A stretch of 25,688 bases of DNA from a virus (Duplodnaviria > Heunggongvirae > Uroviricota > Caudoviricetes), in the IMG/VR virus record IMGVR_UViG_2627853701_000015; one strand, given 5' to 3'. The position numbers were made by a program, and so were the translations under genes. Under the pieces are notes generated by a model. That model searched no databases and was not told where the DNA came from. It worked only from the letters and a program-made list of their open reading frames with translations. This document shows, piece after piece, positions 1-25,688 of this stretch (positions within the stretch are counted from its first letter, which is position 1; each line of letters begins with the position of its first letter).

Positions 1-900
1 ATGAAAATCGATCTTAATCTTTTACCCATTTTTATCGCGGTAGCAGAAGAGAGTAATTTTAGTAAAGCCGCCGCACGGCTGGGCGTTACCCGTTCAGCGG
101 TCAGTCAGGGAATAAGACGCCTTGAAGATGCATTCGGGACAATGCTTGTAATGCGGACCACGCGCTCAGTTAATTTGACAGAAGCGGGAGAACGGCTGCA
201 TAAATCGCTGTCATTACCTTTATCCGGTATTGAGGCAGCGTTCGAAGAGATGGTTTCTGACCATGTGCCACGCGGACTTCTCAGAATCGCGGTGACGTCA
301 ATAGCTGAAGAATTTCTTTCAGGTCCGCTAATCGCTTCGTTTGCAGCAGCCAATCCAGCCGTTACGCTTGATATTGTTGTCACGGATGAGGAATTCGATA
401 TCGTGGCCGCAGGTTACGATGCTGGCGTAAGGCTCGGAGAGGTCATTGAAAAAGACATGATTGCTGTGCCCCTTACCGGCAGGCAGCGTGAAATGGTCGT
501 TGCCTCTCCCTCCTATCTCGCAGCCAACAGCACACCTGTTCATCCGCGTGAACTTGTGAATCATAAGTGTATCGGCTGGCGTCAGTCCCCGGAGGTTGCG
601 CCTTATCGCTGGCCATTTGAAGAAAACGGGAGAGCTTTCGACCTTGCGATTGAACCGCAGATTACGACTAATGATCTGCGTCTGATGTTGAGGCTGGCTC
701 TTGCCGGCGGAGGAATAACAATTGCCACTCAGGAAACTTTCAGGCCGTATATTGAAAGCGGTAAGCTTGTATCTCTGCTTGATGACTTTCTTCCACAATT
801 TCCGGGCTTCTATCTGTATTTCCCACAGCGTCGCAATATTGCACCAAAGCTCCGCGCTCTGATTGACCACGTTAAGGAATGGCGGCAGCAATTGGCTTAA
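1..900 (+). CDS. LysR-family transcriptional regulator
   Basis: 299-aa ORF with N-terminal helix-turn-helix 'LLPIFIAVAEESNFSKAAARLGVTRSAVSQGIRRLE' typical of LysR-type regulators, then a co-inducer-binding-sized domain; ~50% GC; lies outside the proposed satellite boundary. Confidence 0.85.
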   Translation: MKIDLNLLPIFIAVAEESNFSKAAARLGVTRSAVSQGIRRLEDAFGTMLVMRTTRSVNLTEAGERLHKSLSLPLSGIEAAFEEMVSDHVPRGLLRIAVTSIAEEFLSGPLIASFAAANPAVTLDIVVTDEEFDIVAAGYDAGVRLGEVIEKDMIAVPLTGRQREMVVASPSYLAANSTPVHPRELVNHKCIGWRQSPEVAPYRWPFEENGRAFDLAIEPQITTNDLRLMLRLALAGGGITIATQETFRPYIESGKLVSLLDDFLPQFPGFYLYFPQRRNIAPKLRALIDHVKEWRQQLA

Positions 901-1026
901 ATGTCTGCACCTGCATTGCCTGATGTCAGAACAGTATTTTGATTAATTGCCAGGGTTACAATGGCACAAATGCGGCACAGGAGGAAACGTGGTGTATTTA
1001 AATATGGGGTAACTACTTGATTTAAA

Positions 1027-1045
1027 TGGTGCGATAATAGGAACC
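1027..1045. repeat. degenerate direct copy of the tRNA-Thr 3' end; candidate distal att repeat of the P4-type element
   Basis: TGGTGCGATAATAGGAAC here versus TGGTGCCGATAATAGGAG at 13820-13837, same orientation, one indel and one mismatch by eye. Confidence 0.3.
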
Positions 1046-1575
1046 AATAATCGCCACCAACACAATGATTTTAATACATAAATTAAAATAGAAGATTTAA
1101 ACTACACACACCCCTATACACATTGGTGAAGGCGTTCGCTTTCCGCGCATTCTCAAGGCAGAAAAAACTTTTTTTGGGGGATAACTGTTCATACTACTCA
1201 TTGTGTTTTTTTTCATTAATATTCAAAAAGATATGAAATTAACGATTGATAAGAAGTGAACACTTTACTGTTCACCTTGACTGATTAATAAGTGCATAAA
1301 AACCTAATTTTTGAGCACGGAAGGTATTTGTTCCTTACCCCATTTTTTCTCTTTAGTCCAGTACAACAAAAAATGCGCCCAACAGAAAACTGTTTTGAAT
1401 TTAAATGCAATCGCTTTGTAGTGATTGTAACGTAAGTTGATTTGATGGGTGCGATTTTGTTTAGCGATAATGGTATGTTGTAAAAATCATTTCGTTGCAA
1501 TAAAATTGCATCGCTACATTTTATAGACAATATCAATTAAATTTTAATACTCATTATTAATTTTGAGGCTAACAA

Positions 1576-2532
1576 GTGACTAGTTATTCAAACTTTTCCA
1601 ATCAAATAAAAGAAACCATCAATAATAAATTCGATCATGAAATTCATGATTGGGACATTATAAAAAACTCAATCACAACTTTAATAAATAAAAATATCCA
1701 TGGTGCAGGTAGAAATATCGTTGATTTTATAGATTTAGGTAACTGGGATTTTATTTCAAACTTTTCCTTTGATGACTCTACAAGAAGACTTGAATTAGAG
1801 TGGCACCCCAATGATAAATTCCATATATATATTGAGTCCGTTGTGTTTGTCGAGTTTAATGACACTATATATGCTTTCTTAAAGGGATACTATCACAATC
1901 AGTTATCTCTAAATAGAATATATAATACAAAATGCTCTTCATGTTCATTTGAAAACTCAGGTTCTTATATGGTAGACGTTTATAGAACGGTTAAAAGAGT
2001 AAATGAGACAATCCAGACCCCAAATATAAATTGCTATACTACATGTATTTTAACAAGGCCCGCAAATGGTCATGTTACATCTACAGGCTTCTCACGAAAC
2101 CTCATGGATGCGATAAATATTTCATTAGCAGAGCACAAAATAGCCTCTTTACATAATGAAGTCATGAGTATTGAGGAATATGATCGTGATTCTTTACAAG
2201 AGAAAGGAAATACTGCCAGGAGATATTTAGAATATATTCTCATGCTTGTTAATATTCGTATAATGCATTTAAACAACGTTCAATACCAAGAGCAAATGCT
2301 AGGTAGTTTAGTTTCTGTTATTGAGGCTCTGGACTATGAACCATTAATGAAAAATGATGTTGAAATTACAAAGGACATCCTTAATGCTTGCAGCCACCAC
2401 GGGGGGGTTAGAATTGAAAAGAAAGATGTAATTTTTTCTTTGGAAGTTATTGAAAACTTAATTAAAGCCATAAAGAAAACCGACATAAATAAATTACAAC
2501 TCGATGGGATGTTTAAATCAATTCAAAAATAA
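1576..2532 (+). CDS. hypothetical protein, AT-rich accessory gene of unknown function
   Basis: 318-aa ORF with GTG start preceded by GAGG 7 nt upstream; ~30% GC against ~50% flanks; convergent with the alpha gene; no motif I can assign. Confidence 0.6.
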   Translation: MTSYSNFSNQIKETINNKFDHEIHDWDIIKNSITTLINKNIHGAGRNIVDFIDLGNWDFISNFSFDDSTRRLELEWHPNDKFHIYIESVVFVEFNDTIYAFLKGYYHNQLSLNRIYNTKCSSCSFENSGSYMVDVYRTVKRVNETIQTPNINCYTTCILTRPANGHVTSTGFSRNLMDAINISLAEHKIASLHNEVMSIEEYDRDSLQEKGNTARRYLEYILMLVNIRIMHLNNVQYQEQMLGSLVSVIEALDYEPLMKNDVEITKDILNACSHHGGVRIEKKDVIFSLEVIENLIKAIKKTDINKLQLDGMFKSIQK

Positions 2533-2635
2533 ACATCATCTAACAATGAATTAGATGCATTTTCCGCTGACGCCTTAGCATATAACTTTTAAATTTTATC
2601 GATATATATTTTGAGATAATTTCCTGTAGCGGATT

Positions 2636-2658
2636 TAAGACCGGCACAGCCGGTCTTA
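2636..2658. terminator. 10-bp-stem hairpin between convergent genes, possible bidirectional terminator
   Basis: TAAGACCGGC-ACA-GCCGGTCTTA perfect inverted repeat between the stop at 2532 and the alpha stop at 2665; no clear U-tract on either side. Confidence 0.35.
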
Positions 2659-2664
2659 GGTCAG

Positions 2665-4998
2665 TTATTTCGCTGCAAACTCATCGCATTTTGGCAACCA
2701 GTCAGCATTGCTTTCCTCTCTTAGGGCCAGATTAGTCTGCATTCCTTGATTGGTCCGTCGTTTCTCATACTGCAGCCCATATTCCTTGAGCATTAACGGT
2801 AGCCCCTTGCCAAACATGGTCAGACTGAGCGTATTTTTATAGCCGTTAGCCTCCATGTAGACCAGATAGGCATGGTAGAGGTAAGTTCGAGGCTGACGTG
2901 GAACAATATTAGCGTTCCCCATAAACATGCCCGTGGTGTCAGGTAGGACCTCAAGGTAGCCGCAAAAATCAAAAGCTGAATCAGCATCACGTTTGATGGT
3001 GAGCGCTTCATCGGAGTTCTGCTGTGACTGAAGCAATGTCCTGGCACTCATTGGGTCGCTGAAACGCTGCATAAGCTGGCGAACAATCACCGCTAGCTCA
3101 CTGGCAATTTTCTCTTTGAGCTGGGTATCGCGTTCCTCCGGGGCTATCTGGTCGGGGAAATGCAGGATCACCCTTCGGCGTGAAACTCCACCACTACGAT
3201 CAGTGAAGCGCATCGGATTATTGTTCACAGCCAGGATGACCGCCGGGATGTGGGTTGAATAGGCGTTCTGATATTTGGGATCAACGGATACCGCATCGCC
3301 GCCAGTGATGGCTTTTAGTCCGGCCCCGTCACCGCTCCACTTTTCCTGGTCGGGAAGTCGAATCAGTGAAAAACCTATTAACGCAGCTCGTTCTCTTGGC
3401 GACTCAAGCATTTCAATGGTTGCCGAGGTCGCGTTATCTTCACCCGCCAGCATGGTTGCTATTTCAGCAAGAATACTCTTTCCACTTCCGCCAGGGCCAG
3501 TGACCTCCAGAAACAGCTGCCAGTCATAACGGTTAGCCAGCACCATAAACAATGCAGCCAGAATAATGTCCCGTTTTTCAGGATTAAAACCTGCGGCACG
3601 ATCCAGCCAGCGCCAGAATGCCGGGGCATGGGTTTCCAGTGACTCACCGTCAACGGGCTGCGTGTAATCCACCTCGCACAGCGTACGTAACCAGTGCTTC
3701 TTATCGTGCGGGCTGAACAATCCTGTCCGGGTATCGAGCACACCGTTGCGAAATCCGATAAGTTGCCGCGCCGGATTCTGCTGTTGCGGAACGATCAGTT
3801 TGAGGGTTTCCACGAGAGACGCAATTTTCGCGGATGAAAAAGGTGCGTCGAGGCGCTGAAACAGCGCAGCGACATCACGGGCAAAATCGGCGTAATAGAT
3901 AACTTTCCAGGCCCCCGCCTCATAGCGTGAAAGGAGCTGCCCGTTCGGGTCTACTGCCAGTGAATTTTTATAGTGATCCACTACCCTCTGCGCTTTTTCG
4001 CTGACGCTCAGCGCGGTAAATTCAGCTTCGCTCATTGTGTCGAAGGGGCTGGCAACAGCTGGTTTTATTACTTCATGAATTGCATGCCGGGTGGCTTCTT
4101 CGCCGTTTTGCGTGAATGCATCGTTCCAGTCACCAAACACAGGCGGGAGCGCCATTGTGCAATTGCAGGCCCCGGTAACAGCTGCGCCCCTTGTTTGCCC
4201 CGCACCGTTGAGATCGCGGTCAGCAGCAATAATTATCTGGTGCGTTGGGTACTCACTGCAGGCAATGCTCGCCAGGGAAAGGAAATTGACGGACGAAAAG
4301 GCCACCATGACAGCATCGCCAGTCAGATAGTTGATAGTAAGTGCGGTGGCATATCCTTCCGCTATCCAGAGCCGTTTGGCTGCTTTGGCAGTACCTTCAA
4401 CCAGGTAAAAGGCATTCTTAACCTGACCGCCTTTAAGGAAGCATTTGCCCCCATTAGCGTTGATTAACTGCAGATTTACCAGCTCTCCATCTGCATACAA
4501 TGGAACGACAAGATCTCCCGCGCGAAATGCCACACCACCGACTTTATGCATAGCGGTTAATTCCCGGCAAGGCAGTGCAGGAAACCCTTTACTCGTCAGA
4601 TAGGCATTGCCAGTGGTCTGGCGGGACTTATCAAACAAACGGGCAGCCAGCACTGCTGCAGCTTTTCTCCCGTCCTCTTTTTCAGGAGAACCAGATTCAA
4701 GCATTCCCTGAGATACTGGCAGCAGGTTTCCGATAATGCCGTTTATTCTGTCTGCCGCTTCACTAATGCCTACATCCAGTACTTTACTTACAAGCGCCAG
4801 GCCATCACCTGCCCCGCACTGGTTACAGAACCACGTTCCCCGCCCTTCCTGGTCATCAAATCGAAAGCGGTCTTTCCCGGCACAGACCGGGCAGGGCTGG
4901 TGCCGATTTTTCAGTACATTTACGCCCAGCGCAGGTAAAATTCTTGACCAGTGACCCCGAGCTGCTTTCTCAGCCTGGCTAACTTTCATTCCTGACAT
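2665..4998 (-). CDS. P4 alpha-type DNA primase/helicase
   Basis: Zinc-binding 'CPVCAGKDRFRFDD...CNQCG' N-terminus, primase-sized central region, Walker A 'GPGGSGKS' helicase C-terminal half. Start placed at the internal ATG (MSGMKVSQ...) with AAGGAGG 8 nt upstream; the ORF track extends to 5055. Confidence 0.9.
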   Translation of the reverse strand: MSGMKVSQAEKAARGHWSRILPALGVNVLKNRHQPCPVCAGKDRFRFDDQEGRGTWFCNQCGAGDGLALVSKVLDVGISEAADRINGIIGNLLPVSQGMLESGSPEKEDGRKAAAVLAARLFDKSRQTTGNAYLTSKGFPALPCRELTAMHKVGGVAFRAGDLVVPLYADGELVNLQLINANGGKCFLKGGQVKNAFYLVEGTAKAAKRLWIAEGYATALTINYLTGDAVMVAFSSVNFLSLASIACSEYPTHQIIIAADRDLNGAGQTRGAAVTGACNCTMALPPVFGDWNDAFTQNGEEATRHAIHEVIKPAVASPFDTMSEAEFTALSVSEKAQRVVDHYKNSLAVDPNGQLLSRYEAGAWKVIYYADFARDVAALFQRLDAPFSSAKIASLVETLKLIVPQQQNPARQLIGFRNGVLDTRTGLFSPHDKKHWLRTLCEVDYTQPVDGESLETHAPAFWRWLDRAAGFNPEKRDIILAALFMVLANRYDWQLFLEVTGPGGSGKSILAEIATMLAGEDNATSATIEMLESPRERAALIGFSLIRLPDQEKWSGDGAGLKAITGGDAVSVDPKYQNAYSTHIPAVILAVNNNPMRFTDRSGGVSRRRVILHFPDQIAPEERDTQLKEKIASELAVIVRQLMQRFSDPMSARTLLQSQQNSDEALTIKRDADSAFDFCGYLEVLPDTTGMFMGNANIVPRQPRTYLYHAYLVYMEANGYKNTLSLTMFGKGLPLMLKEYGLQYEKRRTNQGMQTNLALREESNADWLPKCDEFAAK

Positions 4999-5011
4999 TG
5001 TGCGGCCCTCC

Positions 5012-5335
5012 TTAGTGCAGCGCTGGTTTGTTGAGGTGACGGGAACAAAGTTCATCCATGACCGTCATTCCGAGCAGTGAGAGAACCGGACAGGCTTTAA
5101 GCGGCCCCGACTCCATCAGATCCGAAAGCAACGCGCAGGCAATTTCCAGCCCTCTTTGCTGCCCATGCTGGCGCAGATAGAACCCTTCCAGCTCGCGGGC
5201 TATGGCATCTTCAAGTTCAGCGAGCGTCAGGCCGGAATAACGTTCCTGATGATTGCTTAGAGCCAGCCAGGCACAGGCAACGGCACGGCGATACAGAGCG
5301 GCACGAAGTGCCAGAAGAGATTCACAGCATATCAT
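5012..5335 (-). CDS. hypothetical protein in the alpA-alpha operon
   Basis: 107-aa ORF; its ATG overlaps the upstream ORF stop (ATGA at 5333-5337); same strand as alpA and alpha. Confidence 0.45.
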
Positions 5336-5556
5336 CAGGCCACCTCCGCATTCATCAGGTCGTCATGGCAGCGTTGCACCACTCCATCCAGTTGCTCTGT
5401 CATCAGATAAATGAGGGAAACCAGTTGTTCGCATTGGGCACCTGCTGGCTTTTCATAACAGTCCTGCAGGGCTGCCATGCCAGTTACATACTCACCCACA
5501 TTGCGTAAATGTTTCAGCCTTACAACATCGTCGTAGGAAATCTCAAACTGGTTCAT
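5335..5556 (-). CDS. hypothetical protein in the alpA-alpha operon
   Basis: 73-aa ORF with ATGA start/stop overlaps at both ends (5553-5556 and 5333-5337). Confidence 0.45.
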
Positions 5557-6110
5557 AGCGTCACCTCCCCGGCAGGCAGCCGTGCAGAAAGGGAGAGTAC
5601 ATAATCTCGGACTAGCAAACGGCGCGCGGAACGCTCATCGCAGGAGACAGTGCGAAGCATACAGATGCGGGGGTGAGTGTCAGCACGGCGGATTGCGGCA
5701 AACACAAAGACATATTGCGGGTGTGACGGGGTGAGGATTGTAGCCATGATGGCAGCCTCCAATAAGTAGCGGTTATTGCTACCACCGGAAACGCCAATTT
5801 CACTGGTGGCAGCCCGAACGGGGTTGGCGTAACCGGCCTTATTGGAAACCGGCCAGCCCGAAGGCTGCCCCGCCCGGACTACCATTATCTCGATAGAACC
5901 ATGGTGTAAGCATAAACACCACAGCCCTGAAAATGGTTGTGCCTGAGCTACGACGTAAAAAAAGACGCAAGGGGCGTCAATTGTCGCCAATAAGTTATAC
6001 GGAACGCCAATTCCGGCTGCCGATTTTGCGACAGCGGAAAAACTATACCTGGAAATGACGACAGTAAGCAAGCCAGAATAAAGGTATTTAATGTATGCAG
6101 GTATCATCAT
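5553..6110 (-). CDS. hypothetical protein, uncertain
   Basis: 185-aa ORF whose start overlaps the alpA stop (ATGA at 6107-6110) and whose stop overlaps the next start; odd composition, so it could be a shorter gene or partly non-coding. Confidence 0.35.
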
Positions 6111-6367
6111 GCATCACATCCCCGCCCACGGGCGCTGATGCGGTCCGCCATCCATGCGCTGACCTCAGACTGTGCCCAGGCGACATTTTTACCGCCAAGC
6201 GGGATCTGCTTCGGAAACGCATCGCGGCTGATCAGGTCGTAAACGGTCGAACGGGACAACCCGCATAAGTGCATCACCTCAGGCAGGCGTAAAAATCGCT
6301 CATGATGGTTCGATACAGGAAATAATGGCGCAGCAGGAGCTGGCGCAGACACAGAAATATTACGCAT
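6107..6367 (-). CDS. alpA: AlpA-family phage transcriptional regulator
   Basis: 86-aa protein with '[53 protein letters not shown]', the AlpA/prophage CP4-57 regulator helix-turn-helix pattern. Confidence 0.85.
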
Positions 6368-7212
6368 TTATCTACCCTCTTTAATTTCCACAACAGTCCG
6401 GATGAATTTATCCGGGTTCAGGTAGTTCCTTATTATGTGTATATAAACCACCTGCGCACGCATTTTTTATTTAGCGTCACATATTGATTTTATGGAATTT
6501 AAAGCCCGATTAAACCATATAAAATGACATAATAAATACCATGCCTGCGGACTATAAATACAGGAGCATTAATAGGAACTACCATTCACCCAGGGTTTAC
6601 TATCCTATGGGTCATTGCACCTGATAGTGCTAACCCCACCGCCAATACAGCAAGGCAGTACAACTTCTACACGAGGCCTTGCATTGCAGGCCCCAATTTC
6701 CGGGCATATTTTTGAATCGCATCCAACTTATAAACATTGGGCCTGCATAAAAACCTTGATATTAAATAACATCACCTTAAATCGTAAAATATATCCGAAT
6801 GAATCCATAAAGAACCGGACAGATCTAGTTTTATAAAAATCAGTATGAAATGCAACACCATGGCCAGAGGCGAAAATGTTATTCCCCGGCAAAAACATGC
6901 AGTCTATTTATGTGCCTGTTGAATACTCCTGAATAAGGGTGAATAGTGGTGAGGAGCAAAAAACAAATAGCTACGAGGAATAAAAAAACCACCCATTATG
7001 AAAAAATACCATAAATAATTTTATTCCCATGTGAACAGTTATGAACAGTCGATGAATACTGCCATGCCAACCCTTCACCTTATAACCTTCTGTATTACCT
7101 ATTTTTTTTACCTAAGTGAATAGTAGTGAATAGTTAAGGTAAGTCTGAAACAGCCTTAGTTAAACGAGGCCTTTTCTGGCTAGCCAAAAGAGGTCCGGGG
7201 CGGTTCAGTCTT

Positions 7213-7230
7213 TGTCTTGTCGCTCGCACA
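7213..7230 (+). promoter_or_regulatory. TGT-N12-ACA dyad, candidate Ogr/Delta activator site of the late promoter
   Basis: TGTcttgtcgctcgcACA lies ~70-90 nt upstream of the ATG at 7301; P2/P4 late promoters carry this dyad near -55. Confidence 0.5.
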
Positions 7231-7300
7231 ATGGCGTTCAATGGCAGCTTTGTATGCATCACAGCACAATTGACACCACGACAAACCACTAGGTGCTGAC

Positions 7301-8053
7301 ATGACAATCCCAGAACAGAACAATAACCCGATCGTTGAAATTTCTATCCCTGTTTCGACGCAACAGGCGCTTGAGAAAGTGAATGCCACCAAATCTGCAT
7401 GGCTTGAAGCACGTCGTCAGCAAAAAGCGGCAGCGGATAATATTGCGACAATCCGCCAGCGCCGCGCTGAAATGGAAGCCACGACGAACGCCCTGAATGA
7501 GGAGTGGCGCACGCTATTTCGTGAAAGTCAGGGCGTAGTCTCAAAGGAAATGAAAAAACTGCGCACGGAAATTGCGCTGGGACGAGAAACGCTTGAGGAT
7601 TTTGATGAGCTGCTGGCGGCTCAGGAAAGCGAAAATGCACTTTTGCCGCAGGAGGCTGCGGAATTAGCCGGAAAGTATATCCACGCGCACGACACCCTTG
7701 TGGGTATTCGCGCAAAACAAATCTGGGAAGATTTTATGCAGTCGCATGGAAAAGCACTAATCCAGACACTAAGCCTGCTCAAATCAACAATGGGCAGGGA
7801 AGCCAGCGCAGTTGTCGGTGTGGTGCATTCAGTTAATGACCCGGACACACTGCTGAAAGATTTTATTCATAAACATATCACCAGACCGGCTCTGACTAAC
7901 GATGCGATGCCCGAACAGGACCCCGTGTTTAAACTGGCGGGAGTTGCCCCGGATTATGCGGCCCGTCTGGATTTCAGTAATAAACTCTCTCCAGCAGCTA
8001 TGCATAAAATGAAGGTTCGTCAGGAACGTGCTGAGAAGGAGAAAGCAGTATGA
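7301..8053 (+). CDS. P4 Sid-like / Psu-family late protein
   Basis: 250-aa ORF with AGGTG 5 nt before the ATG; first gene of a coupled operon ahead of the psu-like and delta-like genes; size matches Sid; assignment by position and size only. Confidence 0.5.
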   Translation: MTIPEQNNNPIVEISIPVSTQQALEKVNATKSAWLEARRQQKAAADNIATIRQRRAEMEATTNALNEEWRTLFRESQGVVSKEMKKLRTEIALGRETLEDFDELLAAQESENALLPQEAAELAGKYIHAHDTLVGIRAKQIWEDFMQSHGKALIQTLSLLKSTMGREASAVVGVVHSVNDPDTLLKDFIHKHITRPALTNDAMPEQDPVFKLAGVAPDYAARLDFSNKLSPAAMHKMKVRQERAEKEKAV

Positions 8054-8601
8054 TGGCCCGAGTCACTCCAGACCAAGCGCTTATCAGTTTTAGAAATGCC
8101 CGTATTCTGTGGGCTGGACATAGTGAGAGCCGAAAAGCCGTTGAACAACAGATAGAATCACTCCTCACTGCCATGGAAAAACCAGCAGATTATGCTCGAC
8201 AGCTCGAATTACAGCGGGAACATCTGGATGTGCTGAAATGGCAAATTAACTGTGCTGCGCGCGAATGCATTTACTCGCAGCATCAACTGATGGAGGCCTG
8301 CACAGAAGACGCTCTCAGCAATTTTATGCAGGCGAATGGAGCAGCCCTGACATCTGCACTGGCTCCGTTCCTGAAGGGGCGCGGAGGGGTTGACGTTGCG
8401 TCCCGTATATTACGCAATGCTCTGGTTCGCCAGCTGGCAATAACACCGCCTGAAATTGCCGGGGATTATCGTATGATTCTGGATGAATCCGGTGTGATGC
8501 CTGACCCCATGATGGTTCGTGATTGCCAGAGCTCTTACACCCCTGCACAACAACTGCGCTTTCAGCAACGTCTGGATTACATTAACGGCATGCAGGAGTA
8601 A
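8050..8601 (+). CDS. psu: Psu-like polarity-suppression protein
   Basis: 183 aa; 'KWQINCAAR...FMQANGAALTSALAPFLKG...TPAQQLRF' resembles P4 Psu as I recall it; ATGA-coupled to the upstream gene. Confidence 0.6.
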   Translation: MMARVTPDQALISFRNARILWAGHSESRKAVEQQIESLLTAMEKPADYARQLELQREHLDVLKWQINCAARECIYSQHQLMEACTEDALSNFMQANGAALTSALAPFLKGRGGVDVASRILRNALVRQLAITPPEIAGDYRMILDESGVMPDPMMVRDCQSSYTPAQQLRFQQRLDYINGMQE

Positions 8602-8606
8602 TATTA

Positions 8607-8879
8607 ATGGCACTTAAATGTCCCGAATGCGGTACGACGGCACACGCCAGAACCTCCGCCTATGAAGCACCATCGGTTAAACGCTCATGGTATCAGTGCC
8701 AGAATCTTGAATGTTCCTACACATTTACCGCACTGGAAAGTGTGGATACGATAATCATGAAGCCCCGGCGCAATGAACAGGAATCAGAGAAAGCACAAAT
8801 GCCGGAAAAACAACAGCAAACTCTCAATCGCTATGGCTCCGCGTCAAAGCTGTCAAGCCGTCAGCAAATTCCTGTCTGA
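8607..8879 (+). CDS. Ogr/Delta-family zinc-finger late-gene activator
   Basis: 'CPECGTTAHARTSAYEAPSVKRSWYQCQNLECSYTF' is the C-x2-C...C-x4-C Ogr/Delta zinc-finger pattern; 90 aa, a single Ogr-like unit. Confidence 0.85.
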   Translation: MALKCPECGTTAHARTSAYEAPSVKRSWYQCQNLECSYTFTALESVDTIIMKPRRNEQESEKAQMPEKQQQTLNRYGSASKLSSRQQIPV

Positions 8880-8900
8880 TTAGCAAAAAAAGCCCACGTA

Positions 8901-8926
8901 ATCCCGGTCCAGTACTGGGATTTTTT
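8901..8926 (+). terminator. rho-independent terminator after the late operon
   Basis: Hairpin TCCCGG-loop-CTGGGA followed by TTTTTT, directly after the delta-like stop. Confidence 0.5.
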
Positions 8927-9232
8927 ACGCCTTTTCCCTGGCTGGCCTGAGAGCGCATGAGTGCATGTCTATAGCGCATGAAAACGCATGATTCTCATGC
9001 ACCATTTTTGACGCGAAAGCCCTTGTGTGGTGGCTTCTGAGACGATTTGCGGAATGCATGAAAACCAGTCTGTTAAGCGAAGCGAGCAGGCGTGGGGGGC
9101 TGCGCGCGCTAAGGGGTTAGATTATAAAATATCAAACGCCGGTGAGATCCATTATTGTGGAACCACCCGAAGGAAGTGTAGAGGCGAAAGTACCCAAAAT
9201 AATTTTGCAAATTATTTAGAAATGAACTGAGC

Positions 9233-9258
9233 GCTCGAAACGAAATATAATTTCGAGC
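9233..9258. repeat. inverted repeat at the 3' end of the hotspot operon
   Basis: GCTCGAAA-N10-TTTCGAGC between the hotspot operon end (9289) and the upstream module; no U-tract, so terminator function is uncertain. Confidence 0.3.
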
Positions 9259-9288
9259 ACCCCAATTAGCAGTTATATTTTTAATGTA

Positions 9289-9855
9289 TTAAACAGGATA
9301 AAAACCAGAGCTTCCATTCTTATTTAAGTTATGGATTTTATTTGCATCATTAATTTTTATTTGGAACGTCGGACCTTTATTCTCAAGAATTACAATCTGG
9401 AAATTATAGTCCCTTTTGATTAATGCGTGATAAAATGAATCACTGAGACTGACGCTATTAACATCCGATAGAGAACCCCCTCTATCTTTATCAAAGTGCG
9501 TCACTAATGGACTATCAAGCACAACAAATCCAATGAATGGATTCCCTTTTCTTGATAAAAATTCCGCAAAGCAAATGGTAAATATAGCATGCATTACTGC
9601 ACGGGTACCTTTACCAAACATTCCTCGGCGTTTCCCATTGATATTAAAGTCATATGTATCTTCGTCAAATCGCACTTTGTTATCTTTAGAATTTTCAAAA
9701 TTTATATCATTCAAAAAGTCTTGCATCGCTATTTCTATATCATACAAATCAGCTACTGTTAAGGAGTCAAAGTCCTCGGCGGAGTATTTAAGTTCGTCAA
9801 CATCATCTTCTTTATCTTGTAATGAAGATAGAATGCTATGTTTTGTGTGATCCAT
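9289..9855 (-). CDS. ABC/SMC-like ATPase, C-terminal head segment
   Basis: 188 aa; signature-like 'FGKGTRAV', Walker-B-like 'FIGFVVLDSP', D-loop-like 'THFD'; start ATG overlaps the upstream stop (TAATG at 9853-9857); ~28% GC. Confidence 0.55.
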   Translation of the reverse strand: MDHTKHSILSSLQDKEDDVDELKYSAEDFDSLTVADLYDIEIAMQDFLNDINFENSKDNKVRFDEDTYDFNINGKRRGMFGKGTRAVMHAIFTICFAEFLSRKGNPFIGFVVLDSPLVTHFDKDRGGSLSDVNSVSLSDSFYHALIKRDYNFQIVILENKGPTFQIKINDANKIHNLNKNGSSGFYPV

Positions 9856-10445
9856 TAAAAGATTGTCTTTATATTCATAAAGTGATTCAAGAGATGAATG
9901 TATTGTTTTATATTTTTATCTTCTAACGTCTTAAAATCACTTTTTTCTGATTGATAAATTTCATTAACATCATTTTTTCTTAACATAATTAATTCATGTT
10001 CGCGAACATTAGATCCGATTGATTCAATTAATCCTTTCAGCTGGCTTTTGATTTTCAATTTTTCTGCATTACACGACAAAAAACAATCATCATATGATAT
10101 TTCATTTTCTTTTTTTTGCGGTGTATTACAGAACTCACAATAAATATCTGCAAAATTATTTAAATAGAAATTCGCCTGTGATACAACATCTATTCTTTGT
10201 AGATCTATAAAGTATTGGTCTTTAAGAAGACTAAATCTTTCAATGAGTAATGATAAGTATTTTTCCCTGTCACTGATTGAATATAATTCATCACTTAACT
10301 CTTTTAATAATTGCTTCTTATCATCAAGTGCATCAACAATACCTTTCAATATATCTTTCGATGATTCAATATCTTGCTCTACTTTCTCAAGTTCTCTTGA
10401 AACAATGACTTGATCATATTCAGGATAAATTAATTGCGCTTTCAA
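9855..10445 (-). CDS. coiled-coil segment with Cys4 cluster; probably the central part of the same ATPase
   Basis: Charged heptad-like repeats; C-x2-C ... C-x3-C cluster (CEFC ... CFLSC) mid-segment; no in-frame ATG or RBS, and the frame continues upstream to a single TAA at 10476-10478 that ends the Walker A ORF. Confidence 0.45.
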   Translation of the reverse strand: MKAQLIYPEYDQVIVSRELEKVEQDIESSKDILKGIVDALDDKKQLLKELSDELYSISDREKYLSLLIERFSLLKDQYFIDLQRIDVVSQANFYLNNFADIYCEFCNTPQKKENEISYDDCFLSCNAEKLKIKSQLKGLIESIGSNVREHELIMLRKNDVNEIYQSEKSDFKTLEDKNIKQYIHLLNHFMNIKTIF

Positions 10446-10475
10446 TTCCTCATAAATATTTGCAATTTGATTTTT

Positions 10476-11108
10476 TTAAAAATATCTTGCTTTTTTATTT
10501 GGTTTTTCTGCTAAGGAGTTAGTATCATCTCTCTGAGTTAAAAGGAATTTAAATTCAGACTTTCTTTTTGTCTCCTCGCTAGGAATATCAGAAAGAATTA
10601 ACGACTTCTCAGTTAACACTCTTAATTCATCAATACAAAAAAATTCAAAAACATTATTAAGATTAAATTTATGAAGAGTATTACTTAAGTTTGTTCTTAC
10701 TTTAGCCTCTTTGAAATTCAACCTACCATAAAAGTATGATGAAAAACTCTTTTTAGACGAAGCACTTTTGGAAAAAACCATCAACAGATTAGCTTCACTA
10801 ACATTTTCAATACTCGAATCATATAATCTGTAATGGGCGCTATCCTGAAGAGACCTCTCAATTGTCATTACCCTACCTTGAAAATTAAATTCCAGATAGG
10901 CTAAATCATAACCTTGAGCATGATCGATATCTTTATTTTTTAGTTTTTCACTCCCTAATAAATATCGAATCAAATAATATATGTATGTTTTTCCAGAGTC
11001 AGAACCACCATATAAAATAGTCAATTTAGAACCAAATTCAATTATAGCATCTAATTTATTGAATCCGGTTACCTTTATTTTTCTGAACGTAAAAAAATTG
11101 TCATTCAT
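10476..11108 (-). CDS. ABC/SMC-like ATPase, N-terminal head segment (Walker A)
   Basis: 'FRKIKVTGFNKLDAIIEFGSKLTILYGGSDSGKTYIYYLIRYLLG' is the N-terminal strand plus P-loop pattern of RecF/SMC/Rad50-type ATPases; ATG at 11108 overlaps the upstream stop (ATGAATGA). Confidence 0.6.
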   Translation of the reverse strand: MNDNFFTFRKIKVTGFNKLDAIIEFGSKLTILYGGSDSGKTYIYYLIRYLLGSEKLKNKDIDHAQGYDLAYLEFNFQGRVMTIERSLQDSAHYRLYDSSIENVSEANLLMVFSKSASSKKSFSSYFYGRLNFKEAKVRTNLSNTLHKFNLNNVFEFFCIDELRVLTEKSLILSDIPSEETKRKSEFKFLLTQRDDTNSLAEKPNKKARYF

Positions 11109-11559
11109 AATTAAATTCCATATCATATTTGCCAATTTTATTTTTTATAATTGATTGCAACTGCTCATCAGGAATATCACTATATAACTTAACCACCAAA
11201 TTTATATTATGCTCCATCTGCGCAACATATTCATTATGTAGAGAATTTGTAAATGCATATGTTTTTTCAGAAGCTTTATATACAAAACCACGATGTGTAT
11301 AAATTTTTGAGGCTAGTTCATAGCCTTGCAACAAAGCCAATGATTCTAAAACAATCTCTCGTTTTAGGGCTAACTGAGCATCTCTACGGGGTATTGGAGG
11401 ATGAAGACTAATCTCTTCAGGTAAAAAATCCTTAAGATTTACTAAAATAAAATCAAAACAAATAAGCCGTTCAAGGCTTAATGAAGAAGGATAAATAGCG
11501 ACGAGCACTTTCGCCATTCGACATGCCACTTCTAAACTTGAATTATAAATTCTAACCAT
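11101..11559 (-). CDS. hypothetical small protein, middle gene of the hotspot operon
   Basis: 152 aa from the ATG at 11559, which overlaps the upstream stop (TAATG) and has GGTGAG just upstream; the ORF track extends it to a TTG at 11574. Confidence 0.5.
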   Translation of the reverse strand: MVRIYNSSLEVACRMAKVLVAIYPSSLSLERLICFDFILVNLKDFLPEEISLHPPIPRRDAQLALKREIVLESLALLQGYELASKIYTHRGFVYKASEKTYAFTNSLHNEYVAQMEHNINLVVKLYSDIPDEQLQSIIKNKIGKYDMEFNYE

Positions 11560-12176
11560 TATCTCACCGTCCAAATTACTTCACCATCATTAACCAAATG
11601 ATGGCATATTCCTTTTTTATCATTTGCTTCACATATTTTTGATAGTACTGAATGTGCAATTGGTGTCAGAACAGCCTGCTTCAAGACTGCATTACACCTA
11701 ATAAATGCATAATTATGGTCTTCATAAAAGACGGGTTCAATTGAAGATGAAATGTAACATTTCAATGCTTTGAATACATCATCTTTAAATACTTCGCGGA
11801 CAAAAACCTCAAGCGAAGATGCAAAATAAAAATCATTTCTACTATTATTAAAGTGTCGTCTGTATGGATCATCAAGCTCTAAGAAAGAACTATAAGTTTT
11901 ATTTCCATGCTCTGAATAGGCTTGAAGCAGTGCATTAACATATACAGACTCTTTTTTTGAATTGTATGTTGGAATTTCATTTGGAGGGATTCTCACGACA
12001 TACAGCTCGTTAAAGTACTTAAAATAAAGGTGTGTATTTGCAATATCATTTAAAATCAATGATAAGGGTAGAGAGTAAAAAATACTAAAATCAAAATCCT
12101 CAATATATTTTTTTATTTCATCATCTAATGGAATATCAATCTTTTTAGTTATTTTTTTGAAATTGCTGAATCCCAT
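11559..12176 (-). CDS. hypothetical protein; possibly the C-terminal part of the nuclease gene
   Basis: 205-aa ORF with no RBS, overlapping the upstream ORF by 28 nt across an A7 tract (12152-12158); a 1-nt change there would fuse the two frames into ~335 aa. Confidence 0.45.
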   Translation of the reverse strand: MGFSNFKKITKKIDIPLDDEIKKYIEDFDFSIFYSLPLSLILNDIANTHLYFKYFNELYVVRIPPNEIPTYNSKKESVYVNALLQAYSEHGNKTYSSFLELDDPYRRHFNNSRNDFYFASSLEVFVREVFKDDVFKALKCYISSSIEPVFYEDHNYAFIRCNAVLKQAVLTPIAHSVLSKICEANDKKGICHHLVNDGEVIWTVR

Positions 12177-12565
12177 GAATCAAGGACTGCTTTTTTAAGC
12201 TCGTTTTTATTTTTCAATAAATTAGAAAATGTAGTAGATAAATCATAGGGTGCCACAAAAAAGTACTTCTGAGGGATGGGATAATCACCATTCAGAGTAA
12301 AATAGATAAGTTTTCCAAACTCAACTACAACATCAGAGAACCCTAAACTTTTTTTGTACAGTTTGCATTGATAATTATCCCAAGAATAACCTTCTACGTT
12401 AGGATCCGATTTATATCCAACAACGTCTCTACCTTTATCTCCAGCTCCTCCCAAACGTTCGCTCCACGGGTAATCATCTGATTTACAGACAATAAGCCAA
12501 TCATGGACAAATACCTCCCATTGTTCATCATCCCATGTCAATATTTCCGAAAGTGGTTGAGACAC
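12149..12565 (-). CDS. Mrr-like PD-(D/E)xK restriction-endonuclease-fold domain protein
   Basis: 'WEVFVHDWL...GGAGDKGRDVVGY...YQCKLYKK' matches the Mrr catalytic-domain pattern (G-x-G-D-x-G-x-D then Q/E-x-K); GTG start with AAGGAG 7 nt upstream, 3 nt after the int stop. Confidence 0.55.
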   Translation of the reverse strand: MSQPLSEILTWDDEQWEVFVHDWLIVCKSDDYPWSERLGGAGDKGRDVVGYKSDPNVEGYSWDNYQCKLYKKSLGFSDVVVEFGKLIYFTLNGDYPIPQKYFFVAPYDLSTTFSNLLKNKNELKKAVLDSWDSAISKK

Positions 12566-12568
12566 AAA

Positions 12569-13657
12569 TTAACTCCTTTTTAGTCTTTCAAATATCAAAT
12601 TACTGTACCAGTCCATCATAGACTTCCTTCCACTAAAATATTGAGCATGGTTATAAGTCCCCCTAATAGAATTTTTATCTACATGAGCCAACTGGATTTC
12701 AATCCAAGCACTCTCAAAACCTTGCTCATGCAGGATTGTAGAAAGGGTATGACGAAAACCATGTCCAGTGACTTTTCCTCCATACCCAATACGCTTAATG
12801 GCTTGATTTATACTCGCTTCGCTCATTGGCCTATTCGGATCGTTCCGCCCTGGAAAAACATAACGATAGTTCCCTGTCATGATCTTGAGTTCATTGAGTA
12901 AATCTACCGCTTGAGATGATAAGGGCACAAGATGTGGCCTACGCATTTTCATCCTTTCAGCAGGAATTTCCCAAATAGCGTTATCCAGATCAAATTCTTG
13001 CCATAATGCCGCGCGTAATTCGATGGTTCTCACACCCGTAATCATCAGTAATTTCGTGGCTATCTGGACAAGCTTACTCCCGGAGTAACCCTCTAAGGCA
13101 CGTAGAAAATCAGGTATCTCATCAGCTTTTAGGAATGGGAAATGATTGGATTGGTGTACTTCGAGAGCGCTGGAGAGATCAGCCGCAGGATTGTACTCCG
13201 CCCTACCCGTTGCAATTGCGTAGCGAAACACCTCTCCCACAGGCCTTGTTCCGACATAAGGAAAAATGTCGTTCTTAAACGCTTCCATGATGTCTGATGC
13301 ATATCCCGCCGACCATTTAGCAGATTTAAGTTGATGCCACTCTCTGGCTATCTTTTCGAAGGCGTTCTCTGACTCTGTTTGCATAGCTAGCTTTTGCTCT
13401 TTTCGAACCTCACTAGGGTTCTTTCCTTCTGCCACAAGTTTTCGAGCTTCATCACGACGGGAACGAGCATCGGCAAGGGTGATCGTTGGGTAAACACCAA
13501 GCGAGATCATTTTGGGTTTGCCGGCATAGCGATAGCGGAACCGCCAACTCTTGCTTCCATTAGGTTCTATAAGTAATGACAACCCTAGCCCATCTCCAAA
13601 TGTATAGGCTTTAGCTTCAGGCTTAGCGCGGCGAATCTGCATATCGTTTAAAGGCAT
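12569..13657 (-). CDS. int: P4-type tyrosine integrase
   Basis: N-terminus 'AKPEAKAYTFGDGLGLSLLIEPNGSKSWRFRY', catalytic region 'GHGFRHTLST...AHVDKNSIRGTYNHAQY' (R..H-x-x-R...Y); directly downstream of a tRNA 3' end. Start set at the internal ATG (MPLND...); the ORF track extends to 13708. Confidence 0.9.
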   Translation of the reverse strand: MPLNDMQIRRAKPEAKAYTFGDGLGLSLLIEPNGSKSWRFRYRYAGKPKMISLGVYPTITLADARSRRDEARKLVAEGKNPSEVRKEQKLAMQTESENAFEKIAREWHQLKSAKWSAGYASDIMEAFKNDIFPYVGTRPVGEVFRYAIATGRAEYNPAADLSSALEVHQSNHFPFLKADEIPDFLRALEGYSGSKLVQIATKLLMITGVRTIELRAALWQEFDLDNAIWEIPAERMKMRRPHLVPLSSQAVDLLNELKIMTGNYRYVFPGRNDPNRPMSEASINQAIKRIGYGGKVTGHGFRHTLSTILHEQGFESAWIEIQLAHVDKNSIRGTYNHAQYFSGRKSMMDWYSNLIFERLKRS

Positions 13658-13709
13658 GTGTATAGGAATCCAGACCGAACAGGAACATATACACAATCCT
13701 ATACACATT

Positions 13710-13819
13710 CAGTACCGGATTCTACTGGATGGTTACGGACTACTATGGACTTAAAAGAATAAAAAATGTTATAAATCAGAGATTTTATGGACTAATACGG
13801 ACGTTTGAGGAAGTTGAGA
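13710..13819. repeat. att arm region with short direct repeats
   Basis: Repeated GGACTAC/TATGGACT/TACGGAC words between the int start and the tRNA core, as expected for integrase arm-type sites. Confidence 0.35.
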
Positions 13820-13865
13820 TGGTGCCGATAATAGGAGTCGAACCTACGACCTTCGCATTACGAAT
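13820..13865 (-). other. 3' 46 nt of a tRNA-Thr(CGU) gene: att core, not an intact tRNA
   Basis: Reverse complement TTCGTAATGCGAAGGTCGTAGGTTCGACTCCTATTATCGGCACCA has half the anticodon stem, CGU anticodon loop, T-arm GGTTCGACTCC, acceptor 3' strand and CCA; sequence 5' of it (>13865) is not tRNA. Confidence 0.7.
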
Positions 13866-14212
13866 TATAAGAATCCGCTTCTAATTCAAAGCATTACCCC
13901 ATCAACACTGCGCTCACACGTCCCACCACATCAAAACATGTAAAGCCTTGCAAGCCATTGCGAGGCCTTATGTGTCTCAGTTTTGTCCCACCTTGTATTA
14001 CGACTTGCATAGCCAATGAAGATAAACGTGACGACAAACGGCGCAGCAGTCTTCTTTTCTTTCACGACTTCTCCAGCATGCATACCTTTCTGCCATGACT
14101 GAAGTGAATGCCTGTTATGAGCAAGGATTGGCCCAGATGAATCGCCCTGGACTGTTGCGATCGTGAAGCCATAGACTGGGCCGCAAGCACGGGAGGTTAC
14201 GATAAAGCGACA

Positions 14213-14578
14213 GTGCAGGATGTCATGTTAGGAGCGATAGAAAAACGCTTTGGCGATAAAGTACCGGAACAGTCCATCCAGTGGCTGACAGATAACGGTT
14301 CAGCGTATAGAGCGCATGAAACACGGCAGTTCGCCAGAGAGTTGAATCTGGAGCCCTGCACAACGGCAATCAGCAGTCCTCAGAGTAATGGAATTGCAGA
14401 AAGGTTCGTGAAAACGATGAAGGAAGACTACATCGCGTTCATGCCGAAACCGAATGTAAGAACGGCATTGCATAATCTTGCAGTGGCGATCGAACATTAC
14501 AATGAAAACCATCCGCACAGTGCGTTGGGTTATCGCTCTCCGCGAGAATATCGACGTCAGCGGGTAACGTTAACTTAA
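14213..14578 (+). pseudogene. transposase/integrase-core C-terminal fragment (IS remnant)
   Basis: '[10 protein letters not shown]...[11 protein letters not shown]...[12 protein letters not shown]' is the C-terminal DDE-transposase pattern; upstream frames are broken, so only a ~120-aa remnant is readable. Confidence 0.55.
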
Positions 14579-14619
14579 GATACCCCCCCTGTCTGGAAAT
14601 AAGGGGGCAAGAACAATGA

Positions 14620-15363
14620 TCAGATTCCCTGGTGAGTAAGAATTTTACTTTCTGAACTCCTCTGAGAGTATTGACTTGGAGAAACACCAAAATAACGTCT
14701 AAATACATAAGTAAAGTATGAGACACTGGCATAACCACAGACCTTAGCTACTTTACTAATAGGATAACAACGAGTGCTGAGTAAATATTCAGCCATTTGC
14801 ATCCTCTCATCAAGTATGATCTTACTGAATGATACCCCCTCTTCTTTCAATTTCCTCTTTAGTAAACTTTCGCTGAGATATAATCTTGATGATATATCCT
14901 TAAGACGCCATGGTGCAGATAAATCCGTATGAATAATCGTTTTAACTTTAGCCCCTGTGCTTTTCAAACATCCAAACAGAAATACTCCAAATTGTTTTTC
15001 AGAAGAAAATGCAGAGAGACATGTAAAAGCAATAGACTCATCAAAAATTTCTATGTATTCAGCACAGTGATTAGCCCAACTAATTAATCCTTTAATTAAA
15101 CTGAAGTCAGCAAAGTTTATTTTTAAATAAGATGGATATTCCCTACAATCAGAAATATCCCTTAAGTTATTAGCTTTCAAATAGCGACTAATAAACTCAG
15201 CGCCAAAATCCGCCACTATCACTCTTTCAGGATATGTCAGGAAAAAATCTCTAGAGCTAGAGTCGACAAGTACAGATGAACCTCTCTCCAGAAACACACT
15301 CTCTTTTCCGAAATAAACATCAAAGGACTCCAAAATCAATATAACTGAACATGTAGTTGCCAT
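14620..15363 (-). CDS. AraC-family transcriptional regulator
   Basis: 247 aa with C-terminal AraC-type HTH 'ISKVAKVCGYASVSYFTYVFRRYFGVSPSQY'; AT-rich (~33% GC). Confidence 0.75.
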   Translation of the reverse strand: MATTCSVILILESFDVYFGKESVFLERGSSVLVDSSSRDFFLTYPERVIVADFGAEFISRYLKANNLRDISDCREYPSYLKINFADFSLIKGLISWANHCAEYIEIFDESIAFTCLSAFSSEKQFGVFLFGCLKSTGAKVKTIIHTDLSAPWRLKDISSRLYLSESLLKRKLKEEGVSFSKIILDERMQMAEYLLSTRCYPISKVAKVCGYASVSYFTYVFRRYFGVSPSQYSQRSSESKILTHQGI

Positions 15364-15945
15364 ATCATCCCCCCAATTTAACTGAAACCAGGATGAAGTA
15401 TATGTATATAAAGTTCACTTTGCCAAACTTCAGTATAAAAAACCACTAAAAATAGGGTGTGATAAAAAATACCGTAACAATAAAGCAAAGGATTATAAAT
15501 TCCGTTACAGTTACAAATGATACTCAAGAAACAATTCCTTAGGAAAAACTTATTTACAGCCAATAAGTAAGACACTTATATGATATCAAGTTTTCATAAA
15601 ACATAACTAGGCTAAATAGCTGCGCCTAATACCGCTACACTTTTGCCAGCCCATGTTTGCCTCCGGGTATTGACCCCTTCTCTACGCAACTTCAGTTCCC
15701 ACCACCAACTTTGCGGCAGCTTTGTAGGATCAATGTCTAAAAGAATAATGGTGACCGATAAGAAAACGACTGAATAACTGCAGATTTTCGCTCAAAACCT
15801 TCCTGTCAGATCCATAGCGAATCAAGTGCTGAATGTCACAGTATCGAACAGAAAACAGTGACGATCTAACCCTTCAAGAATATTCTACGATTGTTCTGTT
15901 TAGGAAAAGCAAGACGGGAAGTCGGGAGATAAGTCATTGATAAAG

Positions 15946-16007
15946 TGGCGGAGAGAGGGGGATTTGAACCCCCGGTAGAGTTGCCCCTACTCCGGTTTTC
16001 GAGACCG
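15946..16007 (-). other. 3' 62 nt of a tRNA-Ser gene: att-type remnant, not an intact tRNA
   Basis: Reverse complement CGGTCTCGAAAACCGGAGTAGGGGCAACTCTACCGGGGGTTCAAATCCCCCTCTCTCCGCCA matches the anticodon-to-CCA part of an E. coli tRNA-Ser as I recall it; the 5' part is absent. Confidence 0.65.
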
Positions 16008-16090
16008 ACCCGATCATCAAACGAAACATAAAATTAGCTCACATTATGAGGAAAGGTATCTTTTTGCGCTATGTAAATTCAAAGGGTTAG

Positions 16091-16960
<870 letters not shown>

Positions 16961-17017
16961 ATCTTCAAGTGGTAAGCATAAACCGCAGCACGATCTTGCA
17001 TACGACGTGCTACGGTT

Positions 17018-17572
17018 TCATTTATCTCCGGCCGGAAACTTCTTATACAGTGTCGATACACCAACATCATAGATGATCGCTACCTTCTGGCGAGGAATTC
17101 CTGCTGCAATTAATCGTCCGGCCTGCGCCCATTGTTCTGGTGTAAGTTTGGGACGACGTCCACCAATTCGTCCCTGTGCGCGAGCAGCTTCCAGTCCAGC
17201 TTTTGTTCGTTCAACAATCAGTTCTCGTTCCATTTCAGCCAGGGCCCCCATCACATGAAAGAAAAAGCGCCCCATTGGGGTACTGGTATCAATAGCATCC
17301 GTCAGGCTGCGAAAATTAACGCCACGTTCGCGCAACTCCTCAACCAGAATGACCAGATGCCGCATACTGCGCCCCAGCCGATCCAGTTTCCAGACAACCA
17401 GAGTGTCACCTGCCGATAATGTCCTGAGCAGTTTTTTCAGTCCCGGCCTTTCGGACTTTGTACCGCTTATCTTGTCTTCAAAAATCAGCTCGCATCCTGC
17501 ACAGTTCAGCGCATTACGTTGTAGATCTGTGTTCTGGTCATTTGTTGACACACGTACATAGCCAATAAGCAT
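17018..17572 (-). CDS. pin: Pin/Hin/Gin-family serine DNA invertase
   Basis: 'MLIGYVRVSTNDQNTDLQRNAL...VVWKLDRLGRSM...GRFFFHVMGALAEMERELI' is the serine-recombinase catalytic domain with C-terminal HTH; AGGGAG 8 nt before the ATG at 17572. Confidence 0.9.
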   Translation of the reverse strand: MLIGYVRVSTNDQNTDLQRNALNCAGCELIFEDKISGTKSERPGLKKLLRTLSAGDTLVVWKLDRLGRSMRHLVILVEELRERGVNFRSLTDAIDTSTPMGRFFFHVMGALAEMERELIVERTKAGLEAARAQGRIGGRRPKLTPEQWAQAGRLIAAGIPRQKVAIIYDVGVSTLYKKFPAGDK

Positions 17573-17626
17573 GGTAGATCTCCCTGACAAAAGCAGGAAT
17601 GATGCCATTTGCTCGTTATTTCTGCA

Positions 17627-17652
17627 TTTTCATAAACGTTGGTTTGGGAGAA
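17627..17652. repeat. invertase crossover site, left
   Basis: TTTTCATAAACGTTGGTTTGGGAGAA is the inverted partner of the site at 19485-19510. Confidence 0.65.
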
Positions 17653-18012
17653 GCGGCAAAACGGGATGTGGGGACAGGGGAAAATCAGATACCGGACATG
17701 GCCTCTTTTGCCAGTGGTAATGGTTGGATGAAATTACCCAACGGGAAAATCCTGCAATATGGTCGTGGTGCGGTTACGCCGACATTATCGACGCAAACAA
17801 TGAGAATTACATTCAGCATCCCTTTCCCCAAAAAAGCGGACTGCGCCATGCTTACTCATTCTGGTGATGGCGGTGCGCCTTTAGGCGCTGGGCGAGGGTT
17901 CGTGATGACTGCAGAAGGCCCAACGTTAACCGGCTTTAATTCTGCTTACAGAACGTCATCAACCAGCGACACGGTATCGATGAATTACAGTTGGTGGGCT
18001 GTTGGTGAGTAA
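17653..18012 (+). other. silent alternative tail-fibre C-terminal cassette
   Basis: Reading frame inside the invertible segment, opposite orientation to the expressed fibre gene, followed by its own assembly gene; would be fused to the constant part after inversion. Confidence 0.5.
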
Positions 18013-18023
18013 TTTTATTCAGG

Positions 18024-18476
18024 GTGATTTATATGGACGAATATGTTTATAGCGCAAGGCATAATGCTTTTTTCCCTGTGGATATGATTGATAAATATAA
18101 ATCAGAGGGATGGGATTTATCAGACGCTAAGGAAGTAAATCAAAATATTATCAGTGAGTTTATGGCTGAACCGCCACAAGGAAAAATCCGTATTGCCGGA
18201 GATGATGGGCTGCCTGCGTGGGCAGATATTCCTCCACCCACGCATGAAGAGCTTATTGAAATTACTGAATCAGAAAGACAGCTACTAATTAACCAGGCCA
18301 ACGAATACATGAACAGTAAGCAATGGCCCGGTAAAGCCGCTATTGGTCGTCTGAAAGGTGAGGAACTGGCGCAATATAATTTGTGGCTGGATTATCTGGA
18401 CGCACTGGAACTGGTCGATACTTCCGGTGCGCCAGATATTGAATGGCCTACGCCTCCGGCAGTTCAGGCCAGATGA
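18024..18476 (+). CDS. tail fibre assembly protein (alternative cassette)
   Basis: 150 aa; C-terminal 'APDIEWPTPP' is shared with the opposite-strand paralogue; sits directly after the silent fibre cassette. Confidence 0.65.
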   Translation: MIYMDEYVYSARHNAFFPVDMIDKYKSEGWDLSDAKEVNQNIISEFMAEPPQGKIRIAGDDGLPAWADIPPPTHEELIEITESERQLLINQANEYMNSKQWPGKAAIGRLKGEELAQYNLWLDYLDALELVDTSGAPDIEWPTPPAVQAR

Positions 18477-19041
18477 CATCCGGCGCGGTGCTGGTATCTG
18501 TTGCCGTCACCGCGTCAATGTAATCCAGCACGGCGTTAAGTCGGGTTGTTTCTGCCTGAGTCAGTTTCCGTCCGGCCTGTAACTTCAGCTGAATCAGACT
18601 AATGGAAGCCATTGCTGCATCAATCAGTGATTGGCGCTGTGCTTCTGCCGCGTCTACTGCGGCACTGTGTTGTGCCTCAGTGTCTGTCACCCATTTCTCA
18701 CCATCCCATTTATCGTATGGCGTTAACGGTGAAATCGTGACATAACCGTCTTTGATGGCACCGATATAATCCACTGTAACAGCTGCGCCATTTTCGATTG
18801 AGTAAACAGTCTCATTGCGATGGTCTTCTTCATGGCTCCATCCCTTACCTGTAAATACTGCCACTCTTCCCGGAATGTTTTCGCCAGGGTCAATACCAGT
18901 GGAACAGGCGGGCATACTTACGCCAGTATTAATATATTCATCAGACCAGCCCGTATACTCAGATGTTTCAGCATCATAATAAAAACAACGCATATCGCCC
19001 GGCACTGTAGCCAGCCCATTTTCATCAAAAACAGGTTTCAT
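18448..19041 (-). CDS. tail fibre assembly protein
   Basis: 197 aa; start overlaps the fibre stop (ATGA at 19041); C-terminal 'APDVIWPELP' paralogous to the other cassette. Confidence 0.7.
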   Translation of the reverse strand: MKPVFDENGLATVPGDMRCFYYDAETSEYTGWSDEYINTGVSMPACSTGIDPGENIPGRVAVFTGKGWSHEEDHRNETVYSIENGAAVTVDYIGAIKDGYVTISPLTPYDKWDGEKWVTDTEAQHSAAVDAAEAQRQSLIDAAMASISLIQLKLQAGRKLTQAETTRLNAVLDYIDAVTATDTSTAPDVIWPELPEA

Positions 19042-19835
19042 TATTTAGCCCTCACCAGAAAGTTAAATGCAATATTTCGCGGTCTGACTGCAACAAAATT
19101 CACACCATCACCCACAGAGTTACTGGTGAAATTAAATCGTGAAAATCCTGGCTGATTTCCGGCGATGCCATCATGAAAGTTAATTGCGTGTCCCGCACCT
19201 TCGCCTATATTCCCGGCAAACTGAGAAAAGTTTGTAGCTGCCTGCCAGCTTAATAATTCGCGACCACCGTCTGCACCTCGCCCGTCATCCCAGATACGAA
19301 TGAAATCACCGCGGGCTTCAGGTAATACCAGCGAAGGAAACACTTTCGCCAGCACAGGATAATCAGTGGCAGAGAATTTCGCGCCGTTGAACTTCAAAAA
19401 CACCATACAGGACCAGCTGTCGATTACAGTATTTGGCATTGCAGCGGACGGCCAGAAGAACGGAACGCCAATAGCTGGAGCACCTTCTCCCAAACCAAGG
19501 TTTTGAAGAGCCGTTTTCACCGTGCCGTCCGATTTGATATCGCCAAACGGATTCTTGCGGCTCAGGTATTCAACAGCAAACCCCGATCCCAGCAATTCAA
19601 CAAAACCGGGCAGATCACCATTATCAAGCACATCCCGTTGCGTTTTATCACTTACAAACTGGGCCAGAGCTGCAGCAATAAAGCTGGCCTGCCGAATAAC
19701 CTTATTGACTTGCGCACTGGATGCTTTCCCTGCTGTAAATCCGGATATAAGCGCAGGCAACGCTTCCCATTCCTCCTGCGACATAACATTGGCATTTCGA
19801 TCAGTTGCAAACGCTTTAAAGTCATTTTTCGCCAT
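19041..19835 (-). CDS. side tail fibre protein, constant N-terminus joined to the currently expressed variable C-terminus
   Basis: 265 aa from 'MAKNDFKAF...'; the crossover site at 19485-19510 lies inside the gene, so the C-terminal ~150 aa belong to the invertible segment. Confidence 0.7.
19485..19510. repeat. invertase crossover site, right
   Basis: TTCTCCCAAACCAAGGTTTTGAAGAG; its reverse complement matches the site at 17627-17652 at ~21 of 26 positions. Confidence 0.65.
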
Positions 19836-20146
19836 CAGAGTAATACTCCCCATGCCCCTACATCAAAACCACTGATGAATTCGTTATCCATATCAAAACC
19901 AAAAAATTTAGAGCCTTCCGATGGAGTTTCCACCGAAGGTGTTTCAATGCCCCCCGCCCATACCCCGGCGGCTTTTACTGTTAGATACCCCTGTTTAATT
20001 GCCGCAATTAACTCACGCGATACATCTGAAATATCAGTATCAGGAAAGACCCAGACCGATATCGTCATGTCCTGGTTATCGATGTTGGCGATCCGACGCA
20101 TCTGCTCACGGTCAAAGTTAACCATCTGTGCGGCGATGTTTTTCAT
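19835..20146 (-). pseudogene. lambda P-type gene truncated after ~21 codons and fused to the 3' end of a tail-module gene
   Basis: 'MKNIAAQMVNFDREQMRRIAN' matches the lambda P N-terminus as I recall it, with ATGA overlap to O; the rest is unrelated and ends at the fibre start. Confidence 0.6.
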
Positions 20147-21042
20147 AAATCCACCCCGTAAATCCAGTCAGTGTTTGTCAGGTCGAGTTTTGGTTTGCTG
20201 GCTGTCACGCCTGCCTGTTGCTTGTTACGGTTGATTTCGAGCTGGGTCCACTTGTCGCGGAGTTTGGCCGGACTCAGCACGTTACCGGACCAGAAGTTGT
20301 CCTGGCAGGCCCAGCGGAAAAGCACACACATATCGCGGTGGTTACGTCCGTCACGTTCACGCATCAGGCGGATATCGTTAGCCCACCCAGCAAAATTCGG
20401 TTTTCTGGCTGATGGCGCGATGGTCTTCACCATGTCAAACATCCACTCTGCGGCGGTCAGGTCTTCTGCTGTTCCCCACTTGCTGCCGCTCTGAATTGCA
20501 GCATCCGGTTTAACCACAGAAAGATCGTTTTCTGGCTGGTCAGAGGATTCGCCAGAATTCTCGGACGAATAATCTTTTCTTTTTTCTTTTGTAATAGTGT
20601 CTTTTGTGTCCCCCTGTTTTGAGGGATAGCAATCCCCCAATTTGAGGGATGTTTTATCCCTCGTTTTAGGGGATTTTCCCTCGTTTTGAGGGATACACCA
20701 TTCTGAGATGTTTTTATTTGGTCCAAACATGCCGCCTTGCTGCTTGATAATATTCATTCTGACGAGTTCTAACTTGGCTTCATTGCACCGTTTGACAGGT
20801 AACTTTGTAATCTCGCTAAGTTGAGAATCGGTGATTCTGTCCATTGGTTTATTCCACCCATAGGTTTTACGCAGAATGGCAAGCAGCACTTTAAACTGTC
20901 GCTTGGTCAGATCTGCGCCCGAATAAGCCTCAAGCAGCATATTTGATAGTCTGGCGTAACCATCATCGAGATCTGCCACATTACGCTCCTGTCCGGCAAA
21001 GTTACCTCTGCCGAAGTTGAGTATTTTTGCTGTATTTGTCAT
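20143..21042 (-). CDS. O: lambda O-type replication initiator
   Basis: 299 aa 'MTNTAKILNFGRGNFAGQERNVADLDDGYARL...' matches lambda O as I recall it; the iteron array lies inside the gene. Confidence 0.9.
   Translation of the reverse strand: MTNTAKILNFGRGNFAGQERNVADLDDGYARLSNMLLEAYSGADLTKRQFKVLLAILRKTYGWNKPMDRITDSQLSEITKLPVKRCNEAKLELVRMNIIKQQGGMFGPNKNISEWCIPQNEGKSPKTRDKTSLKLGDCYPSKQGDTKDTITKEKRKDYSSENSGESSDQPENDLSVVKPDAAIQSGSKWGTAEDLTAAEWMFDMVKTIAPSARKPNFAGWANDIRLMRERDGRNHRDMCVLFRWACQDNFWSGNVLSPAKLRDKWTQLEINRNKQQAGVTASKPKLDLTNTDWIYGVDL
20608..20696. repeat. ori-lambda iterons
   Basis: Four ~19-bp repeats of TCCCTCnnnnTGAGGGA type with an adjacent AT-rich tract (20570-20605), inside O. Confidence 0.8.
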
Positions 21043-21074
21043 AATGACTCCTGTTGATAGATCCAGTAATGACC

Positions 21075-21368
21075 TCAGAACTCCATCTGGATTTGTTCAG
21101 AACGCTCGGTTGCCGCCGGGCGTTTTTTATTGGTGAGAATCGCAGCAACTTGTCGCGCCAATCGAGCCATGTCGTCGTCAACGACCCCCCATTCAAGAAC
21201 AGCAAGCAGCATTGAGAACTTTGGAATCCAGTCTCTCTTCCACCTGCTGATCTGCGACTTATCAACTCCCACAGCTTCCGCTGTCTTCTCAGTTCCAAGC
21301 ATTGCGATTTTGTTAAGCAACGCACTCTCGATTCGTAGAGCCTCGTTGCGTTTGTTTGCACGAACCAT
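21075..21368 (-). CDS. cII: CII transcriptional activator
   Basis: 'MVRANKRNEALRIESALLNKIAMLGTEKTAEAVGVDKSQISRWKRDWIPKF' matches lambda CII; start at the internal ATG. Confidence 0.9.
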   Translation of the reverse strand: MVRANKRNEALRIESALLNKIAMLGTEKTAEAVGVDKSQISRWKRDWIPKFSMLLAVLEWGVVDDDMARLARQVAAILTNKKRPAATERSEQIQMEF

Positions 21369-21486
21369 ATGTAAGTATTTCCTTAGATAACAATTGATTG
21401 AATGTATGCAAATAAATGCATACACCATAGGTGTGGTTTAATTGGATGCCCTTTTTCAGGGCTGGAATGTGTAAGAGCGGGGTTAT

Positions 21487-21696
<210 letters not shown>

Positions 21697-21713
21697 TTAG
21701 TACATGCAACCAT

Positions 21714-21777
21714 TATCACCGCCAGAGGTAAAGCAGTCAACACGCGCGGTGTTAGATATTTATCCCTTGCGGTGATA
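21714..21777. promoter_or_regulatory. OR1-OR2-OR3 operators with divergent PR and PRM
   Basis: TATCACCGCCAGAGGTA (21714-21730), CAACACGCGCGGTGTTA (21738-21754), TATCCCTTGCGGTGATA (21761-21777) between cro and cI. Confidence 0.85.
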
Positions 21778-21784
21778 GATTTAA

Positions 21785-22501
<717 letters not shown>

Positions 22502-22628
22502 TAGGAAGTAAGTTTTATGTTGACGGCACAGTCAACTTGGCATAGATTAATTAAACCAAGCCCAGCCCCGTTCGCAGACAATTGTTAATATCTGCATAAC
22601 GGCTCTGGGCTATTTTTTTGGGACTCTT

Positions 22629-22983
22629 ATGAAGAAAGCAGCAATTTTAATTGATGCGGGTTTTTTCATGCAGCGTGTTCATGCTACGCATCGTAAACAC
22701 TTCGCCGAGCATGAACTGACTGCGCAATGCATAATGAAAGTAATATGGTCAATGGTTCTTTCCCATCTTAATGGAAAACGTCAATCACAAGAACGTAGGG
22801 AACCGCTTGAGCTTTATAGAATTTACTTCTATGACTGTCCACCACTCGACATTCAAACACGCCTTCCACTTCCTGAGCCTGGCAATAAGACGCCTGGTCG
22901 CAAGAATTTCAAACTCGAAAAATCATATATTCTGAGAACGGAGCTGCATGAAGAGTTAAGAAAAACTCGAAAAACAGCCATAA
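22629..22983 (+). pseudogene. gene at the rexA position downstream of cI, interrupted by IS629
   Basis: 118 native codons run into the IS left end at 22984; joining across the IS gives ~153 aa; no resemblance to RexA that I can see. Confidence 0.5.
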
Positions 22984-23037
22984 TGAACCGCCCCGGAAAT
23001 CCTGGAGACTAAACTCCCTGAGAAAGAGGTAAACAGG

Positions 23038-23364
23038 ATGACTAAAAATACTCGTTTTTCCCCCGAAGTCCGTCAGCGGGCGATTCGTATGGTTCTGGAA
23101 AGTCAGGATGAATATGACTCACAGTGGGCGGCAATTTGTTCCATTGCCCCAAAGATTGGCTGTACGCCGGAGACTCTGCGTGTCTGGGTTCGCCAGCATG
23201 AGCGGGATACCGGGGGCGGTGATGGTGGGCTCACCAGCGCTGAACGTCAGCGTCTGAAAGAGCTGGAACGTGAAAATCGTGAACTGCGCCGCAGTAACGA
23301 TATCCTTCGCCAGGCTTCCGCTTATTTTGCGAAGGCGGAGTTCGACCGCCTCTGGAAAAAATGA
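23038..23364 (+). CDS. IS629 OrfA (HTH/leucine-zipper transposase subunit)
   Basis: 108 aa ending at the A6 slippery tract 'GGAAAAAATGA' typical of the IS3-family -1 frameshift. Confidence 0.85.
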
Positions 23365-24251
23365 TGCCACTGCTGGATAAGCTGCGTGAGCAGTACGGGG
23401 TCGGACCGGTATGCAGCGAACTGCATATTGCCCCGTCAACGTATTACCATTGTCAGCAACAGCGACATCATCCGGATAAACGCAGTGCCCGTGCGCAGCA
23501 CGACGACTGGCTGAAGAGAGAGATACAGCGCGTATACGATGAAAATCATCAGGTGTACGGTGTGCGTAAAGTCTGGCGTCAGTTGTTACGGGAAGGAATC
23601 AGGGTGGCCAGATGTACAGTGGCACGTCTCATGGCGGTTATGGGACTTGCCGGTGTTCTCCGGGGTAAAAAGGTCCGTACGACCATCAGCCGGAAAGCCG
23701 TTGCCGCAGGCGACCGCGTAAACCGTCAGTTCGTGGCAGAACGACCTGACCAGCTGTGGGTGGCTGATTTTACTTACGTCAGCACATGGCAGGGCTTCGT
23801 CTATGTGGCGTTTATCATTGATGTGTTTGCCGGATACATCGTGGGGTGGCGGGTCTCATCGTCTATGGAAACGACATTCGTGCTGGATGCGCTGGAGCAG
23901 GCGTTGTGGGCCCGTCGTCCGTCTGGCACCATCCATCACAGCGATAAAGGCTCTCAGTATGTGTCACTGGCCTATACGGAGCGACTAAAAGAAGCCGGAT
24001 TACTGGCATCAACAGGGAGTACAGGCGACTCGTATGACAACGCGATGGCTGAGAGCATCAATGGTCTTTACAAAGCGGAGGTAATACACCGTAAGAGCTG
24101 GAAAAACCGTGCAGAAGTGGAACTGGCCACACTAACGTGGGTGGACTGGTATAACAATCGACGATTGCTGGGAAGGCTGGGCCATACTCCTCCGGCAGAA
24201 GCAGAAAAAGCTTATTATGCTTCCATCGGAAACGATGATCTGGCAGCCTGA
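23361..24251 (+). CDS. IS629 OrfB (DDE transposase catalytic subunit)
   Basis: 296 aa; DDE region 'WVADFTYV...HHSDKGSQY...DNAMAES'; overlaps orfA in the -1 frame. Confidence 0.85.
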
Positions 24252-24423
24252 GTTCACAGATAAAACACTCTCCAGGAAACCCGGGGCGGTTCATAACCAA
24301 TTGTATTTATTTTAAAATTAATAGGTGCAACTCACTAAACAACGCAATTCTGATCTCTCGATCACCTCCCAAGCCACACAACCCTGCAAAAAATAAATCT
24401 ATATAAAAAACATACAGATAACC

Positions 24424-24483
24424 ATCTGCGGTGATAAATTATCTCTGGCGGTGTTGACACAAATACCACTAGCGGTGATACTA
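24424..24483 (+). promoter_or_regulatory. OL3-OL2-OL1 operators and PL promoter
   Basis: CATCTGCGGTGATAAAT, TATCTCTGGCGGTGTTG, TACCACTAGCGGTGATA with TTGACA -35 and GATACT -10, matching the lambda PL region. Confidence 0.85.
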
Positions 24484-24521
24484 AGCACATCAGCAGGACG
24501 CACTAACCACCATGAAGGTGA

Positions 24522-24552
24522 TGCTCTTAAAAATTAAGCCCTGAAGAAGGGC
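24522..24552 (+). promoter_or_regulatory. nutL (boxA-like plus boxB hairpin)
   Basis: TGCTCTTAA then GCCCTGAAGAAGGGC hairpin between PL and the N start. Confidence 0.6.
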
Positions 24553-24709
24553 AGCATTCAAAGCAGAAGGCTTTGGTGTGTGTGATACGAAACGAAGCAT
24601 TGGCCGGAAGTGCGAATCCGGATTAGCAGCCAATGTGCCATTGCGGGGTGTTTTCGTTCAGGACTACGACTCCCACACACAACCAAAGCTAACTAACAGG
24701 AGAATCCAG

Positions 24710-24823
24710 ATGGATGCACAAACACGCCGCCGCGAACGTCGCGCAGAGAAACAGGCTCAATGGAAAGCAGATCGGATTCTGGCTTCAACATTTCGCAGGA
24801 ATGCAACTAAGAGACATTACTGA
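24710..24823 (+). pseudogene. N antiterminator truncated after 20 codons by a deletion junction
   Basis: '[20 protein letters not shown]' matches the lambda N N-terminus; from 24771 the DNA is integrase-derived and the N frame stops after 17 unrelated codons. Confidence 0.7.
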
Positions 24824-25688
24824 ATCAAAAATTTATTCAGCAATGCAGAAAATGACGAACCGGCGTCATGAGGAAAACTGGAAACTCAGGGCAGAAGCAT
24901 GCAGAAAAAAAGGGAAACCTGTTCCAGAATACACGCCAAAACCAGCGTCCGTTGCAACGAAGGCTACGCATCTTTCATTTATAAAGGCCCTGCTAAGAGC
25001 CGCAGAGCGTGAATGGAAAATGCTCGATAAGGCACCAATTATTAAAGTGCCTCAACCAAAGAATAAACGGATCCGCTGGCTGGAGCCCCATGAAGCACAA
25101 AGGCTGATTGATGAATGTCCGGAGCCATTAAAGTCTGTTGTTGAATTTGCACTGGCAACAGGCTTAAGACGCTCGAACATCATCAACCTTGAATGGCAAC
25201 AAATAGATATGCAGCGCCGGGTGGCATGGATAAACCCGGAAGAGAGTAAATCAAACCGCGCAATTGGCGTTGCGCTGAATGATACTGCATGTCGCGTATT
25301 GAAAAAACAAATCGGTAATCATCACCGTTGGGTATTTGTGTACAAGGAAAGCTGTACCAAACCAGACGGAACGAAAGCGCCAACAGTAAGGAAGATGCGG
25401 TATGACGCAAACACAGCCTGGAAAGCGGCGCTGAGACGGGCTGGTATTGATGATTTCAGATTTCACGACTTGAGACACACCTGGGCAAGTTGGCTGGTTC
25501 AAGCCGGAGTCCCGTTGTCAGTGTTACAGGAAATGGGAGGCTGGGAGTCTATCGAAATGGTTCGTCGATATGCTCACCTTGCACCTAATCACCTTACCGA
25601 ACACGCACGGCAAATAGACTCGATCCTGAACCCATCGGTCCCAAATTTGTCCCAGTCAAAAAATAAGGAAGGTACTAATGATGTGTAA
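24771..25688 (+). pseudogene. N-terminally deleted tyrosine integrase (DLP12 IntD-like), runs off the window end
   Basis: '[18 protein letters not shown]...' onward resembles a lambdoid integrase from about residue 85, with catalytic '[10 protein letters not shown]...MVRRYAHL'; no native start, offset +1 from the N' frame. Confidence 0.75.

Follow-up and report, generated by a model that had tools for sequence, protein, structure and literature searches.

P4 (NC_001609) is laid out in the order att, crr, alpha, orf106, cI RNA region, vis, origin of replication (ori), late operon, cos, hotspot, int, att; its hotspot holds gop-beta-cII, its delta protein is a 166-aa tandem and its attachment site is leuX. 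An immunity RNA of the same Rfam family (C4) as the one described below is found in phages P1 and P7, where it acts in the C4 RNA-icd-ant system. Lamassu defence systems comprise LmuA (effector + CTD6), LmuC (MC2) and LmuB (ABC/SMC-like ATPase). Among P4-like elements, a swap of psu and delta is the most frequent variant (20% of elements; PMC8628076), and the primase-att position is a minor defence hotspot (PMC13586616). Escherichia coli O157:H7 Sakai carries a P4-like prophage described as Sp2, for which no circularisation, replication or packaging was seen with or without mitomycin C, and a P2-like prophage, Sp13, described as defective (PMC2669165).

We analysed a stretch of 25,688 nucleotides (hereafter the window), which is 100% identical to O157:H7 chromosomes. 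The Sakai record annotates 'prophage Sp2, P4-like phage' (NC_002695.2, 310628-323514) at coordinates matching ~1027-13865 of the window, with Sp1 and thrW beyond; the P4-like satellite in this interval is already known and catalogued as Sp2. Its equivalent in strain EDL933 is presumably CP-933I. The Sakai copy agrees with the window copy in its genes, in its boundaries and in following Sp1 in tandem at thrW, and its hotspot is 100% identical; the two differ in int, which is 93 bp shorter in the window, starting at an IS629 insertion point. With considerable confidence, we read the interval as prophage Sp2 of E. coli O157:H7, a P4-family phage satellite that is probably immobile.

The initial annotation had listed int, hotspot, delta, psu, sid, alpA, three abutting ORFs, alpha and a cargo ORF, in that order and with no capsid, tail or terminase gene within 1027-13865. 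All of this is present where it had been placed (Table 1). It had made its P4-type reading depend on the repeat at 1027 being a true boundary and on the late genes being Sid, Psu and Delta homologues; both were examined, and both came out in favour of that reading. The implied unusual nature of the element is not borne out, the element being the annotated Sp2 of O157 Sakai and its psu/delta swap the commonest published variant.

Table 1. Features of the Sp2 element in window coordinates.
Feature	Coordinates	Strand	Evidence or remark
Left att core, left element boundary	1027..1043		TGGTGC-GATAATAGGA; thrW 3' end minus one base
Arm-type integrase-binding repeat, putative	1103..1125	-	TGTGTATAGG inside left end
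Possible crr equivalent	1186..1275		alpha-type repeats including inverted GTGAACA pair 1256-1275 (motif scan)
Low-GC cargo gene, 318 aa	1576..2532	+	HEPN-like C-terminal domain; minor primase-att hotspot
Alpha primase-helicase, 777 aa from RefSeq start	2665..4998	-	Pfam Zn_Ribbon_Prim, Toprim_3, D5_N, DUF5906, Pox_D5
P4 orf106 (Cnr) homologue, DUF5375	5012..5335	-	Pfam DUF5375, E 1.7e-49
73-aa ORF	5335..5556	-	phrog_10110, E 3e-42; where P4 has epsilon and orf151
Icd-like ORF, 64 aa, downstream of CI RNA	5553..5747	-	phrog_1743; RefSeq name Icd-like
CI RNA, P4-type immunity factor (Rfam C4 family)	5802..5889	-	Rfam RF01695, 84 bits
Leader of immunity transcript with terminator	5958..6035	-	Rfam isrK RF01394, 71.9 bits
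AlpA, P4 Vis homologue (excisionase, regulator)	6107..6367	-	Pfam Phage_AlpA, E 1.2e-19
Replication origin, predicted	6939..7132	+	six GTGAAYA-type repeats (motif cluster)
Late sid promoter, predicted	7213..7268	+	two TGT-N12-ACA boxes, 38 bp apart
sid homologue (capsid-size determination)	7301..8053	+	phrog_6165, E 5e-96, full length; P4 Sid in same family
psu homologue	8050..8601	+	Pfam Psu, E 4.8e-42; phrog_6366, E 1.4e-76
delta, single Ogr-like zinc-finger unit, 90 aa	8607..8879	+	Pfam Ogr_Delta, E 1e-16; phrog_603
cos-like site, putative	9082..9110	+	GCGAGCAGGCGTGGGGGGCTGCGCGCGC; aligns with P4 cos region
Defence hotspot	9289-12565	-	starts just after cos-like site
lmuB (Lamassu ABC/SMC-like ATPase) pseudogene, three pieces	9292..11108	-	PADLOC LmuB
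lmuC (ABC-3C middle component 2), intact	11101..11559	-	Pfam MC2, E 6e-30; PADLOC LmuC, E 2.5e-36
lmuA (effector + CTD6) pseudogene, two pieces	11562..12565	-	PADLOC LmuA
P4-type tyrosine integrase	12569..13657	-	Pfam Arm-DNA-bind_3, Phage_int_M (split), Phage_integrase
Arm-type integrase-binding repeats beside int, putative	13657..13707		TGTGTATAGG at 13657(+), 13698(-); conserved in Pantoea
thrW 3' 46 nt	13820..13865	-	exact match to E. coli thrW 3' end

Several observations establish the repeat at 1027, a 16-nt imperfect core, as a real boundary. In thousands of further E. coli genomes, among them ones with an empty site, the LysR flank aligns only up to window ~1042, and many of these annotate tRNA-Thr where the homology stops. 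The Sp2 end in the Sakai annotation coincides with the repeat, and a sibling satellite in Pantoea alhagi terminates in the identical 16-nt variant core. Within positions 1-14000, TGTGTATAGG occurs only at 1113(-), 13657(+) and 13698(-), that is, just inside both ends, and the Pantoea sibling keeps these arm repeats at either end. The LysR gene belongs to the ordinary chromosome rather than to the element; in more than 3800 E. coli genomes it is found next to thrW or other islands.

At the right end, the tRNA-Thr 3' core proposed earlier is confirmed as a fragment only; ARAGORN finds no complete tRNA in the window. The first 17 nt (13820-13836) equal the P4-type core, and the whole 46 nt equal the core of the neighbouring prophage Sp1. 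The Sp1/Sp2 border of Sakai falls here, and SfII, SfV and related phages have an attP region that matches window 13819-13900 at 96-100%. Shortly beyond the right-hand limit of the window, behind the degraded Sp1 and adjoining proA, comes the complete thrW. Integration at tRNA-Thr thus holds as far as the site is concerned, but the piece beside int is a junction shared with Sp1 and not a functional gene. Sp1 and Sp2 stand in tandem, with Sp2 distal and Sp1 between it and the working thrW. The element would have entered by site-specific recombination into the thrW 3' end via its 16-17-nt core; it is now parted from the working tRNA gene by Sp1, which uses the 46-nt core of the same gene.

Over 771 aa, alpha is 73% identical to its P4 counterpart; the values are 71% for the orf106 (Cnr) homologue and 63% for AlpA (to P4 orf88/Vis). 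The alpA gene, which had been singled out, is present and is simply the P4 Vis homologue, with nothing unusual about it. The repeats of the predicted origin align with the type-I repeats in the ori of P4 (P4 9311-9418), and the repeats at 1186..1275 occupy the P4 crr placement between attP and alpha, which suggests a possible crr equivalent. Epsilon was considered for the 73-aa ORF and rejected: this ORF belongs to phrog_10110 and not to the epsilon family (phrog_10016 / PF25738), and has no similarity to P4 epsilon. No epsilon was found in any reading frame of the element, which, unlike P4, lacks both epsilon and orf151.

The three small ORFs annotated as coupled (5012-6110, minus strand) do abut; however, the 185-aa member consists mostly of CI RNA and leader, and only its last 64 codons are gene-like (the phrog_1743 match spans residues 121-183). 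The CI RNA and leader of P4 match the same two models, so that the C4 + isrK pair is common to both elements. Two boxes of the CI RNA, at its positions 44 and 59, pair upstream with 5987-5994 and 6004-6010 and downstream with 5791-5797 and 5759-5766. They are unlike the boxes of P4 yet complementary to their own targets, boxes and targets having changed together, and the specificity of this CI RNA is predicted to differ from that of P4. The ribosome-binding site of the 64-aa ORF overlaps a target box, and its product is 68% identical to that of the corresponding P4 ORF; the two genes differ by many synonymous changes. The two-box antisense logic, including a target that overlaps the ribosome-binding site of a small Icd-like ORF, is shared with P1 and P7. 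In Sp2, by contrast, no ant gene follows the Icd-like ORF and a P4-type replication operon lies downstream instead.

The late genes are, on profile search, homologues of those of P4, whose own proteins fall into phrog_6165, phrog_6366 and phrog_603. Sid, which also gives a weak Pfam Psu match, is 23% identical to P4 Sid, Psu 31% to P4 Psu, and delta 41% to the first half of P4 delta. As first noted, the order is sid-psu-delta where P4 has sid-delta-psu, and delta is a single Ogr-like unit rather than a tandem. The two boxes of the predicted sid promoter are equally spaced from sid in four elements (P4, an E. coli relative, the Pantoea sibling and the window). Over the whole window, the count of TGT-N12-ACA motifs is not above chance, and we base the promoter call on this positional conservation and not on motif count. 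The pattern and length of the putative cos site recur in E. coli relatives (three examples), whose homology to the window ends at ~9115; the delta-cos module (window 8880-~9115) is common to about 550 further E. coli genomes at ~90% identity. The cos core differs from that of P4. Because no known phage has the same core, helper dependence of Sp2 is assumed from homology.

The hotspot contains Lamassu in place of the P4 genes, in the order A-C-B. The presence of a hotspot had been noted correctly; its six ORFs are fragments of three genes, and this three-gene Lamassu has decayed to pseudogenes through two frameshifts and one stop codon in total. More specifically, the PADLOC LmuB model is covered at positions 3-199, 231-412 and 428-608 of 610 by three ORFs, separated by a frameshift at 9888-9915 and a TAA stop at 10476-10478 that reads TTA in O55:H7 DEC5E and LSU61. 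Intact 606-aa LmuB homologues are 86% and 74% identical, and the Sakai record also annotates lmuB as a pseudogene. The LmuA model is covered at positions 10-140 and 141-333 of 336 by two ORFs, with a frameshift at 12137-12158 in a run of A; adding one A restores 335 aa and the sequence AISKKITKK, where intact Pantoea LmuA reads AISKKISKK. In contrast to the canonical Lamassu intact in Pantoea alhagi and Proteus mirabilis, lmuA is in two pieces and lmuB in three (two in O55:H7). The 'Lamassu-var' of the Domainator paper (PMC11754643), cloned from O55:H7 TB182A, is the cassette of Sp2. The available part of that paper does not mention gene fragmentation, and it reports a weak plaque-size effect of the cloned, fragmented version; 'dead' may therefore be too strong a word for the cassette.

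The closest relatives place these features in context. The Pantoea alhagi sibling (CP019706) occupies the same thrW site adjoining proA and has the gene order of Sp2: int, LmuA, LmuC, LmuB, delta, psu, sid and alpA, then a small ORF, an 'Ash' ORF, another small ORF, DUF5375 and alpha. Unlike Sp2, it has an intact Lamassu (LmuA 335 aa, LmuB 606 aa), a whole integrase (393 aa), a complete thrW beside int and no tandem partner, no HEPN-like cargo gene beside alpha and a cos core ~5 nt longer. The satellite of E. coli CRE1540, at tRNA-Leu, shares the backbone and the sid-psu-delta (90 aa) order, but has different hotspot cargo (SIR2 + ATPase), integrase and attachment site.

The integrase, 37% identical to that of P4, has lost 31 aa of its central domain through an in-frame deletion. 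Relative to strain 2009C-4687, 93 bp are absent at 13231/13232, beginning at the IS629 insertion point known from TW14359. Sakai int is full length (1182 bp), and the Pantoea integrase retains the 31 residues. The deletion junction occurs in 0 of 5426 complete genomes and is private to the window copy. The deletion probably destroys integrase function.

On paper, the core of the satellite has stayed whole: alpha, sid, psu, delta, alpA, CI RNA, ori, sid promoter and cos-like site all appear undamaged. One could accordingly suppose a fully functional satellite that, given a suitable P2-type helper, would excise, replicate, be packaged in small capsids and transfer; all core genes are open with lengths matching relatives, the immunity RNA is complementary to its targets, and ori, sid promoter and cos-like site are conserved. 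We consider this improbable. Besides its shortened integrase and its tandem position without a complete tRNA junction of its own, the element lacks an epsilon gene with which to rouse a helper already resident, the sole P2-like prophage of O157 Sakai is the reportedly defective Sp13, and the Sakai copy, with its whole integrase, showed no excision experimentally (PMC2669165). For these reasons, this copy in this strain is most likely an immobile relic.

Somewhat less doubtful, though still unlikely, is a domesticated island kept for host benefit, for which satellite transfer no longer matters. The host would profit from the cargo gene, which might on its own act against phages or cause abortive infection, and perhaps also from the weakened Lamassu or from Psu and AlpA as regulators. 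The cargo gene is intact, has a HEPN-like fold, belongs to a conserved, mobile family whose members lie at the edges of prophages or alone as one-gene islets, and sits in the published minor hotspot (PMC13586616); the fragmented Lamassu retains the weak phenotype cited above, and the whole element is fixed, at at least 99% identity, in about 308 O157:H7/O55:H7-type genomes. However, neither the PADLOC defence models nor the HEPN families of Pfam match the cargo gene, the invariant residues of its family do not include the canonical R-x4-6-H motif, and fixation in a young clonal lineage does not need selection. We give hardly any credence to derivation from another tailed phage, to which the Domainator paper attributes hotspots with this Lamassu variant, drawing this conclusion from the same 31% figure (PMC11754643) that we obtain for Psu. 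While this value and that for Sid are low, such an origin is already contradicted by the identities of alpha, Vis, Cnr and the immunity region to P4, by the CI RNA, leader, ori repeats and sid promoter shared with P4, by late proteins in P4's own PHROG families and by the Sakai record, which says P4-like.

Taken together, our analysis favours Sp2 as a P4-family satellite whose present copy is probably immobile. The sequences show the identity and borders of the element, its homologies, the lesions in its genes and the complementarity of the RNA to its targets; the activity of every part we infer from P4 biology. The small CI RNA would pair with two boxes in the leader and again downstream, keeping the element silent. 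Ogr-type activators of a P2-type helper would fire the sid promoter; Delta would then turn on helper late genes, Sid would direct a smaller helper capsid and Psu would act on capsid and Rho. Replication by alpha would start at ori, excision would fall to Int together with Vis/AlpA, and helper terminase would package the element at cos. With an intact-looking core, Sp2 may yet answer a helper that enters the cell, and it could serve as a substrate for another P4-type integrase there.

The element at window ~1027-13865 is a known prophage. E. coli O157:H7 chromosomes match the first 14 kb of the window at 100% identity, and the record of the reference strain Sakai annotates 'prophage Sp2, P4-like phage' at 310628-323514, corresponding to window ~1043-13836. 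On the far side of Sp2, the same record lists 'prophage Sp1' followed by thrW and proA. This layout recurs in the RefSeq annotation of another strain, where the complete tRNA-Thr is found just past the right end of the window. The element is therefore referred to here as Sp2, the name under which it has been annotated since publication of the Sakai genome.

The tRNA-Thr 3' core reported by the initial annotation at the right end of the element is an exact copy of part of thrW, comprising only 46 of the 76 nt of the tRNA. A complete tRNA within the window was ruled out, as none was found by ARAGORN and the full thrW lies outside. Because window 13819-13900 also matches, at 96-100%, the attP regions of phages that integrate at thrW (SfII, SfV, SfIV and relatives), the thrW piece is the junction between Sp1 and Sp2 and not a gene. 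For the left end, the initial annotation had left room for the repeat near 1027 not being a boundary and for the adjacent LysR gene being carried by the element. Four independent lines of evidence establish this boundary as real: in more than 3800 other E. coli genomes the match to the LysR flank goes no further than window ~1042, with a tRNA-Thr annotated at this stop point in many of them; the Sakai Sp2 annotation stops at the same place; an identical 16-nt variant core terminates a sibling element in Pantoea alhagi; and repeats of TGTGTATAGG, the expected arm-type integrase sites, are confined to positions just inside both ends. The LysR gene is ordinary chromosome.

Between these boundaries, the P4-type satellite interpretation is well supported. 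Pfam matches were obtained for the alpha primase-helicase, DUF5375, AlpA, Psu, Ogr/Delta and a three-domain tyrosine integrase. Identity to the P4 counterpart is 73% for alpha (five Pfam domains), 71% for the DUF5375 protein (orf106), 63% for AlpA (Phage_AlpA, E 1.2e-19; P4 Vis, orf88) and 37% for Int (Arm-DNA-bind_3, Phage_int_M and Phage_integrase), the int gene being at one end of the element; the region around the cI gene is 68% identical to that of P4. Pairwise identity is weak for Psu (31%) and Sid (23%), and reaches 41% for delta compared to the first half of the tandem delta of P4. These three assignments are backed by profile families, since Sid, Psu and delta match phrog_6165, phrog_6366 and phrog_603, respectively, the same families that are matched by P4's own proteins; Pfam Psu and Ogr_Delta also match the late-operon proteins. 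The late genes are thus the homologues that had been proposed. Every ORF in 1027-13865 was accounted for and none encodes a capsid, tail, terminase or lysis protein, in line with the initial description of the element.

The genes sid, psu and delta abut at 7301-8879 as one operon. The P4 order given initially, sid-delta-psu, is correct and Sp2 does differ from it (sid-psu-delta), but the difference is no peculiarity: 77% of complete P4-like elements keep the P4 order and the commonest exception, at 20%, is precisely the psu/delta swap (de Sousa & Rocha, PMC8628076). Furthermore, the delta-cos module is present at ~90% identity in ~550 further genomes of the E. coli collection, and the one example inspected among them proved to be a complete satellite: its gene order is that of Sp2, its delta has 90 aa, its cargo differs and it sits at a tRNA-Leu. 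In view of the published frequency and of these E. coli relatives, the gene order and the single-unit delta are ordinary. With the element long annotated and its 'odd' order a common published variant, this part of the analysis opens no new question.

Regulatory and replication sites follow P4 as well. The repeats of the P4 ori align with those of Sp2. Two promoter boxes are common to the window, P4, an E. coli relative and the Pantoea sibling at the same positions upstream of sid; they match the known two-site Ogr/delta-responsive sid promoter. Because the count of this pattern over the whole window is not above chance, the boxes draw their weight only from their conserved positions. The cos-like core, a candidate cutting site for a P2-type helper terminase, shares its pattern and length with E. 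coli relatives, in which homology ends just after it and each element's own cargo begins. An alignment to the Pantoea sibling suggested a 5-nt deletion rendering the Sp2 cos defective; this was rejected, since E. coli relatives with other cargo have a cos of equal length and pattern. No helper phage sharing the core was found in the phage collection.

Features of the P4-like element Sp2 and of the neighbouring prophage Sp1 in window coordinates
Feature	Position	Strand	Detail
Left repeat	1027-1043		thrW 3' end minus one base
Icd-like ORF	5553-5747		64 aa, conserved; RBS overlapped by one downstream target
C4-family RNA	5802-5889		Rfam
isrK-like RNA	5958-6035		Rfam
ori	6939-7132		six GTGAAYA repeats, aligned with P4 ori repeats
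sid promoter boxes	~50 and 88-90 nt upstream of sid		two TGT-N12-ACA, 38 bp apart
cos-like core	~9082-9110		aligns with P4 cos; sequence differs
thrW 3' end	13820-13865	minus	last 46 nt, exact copy
Sp1 IS3-family transposase	14213-14578		truncated
Sp1 AraC-family regulator	14620-15363
Sp1 GIY-YIG protein	16136-16960
Sp1 Pin invertase and invertible tail-fibre cassette	~17018-19853
Sp1 O/P replication genes			frameshifted; cII/cro/cI present as well
Sp1 PIN-domain gene	22629-23012
Sp1 frameshift pseudoknot of IS629/IS1203	23319-23435		Rfam ALIL; the IS itself is complete
Sp1 integrase	24714-25688		truncated, runs off window end

The remainder of the window (13866-25688) is the degraded lambdoid prophage Sp1.

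The immunity region required a partial revision of the 'three coupled small ORFs' described initially. P4 yields the same two Rfam matches as Sp2, corresponding to the CI RNA and the leader of the immunity transcript. Given the location of these RNAs and of the conserved Icd-like ORF, the 185-aa member of the trio is mostly read-through of non-coding RNA, and only the conserved Icd-like ORF within it looks like a genuine gene. The P4 CI RNA has boxes at RNA positions 44 and 59; their complementary targets lie upstream and, on the downstream side, at +92 and +123. The boxes of Sp2 occupy equal positions and differ in sequence from those of P4, yet each is complementary to its own targets, at equal downstream offsets. 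The box and target differences are compensatory change between relatives, and they favour a functional immunity system whose specificity is not that of P4.

This region also bears on a marker used in the literature. Pfam Phage_ASH (PF10554) matches ORFs lying over the CI RNA and leader, both in the window (5714-6047) and in P4 (NC_001609, ~8330-8520). P4 epsilon belongs to PF25738 and is not matched by Phage_ASH. In survey papers on P4, Ash is treated as the same thing as epsilon, and 'ash' is counted among the core genes. If the survey marker is the Phage_ASH family, it may be scoring translated RNA, and this might contribute to the many reported 'Ash pseudogenes'.

The core set of P4-like elements comprises int, psu, delta, sid, alpA, epsilon/ash and alpha (de Sousa & Rocha), and the family definition allows one or two missing components (PMC8628076). 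In Sp2, no scanned ORF matches PF25738, and P4 epsilon searched by tblastn gives a best E of 0.5 in any frame; the 73-aa ORF at the position of epsilon belongs to phrog_10110 and not to phrog_10016. Counterparts of epsilon, orf151, gop and beta are absent from every reading frame.

The main hotspot contains six low-GC ORFs (9289-12565), into which the three genes of a Lamassu (ABC three-component) system have broken up; their order is LmuA-LmuC-LmuB, and the components were identified by PADLOC (LmuA, LmuC, LmuB) and Pfam (CTD6, MC2, AAA_23, DUF3732). Both lmuA and lmuB are broken, so the components are not each encoded by one uninterrupted gene. More specifically, lmuA changes frame at 12137-12158, within a run of seven A; adding one A restores a 335-aa protein reading ...AISKKITKK..., compared to ...AISKKISKK... 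in the intact Pantoea LmuA. In lmuB, a TAA stop at 10476-10478 is TTA in O55:H7 DEC5E and O157:H7 LSU61, and a frame change at 9888-9915 is present in all strains examined. Placing this frame change at the TAATG overlap at 9855 was rejected, because intact homologues show that the frame of the third fragment reaches upstream. Proteus mirabilis has an intact 606-aa LmuB homologue at 86% identity, and Pantoea alhagi has one at 74%. The cassette is present in ~308 complete genomes, all at least 99% identical, and the ATPase gene is marked as a pseudogene in the Sakai annotation. The Pantoea copy of Lamassu is carried on a thrW element that has the gene order of Sp2, an intact integrase and a complete tRNA. 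No sequence match to solved structures was found for the repaired LmuA or the intact LmuB.

Further variation was observed around this cassette. In a Proteus mirabilis locus (L015, 7543-10821), the same Lamassu is intact (LmuA 335 aa, LmuC 152 aa, LmuB 606 aa, 86% identical) in a different island, beside the tmRNA gene and next to a P4-type integrase that is split, so that more than one type of island has been reached by this moving cassette. Two homopolymers in lmuB vary in length, one at ~9945 (A6 in the window, A5 in O55:H7 DEC5E, A7 in LSU61) and one at 10110 (T8 in the window and Sakai, T7 in 2009C-4687). These differences could be independent extra frameshifts or sequencing errors and carry no weight here.

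The system has been described before under another name. In the Domainator paper (PMC11754643), the largest hotspot cluster has 259 members with a flanking Psu 31% identical to P4 Psu, the system is named 'Lamassu-var' and its carriers are called not P4-like. The homologies of the backbone to P4 indicate instead that the carrier is a genuine P4-family satellite and not one of another phage type. In the same paper, the cloned stretch CP038295:4116517-4120474 produced smaller plaques only, with T-even phages. The stretch comes from O55:H7 TB182A, where lmuA is split as in the window and lmuB is in two pieces, and the construct tested was therefore the fragmented form.

The second cargo gene (1576-2532, GC 0.31) occupies the minor P4 hotspot, which is flanked by the primase gene and the att site and holds 7% of P4 defence systems (PMC13586616). 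It has no Pfam, PHROG or PADLOC match. Its product has a HEPN-like four-helix fold; the canonical catalytic R-x4-6-H motif is absent among the invariant residues of its family, and a Pfam scan with E allowed to reach 1 gave noise and no HEPN family. Among the invariant residues are N270, C272, S273, H274, G276, G277, R215 and R216, with H275 and R279 near-invariant. The family is conserved (44-80% identity) in Enterobacterales and Aeromonas; its members also occur on the edge of a lambdoid prophage and as isolated islets of a single gene. Elsewhere, they often stand beside a second unannotated gene, of 351 aa upstream in Pantoea vagans (loci L007 and L008, 6919-8942) and of 375 aa downstream in Proteus (L009-L011, 8001-10591). 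The gene in the window is alone; members of the family might usually function together with such a partner. Residues 167-256 of P4 cII show marginal tblastn similarity to window 1222-1470 on the minus strand (31% over 93 aa, E 0.02), a stretch located between the left att site and the cargo gene; the similarity may be a remnant of older cargo or chance.

A further reading of this cargo is that the fragmented Lamassu is weakened and not dead and, separately, that the intact second cargo gene could be an undescribed single-gene defence in the minor hotspot. At the lmuA break the sequence is TC-A-AAA-AAA-TAA and the ORF after it is in the -1 frame, which is reminiscent of a -1 slippery heptamer with a stop codon behind it; ribosomes slipping by -1 at this point would make precisely the full-length ancestral protein. 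The LmuB head halves could reassemble from separate polypeptides, in the manner of engineered split Rad50 and SMC heads. If true, a weakened Lamassu would account for the smaller plaques reported with the O55:H7 allele and would suggest that low-dose defence was retained in a prophage-crowded lineage. We nevertheless consider this joint reading improbable.

The best reading of Sp2 is a satellite relic, immobile although most of it looks intact. The evidence on its helper-dependent excision, packaging and transfer consists of published negatives: in Sakai, Sp2 showed no circularisation, replication or packaging, and the only P2-like prophage of that strain, Sp13, is described as defective (PMC2669165). 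Compared to strain 2009C-4687, the integrase of the window lacks 93 bp (31 residues) in its central domain; the Sakai int is full length, and the 31 residues are present in the Pantoea integrase. In TW14359, an IS629/IS1203 with a CTT duplication is inserted exactly at the deletion start, and adjacent deletions have been documented in O157 when IS629 undergoes enhancer-dependent excision (PMC9943667). The deletion probably inactivates the integrase. A 60-nt probe over the junction was uninformative, as each half matched alone; a 40-nt probe matched none of 5426 complete genomes, and the allele is therefore private to the source strain. The Sakai results, the defective Sp13, the damaged integrase, the lack of epsilon and the decayed Lamassu together point to the relic.

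Three modest corrections to the literature follow. One is the P4-family membership of the Lamassu-var carrier set out above. A second concerns the Pfam 'Ash' family, apparently a core marker in P4 surveys: what it matches is an ORF overlapping the CI RNA and not epsilon. The third concerns the 259-member Lamassu-var, the most frequent 'P4-hotspot system' of E. coli genome sets: it is a broken canonical Lamassu whose intact form survives in the Pantoea sibling satellite, and this bears on its published weak phenotype. A 2026 survey of P4-like elements put the share of their pseudogenes that correspond to defence genes below 1% (PMC13586616), and the broken Lamassu is an exception to this rarity. 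For a defence screen, the HEPN-like cargo gene would be an inexpensive candidate.

Follow-up and report, generated by a model that had tools for sequence, protein, structure and literature searches.

The AT-rich reading frame at positions 1576-2532 of the window (the whole stretch of 25,688 nucleotides that was analysed) is a genuine gene under purifying selection and not a chance ORF. It lies in a foreign cargo module of a P4-like satellite integrated at the tRNA gene thrW, and its 318-aa product is predicted to carry a C-terminal HEPN fold. An earlier guess, made from the DNA alone, that the gene might encode an exclusion or abortive-infection protein therefore gains a structural basis together with contextual support, and the gene can be treated as a candidate for such a function. 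The reading that we favour, with somewhat less than even confidence, is that of a single-gene abortive-infection protein in which a sensor is joined to a HEPN domain, resembling Csm6 or RnlA in logic but belonging to neither family.

The frame is open from a GTG at 1576 through the stop codon at 2532 and is preceded by a GAGG ribosome-binding site at 1565-1568, 7 nt before the GTG. In the Citrobacter homologue an ATG is aligned with this GTG, and both the start codon and the ribosome-binding site are conserved. The GC content of the ORF is 31.3% compared with 52.3% for the alpha gene of the same satellite, and the first description of the ORF as 318 aa long, about 30% GC and provided with a good ribosome-binding site and a GTG start was accurate. 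RefSeq lists the CDS as WP_000205213.1, a hypothetical protein. We regard the ORF as a real gene because 36 close homologues of the protein were found in the database, because an exhaustive profile search recovered 108 representative clusters at 50% identity, and because Nei-Gojobori dN/dS values of 0.06 and 0.13 were obtained with the Citrobacter and Providencia copies, respectively.

The features of the satellite that are needed to place the gene are as follows.

1027-1042: distal att copy, a degenerate thrW 3' end, TGGTGC-GATAATAGGA, with one base missing (compared with thrW)
1103-1124: putative integrase arm-type repeats CTACACACACC / CCTATACACATT, direct-repeat family D6
1161-1277: crr-like cis replication region of the satellite backbone, one degenerate unit with TGTTCAC(C) iterons
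1280-2631, plus strand: AT-rich cargo module (31% GC), consisting of a 5' region of ~295 bp, the ORF and a 3' region of ~100 bp
1576-2532, plus strand: the 318-aa gene (open frame, homologues, predicted structure, dN/dS)
2632-2662: GC-rich hairpin with a 14-bp stem, a homologue of P4 t-alpha (terminator scan and sequence similarity)
2665-4998, minus strand: P4 alpha-type primase-helicase, 777 aa (Pfam domains, RefSeq CDS)
12568-13749, minus strand: integrase CDS (RefSeq)
13820-13865: int-proximal att copy, an exact 46-nt thrW 3' end, at the other end of the satellite beside int

Many E. coli O157:H7 chromosomes contain positions 900-2700 of the window at 100% identity, and in strain JEONG-1266 the entire window maps beside the tRNA-Thr gene thrW and proA. 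The 16-nt distal att copy forms the border with the chromosomal flank on the LysR side, and related thrW satellites have conserved it. The window matches E. coli genomes that lack the island over 900-1042, a match that covers an annotated tRNA-Thr, and the homology stops at about 1042; in these genomes the LysR gene abuts tRNA-Thr. Because thrW copies are present at both ends and the homology to island-free genomes ends at about 1042, the satellite is placed at approximately 1043-13865 (~12.8 kb), with the ORF inside it. A second copy of the CTATACACA-type arm repeats was observed at 13688-13709, where it overlaps the start of int. The repeats at 1103-1124 are kept in the TOE3 and LR-21-1 satellites, and P4 has annotated attP arm repeats at the equivalent place. 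Both sets, at 1103-1124 and 13688-13709, are probably arm-type sites of the integrase.

The hallmarks of a P4-like satellite were all found in the element, namely an integrase, an alpha gene, a CI/C4 RNA, sid-psu-delta, crr iterons and flanking att copies. RefSeq annotates int, alpha, an Icd-like protein, an AlpA-type HTH protein, a sid-like protein, psu and delta, and the alpha protein contains the Pfam domains Zn_Ribbon_Prim, Toprim_3, D5_N, DUF5906 and Pox_D5. The P4 CI/C4 immunity antisense RNA was identified by Rfam at 5802-5889 on the minus strand (84 bits), and a match to the Hfq-binding RNA isrK (Rfam, 72 bits) adjoins it in the immunity region at 5958-6035 on the same strand. The crr iterons are located at 1256-1262 (minus strand) and 1269-1275 (plus strand), and the crr-like region can be aligned both with the P4 crr unit and with att-crr of relatives that have no cargo.

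Other cargo and neighbouring elements were also noted. The main psu-int hotspot of the satellite, at 9289-12565 on the minus strand, holds five AT-rich genes (~30% GC); their products in RefSeq are an AAA ATPase, 'ABC-three component system' members and hypothetical proteins. For the O157:H7 strain FRIK944, Rousset et al. (2022) synthesised a psu-int system, which may differ from the locus in the window, and found it inactive on their phage panel (PMC9122126). Past the satellite, positions 13866-25688 form a mosaic in which a decayed lambdoid prophage (cI/cro/cII/replication genes) and IS3/IS1203 remnants are accompanied by a regulator of the AraC family, a GIY-YIG protein resembling LEM-3, and the pinE invertase together with fragments of tail-fibre genes. 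The mosaic runs past the end of the window in the reference record, reaching a truncated integrase and then the intact thrW; several elements thus stand in tandem at a single tRNA gene. A match of '84% identity' in the record IMGVR_UViG_2923272612_000005 was considered as a diverged copy of the satellite and rejected, the record being a copy of the same O157 element whose assembly is riddled with frameshifts. Window positions 5128-9044 are deleted in that record, which joins the start region of alpha to the hotspot, and its many ORF frameshifts are most likely assembly errors.

The borders of the cargo module were located by comparison with the relatives and with P4. Over positions 1000-1280 the window has a mean identity of 76% to the att/arm-repeat/crr region of two related thrW satellites; this backbone homology stops just after CTGTTCACC (1268-1276), at about 1280, and restarts at the alpha-terminator hairpin at 2632-2662. 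In P4 only 45 bp, made up of the alpha terminator alone, separate crr from alpha. Since the homology of the relatives and of P4 brackets the intervening DNA, and since P4 has just 45 bp there, a foreign module of ~1.35 kb sits between the crr repeats and the alpha terminator, and its insertion point between crr and t-alpha could be mapped exactly. The hairpin resembles the annotated P4 talpha (agaccggc...gccggtc), lies in the 132 bp between the ORF stop and the alpha stop, and probably terminates both convergent genes. The earlier placement of the ORF, convergent with alpha and between the alpha terminus and the distal att copy, was thus correct, and so was the view that it is AT-rich cargo of a P4-like satellite, carried at the alpha/att end.

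The 5' region of the module was searched for regulatory elements. The sequence-only reading had pointed to paired upstream words, and these are indeed present (TGCAATCGCT at 1406-1415 and TTGCATCGCT at 1506-1515, which differ by an indel), but their regulatory role was not upheld. A degenerate pattern covering TGCAATCGCT gave one match, a number that was reached in 26 of 100 shuffles, and neither word is conserved 5' of the homologues; the words were accordingly rejected as operators. Promoter-like matches 5' of the ORF were no commoner than in shuffled sequences, and the upstream DNA is not conserved at the homologue loci. An RNA antitoxin or riboswitch 5' of the ORF was rejected, as neither tandem repeats (TRF) nor an Rfam match at E<=1 was detected in 900-2700. 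The search for a small-ORF partner in 1000-1600 gave, among ORFs of at least 25 aa, only short, unconserved and mostly antisense frames. We also noticed that a stretch of 19 nt in this region, TTGATTTGATGGGTGCGAT (1437-1455), shares 84% identity with TTGATTTAAATGGTGCGAT (1017-1035), which comprises chromosomal flank and att copy. This likeness could be a trace of capture from a different element that integrates at thrW, or could be due to chance; a 45%-identical homologue, which bears on the former possibility, is located directly beside the integrase of a different thrW island.

The content of the slot between crr and alpha was observed to vary when five relatives and P4 were compared. Besides the 318-aa gene, several kinds of content were seen. 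Among satellites whose alpha genes are 76-92% identical, the slot is empty in TOE3 and IGC_RcoliRes_1.1, as it is in P4, and contains two unknown ORFs in 64EVA. In E. coli LR-21-1 it is occupied (L015:2789-3886) by a 365-aa protein that has no Pfam hit and matches the PADLOC SIR2 models with an E-value of 4e-9; judged by this match, it is a second defence candidate from the same slot. The expectation that the position would be variable rather than universally conserved was borne out by this comparison. One part of the original argument was wrong, however, as P4 was said to carry its accessory exclusion genes at this position, whereas P4 gop/beta/cII are located between cos and int and correspond to the main psu-int hotspot described by Rousset et al. 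(2022, PMC9122126). The slot in question matches instead the minor 'primase-att' defence hotspot of P4-like satellites (NAR 2026, PMC13586616) and as such is already known to hold cargo.

Homologues of the gene were found in the following contexts.

Citrobacter, on an ICE: flanked by ArdC and an orphan methyltransferase, with a type I RM system and AAA_15 at a distance of 3 kb
E. coli, in a thrW island: immediately past the integrase, in convergent orientation to a PDC-M60 A/B/C candidate defence system
Providencia: at the edge of a P4-like remnant, after ogr/delta
Pantoea: in a lambdoid prophage
Pectobacterium: in a mobilizable element, after the relaxase
Salmonella, on a plasmid: beside RelA_SpoT and AAA_13 genes
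Metagenome: adjacent to an RM system of the MmeI type
Proteus, Serratia, Enterobacter and Aeromonas: in small chromosomal islets

The homologues are always solitary and no neighbour is common to the approximately 12 contexts, while several of them have long non-coding 5' regions. Defence genes occur nearby in about 4 of the 12 contexts, an anecdotal count that carries no statistics. In the Salmonella case (noted at L039/L040:9220-10566 and 16137-16942) a Rep3 plasmid carries the homologue, P0027, with a group II intron on one side and a RelA_SpoT protein of 448 aa on the other, and ParDE, TacAT and a large AAA_13 protein are found nearby in a cluster of toxin and defence-like genes. The gene was absent from 50,697 phage genomes, had a single fragmentary match in the plasmid collection, and was found by close-alignment search at one locus among 185,579 species-representative genomes, which marks it as a rare accessory gene. 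In the host lineage, by comparison, the ORF region (at least 80% coverage) is present in 306 complete genomes and alpha (at least 99% identity) likewise in 306, and the exact 318-aa sequence occurs on at least 1000 contigs, with the frame intact in the records examined. The gene therefore has the profile of a mobile, sporadic and self-sufficient accessory gene, which is compatible with defence. Its acquisition as horizontal cargo by the thrW-integrated P4-like satellite is the best explanation of its present location.

Sequence searches with the protein were uninformative. No match at family threshold was obtained from Pfam, NCBIfam, PHROGs or PADLOC with the 318-aa query; the lowest Pfam E-value, 0.026, belonged to an unrelated domain, and PADLOC v2 returned 0 matches. 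For 85 family members Pfam gave nothing meaningful and PADLOC gave a single weak match to the unrelated JetB (E 0.0025). A sequence-profile search of the PDB returned noise only, and Foldseek against the PDB found no match at E<=0.001. Longer members of the family have N-terminal extensions of ~170-200 aa that offered no informative fused domain, four of them carrying DUF3775. The absence of homology to housekeeping or satellite replication functions, which had been named as a point to be checked, therefore held in the Pfam, NCBIfam, PHROG and PADLOC searches. The statement that no domain could be assigned holds for these sequence searches but is superseded at the level of structure, where the predicted model gives two domains.

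The AlphaFold2 model was built with 33 homologues and has a pLDDT of 87.8 and a pTM of 0.84. In this model residues 1-160 form an alpha/beta YojF/PH-like domain, and residues 170-318 form a helical HEPN-fold domain, a four-helix up-and-down arrangement that contains R215-x3-E219 and N270-x3-H274. The HEPN-MNT toxins 7ae2, 5yep and 8xdj are among the closest structural matches. Across 85 diverse members, for which the mean column identity is 13%, the only invariant residues are R215, E219 and H274, while N212, N270, S273 and G277 are conserved in at least 90%. The family consensus is (G/A)N-T-x-R-R-x-x-E-x-x-L-K ... N-E-x-S-H-D-S-G.

HEPN domains are characterised by an Rx4-6H motif with a polar residue after the R, and a second acidic residue often occurs in an Ex3[KR] motif (PMC3710099). 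The acidic motif was found, since E219 is invariant and the consensus reads RRxxExxLK, although the K has changed to M in the O157 subfamily. N270 and H274 (N-x3-H) match the second half of R[NDH]x3H, but the Rx4-6H arginine itself was missing, as the position preceding N270 is occupied by L, A, S or T and never by a conserved R in 110 aligned members. Some HEPN families are known to keep the H without the R, with the basic residue supplied from elsewhere (PMC3710099). Because the fold, the Ex3K motif and N-x3-H fit while the canonical arginine is missing, the protein is placed in the HEPN superfamily by its predicted fold, with a non-canonical active site. Pfam, NCBIfam and PADLOC hold no model of the family and a full-text search for the accession returned no paper; the protein family, its combination of domains and its active-site variant all appear to be undescribed.

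On the sensor-plus-HEPN reading, the cargo module would supply a soluble, self-contained protein of two domains. The N-terminal YojF/PH-like beta-sandwich would most likely bind a ligand or a phage protein, and the C-terminal HEPN domain would most likely be a metal-independent endoribonuclease. The protein would be inactive in the uninfected cell. A cue of infection sensed through the N-domain would then activate the HEPN domain, which would probably work as a dimer, and the activated domain would cleave host and/or phage RNA so that phage production stops. More tentatively, the homologues may together represent a new family of single-protein anti-phage systems, in which a YojF/PH-like sensor controls a non-canonical HEPN RNase (R-x3-E-x3-K, N-x3-H) and the gene is spread on its own, as a cassette, by satellites, ICEs, prophages and plasmids in the Enterobacterales and beyond.

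Three other explanations each have some support and were weighted below the sensor-plus-HEPN reading. It is unlikely, in our view, that the HEPN domain is non-catalytic and that the protein has a binding or regulatory role or acts as an anti-defence factor that helps the element to establish itself in new hosts. The Citrobacter neighbourhood, with ArdC and the orphan methyltransferase, would also fit the anti-defence role, but R, E and H, which are typical of HEPN active sites, are the sole invariant positions in such a divergent family, and this argues for a catalytic or tightly constrained site. The loss of the canonical arginine also has parallels in the HEPN families that take a basic residue from elsewhere, and a SIR2-like defence candidate in the same slot of a relative speaks against a role outside defence. 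An addiction-type toxin, which would stabilise the satellite and the other mobile elements and would be neutralised by an RNA or peptide from the ~295-bp upstream region or by its own N-domain, is less probable still. The resemblance to HEPN-MNT toxins, the many kinds of mobile element on which the gene travels and the long non-coding 5' regions of several homologues are in keeping with such a toxin; however, no neighbouring ORF is conserved in the approximately 12 contexts, these contexts contain no MNT or RnlB-like partner, and the repeat-free upstream DNA has no Rfam match and is not conserved among the homologue loci.

AT-rich DNA is often silenced in E. coli. The gene, which is of this type, could be a silent hitch-hiking passenger that has no current function in O157:H7 and is kept because the satellite is fixed in the lineage, although we find this the most doubtful of the explanations. 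The host lineage carries the gene in essentially clonal form, with equal counts of the ORF region and of alpha, and promoter-like matches upstream do not exceed those of shuffles, as a silent passenger would allow. Against it stand the strong purifying selection across genera, the intact frame in the records examined and on so many contigs, and the conservation of the start codon and the ribosome-binding site.

The slot itself, and HEPN effectors as satellite cargo in general, are already known. If the protein is active, the anti-phage repertoire would be widened by a new HEPN system encoded in one gene, whose active site is unusual and whose sensor domain is new, and the little-studied second cargo slot of P4-like satellites would gain an example resolved to the base pair, from crr to t-alpha. 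Furthermore, the gene and the satellite co-occur in 306 complete genomes of the O157:H7/O55:H7 type, and the gene could therefore influence the susceptibility of this pathogen lineage to phages, including therapeutic or biocontrol phages and Stx phages. If the protein is inactive or has no part in defence, the locus would be one more hypothetical gene in a known hotspot.

Several known systems resemble the protein in part. The Csm6/Csx1 proteins (CARF-HEPN) have a CARF domain in place of the YojF/PH-like N-domain, and the present protein is not found in a CRISPR or cyclic-oligonucleotide context and does not have the Rx4-6H arginine. Compared with HepT/MntA and the HEPN-T proteins (1wwp, 2hsb, 7ae2, 5yep, 8xdj), it has an extra N-domain of 160 residues, a different motif and no detectable sequence similarity, and an adjacent MNT gene was found neither in window positions 1000-2700 nor in the approximately 12 homologue contexts. 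A tandem-repeat RNA antitoxin of the type III (ToxIN-like) systems was likewise not detected in 900-2700 by TRF or Rfam. The K-12 protein YfjH (CP4-57, L019:1136-2092) was examined and found to be unrelated (hhalign probability 0.2). It is also exactly 318 aa long and is encoded beside the P4-type integrase IntA, and the equal length is a coincidence.

The resemblance to RnlA/LsoA extends to size (357 vs 318 aa), to the order of N-terminal alpha/beta domain(s) and C-terminal HEPN domain, and to carriage on mobile elements; RnlA/LsoA have an anti-T4 role. The catalytic residues of RnlA, which we take to be R255, E258, R318 and H323, form a pattern like that of R215-x3-E219 ... N270-x3-H274, and RnlA entries, including the R255A and R318A mutants, recurred among the Foldseek matches. 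These matches were insignificant (E 0.05-0.3, TM 0.13), the family profile aligned to K-12 RnlA with an hhalign probability of only 0.15, and no rnlB/lsoB-like gene was found downstream or as a conserved partner of the homologues; the RnlA matches were rejected as evidence, and the protein falls outside this family.

The lactococcal proteins AbiD, AbiD1 and AbiF (Abi_2), which are classed as HEPN (PMC3710099), offer a functional analogy. Like the present gene they are single-gene, AT-rich and borne on mobile elements, and encode proteins of ~300-350 aa with a HEPN domain. Their motifs and N-terminal domain are different, and Pfam Abi_2 gave no match to the 318-aa protein even at E<=1, so that the latter falls outside this curated Abi family. 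In the HEPN variants of the Parep1/8 type described by Anantharaman et al. (2013), the H is likewise kept while the canonical R is lost and other basic residues may substitute (PMC3710099). These variants are archaeal and are fused to or associated with other partners, and the likeness is confined to the motif.

At the level of the whole element, the O157 satellite agrees with the described P4-like hotspots in all core satellite parts and in having swapped AT-rich cargo between primase and att, whereas P4 itself is empty at this slot. The work cited above treats the slot statistically and the 318-aa protein matches none of the systems that it names, while the present comparison places the insertion point exactly, between crr and t-alpha.

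Follow-up and report, generated by a model that had tools for sequence, protein, structure and literature searches.

The window analysed here, a stretch of 25,688 nt, carries a prophage of Escherichia coli O157:H7 strain SS52; the Sakai annotation names the element 'prophage Sp2, P4-like phage'. A P4-type tyrosine integrase gene on the minus strand (int, 12569..13657; Pfam Arm-DNA-bind_3, Phage_int_M and Phage_integrase) bounds one side of a cargo slot. On the other side lie three plus-strand genes: a Sid-like gene of the Psu family (7301-8053; Pfam Psu, E 7.1e-10), psu (8050-8601; Psu, E 4.8e-42) and delta (8607-8879; Ogr_Delta, E 1e-16). The delta/psu-int slot of the original prediction is thus confirmed. 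The element also matches Zn_Ribbon_Prim, Toprim_3, D5_N and Pox_D5 in Pfam, which mark an alpha-type primase. Johnson et al. (PMC11754643) report ~31% identity between Psu here and P4 Psu, and class the element as a more distant satellite.

The cargo was predicted to be an AT-rich block at 9289-12565, and GC content indeed drops to 0.28-0.34 at 9501-12500, against 0.45-0.51 at 7001-9000 and 0.40-0.48 at 12501-13500. It holds six open reading frames, all on the minus strand and, as anticipated, co-directional with int: 12149-12565, 11559-12176, 11101-11574, 10476-11135, 9855-10445 and 9289-9855. In the PGAP annotation, two of them appear as ABC-3C proteins and one more as an AAA family ATPase. 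They had been described as a six-ORF operon. Instead, adjoining coordinates on the PADLOC profiles join the fragments into three genes, lmuA, lmuC and lmuB, two of which are broken.

The first gene, lmuA (11559..12565, minus strand), is a pseudogene in which a frameshift parts a Mrr-like PD-(D/E)xK nuclease from an ABC-3C CTD6 docking/oligomerisation domain. Its N-terminal nuclease part, a 138-aa ORF with a GTG start (12149-12565), covers positions 10-140 of the 336 in the PADLOC LmuA profile PDLC03852 (E 9e-41); the C-terminal part, of 205 aa (11559-12176), covers positions 141-333 (E 3.9e-44). Across the two fragments (profile 10-333/336) we therefore find the LmuA architecture of an N-terminal effector followed by an ABC-3C C-terminal domain. 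The 205-aa ORF matches Pfam CTD6 with an E-value of 7.7e-30, and the original prediction had overlooked that it is the CTD6 domain of LmuA severed from its nuclease. The lesion is a 1-nt deletion (12149..12158, minus strand): the gene reads TCA AAA AAA TAA, with seven A at 12158-12152 and a premature stop at 12151-12149. DNA alignment with the relatives L006, L007 and L008 (below) places a single gap column at ~12156, and adding one A yields a 335-aa LmuA.

The assignment of 12149-12565 to a Mrr-like nuclease holds at the level of the family; for the window fragment alone the sole Pfam match, Mrr_cat, is weak (E 0.2; 12.2 bits against a cut-off of 21). A GDxGxD...QCK motif is invariant among LmuA homologues, 4 of 25 of which match Mrr_cat at E <= 0.01; the full-length members P0080, P0140 and P0156, rescanned singly, all exceed the gathering score of Mrr_cat (PF04471) with 25-28.6 bits. 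For an AF2 model of the homologue P0038 (68% identical), the best fold matches in the PDB are the LmuA chains 9nxx, 9ny1, 9hqx and 9uxi, followed by the nucleases Cap4, MspJI and FokI.

Upstream of lmuA, int ends in TAA (12571-12569), and only TTT separates this stop from the GTG at 12565. It is thus the GTG that comes 3 nt after the stop, not the AAGGAG as first described. The Shine-Dalgarno-like AAGGAG (12573..12578, minus strand) lies within the final int codons, 7 nt ahead of the GTG, which implies that lmuA is co-transcribed with int or served by a promoter inside int. A promoter scan gave no excess of sites (21 against 20.5 expected). At the other end, a consensus scan finds a terminator-like hairpin of 13 pairs (9229..9262, minus strand), 27 nt past the lmuB stop, which is probably the 3' end of the operon.

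The small 152-aa protein of the original prediction is LmuC, the ABC-3C middle component 2, and its gene is intact (11101..11559, minus strand; PADLOC LmuC PDLC03871, E 2.5e-36; Pfam MC2, E 6e-30), with 81-91% identity to relatives over the full 152 aa. As expected of an ABC-3C system, lmuC lies between lmuA and lmuB, and all three genes run in the same direction in a single operon. Two of the stop/start junctions described earlier are genuine: TAATG at 11561-11557 overlaps the lmuA stop with the lmuC start, and ATGAATGA at 11108-11101 overlaps the lmuB start with the lmuC stop. The TAATG at 9855 is none, since it encodes an internal Leu-Met in intact relatives; the real lmuB frameshift lies ~60 nt upstream of it.

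The third gene, lmuB (9289..11108, minus strand), is a pseudogene of a Rad50/SMC-like ABC ATPase, 606 aa long once repaired. The ATPase in three pieces that had been proposed is indeed one lmuB split into three ORFs, which together span positions 3-608 of the 610 in the PADLOC LmuB profile PDLC03863: the Walker A head (10476-11135, minus strand; positions 3-199, E 8.4e-50), the coiled coil with a CxxC hook (9855-10445, minus strand; positions 231-412, E 1.6e-21) and the C-terminal head with the Walker B VVLDS (9289-9855, minus strand; positions 428-608, E 5.1e-37). In Pfam, AAA_23 scores above its cut-off and DUF3732, with 23.2 bits, slightly below its cut-off of 25. Walker A G34/S36/G39/K40, C324-x2-C327 and D532-S533-P534 are invariant in LmuB homologues, and the window sequence retains all three motifs, as befits a LmuB. 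Of the supposed Cys4 cluster, only the first CxxC (C324, C327) is conserved in this way; the remainder varies. VVLDS agrees with the hhhhD[Q/S/T/E] pattern of 'short Lamassu' (PMC12663957). A profile of LmuB homologues retrieves the Lamassu LmuB chains 9hqu_A (E 1.7e-17), 9uxl and 9ny5 from the PDB. Single-sequence phmmer against the PDB gave no significant match.

Two lesions interrupt lmuB. One is a TAA nonsense codon (10476..10478, minus strand) that replaces an ancestral TTA (Leu); the other is a 1-nt deletion (9913..9918, minus strand) that shortened six A to five (9913-9917), with a gap column at 9918 in the alignment with L006, L007 and L008. After two single-base edits lmuB again encodes 606 aa, which align gaplessly with P0001 (87.8%) and P0002 (75.6%); one further edit, three in all, restores the 335-aa LmuA as well.

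The operon is intact in four relatives: Proteus mirabilis (L006), Pantoea alhagi CP019706 (L007) and two metagenome contigs from Logan, L008 and L009. Their frames run uninterrupted over 335 or 336 (lmuA), 152 (lmuC) and 606 (lmuB) codons, unlike those of the window copy with its lmuA frameshift and its lmuB nonsense codon and frameshift. Gene order and overlapping junctions are the same in these orthologues as here, and the window is 96%/90% identical to L006/L007 in LmuA-N, 90%/84% in LmuA-C, 91%/82% in LmuC and 88%/76% in LmuB. In three of the four relatives (L007-L009) the locus, adjacent to proBA, has a P4-type int on one side and delta/psu/sid on the other. The SS52 integrase is damaged as well as the Lamassu cargo: aligned with the int of L008, it shows a 31-aa in-frame deletion, and the match in SS52 is a single piece of 1335 nt, against a span of 1428 nt in the other strains shown.

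Profile searches (PADLOC LmuA, LmuC and LmuB; Pfam CTD6, MC2 and AAA_23), the fold search and the intact orthologous operons uphold the predicted Lamassu-like set of nuclease, small subunit and SMC-like ATPase. It does not qualify as the divergent or new variant that had been considered: existing PADLOC models match it with E-values down to 8e-50, and an O55:H7 allele has already been published (PMC11754643). The fragmentation, previously a matter of joining frames, we read as pseudogenisation. Its lmuA is frameshifted once, and its lmuB has a nonsense codon as well as a frameshift; the locus is therefore a member of Lamassu by descent, but a pseudo-operon. By DefenseFinder/PADLOC logic a complete type II system needs three intact genes, as does a functional one, and lmuC is the sole intact gene here. 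In short, the Lamassu system here is already known and this copy is decayed. In our view the block is very likely a lmuA-lmuC-lmuB operon of Lamassu type II ('short', ABC-3C), which a P4-like satellite prophage of E. coli O157:H7 carries between int and delta, and very likely a non-functional relic.

How an intact system would work can be drawn from homologous ones (10.1101/2025.03.14.643221, 10.1101/2025.06.23.660979, PMC12663957). By analogy, LmuB, a Rad50-like ABC ATPase with coiled coil and CxxC zinc hook, would form a dimer that, together with LmuC, binds the C-terminal domain of one LmuA monomer and so keeps LmuA inactive. On meeting phage DNA ends or replication intermediates, the complex would release LmuA, which would tetramerise via the C-terminal domain; its Mrr-like PD-(D/E)xK nuclease (catalytic D43/D47...Q66-x-K68) would then degrade DNA and abort the infection. 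The characterised systems of Salmonella enterica (LmuACB, 9hqu/9hqx) and Vibrio cholerae (DdmABC/LmuACB, 9ny5, 9nxx, 9uxh-l) have three components as here, a LmuB with Walker A, CxxC hook and deviant Walker B, and a LmuA with a PD-(D/E)xK N-terminal and a helical C-terminal domain. The LmuA homologue model matches the solved chains with Foldseek probabilities up to 1.0, yet the kinship is remote, with ~10% identity in the LmuA fold alignment. The V. cholerae LmuA nuclease is of Cap4 type (PMC12663957), in contrast to the Mrr-like one of the window family, and the middle component is MC2 here against the MC3 motif cited in the V. cholerae preprint. ABC head, coiled coil and zinc hook are shared with Rad50/SbcC-Mre11/SbcD as well; the LmuB profile matches Rad50 and SMC heads (E 8e-8 to 1e-6), and Lamassu has been proposed to derive from SbcCD (PMC12663957). 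Unlike that complex, Lamassu has no Mre11-like partner; in its place are a toxic effector that is kept sequestered and a middle component of small size.

The locus is present in 309 E. coli records, including Sakai and EDL933, and all those checked are O157:H7 or O55:H7. Queries of 81 nt carrying the repaired junction found a repaired lmuA frameshift in 0/309 records and a repaired lmuB frameshift likewise in 0/309; with either query every record matched at 98.8%, and no match reached 100%. Neither frameshift is thus repaired in any of 308 E. coli genomes that have the locus. As some sequencing platforms make errors in A-runs, and two of the three lesions fall in such runs, sequencing or assembly errors in genes that are truly intact might be suspected. 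This has a negligible chance of being right: the frameshifts are identical in all 309 complete records, sequenced independently, and the third lesion, a substitution, is distributed coherently over the phylogeny, which together effectively refute it.

Codon 10476-10478 is TAA in 299 of the 309 records and TTA in the other ten, namely seven O55:H7 records, the early O157 strains LSU61 and 493/89, and FDAARGOS_946; TTA is seen in O55:H7 DEC5D and TB182A and in O157:H7 LSU61, as in Proteus L006. Since both frameshifts are common to the O55:H7 and O157:H7 alleles, they are most likely older than that split; the nonsense codon came later, on the branch to typical O157:H7. Within the clade there are 13 point differences, ten amino-acid-changing (the nonsense codon included) and three synonymous, a ratio that, on these 13 substitutions only, suggests an absence of purifying selection. 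Homopolymer length also differs among strains (A5/A6/A7 at 9941-9947, T6/T7 at ~11097), and in single strains the locus is interrupted by IS1203 or has lost parts. The Sakai annotation already marks ECs_0293 as an AAA-ATPase pseudogene.

This length polymorphism, together with the sequence at the lmuA break, raises the thought of recoding or phase variation: either -1 ribosomal or transcriptional slippage on homopolymers would yield a little full-length protein, or the runs would switch a toxic abortive-infection system reversibly ON and OFF. The break is a perfect X_XXY_YYZ heptamer (A_AAA_AAA, 12158-12152) right before the stop, and the shift needed is -1. We regard this as very unlikely. 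The slippery run is not conserved, relatives having AAT/AAG AAA ATA in frame, so the run arose as a side effect of the deletion; the lmuB frameshift (GAT AAA AAT) has no slippery heptamer, and slippage would leave the TAA nonsense codon unrescued. No run-length variant seen restores the full frame (+1 at 9947 meets a TGA at 9939-9937), and an 'ON' state occurs in 0/309 records at either frameshift.

A functional test of the locus has been published. Johnson et al. (2024), in the Domainator paper (PMC11754643), cloned 'Lamassu-var' from E. coli O55:H7 TB182A (CP038295 4116517-4120474) and describe it as a Lamassu variant with 3-9 CDSs; neither 'frameshift' nor 'pseudogene' occurs in the text of PMC11754643. 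The cloned interval is collinear with 8607-12565 of the window, with 11 differing positions, and is thus the same locus. Both the lmuA frameshift and the lmuB frameshift at 9918 are present, while TTA is kept at 10477, without the nonsense codon, and there is an additional -1 at 9946. The insert stops at the first base of the lmuA start codon and therefore lacks the native Shine-Dalgarno sequence and anything upstream. Plaques of T2, T4, T6 and RB69 were reported to be smaller, a weak effect at the highest dilutions only, for which the available part of the article contains no mutant controls.

The smaller plaques make some residual activity of the fragmented system possible. They could mean that Lamassu works as split genes whose fragments are translated apart, the halves of the ABC head rejoining as in Rad50 and nuclease and CTD6 acting in trans, to give a weak defence. 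All six ORFs are open and called as CDSs by PGAP in about 300 genomes, and the lmuB break at ~residue 398 falls near the junction of coiled coil and C-terminal head. Yet every relative examined outside E. coli has single unbroken genes, and the split is limited to one clonal lineage, where it came about through the loss of single nucleotides from homopolymers and through a nonsense substitution, with no start sites gained. The downstream fragments have no convincing Shine-Dalgarno sequence or start (TTG at 10445; the ATG at 9855 is an internal Met in relatives), in the O157 allele the extra nonsense codon falls between Walker A head and coiled coil, and a nuclease cut from CTD6 would allow neither the sequestration nor the tetramerisation that the published mechanism needs. 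With the 10:3 ratio above also speaking against it, we find this reading unlikely. It is quite unlikely, too, that low-level -1 slippage yields some full-length LmuA while LmuB pieces reassemble into an attenuated Lamassu of low toxicity; if true, this would account for the weak T-even phenotype of the O55:H7 allele. For the O157:H7 allele of the window, with its nonsense codon after the Walker A head, it is even less likely. We favour the decayed relic, and judged from its sequence, the Lamassu operon is probably dead in O157:H7 SS52.

Decay from O55:H7 to O157:H7 was stepwise: two frameshifts, then the nonsense codon, then IS insertion and deletions in individual strains. That the relic persists is presumably owed to a young, clonal lineage rather than to selection. 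In P4 hotspots, defence pseudogenes are reported to be rare (<1%), on the view that cargo is replaced before decay sets in (PMC13586616); the O157:H7 Lamassu locus is a counter-example to this recent generalisation. The 259 loci that PMC11754643 gives for the 'most abundant Lamassu variant' of psu-int hotspots in E. coli appear to represent a single clonal pseudo-operon with frameshifts, whose number is inflated by the heavy sequencing of O157:H7, so that the published count may mislead. Counts of defence systems and claims of new variants that build on this pseudo-operon should be read with caution, and the O157:H7 locus should probably not count as active anti-phage immunity.

The window is identical (100%) to E. 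coli O157:H7 SS52 (NZ_CP010304.1), a value reached by no other strain, and spans a P4-like satellite prophage (Sp2 in Sakai) with the adjoining Sp1 remnant. Between two genes recognised by Pfam, an Ogr/Delta gene (8607-8879, plus strand) and a P4-type integrase gene (12569-13657, minus strand), lies a 3.3-kb block with a GC content of 28-34%, against 40-51% in the flanks. It contains six ORFs, all on the minus strand and exactly where the original prediction had placed them. The AT-rich block noticed between the delta-like gene and int is thus real as a sequence-level observation.

Two other features of the window were observed. Another AT-rich patch (1001-2500, GC 0.28-0.34) contains a plus-strand ORF of 318 aa (1576-2532; ECs_0304 in Sakai, 'hypothetical protein'), which had no match in Pfam, PADLOC or NCBIfam and could be an uncharacterised cargo gene. 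The SS52 integrase (WP_039102349.1, 362 aa) has lost 31 aa (EIKPLELLNVLRKIEKRGALEKMRKVRQRCS) from its central Phage_int_M domain through a 93-nt in-frame deletion, seen relative to the integrase of the Logan contig L008 and to the other listed O157 strains (1335 nt in SS52 versus 1428 nt); this may have cost the satellite its ability to excise in SS52.

PADLOC assigns the six minus-strand ORFs to just three proteins, with profile coordinates that continue from ORF to ORF. LmuA (PDLC03852, 336 positions) is matched at positions 10-140 by ORF 12149-12565 (E 9e-41) and at 141-333 by ORF 11559-12176 (E 3.9e-44); LmuC (PDLC03871, 156 positions) at 9-155 by ORF 11101-11574 (E 2.5e-36); and LmuB (PDLC03863, 610 positions) at 3-199 by ORF 10476-11135 (E 8.4e-50), at 231-412 by ORF 9855-10445 (E 1.6e-21) and at 428-608 by ORF 9289-9855 (E 5.1e-37). 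Pfam identifies CTD6 of ABC-3C systems in the 205-aa ORF (E 7.7e-30), MC2 in the small LmuC protein (E 6e-30) and AAA_23 in the first ATPase piece, with DUF3732 barely below threshold in the last one. NCBIfam searched with LmuC, an intact LmuB and an intact LmuA homologue gave zero matches. Together, the PADLOC and Pfam assignments bear out the Lamassu identity first guessed for the block, and on this profile evidence the call is correct; the suggestion of a divergent or new variant does not hold, the system being of a known, already published kind.

A terminator-like hairpin with a 13-bp stem (9229-9262, minus strand) stands directly 3' of the lmuB stop; such sites number 10 in 8800-14000, against 2.5 expected. 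Promoter-like sites show no enrichment (21 found, 20.5 expected), so no promoter was called.

The G-D-x-G-x-D ... Q-C-K motif is invariant in the LmuA family. Mrr_cat of Pfam is found at E ≤ 0.01 in 4 of 25 LmuA homologues, and all three homologues scanned again singly passed its gathering score. At the level of the family the proposed Mrr-like nuclease probably holds; the window's own N-terminal fragment has a weak match to Mrr_cat (E 0.2) as its sole Pfam hit. Against the PDB, single-sequence phmmer searches with LmuA and LmuB gave no significant match and the LmuA family profile only chance-level ones (E ≥ 0.06); structural relatives were reached only through the LmuB profile and a fold search. 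The AlphaFold2 model of P0038, a 68%-identical LmuA homologue (pLDDT 92.7), retrieves the solved LmuA chains 9nxx, 9ny1, 9hqx and 9uxi first, then the nucleases Cap4, MspJI and FokI. Among LmuB homologues, the Walker A motif and a single CxxC are invariant, and the Walker B/D-loop reads D-S-P. Their profile matches solved Lamassu LmuB chains (9hqu_A, E 1.7e-17), as well as Rad50 and SMC heads, and the Walker B of the window's LmuB, VVLDS, fits the 'short Lamassu' pattern of PMC12663957.

A protein search with the conceptually repaired LmuB of the window returned full-length proteins of 606 aa from Proteus mirabilis (P0001, 86% identity) and from Pantoea alhagi (P0002, 74%). Four contigs, from Proteus mirabilis (L006), Pantoea alhagi CP019706 (L007) and the Logan collection (L008 and L009), carry three unbroken reading frames each, with products of 335, 152 and 606 aa. 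In L007-L009 the operon is flanked by a P4-type int and delta/psu/sid, in an element with an alpha-type primase that adjoins proBA: element type and cargo slot are identical to those of the window. At the level of sequence, this is proof of a three-gene ancestral state, and the six-ORF operon originally described gives way, from PADLOC coordinates and intact relatives alike, to three genes. The annotated lmuA is too short in L006 (9113-9550, 145 aa) and L007 (8945-9550, 201 aa) only because gene callers missed its GTG start, the 336-codon frame being open in both; as a consequence, full-length LmuA of this subfamily is under-represented in protein databases. With the L008 operon as megablast query, complete E. 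coli genomes yielded only the O157/O55 versions of the window's locus (~79% identity) and no intact copy.

DNA alignment located three lesions in total. lmuA lacks one base at ~12156, where the window reads TCA AAA AAA TAA and the relatives an in-frame AAT/AAG AAA ATA; lmuB has a nonsense codon (TTA to TAA) at 10476-10478 and an A-run at 9913-9918 that is short by one base. Adding one A to lmuA gives a 335-aa product, and two edits in lmuB give 606 aa, aligned gap-free to P0001 (87.8%) and P0002 (75.6%). The TAATG at 9855, with its T-run, was rejected as the site of the lmuB frameshift, as no indel occurs there relative to the intact relatives, the deletion being at 9913-9918. With the lesions so placed, this TAATG, which resembles a coupled stop/start junction, encodes an internal Leu-Met of intact LmuB.

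Among 5426 complete E. coli genomes, 309 carry the locus, with at least 99% identity in every case, and every strain inspected was O157:H7 or O55:H7. Junction-specific queries found the repaired base in 0 of 309 records at either frameshift. A 99-nt asymmetric query across the nonsense site found TTA kept in 10 records (seven O55:H7 strains, FDAARGOS_946, O157 strain 493/89 and O157:H7 LSU61) and TAA in the other 299. Both alleles, O55:H7 and O157:H7, thus share the frameshifts; the nonsense mutation is limited to typical O157:H7. Sequencing error is excluded as the source of the interruptions, since hundreds of independently made assemblies share them. That the homopolymer runs serve for recoding or phase variation is highly unlikely: it was the lmuA deletion that created the slippery A7, none of the 309 records has an ON variant, and the nonsense codon is beyond rescue.

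Run lengths do vary. The A-run at 9941-9947 is A6 in the window, A5 in O55:H7 DEC5D and TB182A, and A7 in LSU61 and ERL04-3476, none of which restores the frame; the T-run at ~11091-11097, near the lmuB start, is T7 in the window and T6 in OkiPb01699. Part of this variation among near-identical strains may be long-read assembly error. P0027, a 344-aa database protein with a Pfam MC2 domain, also matches the N-terminal 35% of LmuB at 96% identity; apparently lmuC reads through into lmuB in some assembly to give a fusion, which would fit with indels in that T-run. The relic is eroding further, by an IS1203 insertion within the locus or deletions leaving 88% or 12% of it, in O157:H7 records NZ_CP089032.1, NZ_CP017436.1 and NZ_CP038374.1. 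Ten of the 13 point differences within the clade are protein-changing and three synonymous, as would be expected without purifying selection, in what is a small sample. In the plasmid collection the locus has a single place, the 46.9-kb E. coli record NZ_CP044147.1, with the same lmuB in three pieces (99.7% identity); this is possibly a chromosomal contig wrongly filed as a plasmid.

In homologous Lamassu systems, LmuA is held as a monomer, by its C-terminal domain, in a complex with a LmuB dimer and LmuC; it is freed by DNA ends or by replication intermediates of a phage and tetramerises via the same domain into an active non-specific nuclease, and the infection is aborted (10.1101/2025.03.14.643221; 10.1101/2025.06.23.660979; PMC12663957). 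By analogy, the intact form of this operon would follow the same scheme of sequestration, release and tetramerisation. In the window, LmuA is split between its nuclease and its C-terminal domain, and LmuB is split twice: between the Walker A head and the coiled coil, and again between the coiled coil and the C-terminal head. With these domains severed, the system is very probably inactive; a Lamassu variant functional as split genes is improbable.

Parts of this were on record. Two of the ORFs bear the PGAP labels 'ABC-three component system protein' and 'middle component 2', and in Sakai ECs_0293 was already marked as an AAA-ATPase pseudogene by curators. In Johnson et al. (PMC11754643), this locus is the commonest cluster in the psu-int hotspots of E. 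coli (259 loci, each with '3 to 9 CDSs'), named Lamassu-var and cloned from O55:H7 TB182A (CP038295, 4116517-4120474); the sole effect reported there is smaller T-even plaques, visible at the highest dilutions, and a word search of that text finds neither 'frameshift' nor 'pseudogene'. The cloned interval is collinear with window 8607-12565, with 11 differing positions. Because the insert stops with the first base of lmuA's start codon, the native SD within int is missing from the clone.

The system in the window is a decayed relic of a known, published kind. Defence pseudogenes are described as rare in P4 hotspots (PMC13586616), and this locus is one exception. What the analysis adds is only that 'Lamassu-var' is an ordinary type II Lamassu, pseudogenised, and that its stepwise decay is dated.

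What the first reader, a model, noticed from the sequence alone, without database searches (positions are those of the whole stretch)
9853..12180. Three apparent interruptions in the hotspot operon: decayed system, sequencing artefacts, or genuinely split subunits
(a) The Walker A ORF and the coiled-coil ORF are in the same frame, separated only by one TAA at 10476-10478, and the coiled-coil ORF has no ATG or RBS. (b) The nuclease-domain ORF and the next ORF overlap by 28 nt across an A7 homopolymer (12152-12158); a 1-nt length change would fuse them. (c) The coiled-coil ORF and the C-terminal head ORF meet at TAATG (9853-9857) in different frames. Conserved genes elsewhere in the window are intact, which argues against pervasive sequencing error, but this is the most AT- and homopolymer-rich segment. 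Interruptions (a) and (c) both fall at domain boundaries, which fits either a natural split or recent decay.
Basis: seen in the sequence. Interest (0 to 1): 0.6.

Follow-up and report, generated by a model that had tools for sequence, protein, structure and literature searches.

The report
Decayed Lamassu defence operon in O157:H7
The three "interruptions" are real mutations (two one-base deletions in runs of A and one stop-codon substitution) that have killed a known three-gene anti-phage system (Lamassu) carried by a P4-like satellite prophage of E. coli O157:H7; this is ordinary gene decay, not a sequencing error or a new split-subunit design.

Summary
The operon on the minus strand (12565 to 9289) is a short-type Lamassu (ABC-3C) system, lmuA-lmuC-lmuB. 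It sits in the int-psu hotspot of the P4-like prophage Sp2/CP-933I of E. coli O157:H7.

All three interruptions exist as described. Each is a single-base lesion relative to the closest intact operon, from Proteus mirabilis (89% nt identity; genes of 335, 152 and 606 aa):
- (b) A 1-nt deletion at the TTTC-A7 tract (12152-12160) splits lmuA.
- (a) TTA (an invariant Leu) became TAA at 10477 in lmuB.
- (c) An A6-to-A5 deletion at 9913-9917 frameshifts lmuB. TAATG at 9853-9857 is only where the wrong frame ends, next to an internal Met codon.

Repairing three bases restores genes of exactly the Proteus lengths.

Lesions (b) and (c) are present in all about 308 complete E. coli genomes that carry the locus. 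TAA is absent from O55:H7 and from the early O157 branches 493/89 and LSU61. Individual strains carry further lesions.

Substitutions among E. coli strains are 10 nonsynonymous to 2 synonymous, which fits neutral drift. dN/dS against Proteus is 0.11.

Nearly all homologues are single chains. Verdict: stepwise pseudogenisation, partly annotated already in RefSeq. Interest is low.

The parts
12149..12565 (-). lmuA fragment 1: GTG start with an AAGGAG RBS. It encodes the N-terminal Mrr-like PD-(D/E)xK nuclease domain (GDKGRD ... QCK), 138 codons, and ends at a premature TAA (12149-12151).
   Evidence: PADLOC LmuA PDLC03852 positions 10-140, E 9e-41. G42 D43 G45 D47 Q66 C67 K68 are invariant in 20 homologues. 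3 of 20 homologues hit Pfam Mrr_cat.
12152..12160 (-). Lesion (b): a 1-nt deletion in TTTC-A7. The intact relative has TTTCCAATAAAAT in frame. The ancestral E. coli form was TTTCC-A7 or TTTC-A8.
   Evidence: One of only two gaps in the 3.28-kb operon alignment with Proteus mirabilis. Adding one base gives a 335-aa LmuA, the same length as the Proteus protein. The allele is identical in 308/308 E. coli records.
11559..12176 (-). lmuA fragment 2: the linker and C-terminal domain CTD6, which in Lamassu docks LmuA on LmuB/LmuC. ATG 12176 is fortuitous; true coding in this frame begins at the A-run.
   Evidence: Pfam CTD6 PF20282 E 7.7e-30. PADLOC LmuA positions 141-333, E 3.9e-44.
11101..11559 (-). 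lmuC (ABC-3C middle component 2), intact, 152 aa. It has a TAATG junction with lmuA and an ATGAATGA overlap with lmuB.
   Evidence: Pfam MC2 PF20288 E 6e-30. PADLOC LmuC E 2.5e-36. Same length as the Proteus gene, 459 nt.
10476..11108 (-). lmuB fragment 1: N-terminal half of the ABC/Rad50-like ATPase head with Walker A GGSDSGKT, 210 codons, ending at the TAA nonsense codon.
   Evidence: PADLOC LmuB PDLC03863 positions 3-199 of 610, E 8.4e-50. Pfam AAA_23. RefSeq start at 11108.
10476..10478 (-). Lesion (a): a nonsense codon, TTA (Leu211) changed to TAA by a T-to-A change at 10477.
   Evidence: Leu211, Lys212 and Gln214 are invariant in 8 aligned LmuB proteins. Proteus has TTA. O55:H7 DEC5D and CB9615 have TTA. 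Ten records carry exactly the TTA allele: 8 O55:H7-type strains plus O157 493/89 and LSU61.
9918..10475 (-). lmuB fragment 2, the in-frame continuation: ascending coiled coil, CxxC zinc-hook (CEFC) and most of the descending coiled coil.
   Evidence: PADLOC LmuB positions 231-412, E 1.6e-21. C324 and C327 are invariant in 26 homologues. Helices 233-318 and 339-439 with hook loop 319-338 in the AF2 model of the 87%-identical intact protein.
9913..9917 (-). Lesion (c), the true site: an A5 run that is A6 in the intact relative (GAT AAA AA- TAT against GGT AAA AAA TAT). This 1-nt deletion is a frameshift at about codon 400.
   Evidence: The second of the two gaps in the operon alignment. The downstream frame reads KYKTIHSSLESLYEYKDNLLMDH, matching P0001 KKYKKIHLLLESLYEYKDNLLMDY. 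The repaired allele is found in 0 of 308 E. coli records.
9853..9857 (-). TAATG: the stop of the shifted frame (19 out-of-frame codons after the deletion), overlapping ATG 9855-9853. That ATG is the internal Met421 codon of lmuB, not a gene start.
   Evidence: Met at this column in P0001 and P0002, Ser/Thr in more distant homologues. Three-frame translation.
9289..9915 (-). lmuB fragment 3: end of the descending coiled coil and the C-terminal half of the ATPase head (Walker B FVVLDS, GKGTRA). The frame is open from 9915 and the first ATG is at 9855.
   Evidence: PADLOC LmuB positions 428-608, E 5.1e-37. Pfam DUF3732. D532, S533 and P534 are invariant.
9229..9262 (-). Terminator-like hairpin directly after the lmuB stop; the likely end of the operon.
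   Evidence: 13-pair stem followed by a T-rich tail.
12569..13708 (-). P4-type tyrosine integrase directly upstream. Together with delta/psu downstream it defines the P4 int-psu hotspot that holds the operon.
   Evidence: Sakai annotation: prophage Sp2, P4-like; intS, then the operon, then the ogr/Delta-like activator, psu and sid. Hotspot defined in PMC9122126.

Best explanation
The region is a pseudogenised short-type Lamassu (ABC-3C) anti-phage/anti-plasmid operon, lmuA(Mrr-like nuclease + CTD6)-lmuC(MC2)-lmuB(Rad50/SMC-like ATPase with a CxxC hook). It lies in the int-psu defence hotspot of the P4-like satellite prophage Sp2/CP-933I of the E. coli O55:H7/O157:H7 lineage.

In an intact system, by analogy with solved Lamassu complexes (inferred, not tested here), an LmuB dimer with LmuC holds LmuA inactive. 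Sensing of foreign DNA ends or replication intermediates then releases LmuA to oligomerise and cut DNA.

Here the system is broken by three independent single-base mutations:
- A 1-nt deletion at the TTTC-A7 tract separates the LmuA nuclease from its docking domain.
- A 1-nt deletion, A6 to A5, lies in the descending coiled coil of lmuB.
- A TTA-to-TAA nonsense mutation follows the Walker A half of the LmuB head.

The two deletions are the kind made by replication slippage in homopolymers, which are dense in this 31% GC, horizontally acquired DNA (inference). They arose before the O55:H7/O157:H7 common ancestor. The nonsense mutation arose later, on the branch to typical O157:H7. Since then the locus has drifted neutrally and individual strains have added further frameshifts, a second nonsense codon, an IS insertion and deletions.
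For: Identity of the system:
- PADLOC LmuA/LmuC/LmuB hits with E 1e-21 to 1e-50. The five fragments tile single-gene models end to end: LmuA 10-140 + 141-333 of 336; LmuB 3-199 + 231-412 + 428-608 of 610.
- Pfam CTD6, MC2 and AAA_23.
- An AF2 model of the 87%-identical intact homologue matches solved Lamassu LmuB chains best: 9uxh_F, 9hqx_B, 9hqu_A, 9nyg_B, E 1e-12 to 3e-15.

Lesions:
- The operon-wide alignment with the intact Proteus mirabilis operon (89% identity) shows exactly two 1-nt gaps plus TTA/TAA.
- Repairing three bases gives ORFs of 1008/459/1821 nt, equal to Proteus, each with one terminal stop.
- The nonsense codon replaces an invariant Leu.

Not artefacts: 308/308 records share A7, 0/308 have the repaired A6, and 294 have TAA.

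Order of events:
- O55:H7 strains, O157 493/89 and LSU61 keep TTA.
- In 493/89 lmuB is in two pieces only, 417 + 188 aa.
- O55:H7 has its own A6-to-A5 change at 9941-9946. CB9615 adds +T at 10644 and CAA-to-TAA at 10469. ERL04-3476 and RM19259 each have another homopolymer change. IS1203 is inserted in three strains.

Selection: dN/dS against Proteus is 0.10-0.12. Among E. coli copies there are 10 nonsynonymous to 2 synonymous changes, which rejects omega 0.11 (p = 0.0003) and fits omega 1.

Family norm: single-chain homologues throughout.

Prior annotation: the curated Sakai record already marks 11108-9289 as one pseudogene, ECs_0293.
Against: - No expression or activity data were available, so residual function of the fragments cannot be formally excluded.
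- The A7 tract with a 0-frame A AAA AAA heptamer could give a little full-length LmuA by slippage.
- lmuC is intact and the LmuA region shows no extra lesions in the strains compared. This could merely reflect short elapsed time.
- Some strain-specific homopolymer differences, and the cluster of CB9615 singletons, could be assembly errors rather than real extra lesions. Removing CB9615 singletons leaves 7 nonsynonymous to 2 synonymous, still far from omega 0.11.
- No intact E. coli copy was found, so the ancestral E. coli sequence is inferred from a Proteus outgroup.
Confidence: 0.95

Rival explanations
1. Sequencing or assembly artefacts: the homopolymer lengths and the TAA are errors in this one sequence.
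For: The segment is the most AT- and homopolymer-rich part of the window. Homopolymer miscalls are common. A few strains do differ at other A-runs.
Against: The same A7 is present in 308 of 308 independently sequenced complete-genome records. The A5 state is in all 308, none repaired. TAA is in 294 records, with a phylogenetically coherent split: O55:H7 and early O157 branches have TTA.
Confidence: 0.01
2. Genuinely split subunits: LmuA works as two polypeptides and LmuB as three, which assemble non-covalently, as Rad50 head halves can when co-expressed.
For: Breaks (a) and (b) fall near inter-domain linkers. TAATG could allow termination-reinitiation. Split SMC/Rad50 heads can assemble in vitro (general knowledge).
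Against: - No homologue shows these boundaries. The family is single-chain and the closest operon is continuous.
- Piece 2 lacks an ATG or a usable RBS.
- The real break (c) is inside the descending coiled-coil helix and replaces 19 conserved residues with out-of-frame sequence.
- TAA replaces an invariant Leu.
- Evolution since the breaks is neutral, with further lesions per strain.
Confidence: 0.02
3. Programmed recoding or phase variation: the A7 tract is a -1 frameshift or transcriptional-slippage site, or an ON/OFF contingency tract, that regulates LmuA. Stop readthrough and frameshifting would restore LmuB.
For: A AAA AAA lies in the 0 frame directly before TAA, and a -1 slip yields exactly the conserved ...SKKITKK... 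junction. The tract is perfectly conserved in E. coli.
Against: - There is no stimulatory structure downstream (MFE -8.7 kcal/mol, z -0.18).
- The slippery run is absent from the closest intact homologue, which reads CCAATAAAAT in frame, and homologues are single ORFs.
- No A8 'ON' allele occurs among 308 records.
- The (c) site T AAA AAT is not a slippery heptamer.
- LmuB would need two further recoding events, one of which did not exist in O55:H7 or 493/89.
Confidence: 0.03

Closest known systems
Short-type Lamassu (LmuA-LmuC-LmuB; ABC-3C systems of Krishnan et al.), Mrr-effector subtype, as classified in Haudiquet et al. 2025 (PMC12663957)
   Same: Gene order lmuA-lmuC-lmuB. LmuB of about 600 aa with Walker A Gx4GKT, Walker B hhhhDS and a CxxC hook. 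LmuC is MC2. LmuA is an N-terminal PD-(D/E)xK/Mrr-like nuclease plus CTD6. The fold of the intact homologue matches solved LmuB chains.
   Different: Here lmuA is cut in two and lmuB in three by single-base lesions, so the copy is non-functional. Sequence identity to the structurally solved Lamassu proteins is too low for sequence-only detection.
Intact orthologous operon in Proteus mirabilis (locus L007 4543-7821; LmuB = P0001) and in Pantoea alhagi (P0002)
   Same: 89% nt identity over the whole operon. Identical gene lengths after repairing three bases. 93/91/88% aa identity for LmuA/LmuC/LmuB. It also lies in an integrase-bearing mobile element.
   Different: The Proteus copy is uninterrupted and has no A7 run at the lmuA site.
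Defence-system hotspot between int and psu of P4-like satellites (Rousset et al. 2022, PMC9122126; 2026 follow-up PMC13586616)
   Same: Same position, directly after the P4-type integrase and before delta/psu/sid, in a P4-like element.
   Different: The 2026 survey reports that recognisable defence pseudogenes are rare in P4 hotspots, under 1% of P4 pseudogenes, and favours swapping before inactivation. This locus is an in-situ decayed system retained through a whole clonal radiation.

Membership tests
Lamassu (short type) | LmuB: SMC/Rad50-like ABC ATPase of about 600 aa with Walker A Gx4GK[S/T] | tested here: met
   GGSDSGKT at residues 34-41 of the repaired 606-aa protein. PADLOC LmuB E 8.4e-50. 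G34, S36, G39 and K40 are invariant. Criterion from PMC12663957.
Lamassu (short type) | Walker B hhhhD[Q/S/T/E] in the C-terminal head half | tested here: met
   FVVLDS, with D532, S533 and P534 invariant in 26 homologues.
Lamassu (short type) | Short antiparallel coiled coil, optionally with a CxxC zinc hook | tested here: met
   C324-E-F-C327 is invariant. The AF2 model of the 87%-identical homologue has helices 233-318 and 339-439 flanking hook loop 319-338. Best PDB fold matches are solved LmuB chains.
Lamassu (short type) | LmuC small middle component encoded next to LmuB | tested here: met
   Pfam MC2 6e-30 and PADLOC LmuC 2.5e-36. The ORF is intact at 152 aa.
Lamassu (short type) | LmuA: N-terminal effector domain plus conserved C-terminal domain | tested here: met
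   CTD6 7.7e-30. PADLOC LmuA covers model positions 10-333 across the two fragments. Mrr-like GDxGxD...QCK motif is invariant. Mrr_cat Pfam hit in 3 of 20 homologues; the window's own N-domain has no Pfam hit at E <= 0.1.
Lamassu (short type) | Complete, uninterrupted genes (a functional system) | tested here: not met
   lmuA has one frameshift. lmuB has one nonsense codon and one frameshift.
Lamassu (short type) | Protection against phage or plasmids | not testable with these tools
   Requires cloning the native and repaired operons and running plaque and plasmid-stability assays.
Programmed -1 ribosomal frameshift site (dnaX / IS3 type) | Slippery heptamer X XXY YYZ in the 0 frame | tested here: inconclusive
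   Present at (b): A AAA AAA before TAA. Absent at (c): T AAA AAT.
Programmed -1 ribosomal frameshift site (dnaX / IS3 type) | Stimulatory downstream structure and conservation of the site among homologues | tested here: not met
   Downstream 86 nt fold no better than shuffles (z -0.18). The closest homologue lacks the run and reads straight through. 117 of 120 homologues are single chains.
Naturally split multi-subunit ATPase | Same ORF boundaries with independent starts in homologous loci, and purifying selection after the split | tested here: not met
   No homologue shares the boundaries. Piece 2 has no ATG or usable RBS. 10 nonsynonymous to 2 synonymous changes among E. coli copies.
P4-like satellite int-psu defence hotspot | Cargo located between the P4-type integrase and delta/psu in an element with sid, psu, delta and alpha primase | tested here: met
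   The Sakai record annotates prophage Sp2 as P4-like, with intS, the operon, the ogr/Delta-like activator, psu, sid and primase.

The most novel reading that the evidence does not exclude
Loss of Lamassu was adaptive rather than merely tolerated. Lamassu/DdmABC-type systems attack plasmids and replicating phage DNA. Inactivation in the O55:H7/O157:H7 ancestor may therefore have removed a barrier or an autoimmunity cost, allowing the lineage to accumulate its many lambdoid (including Stx) prophages and its large plasmid. A weaker variant is that the A7 tract still yields traces of full-length LmuA by slippage. Nothing here tests either idea; the data only show that the first two lesions predate the lineage's radiation.
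Probability: 0.1. Interest if true: 0.45.

Novelty: already known. Interest (0 to 1): 0.17.

Why it matters
It mainly settles an annotation question. In O157:H7 genomes, the five 'hypothetical protein / AAA ATPase / ABC-three component' ORFs between intS and delta of prophage Sp2/CP-933I are remnants of one three-gene Lamassu system. They should be annotated as two pseudogenes plus lmuC.

It is also a cleanly dated example of stepwise in-situ decay of a defence system inside a P4 hotspot. Two frameshifts predate the O55:H7/O157:H7 ancestor, a nonsense mutation followed on the branch to typical O157:H7, and further hits are strain-specific. This is of modest interest because a recent survey found such defence pseudogenes to be rare in P4 hotspots (PMC13586616).

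The three-base repair gives a ready 'resurrection' construct for testing an Mrr-type short Lamassu.

Tried and rejected
- Sequence searches of the repaired LmuB, repaired LmuA and LmuC against PDB chains found nothing at E <= 0.01. A profile of 8 LmuB sequences reached only weak SMC/Rad50 head matches. Fold search was needed to reach solved Lamassu.
- An 81-nt allele query around TAA returned nothing because of low-complexity masking. It was replaced by an offset 99-nt query.
- A lead from PMC9122126 was checked in the supplements: a P4-hotspot system from O157:H7 FRIK944 that showed no activity. It is a different two-gene cytidine-deaminase cassette from another P4-like element, so it is not relevant.
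- The promoter scan over the operon was not above the shuffle expectation, 20 found against 18.9 expected, so it is uninformative.
- No tRNA gene was found in the window.
- tblastn against phage records found only distant partial matches.
- The strain-variable A6 tract at 9941-9946 was considered as the cause of (c). It was rejected: typical O157:H7 has A6 like Proteus, and neither A5 nor A7 restores the frame.


Full report
**What is there.** The minus strand from 12565 to 9289 carries six consecutive ORFs directly downstream of a P4-type integrase. PADLOC profiles identify them as a Lamassu system.
- The first two ORFs match one LmuA model. Model positions 10-140 give E 9e-41 and positions 141-333 give E 3.9e-44, out of 336 positions.
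- The third ORF is LmuC (E 2.5e-36).
- The last three match one LmuB model. Positions 3-199, 231-412 and 428-608 of 610 give E 8.4e-50, 1.6e-21 and 5.1e-37.
- Pfam agrees: CTD6 and MC2 of the ABC-three-component systems, AAA_23 and DUF3732.

So the five fragments tile two single-gene models end to end.

**Where it comes from.** The segment is 100% identical to E. coli O157:H7 Sakai and EDL933. There it lies in prophage Sp2 (P4-like), between intS and the delta-like activator, psu and sid. This is the int-psu defence hotspot of P4-like satellites (PMC9122126). The curated Sakai record already annotates window 11108-9289 as one pseudogene, ECs_0293 'AAA family ATPase'. 308 of 5426 complete E. 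coli genomes carry the locus, all at 99% identity or more.

**Checking the observation.** All three features are present as described, with two corrections.
- (a) TAA at 10476-10478 separates two ORFs in the same frame. The next possible start is TTG 10445, with a GAGG only 2 nt upstream, and there is no in-frame ATG for about 155 codons.
- (b) The 28-nt overlap spans an A7 run at 12152-12158. Only a +1 change fuses the ORFs; A6 meets TAA two codons later.
- (c) TAATG at 9853-9857 joins ORFs in different frames, but the downstream frame is already open from 9915.
- The operon has 30.9% GC against 46.2% elsewhere. It has three times the density of homopolymer runs of 6 or more.

**The intact relatives.** I rebuilt a 606-aa LmuB (TAA to Leu, plus 1 nt near 9906-9917) and a 335-aa LmuA (plus 1 nt in the A-run). 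The searches gave these results:
- LmuB: full-length, single-chain homologues of 594-612 aa in 26 of 37 hits. The best are Proteus mirabilis (606 aa, 87% identity, 100% coverage) and Pantoea alhagi (606 aa, 75%).
- LmuA: 117 of 120 listed hits are single chains of 324-381 aa. The short exceptions include the E. coli fragment itself.
- Plasmid records: homologues match in one piece, while the E. coli O157 copy needs three.
- The Proteus contig encodes LmuA 335 aa, LmuC 152 aa and LmuB 606 aa in the same order.

**The lesions at base resolution.** A whole-operon nucleotide alignment of the window with Proteus is 89% identical. It contains exactly two gaps, each a single base missing from the window, plus one nonsense substitution.
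- At 12152-12160 the window has TTT-CAAAAAAAT against Proteus TTTCCAATAAAAT.
- At 9913-9917 the window has GAT-AAAAATAT against Proteus GGTAAAAAATAT.
- At 10477 the window has TAA where Proteus has TTA.

In the protein alignment this Leu, with the following Lys and Gln, is invariant. The frame downstream of 9915 (KYKTIHSSLESLYEYKDNLLMDH) matches the homologues. The last 19 codons of the middle ORF (NIKQYIHLLNHFMNIKTIF) do not.

Hence the ATG in TAATG is the internal Met421 codon. The TAA is simply the first stop met in the wrong frame. The real lesion (c) is an A6-to-A5 deletion about 60 nt upstream. Repairing the three bases gives ORFs of 1008, 459 and 1821 nt, exactly the Proteus lengths, each with one terminal stop.

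**Artefact or real?** Short allele-specific queries against all complete E. coli genomes settle this.
- The A7 allele is identical in 308 of 308 records.
- The repaired A6 allele at 9913-9917 occurs in none.
- TAA occurs in 294 records.
- The TTA allele occurs in exactly ten: eight O55:H7-type strains, the sorbitol-fermenting O157 strain 493/89 and strain LSU61. By established knowledge of the stepwise O55:H7-to-O157:H7 model, these are the early branches.
- In 493/89, lmuB is in two pieces only, 417 + 188 aa.

The lesions are therefore real and inherited, and their order can be read off. Lesions (b) and (c) predate the O55:H7/O157:H7 ancestor. Lesion (a) arose on the branch to typical O157:H7.

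**Decay continues.** Comparing six E. coli copies with Proteus as outgroup shows further lineage-specific lesions.
- O55:H7 has A6 to A5 at 9941-9946.
- CB9615 adds +T at 10644 and a second nonsense codon, CAA to TAA at 10469.
- ERL04-3476 has A7 at 9941-9946.
- RM19259 has A8 to A7 at 10110-10117.
- Three strains have IS1203 in the operon, and two records have partial deletions.
- A metagenome-derived variant fuses LmuC to the coiled-coil piece by deleting the Walker A piece.

Point substitutions among the E. coli copies are 10 nonsynonymous to 2 synonymous. This rejects the long-term constraint (dN/dS 0.10-0.12 against Proteus) at p = 0.0003 and fits neutrality. Some singletons, especially in CB9615, may be assembly errors. 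Without them the ratio is still 7 to 2.

**Split subunits or recoding?**
- The AF2 model of the intact Proteus LmuB has mean pLDDT 85.8. It places residue 211 just after the head/coiled-coil linker. It places residues ~400 and 421 inside the descending coiled-coil helix 339-439. So (c) is not at a domain boundary.
- The best PDB fold matches are solved Lamassu LmuB chains, all single polypeptides.
- The A7 tract does form an A AAA AAA heptamer, and a -1 slip there would give the conserved SKKITKK junction. Against this, there is no downstream structure (z -0.18). The run is absent from the closest homologue, and no A8 allele exists in 308 records. LmuB would in any case need two more recoding events.

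**Mechanism.**
- Shown: the identity of the system, the three lesions, their fixation and order, and relaxed selection.
- Inferred from published Lamassu work (PMC12663957): the intact system would use an LmuB dimer with LmuC to hold the LmuA nuclease inactive until foreign DNA ends or replication intermediates are sensed.
- Consequence here: LmuA's nuclease is severed from its docking domain. LmuB stops after the Walker A half-head, without Walker B or the coiled coil. The system should therefore be inactive.
- The deletions are typical of replication slippage in A-runs (inference).

**Novelty and interest.** This is a dead copy of a known system, partly flagged as a pseudogene in RefSeq already. 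A small point of interest comes from a 2026 survey. It reports recognisable defence pseudogenes as rare in P4 hotspots and favours replacement before inactivation (PMC13586616). This locus is a clear, datable counter-example retained through a whole clonal radiation. Interest is low.

Noticed in passing
window ~13232-13234 (inside integrase ORF 12569-13708, minus strand): The window's P4-type integrase lacks 93 nt (31 codons, in frame) that are present in Sakai intS. In about 300 complete E. coli genomes a 121-nt query across the junction always aligns in two pieces spanning 214 nt, so none shares the deletion. It is either private to the window's source strain or an assembly artefact. It would probably disable the integrase.
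   Followed up: partly
protein P0027 (Logan assembly); corresponds to window ~11140 joined to ~10470: A 344-aa product fuses LmuC in frame to the LmuB coiled-coil piece (…SIIKN|QIANIYEEL…). This implies a ~0.66-kb deletion of the Walker A piece between two TAAAAAAT microhomologies in some strain, which is another decay variant.
   Followed up: partly
records NZ_CP089270.1, NZ_CP089034.1, NZ_CP089032.1 (hits H1-H3): Three O157:H7 strains have an IS1203 (IS3-family) element inserted within the operon region; the match is split into two pieces spanning 4.76 kb.
   Followed up: no
L008 (O55:H7 CB9615), aligned to window 10469, 10483, 10381 and 10644: CB9615 carries its own nonsense codon (CAA to TAA, at invariant Gln214) only 8 nt from the O157 TAA site. 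It also has a +T in a T7 run and two missense changes within 260 nt. This is either real independent decay or errors in an older assembly.
   Followed up: partly
window 9941-9946 and 10110-10117: Two other A-runs inside the already broken lmuB vary in length between strains: A5/A6/A7, and A8/A7. 19 of 308 records differ somewhere in 9875-9955.
   Followed up: partly
window 11559-11563 and 11101-11108: The genuine lmuA/lmuC junction is also TAATG, and lmuC/lmuB overlap as ATGAATGA. The spurious TAATG at 9853-9857 therefore mimics the operon's real coupling signals by chance.
   Followed up: yes
L006/L007 (Proteus mirabilis contigs), 8100-13821: The intact Proteus operon also sits in a mobile element (rve transposase, DUF927 primase-like gene, phage integrase at the far end), but not in an obvious P4 int-psu arrangement. 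The same cassette seems to move between different element types.
   Followed up: no

Follow-up and report, generated by a model that had tools for sequence, protein, structure and literature searches.

The LmuB ATPases of Lamassu defence systems have been described in some detail in recent years, including the apex of their coiled coil. A 2023 review (PMC10586767) reported CPxCG or a similar motif in many LmuB homologues. In the Salmonella LmuACB system, a zinc-hook dimerisation domain was found with LmuA and LmuC beside the hook, and defence is reported to need this hook (bioRxiv 2025.03.14.643221), while the type I Bacillus protein BcLmuB carries the hook 285-CQYC-288 (bioRxiv 2025.06.23.660979). 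Haudiquet et al. (PNAS 2025, PMC12663957) described short LmuB proteins that have no CxxC motif, a single one or two, and traced Lamassu to SbcCD.

We analysed a viral sequence of 25,688 nucleotides (IMG/VR record IMGVR_UViG_2627853701_000015), referred to in its full length as the window, in which an ATPase gene on the minus strand encodes four closely spaced cysteines. In our analysis, the motif C324-x-x-C327 is very probably the zinc hook of the LmuB family, located in the relic of a Lamassu operon of prophage Sp2, and C342 and C346 very probably lie outside any conserved Cys4 unit.

The window protein shares with the Lamassu LmuB proteins of Salmonella enterica (LmuACB, PDB 9hqu/9hqx) and Bacillus the ATPase head, the antiparallel coiled coil and the apical CxxC, as well as an operon with LmuA (an effector with a CTD) and LmuC (the middle component). 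It differs from the solved chains in that these are only 13-16% identical in the Foldseek alignments to P0001, an intact homologue of the window protein, in that its motif is CEFCN and not CPxCG, and in that the window copy is a pseudogene; its clade also has a conserved Cys 19 residues downstream of the hook. In Rad50 and SbcC, too, an antiparallel coiled coil emerges from an ABC head and has a CxxC at its apex, and after LmuB the best matches in both sequence and structure are Rad50 heads. However, the coiled coil of the window LmuB is much shorter (~85-100 residues per arm), its Walker B motif is hhhhDS and not hhhhDE, it has no Mre11/SbcD partner, and the role of LmuB is defence, not repair. 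The short LmuB clades that Haudiquet et al. describe as having no CxxC motif or two share with the window an evolutionarily plastic apex, within which the extra cysteines of the window are a small variation; unlike the two-CxxC proteins, the second motif of the window is CxxxC, and one of its two cysteines occurs solely in a decayed E. coli lineage.

A Lamassu operon in the P4-like prophage Sp2

The window shows 100% identity with the Sp2 prophage of E. coli O157:H7 Sakai, whose annotation names the surrounding element “prophage Sp2, P4-like phage”, and the region is present at an identity of at least 99% in 308 of 5,426 complete E. coli genomes. The operon LmuA-LmuC-LmuB occupies the defence hotspot of this satellite prophage, between the P4-type integrase and a set of P4-like genes annotated as capsid size determination protein, polarity suppression protein and transcription activator (Table 1). 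No tRNA was found in the window. Since the three genes match the PADLOC models for LmuA, LmuC and LmuB and the Pfam families CTD6 and MC2, the locus is a Lamassu operon and the cysteines lie within LmuB. An intact operon with the same order, LmuA(335)-MC2(152)-LmuB(606), is present in Proteus mirabilis, where LmuB is 85% identical to the reconstructed window protein. No Mre11/SbcD phosphoesterase gene was found beside LmuB, whose neighbours are LmuC (MC2) and LmuA (CTD6).

The two pieces of LmuA cover positions 10-140 and 141-333 of PDLC03852. LmuA is probably a nuclease, as suggested by its PADLOC family and a D...QxK-like motif. The N-terminal fragment (12152-12565) gives only a weak match to Pfam Mrr_cat (E = 0.2), and the intact Proteus LmuA had no significant match in the PDB. 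This fragment contains the pattern GDKGRD...YQCK with Lys68, which a PD-(D/E)xK nuclease could have; the assignment of the effector type is not firm.

Table 1. Features of the Lamassu locus in the window, with coordinates, strand and supporting evidence.
Feature	Position	Strand	Evidence
P4-like genes, other side of the hotspot	7301..8879	+	Sakai ECs_0298 to ECs_0296
LmuB (Lamassu Rad50/SMC-like ABC ATPase) pseudogene	9289..11108	-	PADLOC; three reading-frame fragments
LmuB fragment 3, C-terminal half of head	9289..9855 (ORF 9292-9855)	-	GKGTRAV; Walker B FVVLDS; PADLOC 428-608
LmuB fragment 2, coiled-coil arms and apex	9858..10475	-	Translation; AF2 model of P0001
A5 tract, inferred 1-nt deletion (A6 to A5), LmuB frameshift	9913..9917	-	Frame change
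Fourth Cys, position 346, second turn of descending helix	10071..10073	-	Conservation; AF2
Third Cys, position 342, TAT to TGT (Tyr-to-Cys)	10083..10085	-	Conservation
C-E-F-C zinc-hook motif, residues 324-327	10128..10139	-	Invariance; CPMCG alignment; AF2 apical loop
In-frame TAA nonsense codon, ancestral TTA (Leu)	10476..10478	-	TTA in LSU61; Leu in all A1 homologues
LmuB fragment 1, N-terminal half of ATPase head	10479..11108	-	Walker A GGSDSGKT; Pfam AAA_23, SMC_N
LmuC (ABC-3C middle component 2)	11101..11559	-	PADLOC LmuC E = 2.5e-36; Pfam MC2 PF20288 E = 6e-30; RefSeq
LmuA (putative nuclease N-domain and CTD6)	11559..12565	-	138-aa and 205-aa frames; PADLOC PDLC03852; Pfam CTD6
A7 tract, inferred LmuA frameshift (A8 to A7)	12152..12158	-	Frame change
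P4-type integrase IntS, hotspot border	12569..13750	-	Sakai ECs_0289; ORF

The ATPase gene is LmuB

The ATPase gene is LmuB both by HMM and by fold, and it is a member of the family by descent, not by function. PADLOC PDLC03863 (LmuB) is the best model for each of the three fragments (E = 8.4e-50, 1.6e-21 and 5.1e-37), which match profile positions 3-199, 231-412 and 428-608 of 610, respectively. The initial annotation had treated the ATPase as one joined protein; the homology to LmuB does extend along its whole length, but the gene is not a single ORF, as it is divided among the three fragments listed in Table 1. In the RefSeq annotation of Sakai, LmuB is the pseudogene ECs_0293, “AAA family ATPase”.

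The GGSDSGKT of the first fragment and the FVVLDS of the third fit Walker A, Gx4GK[ST], and the Walker B pattern of short Lamassu, hhhhD[Q/S/T/E] (Haudiquet et al., PMC12663957), and both are invariant in our alignments: G34, S36, D37, G39 and K40 of the Walker A region in alignment A1, which comprises 26 homologues of 20-86% identity, and D532, S533 and P534 (P0001 numbering) in the LmuB alignments. The third fragment is also DUF3732-like, with a Pfam DUF3732 match (E = 5e-5) that is below the curated cut-off.

Intact LmuB homologues of 606 residues are available at 85% (P0001, from Proteus) and 73% (P0002) identity. The AF2 model of P0001, which has a mean pLDDT of 85.7, shows two long helices (233-318 and 339-439) joined by a loop (319-338), and these helices form an antiparallel coiled coil inserted between the two halves of the head. 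When this model was compared with known structures by Foldseek, the top matches were the solved LmuB chains 9uxh, 9hqu, 9hqx, 9nyg and 9ux7 (E from 1e-15 to 1e-11), and Rad50 came next. At the sequence level, the solved LmuB chains were reached in the PDB only with a family profile, which found Salmonella LmuB 9hqu at E = 5e-18; the single sequence of P0001 was insufficient, and phmmer gave no match with it against the PDB.

Position and conservation of the four cysteines

The reverse complement of positions 10071-10139 reads, on the minus strand, CEFCNTPQKKENEISYDDCFLSC. The four cysteine codons, all of them TGT, are at 10139-10137, 10130-10128, 10085-10083 and 10073-10071, and their spacing is CxxC-x14-CxxxC. 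Four of the six cysteines in the ~604 residues of the LmuB reading frames thus fall within 23 residues (p = 0.0024 under random placement). Chance clustering is ruled out because the CxxC is invariant. The translation bears out the initial annotation, which had placed “CEFC” and, 14 residues later, “CFLSC” near the midpoint of the protein, as the cluster corresponds to residues 324-346 of the reconstructed protein of ~606 residues.

We determined the conservation of these positions in alignment A1 and in alignment A3; the latter was built after a profile search of 1.84 billion representatives had yielded 4,423 relatives, of which the best 150 were aligned (20-28% identical to P0001, with one at 51%). 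Both C324 and C327 are present in all 27 sequences of A1 and in all 150 of the best 150 of 4,423 relatives, for a total of 176 homologues. The hook consensus in the best 150 of 4,423 is C-P-x-C-G, from which the clade of the window departs with CEFCN and CDNCGH. With the family profile, the CxxC of the window aligns with the CPMCG of LmuB in PDB 9hqu. In the AF2 model of P0001, C324-x-x-C327 lies in the 20-residue loop, with a small beta-bridge around the motif, at an apex of moderate confidence (pLDDT 64-72). The proposal in the initial annotation that CEFC is a zinc hook at the coiled-coil apex is therefore upheld by the invariance of the motif in 176 of 176 homologues, by the alignment with 9hqu and by the model, in which the motif is part of an apical loop and not of a non-apical unstructured linker.

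The other two cysteines behave differently, so that of the four cysteines whose conservation had been proposed as a check, the first pair is invariant, the third is never conserved and the fourth is conserved in part. Position 342 is Tyr in all 20 homologues of the close clade (43-86% identical) and I, V, L, F or Y, never Cys, in the best 150 of 4,423; overall, Cys is found in 0 of 175 homologues. Cys342 is present in all the E. coli fragments retrieved and is, by the alignments, a substitution of Cys for Tyr that is confined to the E. coli lineage. Position 346 is Cys throughout the close clade (43-86% identical, n = 20) and in the homologue P0033, while among the best 150 of 4,423 it is Cys in 54 (36%), Ala in 31, Val in 28, Ile in 14 and Ser in 14, a spectrum that would be expected of a small or hydrophobic position at a helix interface. 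In the AF2 model of P0001, the descending helix carries positions 342 and 346 in its first two turns, and C346 is a small/hydrophobic position of this helix that is conserved in part of the family only. A second CxxC anywhere in the protein is found in only two of the best 150 of 4,423.

Since position 342 is never Cys in the homologues and position 346 is Cys in only part of them, the four cysteines do not form a conserved Cys4 unit; the apparent Cys4 cluster resolves into a CxxC that never varies, one Cys conserved in part and one mutation specific to a lineage.

Two further conserved segments flank the hook. On the ascending helix, ~20-30 residues before the hook, P0001 residues 291-305 (window ~10194-10238) contain the strongly conserved motif RFxxLxxxYxSDLxR, in which L295, D302 and R305 are invariant in both A1 and A3 and R291 and Y299 show little or no variation. 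On the descending helix, P0001 residues 349-352 (window ~10053-10064) include the invariant Glu349 and the near-invariant Lys352. These residues may form a hook-proximal interface for LmuC and the CTD of LmuA.

Other readings of the coiled-coil apex

The loop that follows the hook contains more potential metal ligands than the two cysteines of the CxxC. In the 15 residues after the motif, among the best 150 of 4,423, His is enriched ~6-fold (10.6% vs 1.7%) and Cys ~4-fold (2.7% vs 0.6%). The pattern C-x2-C-x(4-10)-H-x(1-6)-[H/C], as in CPxCGAxPEHQHxxxxC[DE]G[DN], fits 114 of these best 150 of 4,423, and with the His-x(1-6)-[His/Cys] after the hook (P0001 328-345) each chain has four residues that could bind metal. 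In the loop, at least two additional His/Cys occur in 120 of the best 150 of 4,423, exactly one in 10 and none in 20. The clade of the window is of the type with no loop ligands and with Cys346. This pattern of extra ligands beside the hook finds no mention in the LmuB literature cited here. One may think that the apex of a large LmuB clade is a zinc knuckle complete in itself, or else a hook supplemented by auxiliary ligands, and that its ligand set was remodelled in the clade of the window. We hold this tentatively, as an unlikely reading that would bear on the family and not on this inactivated locus; under it, Y342C in E. coli would have no more than incidental meaning, the gene being dead.

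A related explanation, which we consider doubtful, is that the enterobacterial clade has a modified hook in which C346 is a third ligand or a redox partner that replaces the His...[His/Cys] pair of the loop, either by completing the metal site or by forming an inter-protomer disulfide. The enrichment of His and Cys past the CxxC would fit this explanation, as would the presence of C346 in each of the 20 sequences of the close clade (43-85% identity) and its distribution in the best 150 of 4,423, where Cys346 is found in 14 of the 20 sequences without loop His/Cys vs 40 of the 130 others (Fisher p = 0.001, a statistic that ignores phylogeny). Against it, the C/A/V/I/S spectrum at position 346 is that of a buried coiled-coil core position, C346 would lie, according to the model, seven residues into a helix that begins 12 residues past the CxxC, and no fourth conserved ligand was found. 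Cys346 and a loop Cys do not co-occur either (18/54 vs 40/96, p = 0.38; best 150 of 4,423), which argues against a dedicated pair of C346 and a loop Cys. Given its conservation across the close clade and its enrichment in sequences with no loop His/Cys, C346 may nevertheless act at the apex beyond helix packing.

It is highly improbable that the four cysteines bind one Zn per protomer as a single intramolecular Cys4 unit, a knuckle or finger, at the apex of a distinct clade of ATPases. A knuckle had been named as a possibility in the initial annotation; the clustering of the four cysteines within 23 residues, the i, i+4 spacing of C342 and C346 on the first turns of the descending helix, near the CxxC loop in sequence, and the four potential ligands per chain at the apex of many distant relatives speak for such a unit. 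However, at position 342 all 175 homologues have Tyr or a different hydrophobic residue, Cys being confined to the decayed E. coli copies; the databases searched yielded no intact protein that combines the four cysteines, and with Cys346 in only 54 of the best 150 of 4,423 relatives the intramolecular Cys4 unit is largely refuted. The idea of a different ABC-ATPase clade had been based on the hook not being a standard feature of Lamassu ATPases; given that LmuB hooks have been published and that both PDLC03863 and Foldseek identify the gene as LmuB, a separate clade is rejected.

Inactivation of the operon

The Lamassu operon of Sp2 is a relic with three lesions, a nonsense codon and a frameshift in LmuB and one frameshift in LmuA (Table 1), an inactivation that the initial annotation had missed. 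In strain LSU61, the base at window position 10477 gives TTA where the window has the stop codon, and the sequence reads “YFLKNQ”. At the A5 tract, the LmuB frame of “TLEDK” switches to the frame of “KYKTIHSSLESLYEYKDNLLMDHTKH”, which matches “EGKKYKKIHLLLESLYEYKDNLLMDYTKH” of P0001. In LmuA, the frame that ends in “AISKK” and a stop codon gives way at the A7 tract to the other frame with “KKITKKIDIPL”, and the intact homologue reads “SISNKISKKNSIPL”; the two LmuA pieces align end to end with the intact 335-aa LmuA of Proteus.

We found no intact E. coli copy: every one of the 309 matching E. coli records has an identity of 99% or more, and the copies inspected among them are broken. In a database of 5.8 billion proteins, the E. 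coli copy of LmuB is present as fragments only, some of them with further lesions.

The three ATPase ORFs are almost certainly not a truly split, still functional LmuB with the middle ORF as a separate coiled-coil subunit, even though the stop codon of the second ORF overlaps the ATG of the third (TAATG at 9855), in a manner that resembles translational coupling, and the pieces are separate CDSs in RefSeq for many strains. This reading is rejected because the intact homologues at 85% identity are single chains of 606 residues, the homology extends upstream of the ATG of the third ORF in a shifted frame, the TAA codon is TTA in LSU61, where a different extra frameshift occurs, other strains have further lesions, LmuA is frameshifted too, and the Sakai annotation is that of a pseudogene. 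Neutral decay, not a split functional gene, explains the LmuB fragments.

The lesions vary among strains. LSU61 is an early-branching O157:H7 strain that has kept the TTA codon, and an extra T in a homopolymer at the window-equivalent position 9940 truncates its LmuB elsewhere; it shares with the window the LmuA frameshift and Cys342. In the database sequence P0186, which stands for 68 member sequences (DEC5C and DEC3D among them), the reading frame shifts in an A8 run inside the hook loop. In P0027, a deletion fuses LmuC to the coiled-coil part of LmuB, and P0185 is another of these E. coli fragments from the database.

A 2026 survey found recognisable defence pseudogenes to be rare in P4-like satellites, and the Lamassu of Sp2, with its three lesions, is therefore an uncommon example.

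Proposed mechanism and implications

The gene identities, the conservation pattern, the apical position in a model and the lesions come from our own analysis; for zinc binding, dimerisation and activation we draw on the literature of related systems. By analogy with Rad50 and the solved LmuB complexes, the CxxC motifs of two intact LmuB protomers would be juxtaposed at the tips of their coiled coils and would presumably share one Zn2+ through 2 + 2 cysteines. According to the literature, an LmuB2 dimer of this kind would sequester one LmuA by way of one LmuC, close to the part of the coiled coil next to the hook; the sensing of DNA ends and the ATP-dependent engagement of the heads would then release LmuA, and the freed LmuA would oligomerise into an active nuclease, by which the infection would be aborted. 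As both LmuB and LmuA are inactivated, none of this LmuACB mechanism can operate in O157:H7.

The CxxC zinc hook of LmuB is an already described feature, and there is nothing new at this locus, which is in itself of little import, being a published LmuB hook in an inactivated operon with no new clade or metal site implied. The cryo-EM papers leave the dimerisation of short LmuB open because the Zn site is not visible, no Zn atom being resolved at the hook in their maps (bioRxiv 2025.03.14.643221; 2025.06.23.660979). The extra His/Cys ligands in the loop of the wider family, and the alternative with Cys346 found in the clade of the window, could guide mutagenesis on the dimerisation of short LmuB.

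Follow-up and report, generated by a model that had tools for sequence, protein, structure and literature searches.

A predicted Mrr-like nuclease domain beside a prophage integrase of Escherichia coli O157:H7 appears to be the front part of a decayed Lamassu system

Does the short open reading frame (ORF) that follows the integrase gene of a P4-like prophage encode a complete DNase, or is it part of something larger? The question arose from a 25,688-nucleotide stretch of DNA, here called the window (IMG/VR record IMGVR_UViG_2627853701_000015, Caudoviricetes), in which a sequence-only reading had named the first ORF after int a probable DNase effector with a Mrr-type PD-(D/E)xK catalytic motif. 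The ORF lies on the reverse strand at 12149..12565, has a GTG start, encodes 138 amino acids and corresponds to ECs_0290 of E. coli O157:H7 Sakai. Its position next to the integrase is borne out: the int stop codon is at 12569-12571, the ORF starts 3 nt past it, and an AGGAG Shine-Dalgarno sequence stands 8 nt upstream of the GTG. The protein read from the ORF is MSQPLSEILTWDDEQWEVFVHDWLIVCKSDDYPWSERLGGAGDKGRDVVGYKSDPNVEGYSWDNYQCKLYKK..., and its translation includes ...ERLGGAGDKGRDVVGYKSDPNVEGYSWDNYQCKLY.... Our answer is that this ORF is very likely the N-terminal effector domain of LmuA, from a Lamassu system of the short type II kind (LmuA-LmuC-LmuB) that sits in the variable ogr/delta-int hotspot of the P4-like satellite prophage Sp2 and is now decayed.

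The locus corresponds to ECs_0289 (intS) to ECs_0293 in prophage Sp2 of O157:H7 Sakai, which is annotated as a "P4-like phage." According to the RefSeq annotation, the element runs from primase through an Icd-like gene, a sid-like gene, Psu, Ogr/Delta and the cargo to the integrase. Variable cargo thus has the integrase on one side and the psu/delta late-control genes on the other, as in P4-like satellite hotspots. The Psu of this element is only about 31% identical to P4 Psu (PMC11754643). The P4-type tyrosine integrase gene intS (ECs_0289; 12569..13657, reverse strand), directly upstream of lmuA, was identified by Pfam and tblastn and has the domains Arm-DNA-bind_3, Phage_int_M (positions 1-44 only) and Phage_integrase. 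In comparison with Sakai, FORC_044, NE 1092-2 and O55:H7, int in the window lacks 93 bp at 13231/13232. The loss is in frame, removes 31 amino acids (IKPLELLNVLRKIEKRGALEKMRKVRQRCSE) of the central domain and has no flanking direct repeat. Every one of the best-matching complete E. coli genomes listed has the 93 bp, and their absence here may reflect a deletion specific to the strain or an artefact of assembly. On the right-hand side of int, at about 14144-19853, are a partial IS3-family transposase (an ISEc48 remnant), an AraC-family regulator (14620-15363), a GIY-YIG (LEM-3-like) protein, a Pin-type invertase and tail-fibre or tail-fibre-assembly genes; the Sakai annotation treats this region as the remnant lambda-like prophage Sp1, which abuts Sp2.

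The catalytic core motif, GGAGD43KGRD47VVGY ... YQ66CK68, was delineated by residue invariance, alignment with Mrr and modelled secondary structure. It spans 12362..12451 on the reverse strand, with GGAGDKGRDVVGY encoded by 12413-12451, D43 by 12437-12439, D47 by 12425-12427 and YQCK by 12362-12373. The sequence-only reading had put the first block at 12421-12450, which is right to within a few bases, missing one base at the upper end and eight at the lower; its spacing of 20 residues to YQCK was about right, with 19 residues from D47 to Q66. In a six-frame translation of the whole 25.7-kb window, the pattern D-x-G-x-D-(10-30)-[EQ]-x-K has a single match, the one in this ORF. Among 58 homologues, which share 29-61% identity with the first sequence of the alignment, a Xenorhabdus protein (P0001), the residues W23, G42, D43, G45, D47, Q66, K68, K85, P98 and W131 are invariant, as they are in a smaller alignment of 41 family members. 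E17, G40, C67, E82 and G84 are nearly invariant in both. Because the motif occurs only once in six frames and its residues are invariant in divergent homologues, it is not a chance match.

We then considered whether the protein has the fold of a nuclease. An AlphaFold2 model of the 138-aa ORF (mean pLDDT, 91.9) has helices at 13-27 and 76-91 and strands at 34-37, 48-51, 62-67 and 100-104. This alpha-beta-beta-beta-alpha-beta topology is that of the canonical PD-(D/E)xK core, so the outcome that would speak against the domain, the lack of such a fold, did not occur; the helix expected ahead of the motif is the one at 13-27. In the model, D47 is just before strand beta2 (48-51) and Q66-C67-K68 is at the end of beta3 (62-67). 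Together with the core fold, the protein therefore has the conserved acidic residue at beta2 and the (D/E/Q)-x-K at beta3 that characterize the PD-(D/E)xK superfamily. A D...QxK configuration is the hallmark of Mrr, and the family of the 138-aa ORF has it, with Gln replacing the usual acidic residue. Indeed, hhalign aligned the family profile with the E. coli K-12 Mrr sequence at an E value of 5.5e-4, pairing ERLGGAGDKGRDVVGY of the family with QRVGGTGDGGIDGVIS of E. coli Mrr and YQCK with VQAK. D43, D47, Q66 and K68 are thereby matched to D199, D203, Q219 and K221 of E. coli Mrr.

The comparison with the Pfam profile of Mrr nucleases gave a more divided result. The 138-aa ORF is below the threshold for Mrr_cat (PF04471), at 12.2 bits and an E value of 0.2 versus a cut-off of 21 bits, and the HMM check proposed for it consequently fails for the ORF itself. 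Its residues 15-79 align to positions 5-66 of the 115 in the profile. Three distant homologues pass the cut-off in the same profile region (P0043, P0103 and P0120, with 25.0, 26.7 and 28.6 bits, respectively), and 7 of the 41 family members match Mrr_cat at an E value of ≤0.01. Every match in the family ends at profile position 62-66 of 115; the remaining part, alpha2-beta4, is structurally present in the AlphaFold2 model and divergent in sequence. E. coli Mrr itself matches Mrr_cat at 1.5e-39, whereas the 138-aa ORF corresponds only to the first ~66 of those 115 positions. E. coli Mrr (EcoKMrr) also differs in having a Mrr_N modified-DNA-binding domain, which is absent from the LmuA of the window, whose nuclease is instead tied to an SMC-like sensor. 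The reading of a Mrr-type PD-(D/E)xK domain is nevertheless supported by the model, the hhalign match and the three relatives that pass Mrr_cat. We regard the Mrr-like assignment, made from sequence comparison and a structural model, as sound; cleavage activity itself is predicted.

The domain appears to be only the first part of a longer protein. The PADLOC LmuA profile (PDLC03852) matches the 138-aa ORF with its positions 10-140 and continues with positions 141-333 of 336 on the next ORF, 11559..12176 on the same strand (E value, 3.9e-44). This second ORF, ECs_0291, also matches Pfam CTD6 (7.7e-30) and comprises the 3′ fragment of lmuA (homologous part, 11562-12155), with a linker and CTD6, the domain for LmuB/LmuC binding and oligomerisation. 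When LmuA of Xenorhabdus and Serratia was used in tblastn, residues 3-138 aligned in one frame and residues 138-335 in the adjacent one. The switch at residue 138 is at a run of seven A's (A7; 12152..12158, reverse strand) in the context TCA AAA AAA TAA. With eight A's, this site would read S-K-K-I-T-K-K and join both lmuA ORFs; the homologues have ...SKKISKT.... Loss of one A (A8 to A7) has split the gene, and the nuclease domain ends at residue 138.

A search with the joined lmuA as query found full-length homologues of 334-337 amino acids in Xenorhabdus, Aeromonas, Serratia and Yersinia, with 57-67% identity over 99-100% of the query, and about 150 more distant relatives besides. CTD6 was present in 40 of 40 sampled. 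Nearly all of the homologues have 324-381 amino acids with CTD6 fused, and the few shorter entries include the 3′ fragment from the window genome itself; none of the homologues found with the joined query is an N-terminal nuclease domain standing alone. No full-length LmuA closer than 67% identity was found in a search of 5.8 billion proteins. The features of an LmuA are recognizable here: there is an effector domain and an ABC-3C C-terminal domain, though the frameshift separates them; profiles place lmuC and an SMC-like lmuB on the adjoining downstream ORFs; and the fold resembles that of experimentally solved LmuA, a link to the solved structures that is at the level of fold only. Profile tiling, homologue lengths and the frame switch identify the 138-aa ORF as coding for the nuclease domain of LmuA, in a type II Lamassu operon whose lmuA is frameshifted. 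By sequence comparison, then, it is the predicted N-terminal part of an LmuA of about 335 amino acids, the effector of a type II Lamassu (ABC-3C) system, and not a complete gene.

The rest of the operon follows directly. The PADLOC profiles for LmuA, LmuC and LmuB tile six same-strand ORFs end to end; none of these ORFs matches an NCBIfam model. lmuC (ECs_0292; 11101..11559, reverse strand) encodes the ABC-3C middle component MC2 (Pfam MC2, 6e-30; PADLOC LmuC, 2.5e-36, matched on ORF 11101..11574). It is apparently intact, with residues 1-152 in a single frame in tblastn, and its start overlaps the lmuA stop codon (TAATG). lmuB (ECs_0293; 9289..11108, reverse strand), which encodes an SMC/Rad50-like ABC ATPase with a CxxC hook (CEFC), is broken into three ORFs, as determined by PADLOC, tblastn and alignment. 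Positions 3-199, 231-412 and 428-608 of the 610 in the LmuB profile (PDLC03863) match ORFs 10476-11135, 9855-10445 and 9289-9855, respectively, and ECs_0293 is already annotated as a pseudogene in Sakai. One of the breaks is a TAA nonsense codon (10476..10478, reverse strand) that is present in O157:H7 only; O55:H7 has TTA (Leu) at this place, and Leu is also the residue in Xenorhabdus. The second break is a -1 frameshift site, ATAAAACAATACAT (9898..9911, reverse strand), located by a frame change in tblastn and by three-frame translations and common to O157:H7 and O55:H7. A run of five A's there would restore ...KNIKTIHSSLESLY..., and the frameshift near 9900 appears to have arisen through loss of one A. 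We also observed a substitution at window position 10812, in the first lmuB fragment, where the window has A and FORC_044, NE 1092-2, Sakai and O55:H7 RM12579 and TB182A have G.

The operon probably ends at a terminator-like hairpin (9229..9262, reverse strand) with a 13-bp stem, 6 GC pairs among them, located 27 nt past the lmuB stop. This site is a pattern match only, from a consensus scan that returned 10 terminator-like sites in 8800-14000 versus 2.5 expected from shuffles. The operon promoter was not located, since a sigma-70 scan of 8800-14000 performed at chance level, with 21 sites found versus 20.5 expected. The uninterrupted lmuA, lmuC and lmuB frames of a functional Lamassu are not present in the window, and the lesions are fixed in the lineage. 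The system in the window genome is decayed, by a frameshift in lmuA and by a frameshift and a nonsense codon in lmuB.

How far does this damage extend? We used blastn against 5,426 complete E. coli genomes and found lmuA-lmuC-lmuB DNA only as copies of at least 99% identity, in 308 genomes, of which nearly all that were listed belong to O157:H7 or O55:H7. A search for an intact E. coli allele by distant blastn, with lmuA and with lmuC-lmuB as queries, found none. All 307 genomes that match the lmuA junction have A7, and none has A8. Both frameshifts of O157:H7, in lmuA and at about 9900 in lmuB, recur in O55:H7 strains RM12579 and TB182A. These two strains have TTA at the equivalent of 10476-10478 and a private A6-to-A5 frameshift in lmuB at about 9941 (9938-9949). 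With TAA in O157:H7 and A5 in O55:H7, the sister lineages acquired an additional inactivation of lmuB independently. In a few O157:H7 strains (e.g., NZ_CP089270.1, 4568646-4574652), the IS3-family element IS1203 is inserted in the lmuB region, which is a further step of lmuB decay in those strains. Judged from these sequences, two common lesions followed by differing later ones form the pattern of a function that would have been lost in the common ancestor, with drift thereafter.

Undamaged relatives show what the system once looked like. The order lmuA-lmuC-lmuB occurs with single ORFs in four unrelated taxa: Xenorhabdus (LmuA, LmuC and LmuB of 335, 152 and 604 amino acids), Serratia (334, 159 and 609), Mesobacillus (366, 170 and 621) and Bacteroidota (354, 158 and 610). 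The Mesobacillus operon adjoins BREX genes, and the Serratia operon lies directly after an integrase and before Ogr/Delta. In Serratia marcescens CP060440.1, the intact integrase-LmuA-LmuC-LmuB-Ogr/Delta locus (6813-12080) is beside proA. It would be a handy source of an undamaged system of this LmuA subfamily for experiments.

Among the characterized systems nearest to this one is Lamassu-Mrr, or type II LmuACB (ABC-3C, REase-NTD plus CTD6, MC2; PF20282 and PF20288), which has the same gene order, lmuA-lmuC-lmuB (10.1101/2022.05.11.491447). Lamassu-Mrr of E. coli SE15 acts by abortive infection and requires the ATPase, LmuC and the effector with its site (10.1101/2022.05.11.491447). Our locus resembles it in the Mrr-like nuclease fused to an ABC-3C C-terminal domain, the MC2-type LmuC, the SMC-like LmuB of about 610 amino acids with a CxxC hook and the place in a defence hotspot of a mobile element. 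It differs in the frameshift of lmuA and the breakage of lmuB into three pieces, and the likeness is one of architecture and profiles. Cap4-type Lamassu systems (Vibrio cholerae DdmABC; Salmonella LmuACB, PDB 9hqx; LmuA, 9nxx) have a Cap4 effector where this locus has a Mrr-like one, and CTD7/MC3 instead of CTD6/MC2. A PDB sequence search with the joined LmuA, two family profiles, LmuB fragment 1 and LmuC found no solved nuclease or Lamassu relative.

In the solved Lamassu systems, LmuB2-LmuC sequesters the C-terminal domain of LmuA, and DNA sensing frees LmuA; freed LmuA tetramerises through this domain, pairing two nuclease domains into an active site, and DNA is degraded and the infection aborted (10.1101/2025.03.14.643221; 10.1101/2025.04.02.646746). 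Isolated N-terminal domains of LmuA are toxic or active only if dimerised, by the C-terminal domain or by an artificial zipper (10.1101/2025.03.14.643221; 10.1101/2025.04.02.646746). By analogy, intact Mrr/CTD6/MC2 relatives probably work in the same way, with the mechanism carried over from Cap4-type systems. An LmuB dimer with LmuC would hold one LmuA through its C-terminal domain. Release of LmuA would follow when phage DNA ends or replication intermediates are sensed and ATP is turned over; the freed LmuA may then oligomerise by CTD6 and pair its nuclease domains into an active site made of D47, Q66-x-K68 and probably E17 and E82. The active enzyme would cut DNA indiscriminately and abort the infection.

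The catalytic motif of the 138-aa fragment is perfectly kept. The fragment is without the domain for regulation and activation, and the sensor, lmuB, is broken, so it is most likely inert, a disarmed remnant rather than an active effector. The proposal of a probable DNase effector directly after int therefore stands as to the nuclease domain; the ORF, however, is the front fragment of a split LmuA. Could it still be a free-standing small Mrr-like DNase, the effector or toxin of the hotspot, as first proposed? It has its own GTG start with a strong ribosome-binding site and a complete, confidently folded PD-(D/E)xK core with the motif in place. We nevertheless think this very unlikely. Homologues are nearly all CTD6 fusions, none being the N-terminal domain alone, and the ORF stops at a homopolymer frameshift exactly where they go on. 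Moreover, the isolated nuclease domain of a solved Lamassu needs dimerisation for activity (10.1101/2025.03.14.643221), and toxicity would be expected of an unregulated nuclease without an immunity partner. If the gene were instead intact in the organism and the frameshift an error of sequencing or assembly, the error-prone nature of homopolymers would account for it, and the window does have the 93-bp int deletion that the best-matching complete genomes listed lack, as well as a substitution absent from the five compared genomes. This explanation has practically no chance of being right: A7 in 307 of 307 junction-matching genomes, sequenced on many platforms, and A8 in none excludes it, and RefSeq and the curated Sakai annotation call identical split ORFs.

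It is also conceivable that the split is bypassed by programmed -1 ribosomal frameshifting or transcriptional slippage at A7 and that LmuB assembles non-covalently, which would leave a Lamassu of low output, the published "Lamassu-var." The A_AAA_AAA heptamer is in the -1 phase with TAA directly after it, and a slip gives the S-K-K-I-T-K-K found in homologues. The lmuB frameshift is in the coiled coil, and split SMC-like ATPases may in principle re-associate; furthermore, a weak anti-T-even phenotype has been published for the O55:H7 allele (PMC11754643). We consider this bypass unlikely. The slippery run is not conserved, with ordinary codons in its place in Xenorhabdus and Serratia, and there is no stimulatory RNA structure downstream of A7 (z = +1.17), so programmed frameshifting at A7 is not supported. 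Slippage could not bypass the lmuB lesions either, which lie outside slippery heptamers. The further and differing lesions in O157 and O55, and IS1203 in some strains, are what neutral decay predicts, and the published clone is without the lmuA ribosome-binding site and promoter. A broader version, in which the fragmented operon is alive as such, is a long shot. In it, a non-covalent assembly would form from the Mrr-like domain, the CTD6 piece, LmuC and the fragments of LmuB, or A7 would be a slippage or recoding valve for a trickle of full-length LmuA. If true, this would explain the weak anti-T-even effect of "Lamassu-var," and all O157:H7 would have kept an SMC-type immune sensor that is split by nature or throttled by recoding.

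The decayed LmuA-LmuC-LmuB system has been in the literature. In the Domainator study, this hotspot forms the largest cluster (cluster 1), with 259 of 910 E. coli Psu-integrase hotspots, "3 to 9 CDSs" and the description "related to Lamassu systems" (PMC11754643). "Lamassu-var" was cloned from O55:H7 TB182A (CP038295, 4,116,517-4,120,474), and it made plaques of T2, T4, T6 and RB69 smaller, only at the highest dilutions (PMC11754643). It is the same locus, with 99.8% identity over window 8501-13231. The insert (NZ_CP038295.1, 4116517-4120474) corresponds to about window 8607-12565, from the ogr/delta start codon to the first base of the lmuA GTG; since it ends at this base, it has neither the lmuA Shine-Dalgarno sequence nor an upstream promoter. 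The cloned allele carries three frameshifts, one in lmuA and two in lmuB: compared with the window, the O55:H7 allele has TTA for the TAA nonsense codon but the extra A6-to-A5 frameshift in lmuB. The words frameshift, pseudogene, split and truncat- do not occur in the main text of the study, which treats the locus as a functional variant and does not describe mutant controls for "Lamassu-var" (PMC11754643). The reported plaque effect, a claim of some residual activity, is weak evidence against decay, because the insert is without the lmuA Shine-Dalgarno sequence and upstream region and the allele has three frameshifts.

What the window holds, then, is a real, if predicted, nuclease domain. The system to which it belongs is decayed, is of a known family validated by experiment and lies at a locus already published. 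In the annotation of O157:H7, ECs_0290 and ECs_0291, now two "hypothetical proteins," should become one frameshifted lmuA pseudogene (Mrr-like N-terminal domain plus CTD6), and the locus is to be labelled a decayed Lamassu-Mrr-type system. The system counted as commonest among P4-like hotspots of E. coli (259 of 910; PMC11754643) is one locus passed on clonally, with three frame-disrupting lesions in each lineage examined (O157:H7 and O55:H7). As the locus is clonal, has three lesions and was cloned in a construct without a ribosome-binding site, the reported function of "Lamassu-var" needs retesting. Recognisable defence pseudogenes are reported to be rare in P4-like hotspots (PMC13586616), and the decayed lmu locus is a counter-example to this rarity. 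Knowledge of Lamassu or Mrr nucleases is unchanged by it; the gains are a corrected annotation and caution about the activity of "Lamassu-var."

Follow-up and report, generated by a model that had tools for sequence, protein, structure and literature searches.

Lambda bio and lambda gal are specialised transducing phages, in which bacterial DNA lies contiguous with a prophage–chromosome junction, on the b-region side. At tRNA genes, P4-like satellites are bounded at both ends by a short core taken from the 3' terminus of the tRNA, with their integrase on the tRNA side. The Shigella serotype-converting phages SfI, SfII, SfIV, and SfV, whose integration at thrW is of the P22 type, target thrW next to proA, and a 46-bp attP in thrW has been reported for SfI, SfIV, and SfV (PMC3851460). 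Two elements may also sit at one tRNA or attachment locus with a partial core between them, as is the case of Sp10 beside Rac in K-12, for which integration into the attR of a resident prophage was demonstrated experimentally (PMC2669165). As regards cargo, EHEC prophages carry AraC-family regulators (PatE, PsrA, and PsrB), of which PatE reportedly activates acid-resistance genes and represses LEE genes (PMC10877973).

Features of each of these systems recur in the stretch of 25,688 nucleotides analyzed here (hereafter, the window). Judged by its sequence, the window is the thrW locus of Escherichia coli O157:H7, since a comparison with O157:H7 genomes found it 100% identical to them at thrW. 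The map of the locus reads, in order, an intact thrW (just past the window end), the degraded lambdoid prophage Sp1/CP-933H, a 46-nt thrW core, the P4-like satellite Sp2/CP-933I, a 17-nt thrW core, and the chromosome. That Sp1 and Sp2 have the thrW site in common has been described, with both prophages named (PMC8190617). Because the Sp1/Sp2 tandem at thrW and the PatE regulator are already in the literature, our findings are mostly an explanation of a known architecture. We consider it very probable that the two tRNA fragments of the window, both products of tyrosine integrases, differ in status, the thrW 46-mer being the junction of a tandem array and a second fragment, a serU 62-mer, being a captured relic attR. 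The origin of the surroundings of patE, namely a serU junction and its bacterial flank fixed as cargo of lambda-like phages, is apparently undescribed, and our search of the literature found no description of patE tied to a serU attR relic.

Two tRNA fragments and the tandem prophages at thrW

Prefix matching showed that positions 13820–13865 (minus strand) are exactly the 3' 46 nt of thrW (100% against the intact EDL933 gene) and that positions 15946–16007 (minus strand) are exactly the 3' 62 nt of serU, the tRNA-Ser with anticodon CGA (100% against the intact K-12 gene), the latter beginning 4 nt 5' of the anticodon loop and running through the CCA. Exact matches of 46 and 62 nt within 25.7 kb cannot have arisen by chance. 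An initial annotation of this DNA had recognized 3' fragments of a tRNA-Thr and a tRNA-Ser in the same orientation, with outer limits at 13820 and 16007 and with unrelated DNA on the tRNA-5' side of either fragment, and all of this was confirmed, the limits to the nucleotide. Neither fragment is an intact tRNA: ARAGORN detected no intact tRNA anywhere in the window and Rfam none at the gathering score, the sole tRNA signal at relaxed Rfam thresholds being a sub-threshold, tRNA-Sec-like partial hit over the serU piece. A third and shorter thrW core, which had gone unnoticed, lies at 1027–1042 (minus strand) and corresponds to the final 17 nt of the gene minus one C (16 of 17 nt).

Taken together, the thrW 46-mer and its adjoining arm (13820–13990) match the attP region of SfIV at 98.2% identity. 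This P arm of a thrW-type attP (13866–14141, plus strand) contains GTCCCAC repeats and a sib-like hairpin at 13945–13966, and is ~95% identical, up to ~14124, to the attR arm of lysogens that carry only a lambdoid at thrW. At the far end of the lambdoid, an N-terminally truncated Sp1 integrase (24714–25688, plus strand) is preserved, of which ORF residues 19–324 are 98–99.7% identical to integrases of the SfI/SfII/SfIV/SfV type (99.7% for SfII/SfIV), and in genomes identical to the window an intact thrW begins 15 nt beyond the window end, beside this truncated gene. With its core matching at 46 of 46 positions, a homologous arm, and both the cognate integrase and an intact thrW at the far end, the thrW 46-mer is the core of an attR belonging to a phage whose integrase is of the SfI/SfII/SfIV/SfV type. 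Such an integrase crosses over in the anticodon loop, a new 3' part of the tRNA being supplied, and the last 17 nt of the 46-mer double as the integrase-side core of the satellite, giving rise to a tandem array. Tandem integration at thrW, as initially proposed, is supported by the 46-nt core, the 16/17-nt core, and the neighboring intact thrW, and the latter, adjoining the truncated integrase, also bears out the proposal that the 5' half of the tRNA was displaced past the window.

Sp1 itself, which runs from 13866 to the window end, shares with the SfI/SfII/SfIV/SfV phages an identical 46-nt core and the thrW target next to proA, but bears patE and the serU relic in place of gtr genes, and is a degraded remnant, its integrase being devoid of an N-terminus and its morphogenesis genes having been deleted. 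It also holds an IS629/IS1203 copy (22981–24295, plus strand) that is missing in EDL933.

To the left of the 46-mer lies Sp2 (1043–13819), identified as a P4-like satellite from its gene set and cores (PMC2669165). Its genes encode a primase, icd-like, psu, sid-like, and ogr products, C4 and isrK RNAs (84 and 72 bits in Rfam, respectively), and an AT-rich defense cargo; the RefSeq annotation of the identical EDL933 region likewise lists the P4-type set, with an alpha-type primase, psu, a sid-like gene, ogr/delta, and the C4/CI RNA. Direct repeats border the element, with the 17 nt found within 13820–13836 and 16 of these 17 nt at 1027–1042, and the integrase (12569–13708, minus strand) stands at the tRNA side. 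Gene set, C4 RNA, and end repeats all support the earlier identification of the left element as a P4-type satellite. The distal core is preceded by the native downstream flank of thrW (TTGATTTAAA) and is identical in O55:H7 CB9615. Sp2 resembles the P4-like satellites found at tRNA genes in having a short 3'-terminal tRNA core at both ends and a tRNA-side integrase, and differs from them in that a 46-nt fragment, and no intact tRNA, carries its integrase-side core, and in that its distal core lacks one base. Compared with its EDL933 counterpart, the Sp2 integrase of the window lacks 93 bp in frame. Sp1 and Sp2 are both probably immobile now, and circularisation of either prophage was undetected in Sakai (PMC2669165).

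The pair can be likened to Sp10 beside Rac in K-12, where two elements also occupy one tRNA/att locus with a partial core between them (PMC2669165), except that the integrases of Sp1 and Sp2 differ, as do the lengths of their cores (46 and 17 nt), which are nested in a single tRNA 3' end. As for the order of arrival, the initial annotation held that integration of the lambdoid after the satellite was implied by the structure. This implication does not stand, because either order yields an identical map, and we give a little less than even chances to the reversed order, in which the lambdoid came first and the satellite later targeted its attR. Besides the identity of the final maps, the reversed order is favored by the demonstration that Sp10 can integrate into the attR of Rac (PMC2669165), by the presence of different satellites distal to related lambdoids in other lineages, and by Sp1-like prophages found alone at thrW. 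Against it stands the comparison with O55:H7 CB9615, which shares Sp2, both its distal and its proximal junction being identical, but carries a different and intact lambdoid, whose different P arm abuts the same 46-mer; the fewest events would then be required by a resident Sp2, with lambdoids coming and going at the reconstituted thrW. The satellite-first, lambdoid-later order thus appears modestly favored by this comparison.

The 1-nt deletion in the leftmost thrW core was also considered as a marker of integration order and rejected. It is seen in O157, O55:H7, 90-1, and 254D-1, where it is associated with two haplotypes of the flank, and lambdoid-only and satellite-containing loci both have it. 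Were the satellite to excise, a lambdoid-only attR bearing the deletion would be restored, so that the deletion does not reveal the order of events.

patE and its serU flank

What separates the two tRNA pieces is part of the lambdoid Sp1, namely its distal, b-region cargo end. Past the P arm, this DNA starts with the 3' remnant of an ISEc48-like element of the IS3 family (14142–14619, plus strand), corresponding to the C-terminus of orfB, with rve/rve_3 domains at 14144–14578 and an identity of 96–97% to ISEc48. The gene of a 247-aa AraC-family regulator follows (14620–15363, minus strand), together with the AT-rich region upstream of it (15364–15612, minus strand). Next comes a 55-bp terminal remnant of an ISEc33-like, IS630-family element (15613–15667), which truncates, at a TA, the native flank of serU. 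A transposase remnant and an AraC-family regulator, both previously noted in this interval, are indeed present, as attested by the rve domains and the 247-aa gene. The interval had also been described as an AT-rich islet of ~33% GC, which holds for the AraC gene (35%) and its upstream region (30%) but not for the interval as a whole (40.6%), the IS remnant being at 50% and the serU flank at 41%.

By position, the AraC gene is z0321, that is, patE of CP-933H/O-island 8, a link made for patE in two papers (PMC10877973, PMC2907692). The name rests on position and on these papers because the protein-cluster names record "AraC family transcriptional regulator" alone. The gene has in common with the EHEC prophage regulators PatE, PsrA, and PsrB a low GC content and a location at the cargo end of a lambdoid prophage. 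Upstream of it, a promoter-like site at 15426–15397 is a single consensus match, and promoter counts in the islet are no better than those of shuffles.

On its tRNA-3' side, the serU piece adjoins 278 bp of native E. coli spacer (15668–15945, minus strand), namely, the yodB–serU intergenic sequence that stands directly 3' of serU. Flank and core together (15668–16007) match the native serU locus at 96–98% in 5,422 of 5,426 E. coli genomes, K-12 included. On the opposite side, the phage arm (16008–16960, plus strand), which includes a GIY-YIG (LEM-3-like) gene at 16136–16960, is identical to the arm that stands beside the serU piece in true serU prophages, in strain Q5 and others. A predicted junction, an unbroken native flank followed by the 62-mer and the identical GIY-YIG arm, was then found with a chimeric query at the serU locus of strains Q5, GF130, MB15, RMDEC332, and PM4. 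In Q5, the locus reads zinT, spacer, 62-mer, GIY-YIG, and tail and baseplate genes, and the flank displays the same SNPs as the window's own. The same geometry characterizes Sp14/CP-933U, a genuine serU prophage, with tail fibers, cargo, a 61-nt serU piece, and native flank.

Given that native spacer adjoins the serU piece on one side and that the opposite arm matches true serU lysogens, we read the piece as a relic attR with its host flank: it has the full core (62 of 62 nt, from the anticodon stem-loop), native downstream DNA, and the arm of real lysogens. It is a relic and no active junction, because its location is thrW, at a distance of 12 kb from the integrase proper to that site, and because the window encodes no serU-type integrase. 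The earlier suggestion that the lambdoid had brought its own att core came close, yet was incomplete, since the lambdoid came with a relic attR to which 278 bp of bacterial serU flank are attached, all within a cassette that free phage genomes carry as well.

Could the 278 bp instead be just the arm of a phage attP, which would make the DNA 3' of serU in every E. coli an ancient phage remnant? Phage attP sites do contain the 3' part of a tRNA, and E. coli has many phage relics near its tRNA genes. We nevertheless regard this as very unlikely: in a real serU lysogen, the reconstituted tRNA is followed after 27 nt by the integrase gene, which bears no resemblance to the spacer. In lysogens, the spacer is found on the chromosomal side of attR, and it is present in 5,422 of the 5,426 genomes whether serU is occupied or not.

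The initial annotation had offered nested integration as an alternative to tandem integration, which would make the islet a separate insertion. Under this scheme, the AraC/transposase element would be a third element that had integrated in place, either at a serU-like core within the lambdoid or between the prophages, and two tRNA 3' pieces in the same orientation around DNA of partly deviant composition could indeed be so understood. Such an event is hardly conceivable here, however. Where two repeats and a recombinase would be expected, there is one serU piece, no serU-type integrase, and, as the sole transposase, a truncated IS3 remnant; native bacterial spacer, and no element end, adjoins the piece on its tRNA-3' side; and the whole block recurs with the same limits in free phages, between tfa and attP.

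The relic could, in principle, have reached thrW through a rearrangement of the O157 chromosome, by recombination of a serU prophage with a thrW prophage. O157:H7 does bear the lambdoid Sp14/CP-933U at serU, with a serU attR, and prophage–prophage recombination is common in O157 (PMC2669165). This route nonetheless strikes us as extremely improbable, because the real serU locus of O157, which lies elsewhere, is intact and retains both an attR and the complete flank, because the window's flank haplotype is that of Q5-like strains and not the one found at serU in O157, and because lambda attB and free phages also harbor this cassette.

The cassette in free phages and its proposed capture

The relic attR is one part of a 1.87-kb cassette made up of the IS3 remnant, patE, the IS630 scar, the serU flank, and the serU 62-mer. 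The corresponding segment of the window (14142–16008) is 99% identical in the free phages ev099, mEp332, and PhiR70_1, in which it stands between tfa and attP-int, so that host DNA contiguous with an attachment junction is found inside the genomes of free phages. The cassette is also present in prophages at lambda attB and at thrW in other lineages, and overall in 642 of the 5,426 E. coli genomes (~12% of complete genomes). Its left edge, at 14142 inside the IS3 remnant, is the same in every context, and its left and right contexts reassort freely among 34 viral contigs.

On this basis, we propose that the serU 62-mer was made elsewhere, as the attR of an Sp1-like phage that would once have resided at serU in another E. 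coli. This attR has kept 278 bp of the former host's serU downstream spacer, ended by the IS630 scar, with patE and the IS3 remnant beyond it, and the whole 1.87-kb block now travels in the b region, from the tail-fiber genes to attP/int, of lambdoid phages that use other attachment sites. We infer that the host DNA was captured through imprecise excision of the lambda-bio type, and that a swap to a different int/att module, via lambdoid mosaic recombination, would have taken place later. The loss of int expected of a lambda-bio-type event is not visible because the present cassette-bearing phages have complete, different int/xis modules. The cassette phages resemble lambda bio and gal in that bacterial DNA is contiguous with a prophage–chromosome junction on the b-region side. 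They differ in that the captured piece is a non-coding spacer of 278 bp, that another int/att module is now in use, and that the capture, whose mechanism we infer, did not take place in the laboratory but is old and has become widespread (642 of 5,426 genomes).

The same relic might have been captured by another route, through an IS-mediated deletion or fusion at serU, or through recombination of the 340-bp flank-plus-core with a resident prophage, the later arm swaps being homologous. We hold this to be possible, if on balance doubtful. It would agree with the flank stopping at the IS630 scar and the far end of the cassette being an IS3 remnant, with the free reassortment of cassette contexts across the 34 viral contigs, and with the 1.87 kb of shared sequence, which is ample for homologous exchange; the source configuration, on the other hand, is absent among the 5,426 genomes. 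Indeed, a chimeric query representing the cassette beside an intact serU matched none of them, and the junction of the IS630 scar with the serU flank gave no hits in a set of bacterial genomes comprising one genome per species.

In our reading, the cassette is a clear natural footprint of a specialized-transduction-like capture followed by a switch of integration module, and the entry of patE into phages dates to a serU lysogen. As cargo, the serU junction has spread to several attachment sites. From an annotation perspective, the locus illustrates that a tRNA 3' fragment within a prophage need not be an integration boundary, and that tools which delimit prophages from tRNA repeats could wrongly split Sp1 at the serU relic.

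Exchange at the serU core

At least two phage arms that are unrelated to each other, and that are genuine serU-phage arms, have been found attached to the cassette, and the switch between them falls exactly at the serU core. Two unrelated arms at one core imply that a further exchange step was needed, which may have been homologous or site-specific recombination. The SNPs of the flank are uninformative as to where an arm-swap crossover took place, because the native flanks of Q5-like strains carry the SNPs of the cassette over the tRNA-proximal 200 nt. In a relative from strain 90-1, the arm is kept from the anticodon loop onward and fused to a conserved hairpin of the lambda b region that resembles a half-site of the core.

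These observations raise the question of whether the relic serU attR might act as a portable docking site, at which integrases of serU phages (e.g., that of Sp14/CP-933U, in the same cell) would recombine in the crossover region of the anticodon loop. Were this so, the patE cassette could be handed between lambdoids of different tails and attachment specificities. The switch of two unrelated serU-phage arms at the core and the start of the strain 90-1 arm at the anticodon loop are consistent with such a function, which we regard as unlikely all the same: homologous exchange over the shared 340 bp to 1.87 kb accounts for these data, and the serU sequence is decaying in 14 of 32 copies. Rather than a docking site, the serU piece is probably a decaying relic, with patE as the putative working cargo of the cassette. 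Among the 32 evaluable IMG/VR copies, the serU piece has point mutations in 13 and is rearranged in one, i.e., it is mutated in ~40% of copies.

Two prophages in tandem at thrW

More than 270 complete E. coli O157:H7 genomes match this region with 100% identity at thrW, and the elements it holds are the known prophages Sp1/CP-933H, a degraded lambdoid remnant (13866 to the window's end), and Sp2/CP-933I, a P4-like satellite (1043-13819). For both, thrW has been named as the common site (PMC8190617), and both have been described as degraded and non-circularising (PMC2669165). The order in EDL933 is proB, proA, tRNA-Thr, a truncated site-specific integrase and the degraded lambdoid (cI, cro, cII, damaged replication genes, tail-fibre genes, pin, a GIY-YIG gene, an AraC gene and an IS remnant), followed by a tyrosine integrase, a P4-like gene set and chromosomal LysR-family genes. 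An IS629/IS1203 copy at 22981-24295 (+), inserted in Sp1 with a hypothetical gene on one side and the truncated integrase on the other, and carrying an ALIL frameshift pseudoknot, is found in the window and in TW14359/EC4115-like genomes but not in EDL933. In TW14359 and EC4115, which share this copy, an intact tRNA-Thr begins 15 nt past the last window base, beyond the window, where the initial annotation had proposed to search for it. Other O157 strains (Xuzhou21, PNUSAE151637 and others) bear a further IS1203 copy near window position 14309, between the two tRNA pieces.

Within the window, no tRNA gene was detected by ARAGORN, nor any tRNA by Rfam at the gathering score; under relaxed settings, the serU piece alone gave a partial hit, still below threshold. 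When aligned exactly with the intact genes, the two same-orientation tRNA 3' fragments that had been read from the sequence were each a perfect match: the 3'-terminal 46 nt of thrW (13820-13865, -) and the 3'-terminal 62 nt of serU, a tRNA-Ser gene with anticodon CGA (15946-16007, -), with unrelated DNA adjoining the tRNA-5' side of both.

Read in sequence, the 46-mer begins at the last base of the anticodon stem's 5' strand, and a layout starting at the anticodon stem is expected for tRNA-targeting integrases with an anticodon-loop crossover. Across 13820-13990, the window shares 98.2% identity with the SfIV (Shigella phage) attP region; between 13866 and about 14124, the arm is ~95% identical to the one at attR in prophages found alone at thrW in other strains; and past the opposite end of the 46-mer, the sequence continues without a break into the P4-like integrase. 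At its far end, Sp1 has the truncated integrase, with 99.7% identity to the Int of SfII/SfIV and 98% to that of SfV; SfI, SfIV and SfV are reported to share a common 46-bp attP and to integrate into thrW (PMC3851460). A third thrW core, TGGTGC-GATAATAGGA, occupies 1027-1042; it retains 16 of the gene's final 17 nt and adjoins the native thrW downstream flank. From the positions of these cores, their flanks and the adjacent integrases, the map therefore reads chromosome, 17-nt core, Sp2, 46-nt core, Sp1, thrW. The proposed tandem integration is thus borne out, the two integrases using cores of different length within one tRNA 3' end.

Several further features of Sp1 may be mentioned. An 82-bp segment of its thrW-type P arm (13908-13989) is 97.6% identical to sequence at the DLP12 end in K-12 and ~87% identical to attP-adjacent DNA of phage 21 and of many lambda-like phages, and a hairpin at 13945-13966 (+) occupies the position that the sib retroregulator has in lambda, downstream of int across att. 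At 17018-19853, a Pin-type invertase adjoins oppositely oriented tail-fibre and tail-fibre-assembly genes, forming an invertible host-range segment of the e14/SfV type; the truncated replication genes directly abut it and mark a large internal deletion of Sp1.

The patE cassette and its serU fragment

The interval between the two tRNA pieces had been described as an AT-rich islet with a transposase remnant and an AraC-family regulator. Both genes are present, the former as an IS3-family remnant (rve domains; 96-97% identity to ISEc48) and the latter as a 247-aa gene; the AT-richness holds for the AraC gene (35% GC) and its upstream region (30%) but not for the rest, the whole interval having 40.6% GC. 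This gene is the sole regulator of its type in CP-933H, and we assign it by position to patE/z0321, since protein-cluster names give only "AraC family". Gene z0321 has been listed as an RpoS-dependent "putative regulator (prophage CP-933H), O-island 8" (PMC2907692), and PatE, which it is stated to encode on OI-8, is reported to activate the gad/hdeAB acid-resistance genes and to repress LEE genes (PMC10877973).

No integration at thrW itself produced the serU 62-mer. The DNA on its tRNA-3' side (15668-15945) is the native spacer downstream of serU, which is found at 96-98% identity in 5,422 of 5,426 complete E. coli genomes and lies between yodB and serU in K-12. This spacer ends at a TA, where it is cut by a 55-bp end of an IS630-family element, followed by the patE upstream region, patE and the IS3 remnant. 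The true O157 serU prophage, Sp14/CP-933U, consists of intact serU, an integrase 27 nt later, phage genes and tail fibres, then cargo (tccP, espJ), a 61-nt serU piece, the native spacer and yodB; the window has the same phage-side geometry, with tail fibres, pin, the GIY-YIG gene, the serU piece and the spacer. Whether the GIY-YIG arm is a genuine serU-phage arm was tested with a chimeric query joining the uninterrupted native spacer, the window's serU piece and the arm, which matched end to end in five genomes (96-98% identity). In one of them, strain Q5, the locus runs zinT, spacer, 62-mer, GIY-YIG gene, then tail and baseplate genes of an Sp1-like phage, and the SNPs separating the window's spacer from O157's own serU spacer are shared by the Q5 spacer. 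The five matches, the Q5 locus and these SNPs identify the window's serU piece as the attR and host flank of a serU lysogen of a Q5-like strain.

The cassette at 14142-16008 (IS3 remnant, patE, IS630 scar, 278-bp spacer and 62-mer) recurs with the same limits and 99% identity in prophages at lambda attB beside ybhB (strains PCP06022 and MLI023K2), in a lambdoid at thrW (O112ab:H8) and in the genomes of three free phages, ev099, mEp332 and PhiR70_1; in these phages it sits in the b region, between the tail-fibre assembly gene and attP-int-xis. This recurrence in free phages and at other att sites led us to reject the nested integration that the initial annotation had proposed; the islet is instead the distal cargo end of Sp1, carrying a relic attR. 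The cassette is carried by 642 of the 5,426 genomes and by 34 IMG/VR viral contigs; among the 32 evaluable contigs, the 62-mer is intact in 18, point-mutated in 13 (mostly in the T-loop, once in the anticodon) and rearranged in one, as an unselected relic behaves. The tandem array, both prophages and PatE are already known. In the literature that could be searched, neither the serU attR relic nor its connection with patE was found to be described; the relic adds a further example to a known type of event, the capture of host DNA by a phage at an att junction.

Origin of the relic

The relic was probably captured in an exit resembling lambda bio formation, followed by a switch of int/att module: a phage at serU would have left carrying attR and adjacent DNA, and would later have gained another int/att module through lambdoid mosaic exchange. 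Room should be left for IS-mediated capture, in view of the IS scars at both ends of the cassette's non-phage part; the presumed source state was not found among the 5,426 genomes. Two genuine serU-phage arms that are unrelated to each other, of the GIY-YIG and Sp14-like types, are found joined to the cassette, the switch falling exactly at the core, and the cassette's left and right contexts reassort. In strain 90-1, just the part of the GIY-YIG arm that starts at the anticodon loop is retained, and there it is fused to a segment that contains a hairpin and is conserved in the lambda and HK97 b region. These arm switches, reassortments and fusion could reflect integrase action at the relic core, and homologous recombination in shared sequence explains them equally well.

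The fused segment, non-coding and with a hairpin and T run, is common to lambda (24162-24353), HK97 (beside the sib site), HK106 and Stx phages. In 90-1 (5815-6011 of the compared locus) it stops exactly at the start of the serU-type arm, at the anticodon-loop sequence TTTCGAG; this end point might represent a mosaic boundary that recurs, or else a secondary att-like site.

Order of arrival and the Sp2 satellite

That the lambdoid integrated after the satellite had been held to follow from the truncated tRNA-Thr; this order is plausible but is not implied by the structure, the map being identical whichever prophage arrived first. The satellite could have come second, with the lambdoid's attR as its target, and integration into a resident prophage's attR has been demonstrated experimentally for Sp10 and Rac (PMC2669165). 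In O55:H7 CB9615, the same Sp2 is present: many of its proteins are identical, as are its distal and proximal junctions. Between Sp2 and thrW, this strain has a different, intact 49-kb lambdoid, whose arm departs from that of Sp1 immediately after the same 46-mer. On this comparison, a resident Sp2 with lambdoids coming and going at the reconstituted thrW demands the fewest events, and we lean towards this order. Related thrW arrays with other satellites occur in O112ab:H8 and strain EC19, and Sp1-like prophages stand alone at thrW in strains 90-1 and 254D-1.

The leftmost thrW core bears the same one-base deletion (TGGTGC-GAT) in O157:H7 (1027-1042), O55:H7 (30488-30503), 90-1 (3490-3505) and 254D-1; in the compared loci L001 and L014 it lies at 7635-7650 and 7585-7600. 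Present on two flank haplotypes, in both lambdoid-only and satellite-containing loci, the deletion is either an old shared marker or a recurrent loss; it was rejected as an order marker because it occurs in loci of every configuration.

In the CB9615 prophage, partial genes for tail-fibre assembly and for a site-specific integrase (13655-14236 of that locus) sit among the T3SS effector genes NleG, EspW, EspM2 and NleB at the lambdoid distal end; they look like a further cargo-region remnant of a former int/att module.

In Sp2, the integrase ORF (12569-13708, -) lacks 93 bp (31 codons, in frame) at 13231/13232 relative to EDL933; its central integrase domain is split in Pfam, and RefSeq gives partial-domain proteins in several strains. 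Just inside the integrase, an AT-rich block (9289-12565, -; 28-34% GC), annotated in EDL933 as ABC-three-component system proteins and an AAA ATPase, may be cargo for anti-phage defence, placed in the variable region of the satellite. Finally, Rfam places a C4 antisense RNA (5802-5889, -; 84 bits) and isrK (5958-6035, -; 72 bits) in Sp2, immunity-region RNAs typical of P4-like elements.

Follow-up and report, generated by a model that had tools for sequence, protein, structure and literature searches.

The invertible P segment of the K-12 prophage e14, with its invertase PinE, is the closest described relative of the locus analysed here (Plasterk and van de Putte 1985, reference 34 of PMC4272514; PMC4272514; PMC12529663). 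According to a 2025 report, the e14 segment governs phage adsorption in K-12 (PMC12529663). The Gin system of phage Mu and the Cin system of phage P1 act on 26-bp sites with a 2-bp core and have an enhancer within the invertase gene, towards its 5' end; both belong to viable phages in which inversion brings a real change of host range. Invertible tail-fibre segments are also found in intact myoviral prophages of E. coli, among them vB_EcoM-611R5, 606R2 and 683R1 and EC958 Phi1, Phi2 and Phi4 (PMC4134206).

The window (the whole 25,688-nt stretch of DNA analysed) represents prophage Sp1 (CP-933H) of E. coli O157:H7, a defective 10.6-kb remnant integrated at thrW; e14, by comparison, is located at icd. 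Gene content and the Sakai annotation agree that head, tail, lysis and packaging genes are all absent, and cI, cro, cII and O are intact. Sp1 does not excise, replicate or package its DNA, but mitomycin C does induce its early genes (PMC2669165). We conclude, with a probability of about 85%, that Sp1 contains an intact and currently active inversion system of the Din family (Gin/Cin/Pin/Hin), closely related to the P segment of e14 and in its present role most likely a relic that still works.

The pin gene (17018-17572, minus strand) encodes a serine DNA invertase of 184 aa, a member of the Din subfamily. Its start is the ATG at 17572; a 196-aa reading frame from 17608 is an upstream extension, and the 184-aa form is preferred because PinE, Gin and the RefSeq annotation all match it. 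Pfam identifies a Resolvase domain (PF00239, 8e-52, residues 3-135) and an HTH_7 domain (PF02796, 1e-15, residues 138-181). Pin is 96.7% identical to PinE of K-12 e14 and about 83% identical to Cin, and it matches the Gin structures 3uj3 and 4m6f across residues 1-181 (E = 5e-94). Residues Y5, R7, S9, D33, R42, D64, R65 and R68 align with Y6, R8, S10, D36, R45, D67, R68 and R71 of gamma-delta resolvase, in which the roles of the active-site residues are well established; the same residues also align with Gin, and none of the catalytic residues is mutated. Position 114 carries the wild-type residue, methionine (M114); the crystallised hyperactive Gin has valine there. Pin belongs to the Din subfamily by its size, domains, active site, crossover sites and the inversion itself.

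The crossover sites lie exactly where the initial annotation placed them, to the base. The pin-proximal site (17627-17652, plus strand) is 26 bp long, reads TTTTCATAAACGTTGGTTTGGGAGAA and has its core TT at 17639-17640; it lies 55 bp upstream of the pin ATG, which bears out the earlier statement that it adjoins the pin start. The distal site (19485-19510, minus strand), also 26 bp, has its core at 19497-19498 and reads CTCTTCAAAACCTTGGTTTGGGAGAA as the reverse complement. It was said to lie inside the fibre gene, and is indeed within the 264-aa reading frame at 19041-19835. The two sites are identical at 20 of 26 positions, with a 20-nt arm that is perfect save for one position, and show internal dyad symmetry at 8/12 and 9/12 positions. 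Both have TT as the central dinucleotide; this matters because religation after inversion needs a shared core. Across the 25.7-kb window there are exactly two copies of the 20-mer core (0.00 expected from 100 shuffles). Compared with e14, the pin-proximal site is the same as the pinE-proximal site at 26/26 positions and the distal site matches its counterpart at 24/26. The identity of the proximal site, together with the two Pin domains and the Gin and PinE matches, agrees with the earlier assignment to the Gin/Cin/Pin family. A shufflon-like arrangement with multiple inversions was also considered and is rejected: no further crossover site with up to three mismatches is present in the window.

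A candidate recombinational enhancer (sis) covers nt 19-90 of pin (17483-17554, minus strand). It contains two Fis-like 15-bp G-N13-C cores, at 17537-17551 and 17488-17502, both of which occur at equal positions in pinE and gin. The interval aligns ungapped with nt 19-90 of P1 cin, which is annotated as 'enhancer of Cin-mediated C-segment inversion', and the distance from the proximal Fis-like core centre to the crossover centre is 95.5 bp, identical to that in Mu. The initial annotation suggested a search for an enhancer in the 5' part of pin; the interval there is a homologue of the annotated cin enhancer, with a putative enhancer function. Among pin, gin and cin, too small a sample to weigh either way, synonymous sites show no excess conservation in this interval (in pin and gin, for example, identical codons make up 10/22 of those for the same amino acid within the interval and 56/116 elsewhere).

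On the model of the homologous Gin and Hin, dimers of Pin would bind the two 26-bp sites, and Fis bound to the enhancer at the 5' end of pin would promote assembly of the invertasome. Ser9 is then expected to cut at the central TT/AA dinucleotide, and a 180-degree rotation of subunits followed by religation would flip the 1858 bp that separate the site centres.

As proposed earlier, the invertible segment holds two opposed cassettes, each made up of a fibre C-terminus and an assembly chaperone; this is confirmed by Pfam and PHROG assignments and by in-silico inversion. In the orientation of the window, the fibre gene (19041-19835, minus strand) encodes 264 aa starting MAKNDF..., with a constant N-terminal part (19511-19835) and a variable, collar-type C-terminus (19041-19484) that has a weak Collar match and is 41% identical to StfE. 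The region first described ends at 19835, and this is where the fibre gene truly starts, in agreement with the annotation of Sakai (ECs_0280) and of phage vB_EcoM-611R5; the 264-aa fibre of this myovirus is 97% identical over its full length. The fibre gene is followed by a TfaE-like chaperone gene (18448-19041, minus strand; Caudo_TAP 2e-27, 65.5% identity to TfaE, phrog_105). The opposed cassette consists of a stored fibre C-terminus (17653-18012, plus strand; Pfam Gp53-like_C, 1e-12) and a TfaP/YfdK-like chaperone gene (18024-18476, plus strand; Caudo_TAP 9e-31, 53% identity to TfaP, phrog_188). The stored C-terminus is part of a short reading frame of 137 aa (17599-18012, plus strand), annotated as ECs_0283 or gp53-like protein, in which an 18-aa leader located outside the segment, MMPFARYFCIFINVGLGE, is fused to it across the site.

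In-silico inversion yields an alternative fibre in frame, of 242 aa from an upstream ATG or 236 aa from MAKNDF. The two fibre forms have their first 123 residues in common when counted from the upstream ATG (117 from MAKNDF), and either C-terminus is followed by its own Tfa. Inversion hence determines which cassette continues the constant 117-aa fibre N-terminus in frame, the choice being a collar-type C-terminus with a TfaE-like chaperone or a Gp53-like_C C-terminus with a TfaP-like chaperone.

Sp1 shares with e14 the order of fibre constant part, cassette, opposed cassette, site and pin; the same two cassette types, which together with the PinE-type invertase and the pix sites make it an e14-type P segment; a short leader reading frame across the pin-proximal site; and the setting, a lambdoid prophage that is defective and carries a defence gene beside pin. 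The cassettes themselves have strongly diverged (Sv 41% and 31% identity, Tfa 65% and 53%), and about 97 aa at the fibre N-terminus are unrelated to StfP. The segment measures 1858 bp from centre to centre in Sp1 and 1827 bp in e14. Sp1 is also far more deleted than e14, with its fibre operon fused directly to the lambda early operon, and it has the defence gene PD-T4-3 where e14 has mcrA.

The resemblance to Mu and P1 extends to the enzyme family, the type of site, the position of the enhancer (in Sp1, a candidate), the Sc-Sv fusion and the chaperone downstream. Unlike these phages, Sp1 has no virion. Its fibre is short (264 or 236 aa, compared with 504 aa for Mu S), and P1 differs further in that the 3' end of cin adjoins the P1 segment.

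Both orientations of the Sp1 segment are found in the O157:H7 population. The window orientation gives an unbroken 3301-nt match of 99.8% identity in 117 complete genomes, while the computed inverted sequence gives an unbroken, ungapped 3301-nt match in 86; the two forms therefore occur at comparable frequency among near-identical O157:H7 genomes. DNA alignment of strain 7386WT with its NalR derivative 7386Nal reveals a 1860-bp segment that is the exact reverse complement. Near-identical cattle isolates also differ in orientation (147 and 148 from 149; 111 from 112). In the AR-0428 assembly, the chromosome has the window orientation and the inverted form is on a 46.9-kb 'plasmid', pAR-0428-2, which is really a chromosomal alternative contig; the presence of both forms in one assembly is a signature of a mixed culture (PMC4134206). 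One genome has a suspicious pair of copies spaced 44 kb, and the M1300706001A assembly contains duplicated copies of the segment.

The Sp1 switch is intact and active, as shown by the finding of both orientations among genomes, in a strain and its derivative, and within a single assembly. The segment can demonstrably flip in a single culture as well as in the course of a laboratory lineage. Neither a single fixed orientation nor a mutated Pin active site was found, the two observations which the initial annotation regarded as evidence against a functional switch. Literature searches on this inversion in O157 (CP-933H, ECs0284, Sp1) gave gene-level mentions only.

RecA-dependent recombination between the inverted repeats, or faulty assembly, is an extremely improbable source of the two orientations. 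Inverted repeats can misassemble, and the copies spaced 44 kb are in keeping with this. However, the perfect repeat is just 20 bp, too short for efficient exchange, and a breakpoint at the core dinucleotide correctly predicts the ungapped 3301-nt match in 86 independent assemblies. The exact reverse complement in the 7386 pair and the presence of an intact dedicated invertase, with a candidate enhancer alongside, also speak against it, and this reading is rejected. In K-12, PinQ and PinR act in trans on e14 (PMC12529663); another invertase acting in trans, for instance the Gin of Sp18, could similarly catalyse flips of the Sp1 segment.

Sp1 was described initially as heavily deleted, and this is correct: it was gutted via one clean deletion junction, at about 20083, where lambda P is fused to a baseplate gene. 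The scar is a reading frame (19835-20146, minus strand) in which the N-terminus of lambda P (about 21 aa) runs into the C-terminal 86 aa of a baseplate-proximal protein; codon ~21 of P meets codon ~141 of the baseplate gene. This reading frame is annotated in Sakai as a P pseudogene. Over residues 18-103 its product is 95% identical to residues 141-226 encoded by the gene that precedes the fibre gene in vB_EcoM-611R5, and DNA homology with this phage begins at 20082. Prophages of the 611R5 type have the same gene order (upstream baseplate gene, Tfa, opposed Tfa, stored C-terminus, invertase), and are probably the donor type of the Sp1 module; they have kept their baseplate and tail genes, whereas in Sp1 nothing remains of the upstream baseplate gene but its last 86 codons.

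A lambda-type pR (21712-21740, minus strand; TTGACT-17-GATAAT) is the best promoter match in the region and alone stands out in a simple promoter scan. In the same scan no convincing promoter was seen for pin or for the short reading frame in the 55-bp spacer, and total matches did not exceed those in shuffled sequence. Transcription from pR is likely to read cro-cII-O-P'-fibre-tfa. Any transcription of the fibre genes would, we infer, be by read-through from this SOS-inducible promoter.

The initial annotation called the locus a host-range switch. This captures where the module came from but not what it does today: virion genes are absent from Sp1, the element is neither excised nor packaged, and the fibre constant domain is single-copy, as no second copy of it or of the baseplate remnant is found in O157 genomes. 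Since every virion, lysis and packaging gene has been lost, a host-range role is gone for Sp1. The further suggestion that the switch is retained because it is functional is unproven; O157:H7 is a young clone, and consequently the lack of decay says little about retention.

Directly downstream of pin is the defence gene PD-T4-3, identified by a full-length match (E = 2e-140); its position beside pin could account for the keeping of this end of the prophage. The switch might then be neutral cargo: the deletion spared the distal prophage end, which was kept by hitch-hiking for PD-T4-3, and perhaps an AraC regulator, and not for the switch. This is possible but, in our judgement, rather unlikely. 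PD-T4-3 occupies the slot held by the restriction gene mcrA beside e14 pinE, there is a single clean deletion junction, and the module is virtually invariant across about 200 genomes of a recent clone, all of which are consistent with hitch-hiking. It leaves unexplained why inactivating mutations are absent from pin, both sites, both cassettes and both chaperones. Nor does it conflict with the main reading of a still-working relic; the two could hold together.

The switch could also be a domesticated anti-phage device, in which a fibre-derived protein made in one orientation blocks adsorption of incoming phages; the candidates are the leader-plus-Gp53-like product of 17599-18012, which corresponds in position to StfE2, the long fibre, or both. 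In e14, inversion of the P segment is reported to create StfE2 and to block T2 adsorption (PMC12529663). Sp1 has the same architecture, with a leader reading frame over the pin-proximal site and Gp53-like_C and collar cassettes, and the window orientation is the counterpart of the e14 'inverted/resistant' state. The 137-aa product is 31% identical, over its full length, to StfE2 assembled from K-12 StfE and StfP, although much of this match falls in the leader and site. PD-T4-3 as a neighbour and the SOS-inducible pR also point in this direction. However, the cassettes have strongly diverged from those of e14, and BLASTP of the 137-aa product against StfP gives no match at E = 1e-3. Neither fibre product matches the PADLOC models, and conservation within the young O157:H7 clone is uninformative on selection. 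On balance an anti-phage role of this kind is improbable.

A fuller form of the same idea, somewhat less probable again, is that O157:H7 has co-opted the switch as a reversible, SOS-linked anti-phage device. The deletion set the fibre operon directly behind the still-inducible pR-cro-cII-O-P', and inversion by Pin would select the fibre-derived products. The long Sc-Sv form, and the short leader-Sv form as the analogue of e14 StfE2, might mask different outer-membrane receptors, alongside PD-T4-3.

The switch is of a textbook type, ordinary and essentially already known; the mechanism is familiar and the Sakai reference genome already annotates pinE, tfaE, yfdK and yfdL, which makes the import for basic biology small. 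The locus does illustrate that a recombination module can remain fully active after a prophage has lost all that the module was built for, and the O157 copy offers a ready-made test for the generality of the e14-type defence role. The 1.86-kb segment is a genuine phase-variable locus of O157:H7. In outbreak genomics it can yield spurious contigs, false 'plasmids' (e.g. pAR-0428-2), apparent duplications (e.g. the copies in M1300706001A) and SNV hot spots. Separately, ECs0281 and ECs0284 are listed among SNV-enriched genes (PMC6112667).

The invertible segment belongs to E. coli O157:H7. About 200 complete O157:H7 genomes match the 3.3 kb around the switch at 99.8% identity. The Sakai reference places this region in 'prophage Sp1, lambda-like phage' (CP-933H in EDL933), a 10.6-kb remnant at tRNA-thrW which adjoins the P4-like element Sp2.

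An inverted form was computed by flipping the segment between the two core dinucleotides, and was searched against 5,426 complete E. coli genomes. In 86 genomes it aligns over 3301 nt without a break, at 99.8% identity, which puts the breakpoints exactly where they were predicted. The window's own orientation has an equally unbroken match in 117 genomes. Very close relatives carry interleaved orientations. The inverted form is found in strain 7386WT and the window's form in 7386Nal, a nalidixic-acid-resistant derivative of that strain; the 1860-bp segment is an exact reverse complement between the two. Orientations are also opposite between cattle isolates 147 and 148 versus 149, and between 111 and 112; these isolates have near-identical genome lengths and coordinates.

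Assembly AR-0428 contains the window's form in the chromosome and the inverted form in a 46.9-kb linear 'plasmid', pAR-0428-2 (NZ_CP044147.1). This RefSeq 'plasmid' is in reality a chromosomal alternative contig and carries the chromosomal genes thrW, proAB, phoE, crl, gpt and pepD together with Sp1 and Sp2. Forde et al. (PMC4134206) describe the same artefact in long-read assemblies of cultures holding both orientations. The M1300706001A chromosome (NZ_CP089272.1) has both forms 44 kb apart (4421635-4424935 and 4465381-4468681); this may be an 'artefactual duplication' of the kind of which Forde et al. warn. Both cases are probably assembly artefacts from mixed-orientation cultures. A single orientation in deep read data, and mutation of Pin catalytic residues, had been named in the initial annotation as evidence against a working switch. 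Both orientations exist and the active-site residues are intact; consequently, the switch is functional.

Recombination takes place between two 26-bp crossover sites, one next to the invertase gene pin (17627-17652, TTTTCATAAACGTTGGTTTGGGAGAA) and one distal (19485-19510, given as reverse complement, CTCTTCAAAACCTTGGTTTGGGAGAA). They are identical at 20 of 26 positions and have the central dinucleotide TT in common. Both are imperfect palindromes, built from 12-bp half-sites that are symmetric at 8/12 positions in one site and 9/12 in the other. The window has exactly two copies of the 20-mer common to both sites, and 100 dinucleotide-preserving shuffles of it have none. No third crossover site was found within the window; the arrangement is therefore a simple switch with two states, not a shufflon.

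The switch had been described as two opposed cassettes between the sites, each a fibre C-terminus plus assembly gene, with the right site inside the expressed fibre gene; all parts are present as described and at the positions given. Four elements fill 17653-19484: a stored fibre C-terminus with a Gp53-like_C domain (17653-18012), a TfaP-like Caudo_TAP chaperone on the plus strand (18024-18476), a TfaE-like Caudo_TAP chaperone on the opposite strand (18448-19041) and the C-terminal part of the expressed fibre (19041-19484). Beyond the right-hand site comes the constant N-terminal part of this fibre, which begins at the ATG at 19835. The Sakai annotation has the same start and length (264 aa), and so does the full-length fibre of myovirus vB_EcoM-611R5, which is 97% identical. 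The reading frame is intact in both orientations after in-silico inversion. In the window's state, the C-terminus fused to the constant part is weakly Collar-like, with 41% identity to StfE of the K-12 cryptic prophage e14 and 93% to the tips of the mEp043 and mEp213 phage fibres; the TfaE-like chaperone follows. In the other state the constant part is fused to the Gp53-like_C domain, followed by the TfaP-like chaperone. An 18-codon leader between pin and the near site runs across the site into the stored cassette, forming a 137-aa ORF in this window (17599-18012). A similar leader is found in e14, which has the same cassette types (StfP with Gp53-like_C, StfE with Collar) in much diverged sequence.

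Pin (17018-17572, minus strand) has 184 amino acids; a 196-aa ORF is an upstream extension of it. Its assignment as a Pin-type invertase is borne out by Resolvase and HTH_7 domains and by 96.7% identity to PinE of e14. Residues 1-181 align to crystal-structure sequences of the Mu invertase Gin (E = 5e-94), and Pin also aligns to gamma-delta resolvase. It keeps the nucleophile Ser9 and the residues aligning to resolvase Y6, R8, D36, R45, D67, R68 and R71, whose catalytic roles are established in that enzyme. At position 114 Pin has the Met of wild-type Gin; the Gin variants that were crystallised have Val there, which relieves Fis dependence. From this residue, Pin should be an ordinary enhancer-dependent invertase.

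A search for the recombinational enhancer in the 5' part of pin had been suggested, and a candidate is located there by homology. The P1 record annotates an 'enhancer of Cin-mediated C-segment inversion' at nt 19-90 of the invertase gene cin, and over this interval pin, pinE, gin and cin form an ungapped alignment. Two 15-bp cores with the G-N13-C outline of a Fis site are found at pin nt 22-36 (17537-17551) and 71-85 (17488-17502); pinE and gin have both cores in identical register. Centre to centre, 95.5 bp separate the proximal core from the crossover site. This equals the Mu value and is consistent with the ~100 bp quoted for Hin (PMC3798978). A synonymous-site conservation test over the interval found no excess, or was underpowered.

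In every feature that can be judged from sequence, the switch conforms to the Din invertase family and to an e14-type P segment. The system is a known one and the genome has been studied heavily; the genes are already annotated as pinE, tfaE etc. A literature search found no paper explicitly describing inversion at the O157 Sp1 locus; despite this, tail-fibre inversion as a phenomenon is routine.

The element itself is not a virion-producing phage. As had been noted, it is heavily deleted: all genes from P to the end of the baseplate cluster are gone. The scar is a 103-aa ORF upstream of the fibre, made of ~21 lambda P codons and 86 codons from the end of the gene preceding the fibre in vB_EcoM-611R5; DNA homology to that phage begins at 20082 of the window. 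That record, the closest intact-looking phage, is probably an over-extended prophage prediction; its invertase is annotated at 104 aa (9246-9560 of the phage record), truncated and followed by host genes. For its own switch to invert, an invertase acting in trans would be needed. Sp1 neither circularises nor replicates, and it is not packaged (PMC2669165). The fibre constant part and baseplate remnant are present once per O157 genome, so there is no obvious recipient among resident tails. The description as a Gin/Cin/Pin host-range switch thus holds for family and two-fibre architecture and not for present role; it reflects ancestry.

An intact lambda immunity circuit (near-lambda cI, cro, cII and pR) is retained (pR 21712-21740; cI 21788-22501; 19835-21687). 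The deletion has brought the fibre operon immediately downstream of O-P', so that any fibre transcript most likely comes from pR by read-through, and the fibre genes may be SOS-inducible. In a 2009 microarray, Asadulghani et al. (PMC2669165) found the residual early genes of Sp1 clearly induced by mitomycin C, without explanation.

Persistence of the switch can be read in three ways. In a clone as young as O157:H7, an intact relic requires no selective explanation. The switch may also hitch-hike with an anti-phage gene immediately downstream of pin: 16187-16960 (plus strand; ORF from 16136) is a full-length PD-T4-3 match (PADLOC, E = 2e-140) with a LEM-3-like GIY-YIG domain. It occupies the slot of the restriction gene mcrA next to pinE in e14, which suggests that defence cargo beside pin is a conserved arrangement. 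The most interesting reading is a possible co-option for an anti-phage role. When the homologous e14 segment is inverted in K-12, the chimeric protein StfE2 arises and blocks adsorption of T2 (PMC12529663). By position, the window's orientation corresponds to this 'resistant' state, and the 137-aa ORF is 31% identical to StfE2 as assembled here from K-12 sequences; the analogy is one of architecture.

The window is colinear with Sakai apart from four kinds of difference. A 1.3-kb IS3-family (IS629/IS1203-like) insertion at 22981-24295, downstream of cI and a 127-aa ORF, is absent from Sakai and is found at the same position in 7386WT. At 13231/13232, in or near the Sp2 integrase gene, 93 bp of Sakai are missing. 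Five of eight substitutions fall within the invertible segment. Five substitutions (17724 and 18338-18410) are private to the window among the ~200 O157 genomes; four of them fall in a 73-bp stretch of the gene for the TfaP-like chaperone (D to E, T to A and two synonymous), a cluster resembling a short patch of gene conversion from a paralogous tfa. Finally, 23-bp ori iterons (~20611-20695) vary in copy number inside gene O (20143-21042). O is intact (299 aa) in the window and 7386WT; one additional iteron frameshifts it in Sakai and 7386Nal, so that copy number differs even between 7386WT and its derivative.

Follow-up and report, generated by a model that had tools for sequence, protein, structure and literature searches.

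According to published accounts, IS629, the abundant IS3-family element of Escherichia coli O157 to which the element described in the literature as IS1203v is similar, is excised precisely in O157, and IEE is reported to raise the frequency both of precise IS629 excision and of IS-adjacent deletions at short microhomologies. The position considered here, between the repressor gene and PL of a prophage with lambda immunity, is occupied in lambda itself by rexA-rexB, which encode a sensor and a membrane protein, are non-essential accessory cargo of the prophage, and are co-transcribed with cI from PRM. Two further systems offer points of comparison, namely the PR' - 6S RNA - tR' arrangement of lambda and the type III toxin-antitoxin or abortive-infection systems (toxI repeats - terminator - toxN), mobile loci in which a promoter, a structured RNA with terminator, and an endoribonuclease gene follow each other. 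NYN-domain proteins, to be compared below, include MARF1, those of the LabA/VPA0982 type, and the defense candidate HEC-09, which did not confer protection when tested.

The DNA analyzed here, referred to as the window, is a stretch of 25,688 nucleotides (viral contig IMGVR_UViG_2627853701_000015), of which positions 22,629 to 24,423 are shown above. Its source is an O157:H7 strain of the TW14359/EC4115 type, and it covers the immunity region of a prophage with lambda immunity that has decayed and adjoins thrW/proA. From their translations two of its ORFs are what we take to be lambda cI (21788-22501, plus strand, 237 amino acids; named LexA family protein in RefSeq) and the divergently oriented cro (21487-21687, minus strand; a Cro/CI family regulator in RefSeq). 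On the other side of the insertion the original DNA continues on the plus strand at 24297-24770, as judged from ORFs, homology and a consensus scan, with a spacer, OL and a PL promoter-like site (24454-24482, from the consensus scan), nutL boxB (24538-24552), and the start of N, of which the first approximately 20 codons remain (from 24711) before the frame is fused to an integrase fragment (24768-25688); PL, boxB and N are named by analogy with lambda.

A preliminary description of this locus reported an insertion sequence within an ORF following cI; as an observation this is confirmed, while the interpretation attached to it is partly supported. Overall, the locus is a case of ordinary IS-associated decay in a cryptic prophage of E. 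coli O157:H7, in which IS629 is a bystander and nothing was inactivated by the IS itself. The finding is an ordinary IS629 polymorphism, of a kind already annotated, in a cryptic O157 prophage, and as one among many such polymorphisms the site lends little weight to the window itself; further work would be worthwhile only on the intact gene cassette found elsewhere, which is a reasonable candidate for an exclusion gene carried by prophages or plasmids. This reading as a whole, that is, decay in three steps of a locus that once carried a putative RNase as cargo, is very probably the correct one.

The insertion sequence is a complete IS629/IS1203 of 1310 bp (22984-24293, plus strand), as shown by its ends, its ORFs, Pfam and Rfam matches, and RefSeq annotation. 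It begins with TGAACCGCCCCGG and ends with CCGGGGCGGTTCA; its inverted repeats agree in all of the outermost 13 bases and in 22 of the 25 terminal ones, and the size of about 1.3 kb, the imperfect inverted repeats and the 5'-TG...CA-3' termini are those of the IS3 family. So are the overlapping reading frames, orfA with a helix-turn-helix domain (23038-23364, plus strand; Pfam HTH_Tnp_1) and orfB with a DDE integrase domain (23361-24251, plus strand; Pfam rve), with an ALIL pseudoknot for programmed -1 frameshifting at their overlap (23319-23435, plus strand; Rfam, 121.5 bits). An identical copy in O157 strain 06-3462 is called [quoted passage not shown] by RefSeq, and matches to the IS end occur at places in 1814 E. 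coli genomes. The element is flanked by TAA on the left (22981-22983) and on the right (24294-24296); since TAA occurs just once here in relatives without the interruption (...AACACATAACCAATTG...), the pair is a true target duplication, and its 3 bp are the length seen in the IS3 family. Exact alignment of ends and duplications thus bore out the complete IS3-family element with TAA repeats that had been described, and in its length, its ends, its frameshift signal with ALIL, and its 3-bp duplication it shows no essential difference from the IS629/IS1203 elements for which IEE-dependent excision has been studied.

The ORF into which the IS was thought to have inserted does follow a lambda-type cI at the position, and in the orientation relative to cI and PL, that rexAB has in lambda, and it is correct that it does not encode RexA; Pfam searches at E <= 1 returned neither RexA nor RexB, NYN being the sole match of the intact protein while the remnant had none. 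In the window the current ORF (22629-23012, plus strand) encodes 127 amino acids, 117 of which are native, the remaining 10 being derived from spacer and IS end; RefSeq calls it either "PIN domain-containing protein" or "hypothetical protein". The native part (22629-22979, plus strand) was identified by allele alignment as codons 1-117 of a gene of 285 codons and is identical to the intact allele. Uninterrupted ORFs with one identical 285-residue product are present in phage EC.P3, in E. coli 14EC020, in O157:H7 strain LSU61, and in an O121:H19 Stx2a prophage; that of 14EC020 follows the same lambda cI as the window, while the LSU61 copy sits in another prophage. Comparison with a prophage having the same cI, proposed earlier as a way to find the intact allele, thus yielded a protein of 285 amino acids and not of about 153.

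The latter length had come from removing the IS and one TAA in silico, which indeed leaves a frame that is open for 153 codons; this frame is, however, not the intact allele. Its last 36 codons are intergenic spacer upstream of OL, and neither it nor the remnant has a match in Pfam, the search of the reconstructed frame against profiles having been another of the checks proposed. At the site the intact gene reads GCC-TTAAG and the spacer CAC-ATAA-CCAATTG, and the four bases left of the IS, ATAA (22980-22983, including the left TAA; assigned by allele comparison), are the final 4 bp of the original spacer and not gene, so that the 153-codon frame is no restored gene. The remnant retains the invariant aspartates D9 and D69 and has lost D164, D170, D189 and D191 together with the entire stretch matched by Pfam NYN; with residues 1-117 only, the catalytic core is incomplete, and as four of the six invariant aspartates are gone the predicted product cannot be an active nuclease. 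The lesson is that in silico excision of an IS can produce a plausible but false gene where a deletion adjoins the element, and comparison with uninterrupted relatives is needed before such an excision is trusted.

In comparison with 14EC020, 570 bp are missing from the window at a junction that can be placed to within 1 base (22979/22980); the missing bases are positions 4479-5048 of the 14EC020 locus (L002). Lost with them were codons 118-285 along with their stop codon, the terminator of the gene, and all of the spacer except the last 4 bp before the IS. Written side by side, the window reads ...AAAAACAGCC-ATAA-IS-TAA-CCAATTG, the intact gene ...AAAAACAGCC-TTAAG..., and the spacer ...AAAAACAC-ATAA-CCAATTG; both breakpoints lie directly after a copy of AAAAACA, with one C of microhomology in common, which would fit illegitimate or microhomology-mediated joining. 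Recombination between two IS copies and classical adjacent deletion from an IS end were both rejected as causes, for the 4 bp of original flank, target duplication included, are still in place at the element. In this the window differs from a typical excision-linked deletion: the deletion stops 4 bp short and the IS stays. A part played by the IS or by IEE in the deletion is suggested by proximity alone, since 4 bp separate the endpoint of the deletion from the tip of the IS.

The order of the two events was approached by searching O157 genomes for junctions of spacer and IS. Such junctions, reading ...AAAAACACATAA immediately followed by the IS, were found in six (NZRM4165, 472, F8492, AUSMDU00002545, ERL04-3476 and ERL05-1306), all of which have the full-length gene DNA and the identical IS at the same TAA of the same thrW/proA locus. 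There the element, with the same flanking TAA, lies 63 bp 3' of the gene's stop codon; in the two loci inspected in detail, NZRM4165 and strain 472, not one of the 1310 bases of its copy differs from that of the window, and flank identity is 99.8-99.9%. Because the same IS is found 63 bp past a full-length gene in six genomes, it must have landed in the spacer, with the deletion following later; the claim that the IS splits the ORF is contradicted by the same observation. The reverse order is disfavored, as it would require recombination within 4 bp. The six genomes also carry a 1-bp deletion at nucleotide 458 of the gene, a frameshift that was followed in detail in NZRM4165 and 472, and if the ancestor of the window shared it the gene may have been dead before the 570 bp were lost.

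Around 100 other O157 genomes have a deleted gene and no IS, in three forms. One, AAAAACAGCCATAACCAATTG, is that of AR-0427 and equals both the exact excision product of the window and the sequence of the 153-codon frame; in strain 26_141088, AAAAACAGCC is joined directly to AATTG with a microhomology of CC; in Xuzhou21, 86-24 and ATCC 43894, AAAAACA is joined to CCAATTG. Their left breakpoints fall at most 3 bp from the deletion junction of the window, which argues that they derive from a window-type allele, and the direction of change is fixed by the GCC of the intact gene, which the window allele has kept and the shortest allele has lost. The site is thus variable among strains, as other IS629 sites in O157 are, and its IS-less alleles are either precise or carry small deletions flanked by microhomology; this pattern matches the reported IEE-promoted excision of IS629, in which case IEE would probably have taken part. 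AR-0427 could in principle also represent an ancestor that never had the insertion. In a census of 5426 complete E. coli genomes, 274 had the gene or a remnant of it: the full-length gene was present in 74 (68 without IS and the 6 with the IS downstream), the exact junction of the window in 91, TW14359 and EC4115 among them, and an IS-less deletion allele in about 100, a figure that is approximate.

The history that connects these alleles starts from a self-contained cassette between cI and OL/PL composed of a promoter, a hairpin of the tR' type, the gene for a 285-residue NYN protein, and a terminator of its own. IS629 then transposed into a TAA of the spacer 63 bp past the stop codon, doubling the TAA, a stage documented by the six genomes. 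A deletion of 570 bp, evident from the alleles and probably brought about by the mechanism proposed above, next left the first third of the gene fused to the end of the IS, which is the state of the window. In the approximately 100 other genomes the IS was later lost, either precisely or together with 6-7 extra bases, probably by excision of the kind that IEE promotes. The order of alleles follows from the logic of their junctions and not from a phylogeny.

Two other histories deserve consideration. If a gene of about 153 codons had been intact and IS629 had gone straight into it, doubling a TAA inside, removal of the element would restore that gene, and the genuine TAA flanks, the open frame after excision, and the existence of precisely this IS-less sequence in AR-0427 are all as one would expect. 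Yet the allele that is intact has 285 codons, the frame in question runs out into the spacer upstream of OL, and its product lacks the NYN core along with any match in Pfam; the AR-0427 ORF is itself marked as frameshifted by RefSeq, and six genomes have the same IS beyond the 3' end of the full-length gene, so that there is next to no chance of this scenario being right. Alternatively, the 570-bp deletion could have come first, creating AAAAACAGCCATAACCAATTG, with IS629 inserting into its TAA, and the six genomes with gene and IS would go back to independent insertions. That order had initially been read from the A at 22980 together with AR-0427, in which the exact pre-insertion sequence does exist without the IS, and a simple insertion explains the TAA duplication equally well; it was dropped on account of the six genomes with full-length gene and IS. 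It would call for IS629 to have inserted twice independently, with one orientation and at one TAA of one prophage within a clonal serotype, which is far less likely than a single event, and for IS copies without a single difference in 1310 bases amid almost identical flanks; moreover, precise excision of IS629, documented for O157, suffices to explain AR-0427. We regard it as quite improbable.

Insertion into the spacer with later deletion, the history preferred here, leaves the question of whether what remains is still of use to O157, for instance as a dominant-negative product of 127 amino acids, as an RNA-binding fragment, or as a small RNA made from the leader. Such a function might seem to be favored by the 100% conservation, in the remnant, of promoter-like site, hairpin and codons 1-117, and by the protein that RefSeq still calls here. 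The recent clonal origin of O157, however, accounts for the high conservation, and the 3' end of the ORF has been changed in three ways in about 100 O157 genomes, as expected of a frame under no constraint; furthermore, no Hfq-bound small RNA is recorded for this prophage in O157 Sakai (Tree et al. 2014, Table S2). A retained function is accordingly given only a very slight chance.

The intact 285-residue protein matches Pfam NYN (PF01936) over residues 158-205 with 36.8 bits (cut-off 24.2), and an AlphaFold model of mean pLDDT 86.6 predicts a PIN-like alpha/beta fold with clustered conserved aspartates. At E <= 1e-3 it has 7035 homologs; among the matches listed most are about 250-300 amino acids long, with a few shorter fragments, and those with a name are called "NYN domain-containing protein" or "nuclease". 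What sets the family apart from MARF1, proteins of the LabA/VPA0982 type and HEC-09 is a stretch of about 100 residues inserted between core segments one and two, as well as a conserved P..P.WW motif that precedes a basic tail. Searches for a closer assignment were negative: PADLOC-DB v2 gave sub-threshold matches only (HEC-09, to which the protein is distantly similar, E = 2e-4 and 19 bits; NYN, E = 1.4e-3 and 16 bits), each best match spanning only about 45 residues; the protein falls into PHROG 5783, for which PHROGs lists no function; its NCBIfam match is far under threshold; no relative in the PDB is detectable by sequence; and literature searches on NYN proteins with prophages or defense, and on rexAB hotspots, turned up nothing on this family. 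RefSeq splits the intact ORF in many genomes into a "pseudogene" and a 117-residue "NYN domain-containing protein", an annotation that hides a real gene.

The first 482 bases of the ORF are found not only in the 274 E. coli genomes mentioned above but also in 58 phage records, and the cassette they belong to is not tied to lambda immunity. Its left edge lies at 22498, where homology with phages of other immunity types begins; the match between the window and phage EC.P3, whose repressor is a different one, extends from 22498 to 22983 only, and the cassette is found behind different repressors in the comparison loci L019, L020 and L109. The NYN gene often lies behind the repressor, and it directly follows four repressors of the LexA type, those of lambda immunity, of the LSU61 prophage, of the O121 Stx2a prophage and of the P22-like Proteus phage Brookers. 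Elsewhere it is located between Q and the holin gene (Edwardsiella), adjoining int (P. syringae), beside BrnTA (Burkholderia phiE202), beside toxin-antitoxin pairs on plasmids of P. aeruginosa and Acinetobacter, and next to glmS (Proteus). The intact gene is an exchangeable single-gene accessory cargo cassette of prophages and plasmids, a distribution that would fit a part in conflicts between mobile elements. As accessory cargo that is not essential to the prophage it resembles rexAB, from which it differs in being one gene for a predicted nuclease rather than two genes for a sensor and a membrane protein.

The region between cI and the start codon of the NYN gene contains a consensus match to a sigma-70 promoter (TTGACG-17-TAGATT, 22520-22548, plus strand), with the -35 box inside the palindrome TTGACGGCACAGTCAA and a predicted start near 22555. 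Among 16 leaders compared, 13 from several genera have TTGAC at the same distance 5' of the hairpin described next; the exact motif is absent there in a P. aeruginosa plasmid and two Acinetobacter loci. The hairpin is a three-tier structure (22559-22611) with seven consecutive U after it (22613-22619), recognized on the plus strand by its fold (-26.5 kcal/mol, z = -3.1) and by a covariance model; it begins about 5 nt after the predicted transcription start, and 9 nt separate the last U from the start codon. The model (R1), built from five NYN leaders, scores 80.8 bits in the window and 46-84 bits ahead of the gene in 15 other genomes, and all relatives examined with a protein identity of about 47% or more have the hairpin directly 5' of the gene; at 42% identity there is a weaker match, and a search with R1 found no hairpin in a distant NYN subfamily that has no C-terminal extension. 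In an alignment of 15 sequences (A4) 93.3% of cells are paired, as against 27-46% in slid controls, and 11 of the 18 pairs show compensatory changes. Rfam contains no family for this hairpin.

A pattern scan of viral contigs, made without reference to the NYN gene, found this type of hairpin 120 times, and the NYN gene follows in 34 of these places; nearly all of the 86 others are one variant, identical to lambda 44715-44786, a segment between Q and S that scores 61 bits with R1. We take this to be the interval in which the 194-nt PR' transcript ends at tR'. With its G+C-rich stem, its U-run and its match to the covariance model, the leader hairpin is predicted to be an intrinsic terminator of the lambda tR' type; it belongs to one RNA family with the lambda sequence, both having a stem of three tiers, AAU.GUUA as loop motif, and a U-run. 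The likeness is confined to the terminator, there being none to PR'/qut beyond the promoter consensus, and the distance from promoter to hairpin is about 5 nt in the NYN leader but about 140 nt in lambda. The hairpin had also been considered as a new RNA motif or a type III antitoxin; both were rejected, since the same hairpin occurs without the gene and corresponds to lambda tR'. Resemblance to type III toxin-antitoxin systems, in which the order of promoter, structured RNA or terminator, and (here predicted) endoribonuclease gene is alike and which are likewise mobile, is one of layout only: the NYN leader is a single hairpin without tandem repeats, the predicted fold is NYN and not that of ToxN/AbiQ, and the hairpin type exists apart from the gene.

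A terminator of the tR' type between cI and the start codon would insulate the NYN gene from PRM and, as the promoter-like site lies upstream of it, expression of the gene would have to depend on read-through. Assignment of the ORF to the PRM transcription unit, as in the preliminary description, is for this reason doubtful; in contrast to rexAB, which is transcribed along with cI, the NYN gene lies behind its own promoter-like site and terminator and appears not to be simply a part of that unit.

From its sequence and predicted fold, the intact protein is probably a Mg-dependent RNase carried as cargo by prophages and plasmids and kept near-silent by the terminator in its leader. It may serve mobile elements in competing with one another, for instance through abortive infection or through exclusion, the latter as suggested earlier from its position; such a role is possible, at clearly less than an even chance. 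The unusual layout, with a tR'-type terminator between promoter and start codon, does lead to a concrete regulatory hypothesis, in which antitermination, or the RNA itself, would gate the cassette as a module for exclusion, or its product would be an RNase recognizing hairpins of the tR' type. In the gated version the nuclease may be made only when tR'-like termination is overridden, for instance by a phage antiterminator or by polymerase behaving differently in the course of infection or induction; in the other the RNase may bind both the hairpin of its own leader, resulting in autoregulation, and those in late transcripts of competing lambdoid phages. Either is rather unlikely as it stands. 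The dead copy in the window still has its leader.

Detailed inspection of the full-length NYN gene DNA in two of the six O157 genomes that retain it, NZRM4165 and strain 472 (L021 and L022), revealed the same 1-bp deletion in both, GATGATTTTT to GATG-TTTTT, located at about position 3077 of either locus (nt 458 of the gene); the reading frame is thereby shifted at codon 153. Because of this frameshift, loss of NYN gene activity in the O157 lineage may predate the 570-bp deletion. The 285-aa open reading frame is split by RefSeq in E. coli 14EC020 (L002, 4128-4985), in the prophages of O157:H7 LSU61 (L019, 6001-6858) and O121:H19 (L020, 5001-5858), and in NZRM4165 (L021, 2620-3476), the pieces being annotated as a pseudogene, “hypothetical protein, missing C-terminus”, and as an “NYN domain-containing protein” of 117 or 146 aa. 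The translation is unbroken in L002, L019 and L020, and the split looks like an artefact of annotation, possibly driven by the abundant truncated O157 protein.

The leader upstream of the gene (window 22520-22619) is still intact in the window copy. It consists of a promoter-like site, the -35 box of which is palindromic, followed by a three-tier hairpin with a U-run, which belongs to the lambda tR' terminator family; the leader ends 9 nt short of the NYN start codon. Its conservation, accompanied by compensatory changes, extends from E. coli to plasmids of Pseudomonas and Acinetobacter; Rfam contains no family that covers it.

Decay is also evident elsewhere in the same prophage. At 24711-25688, only about 20 codons of lambda N are left, and they run into the 3′ portion of a gene for a tyrosine integrase; tRNA-Thr (thrW) and proA come next in related genomes. 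Nothing of the PL operon is left between N and int; the prophage is therefore a defective remnant, in which cI, cro and OR/OL are still present. Further decay or mosaicism is apparent in the O/P replication-gene region (1311-2541 in locus L003; counterpart in the window at about 19800-21042): gene O carries a frameshift annotation in related O157 genomes, and of P there are only fragments, fused directly to tail-fibre genes.

A solitary 13-mer of the IS629 terminus, TGAACCGCCCCGG, is matched exactly on the minus strand at 7195-7207, where the adjoining IS body is absent; with 0.02 such matches expected by chance, it may be a scar left by an IS629 copy since lost or truncated. The right end of the IS and its flank are straddled by a hybrid promoter-like site, TTCATA-17-TAAAAT (24290-24318), which is directed at OL/PL and was recognized by consensus match only. 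Another prophage segment within the window carries, both on the minus strand, a C4 antisense RNA (5802-5889; Rfam, 84 bits) and the Hfq-binding RNA isrK (5958-6035; Rfam, 71.9 bits), which are components of an immunity region of the P1/P7 or Gifsy type.
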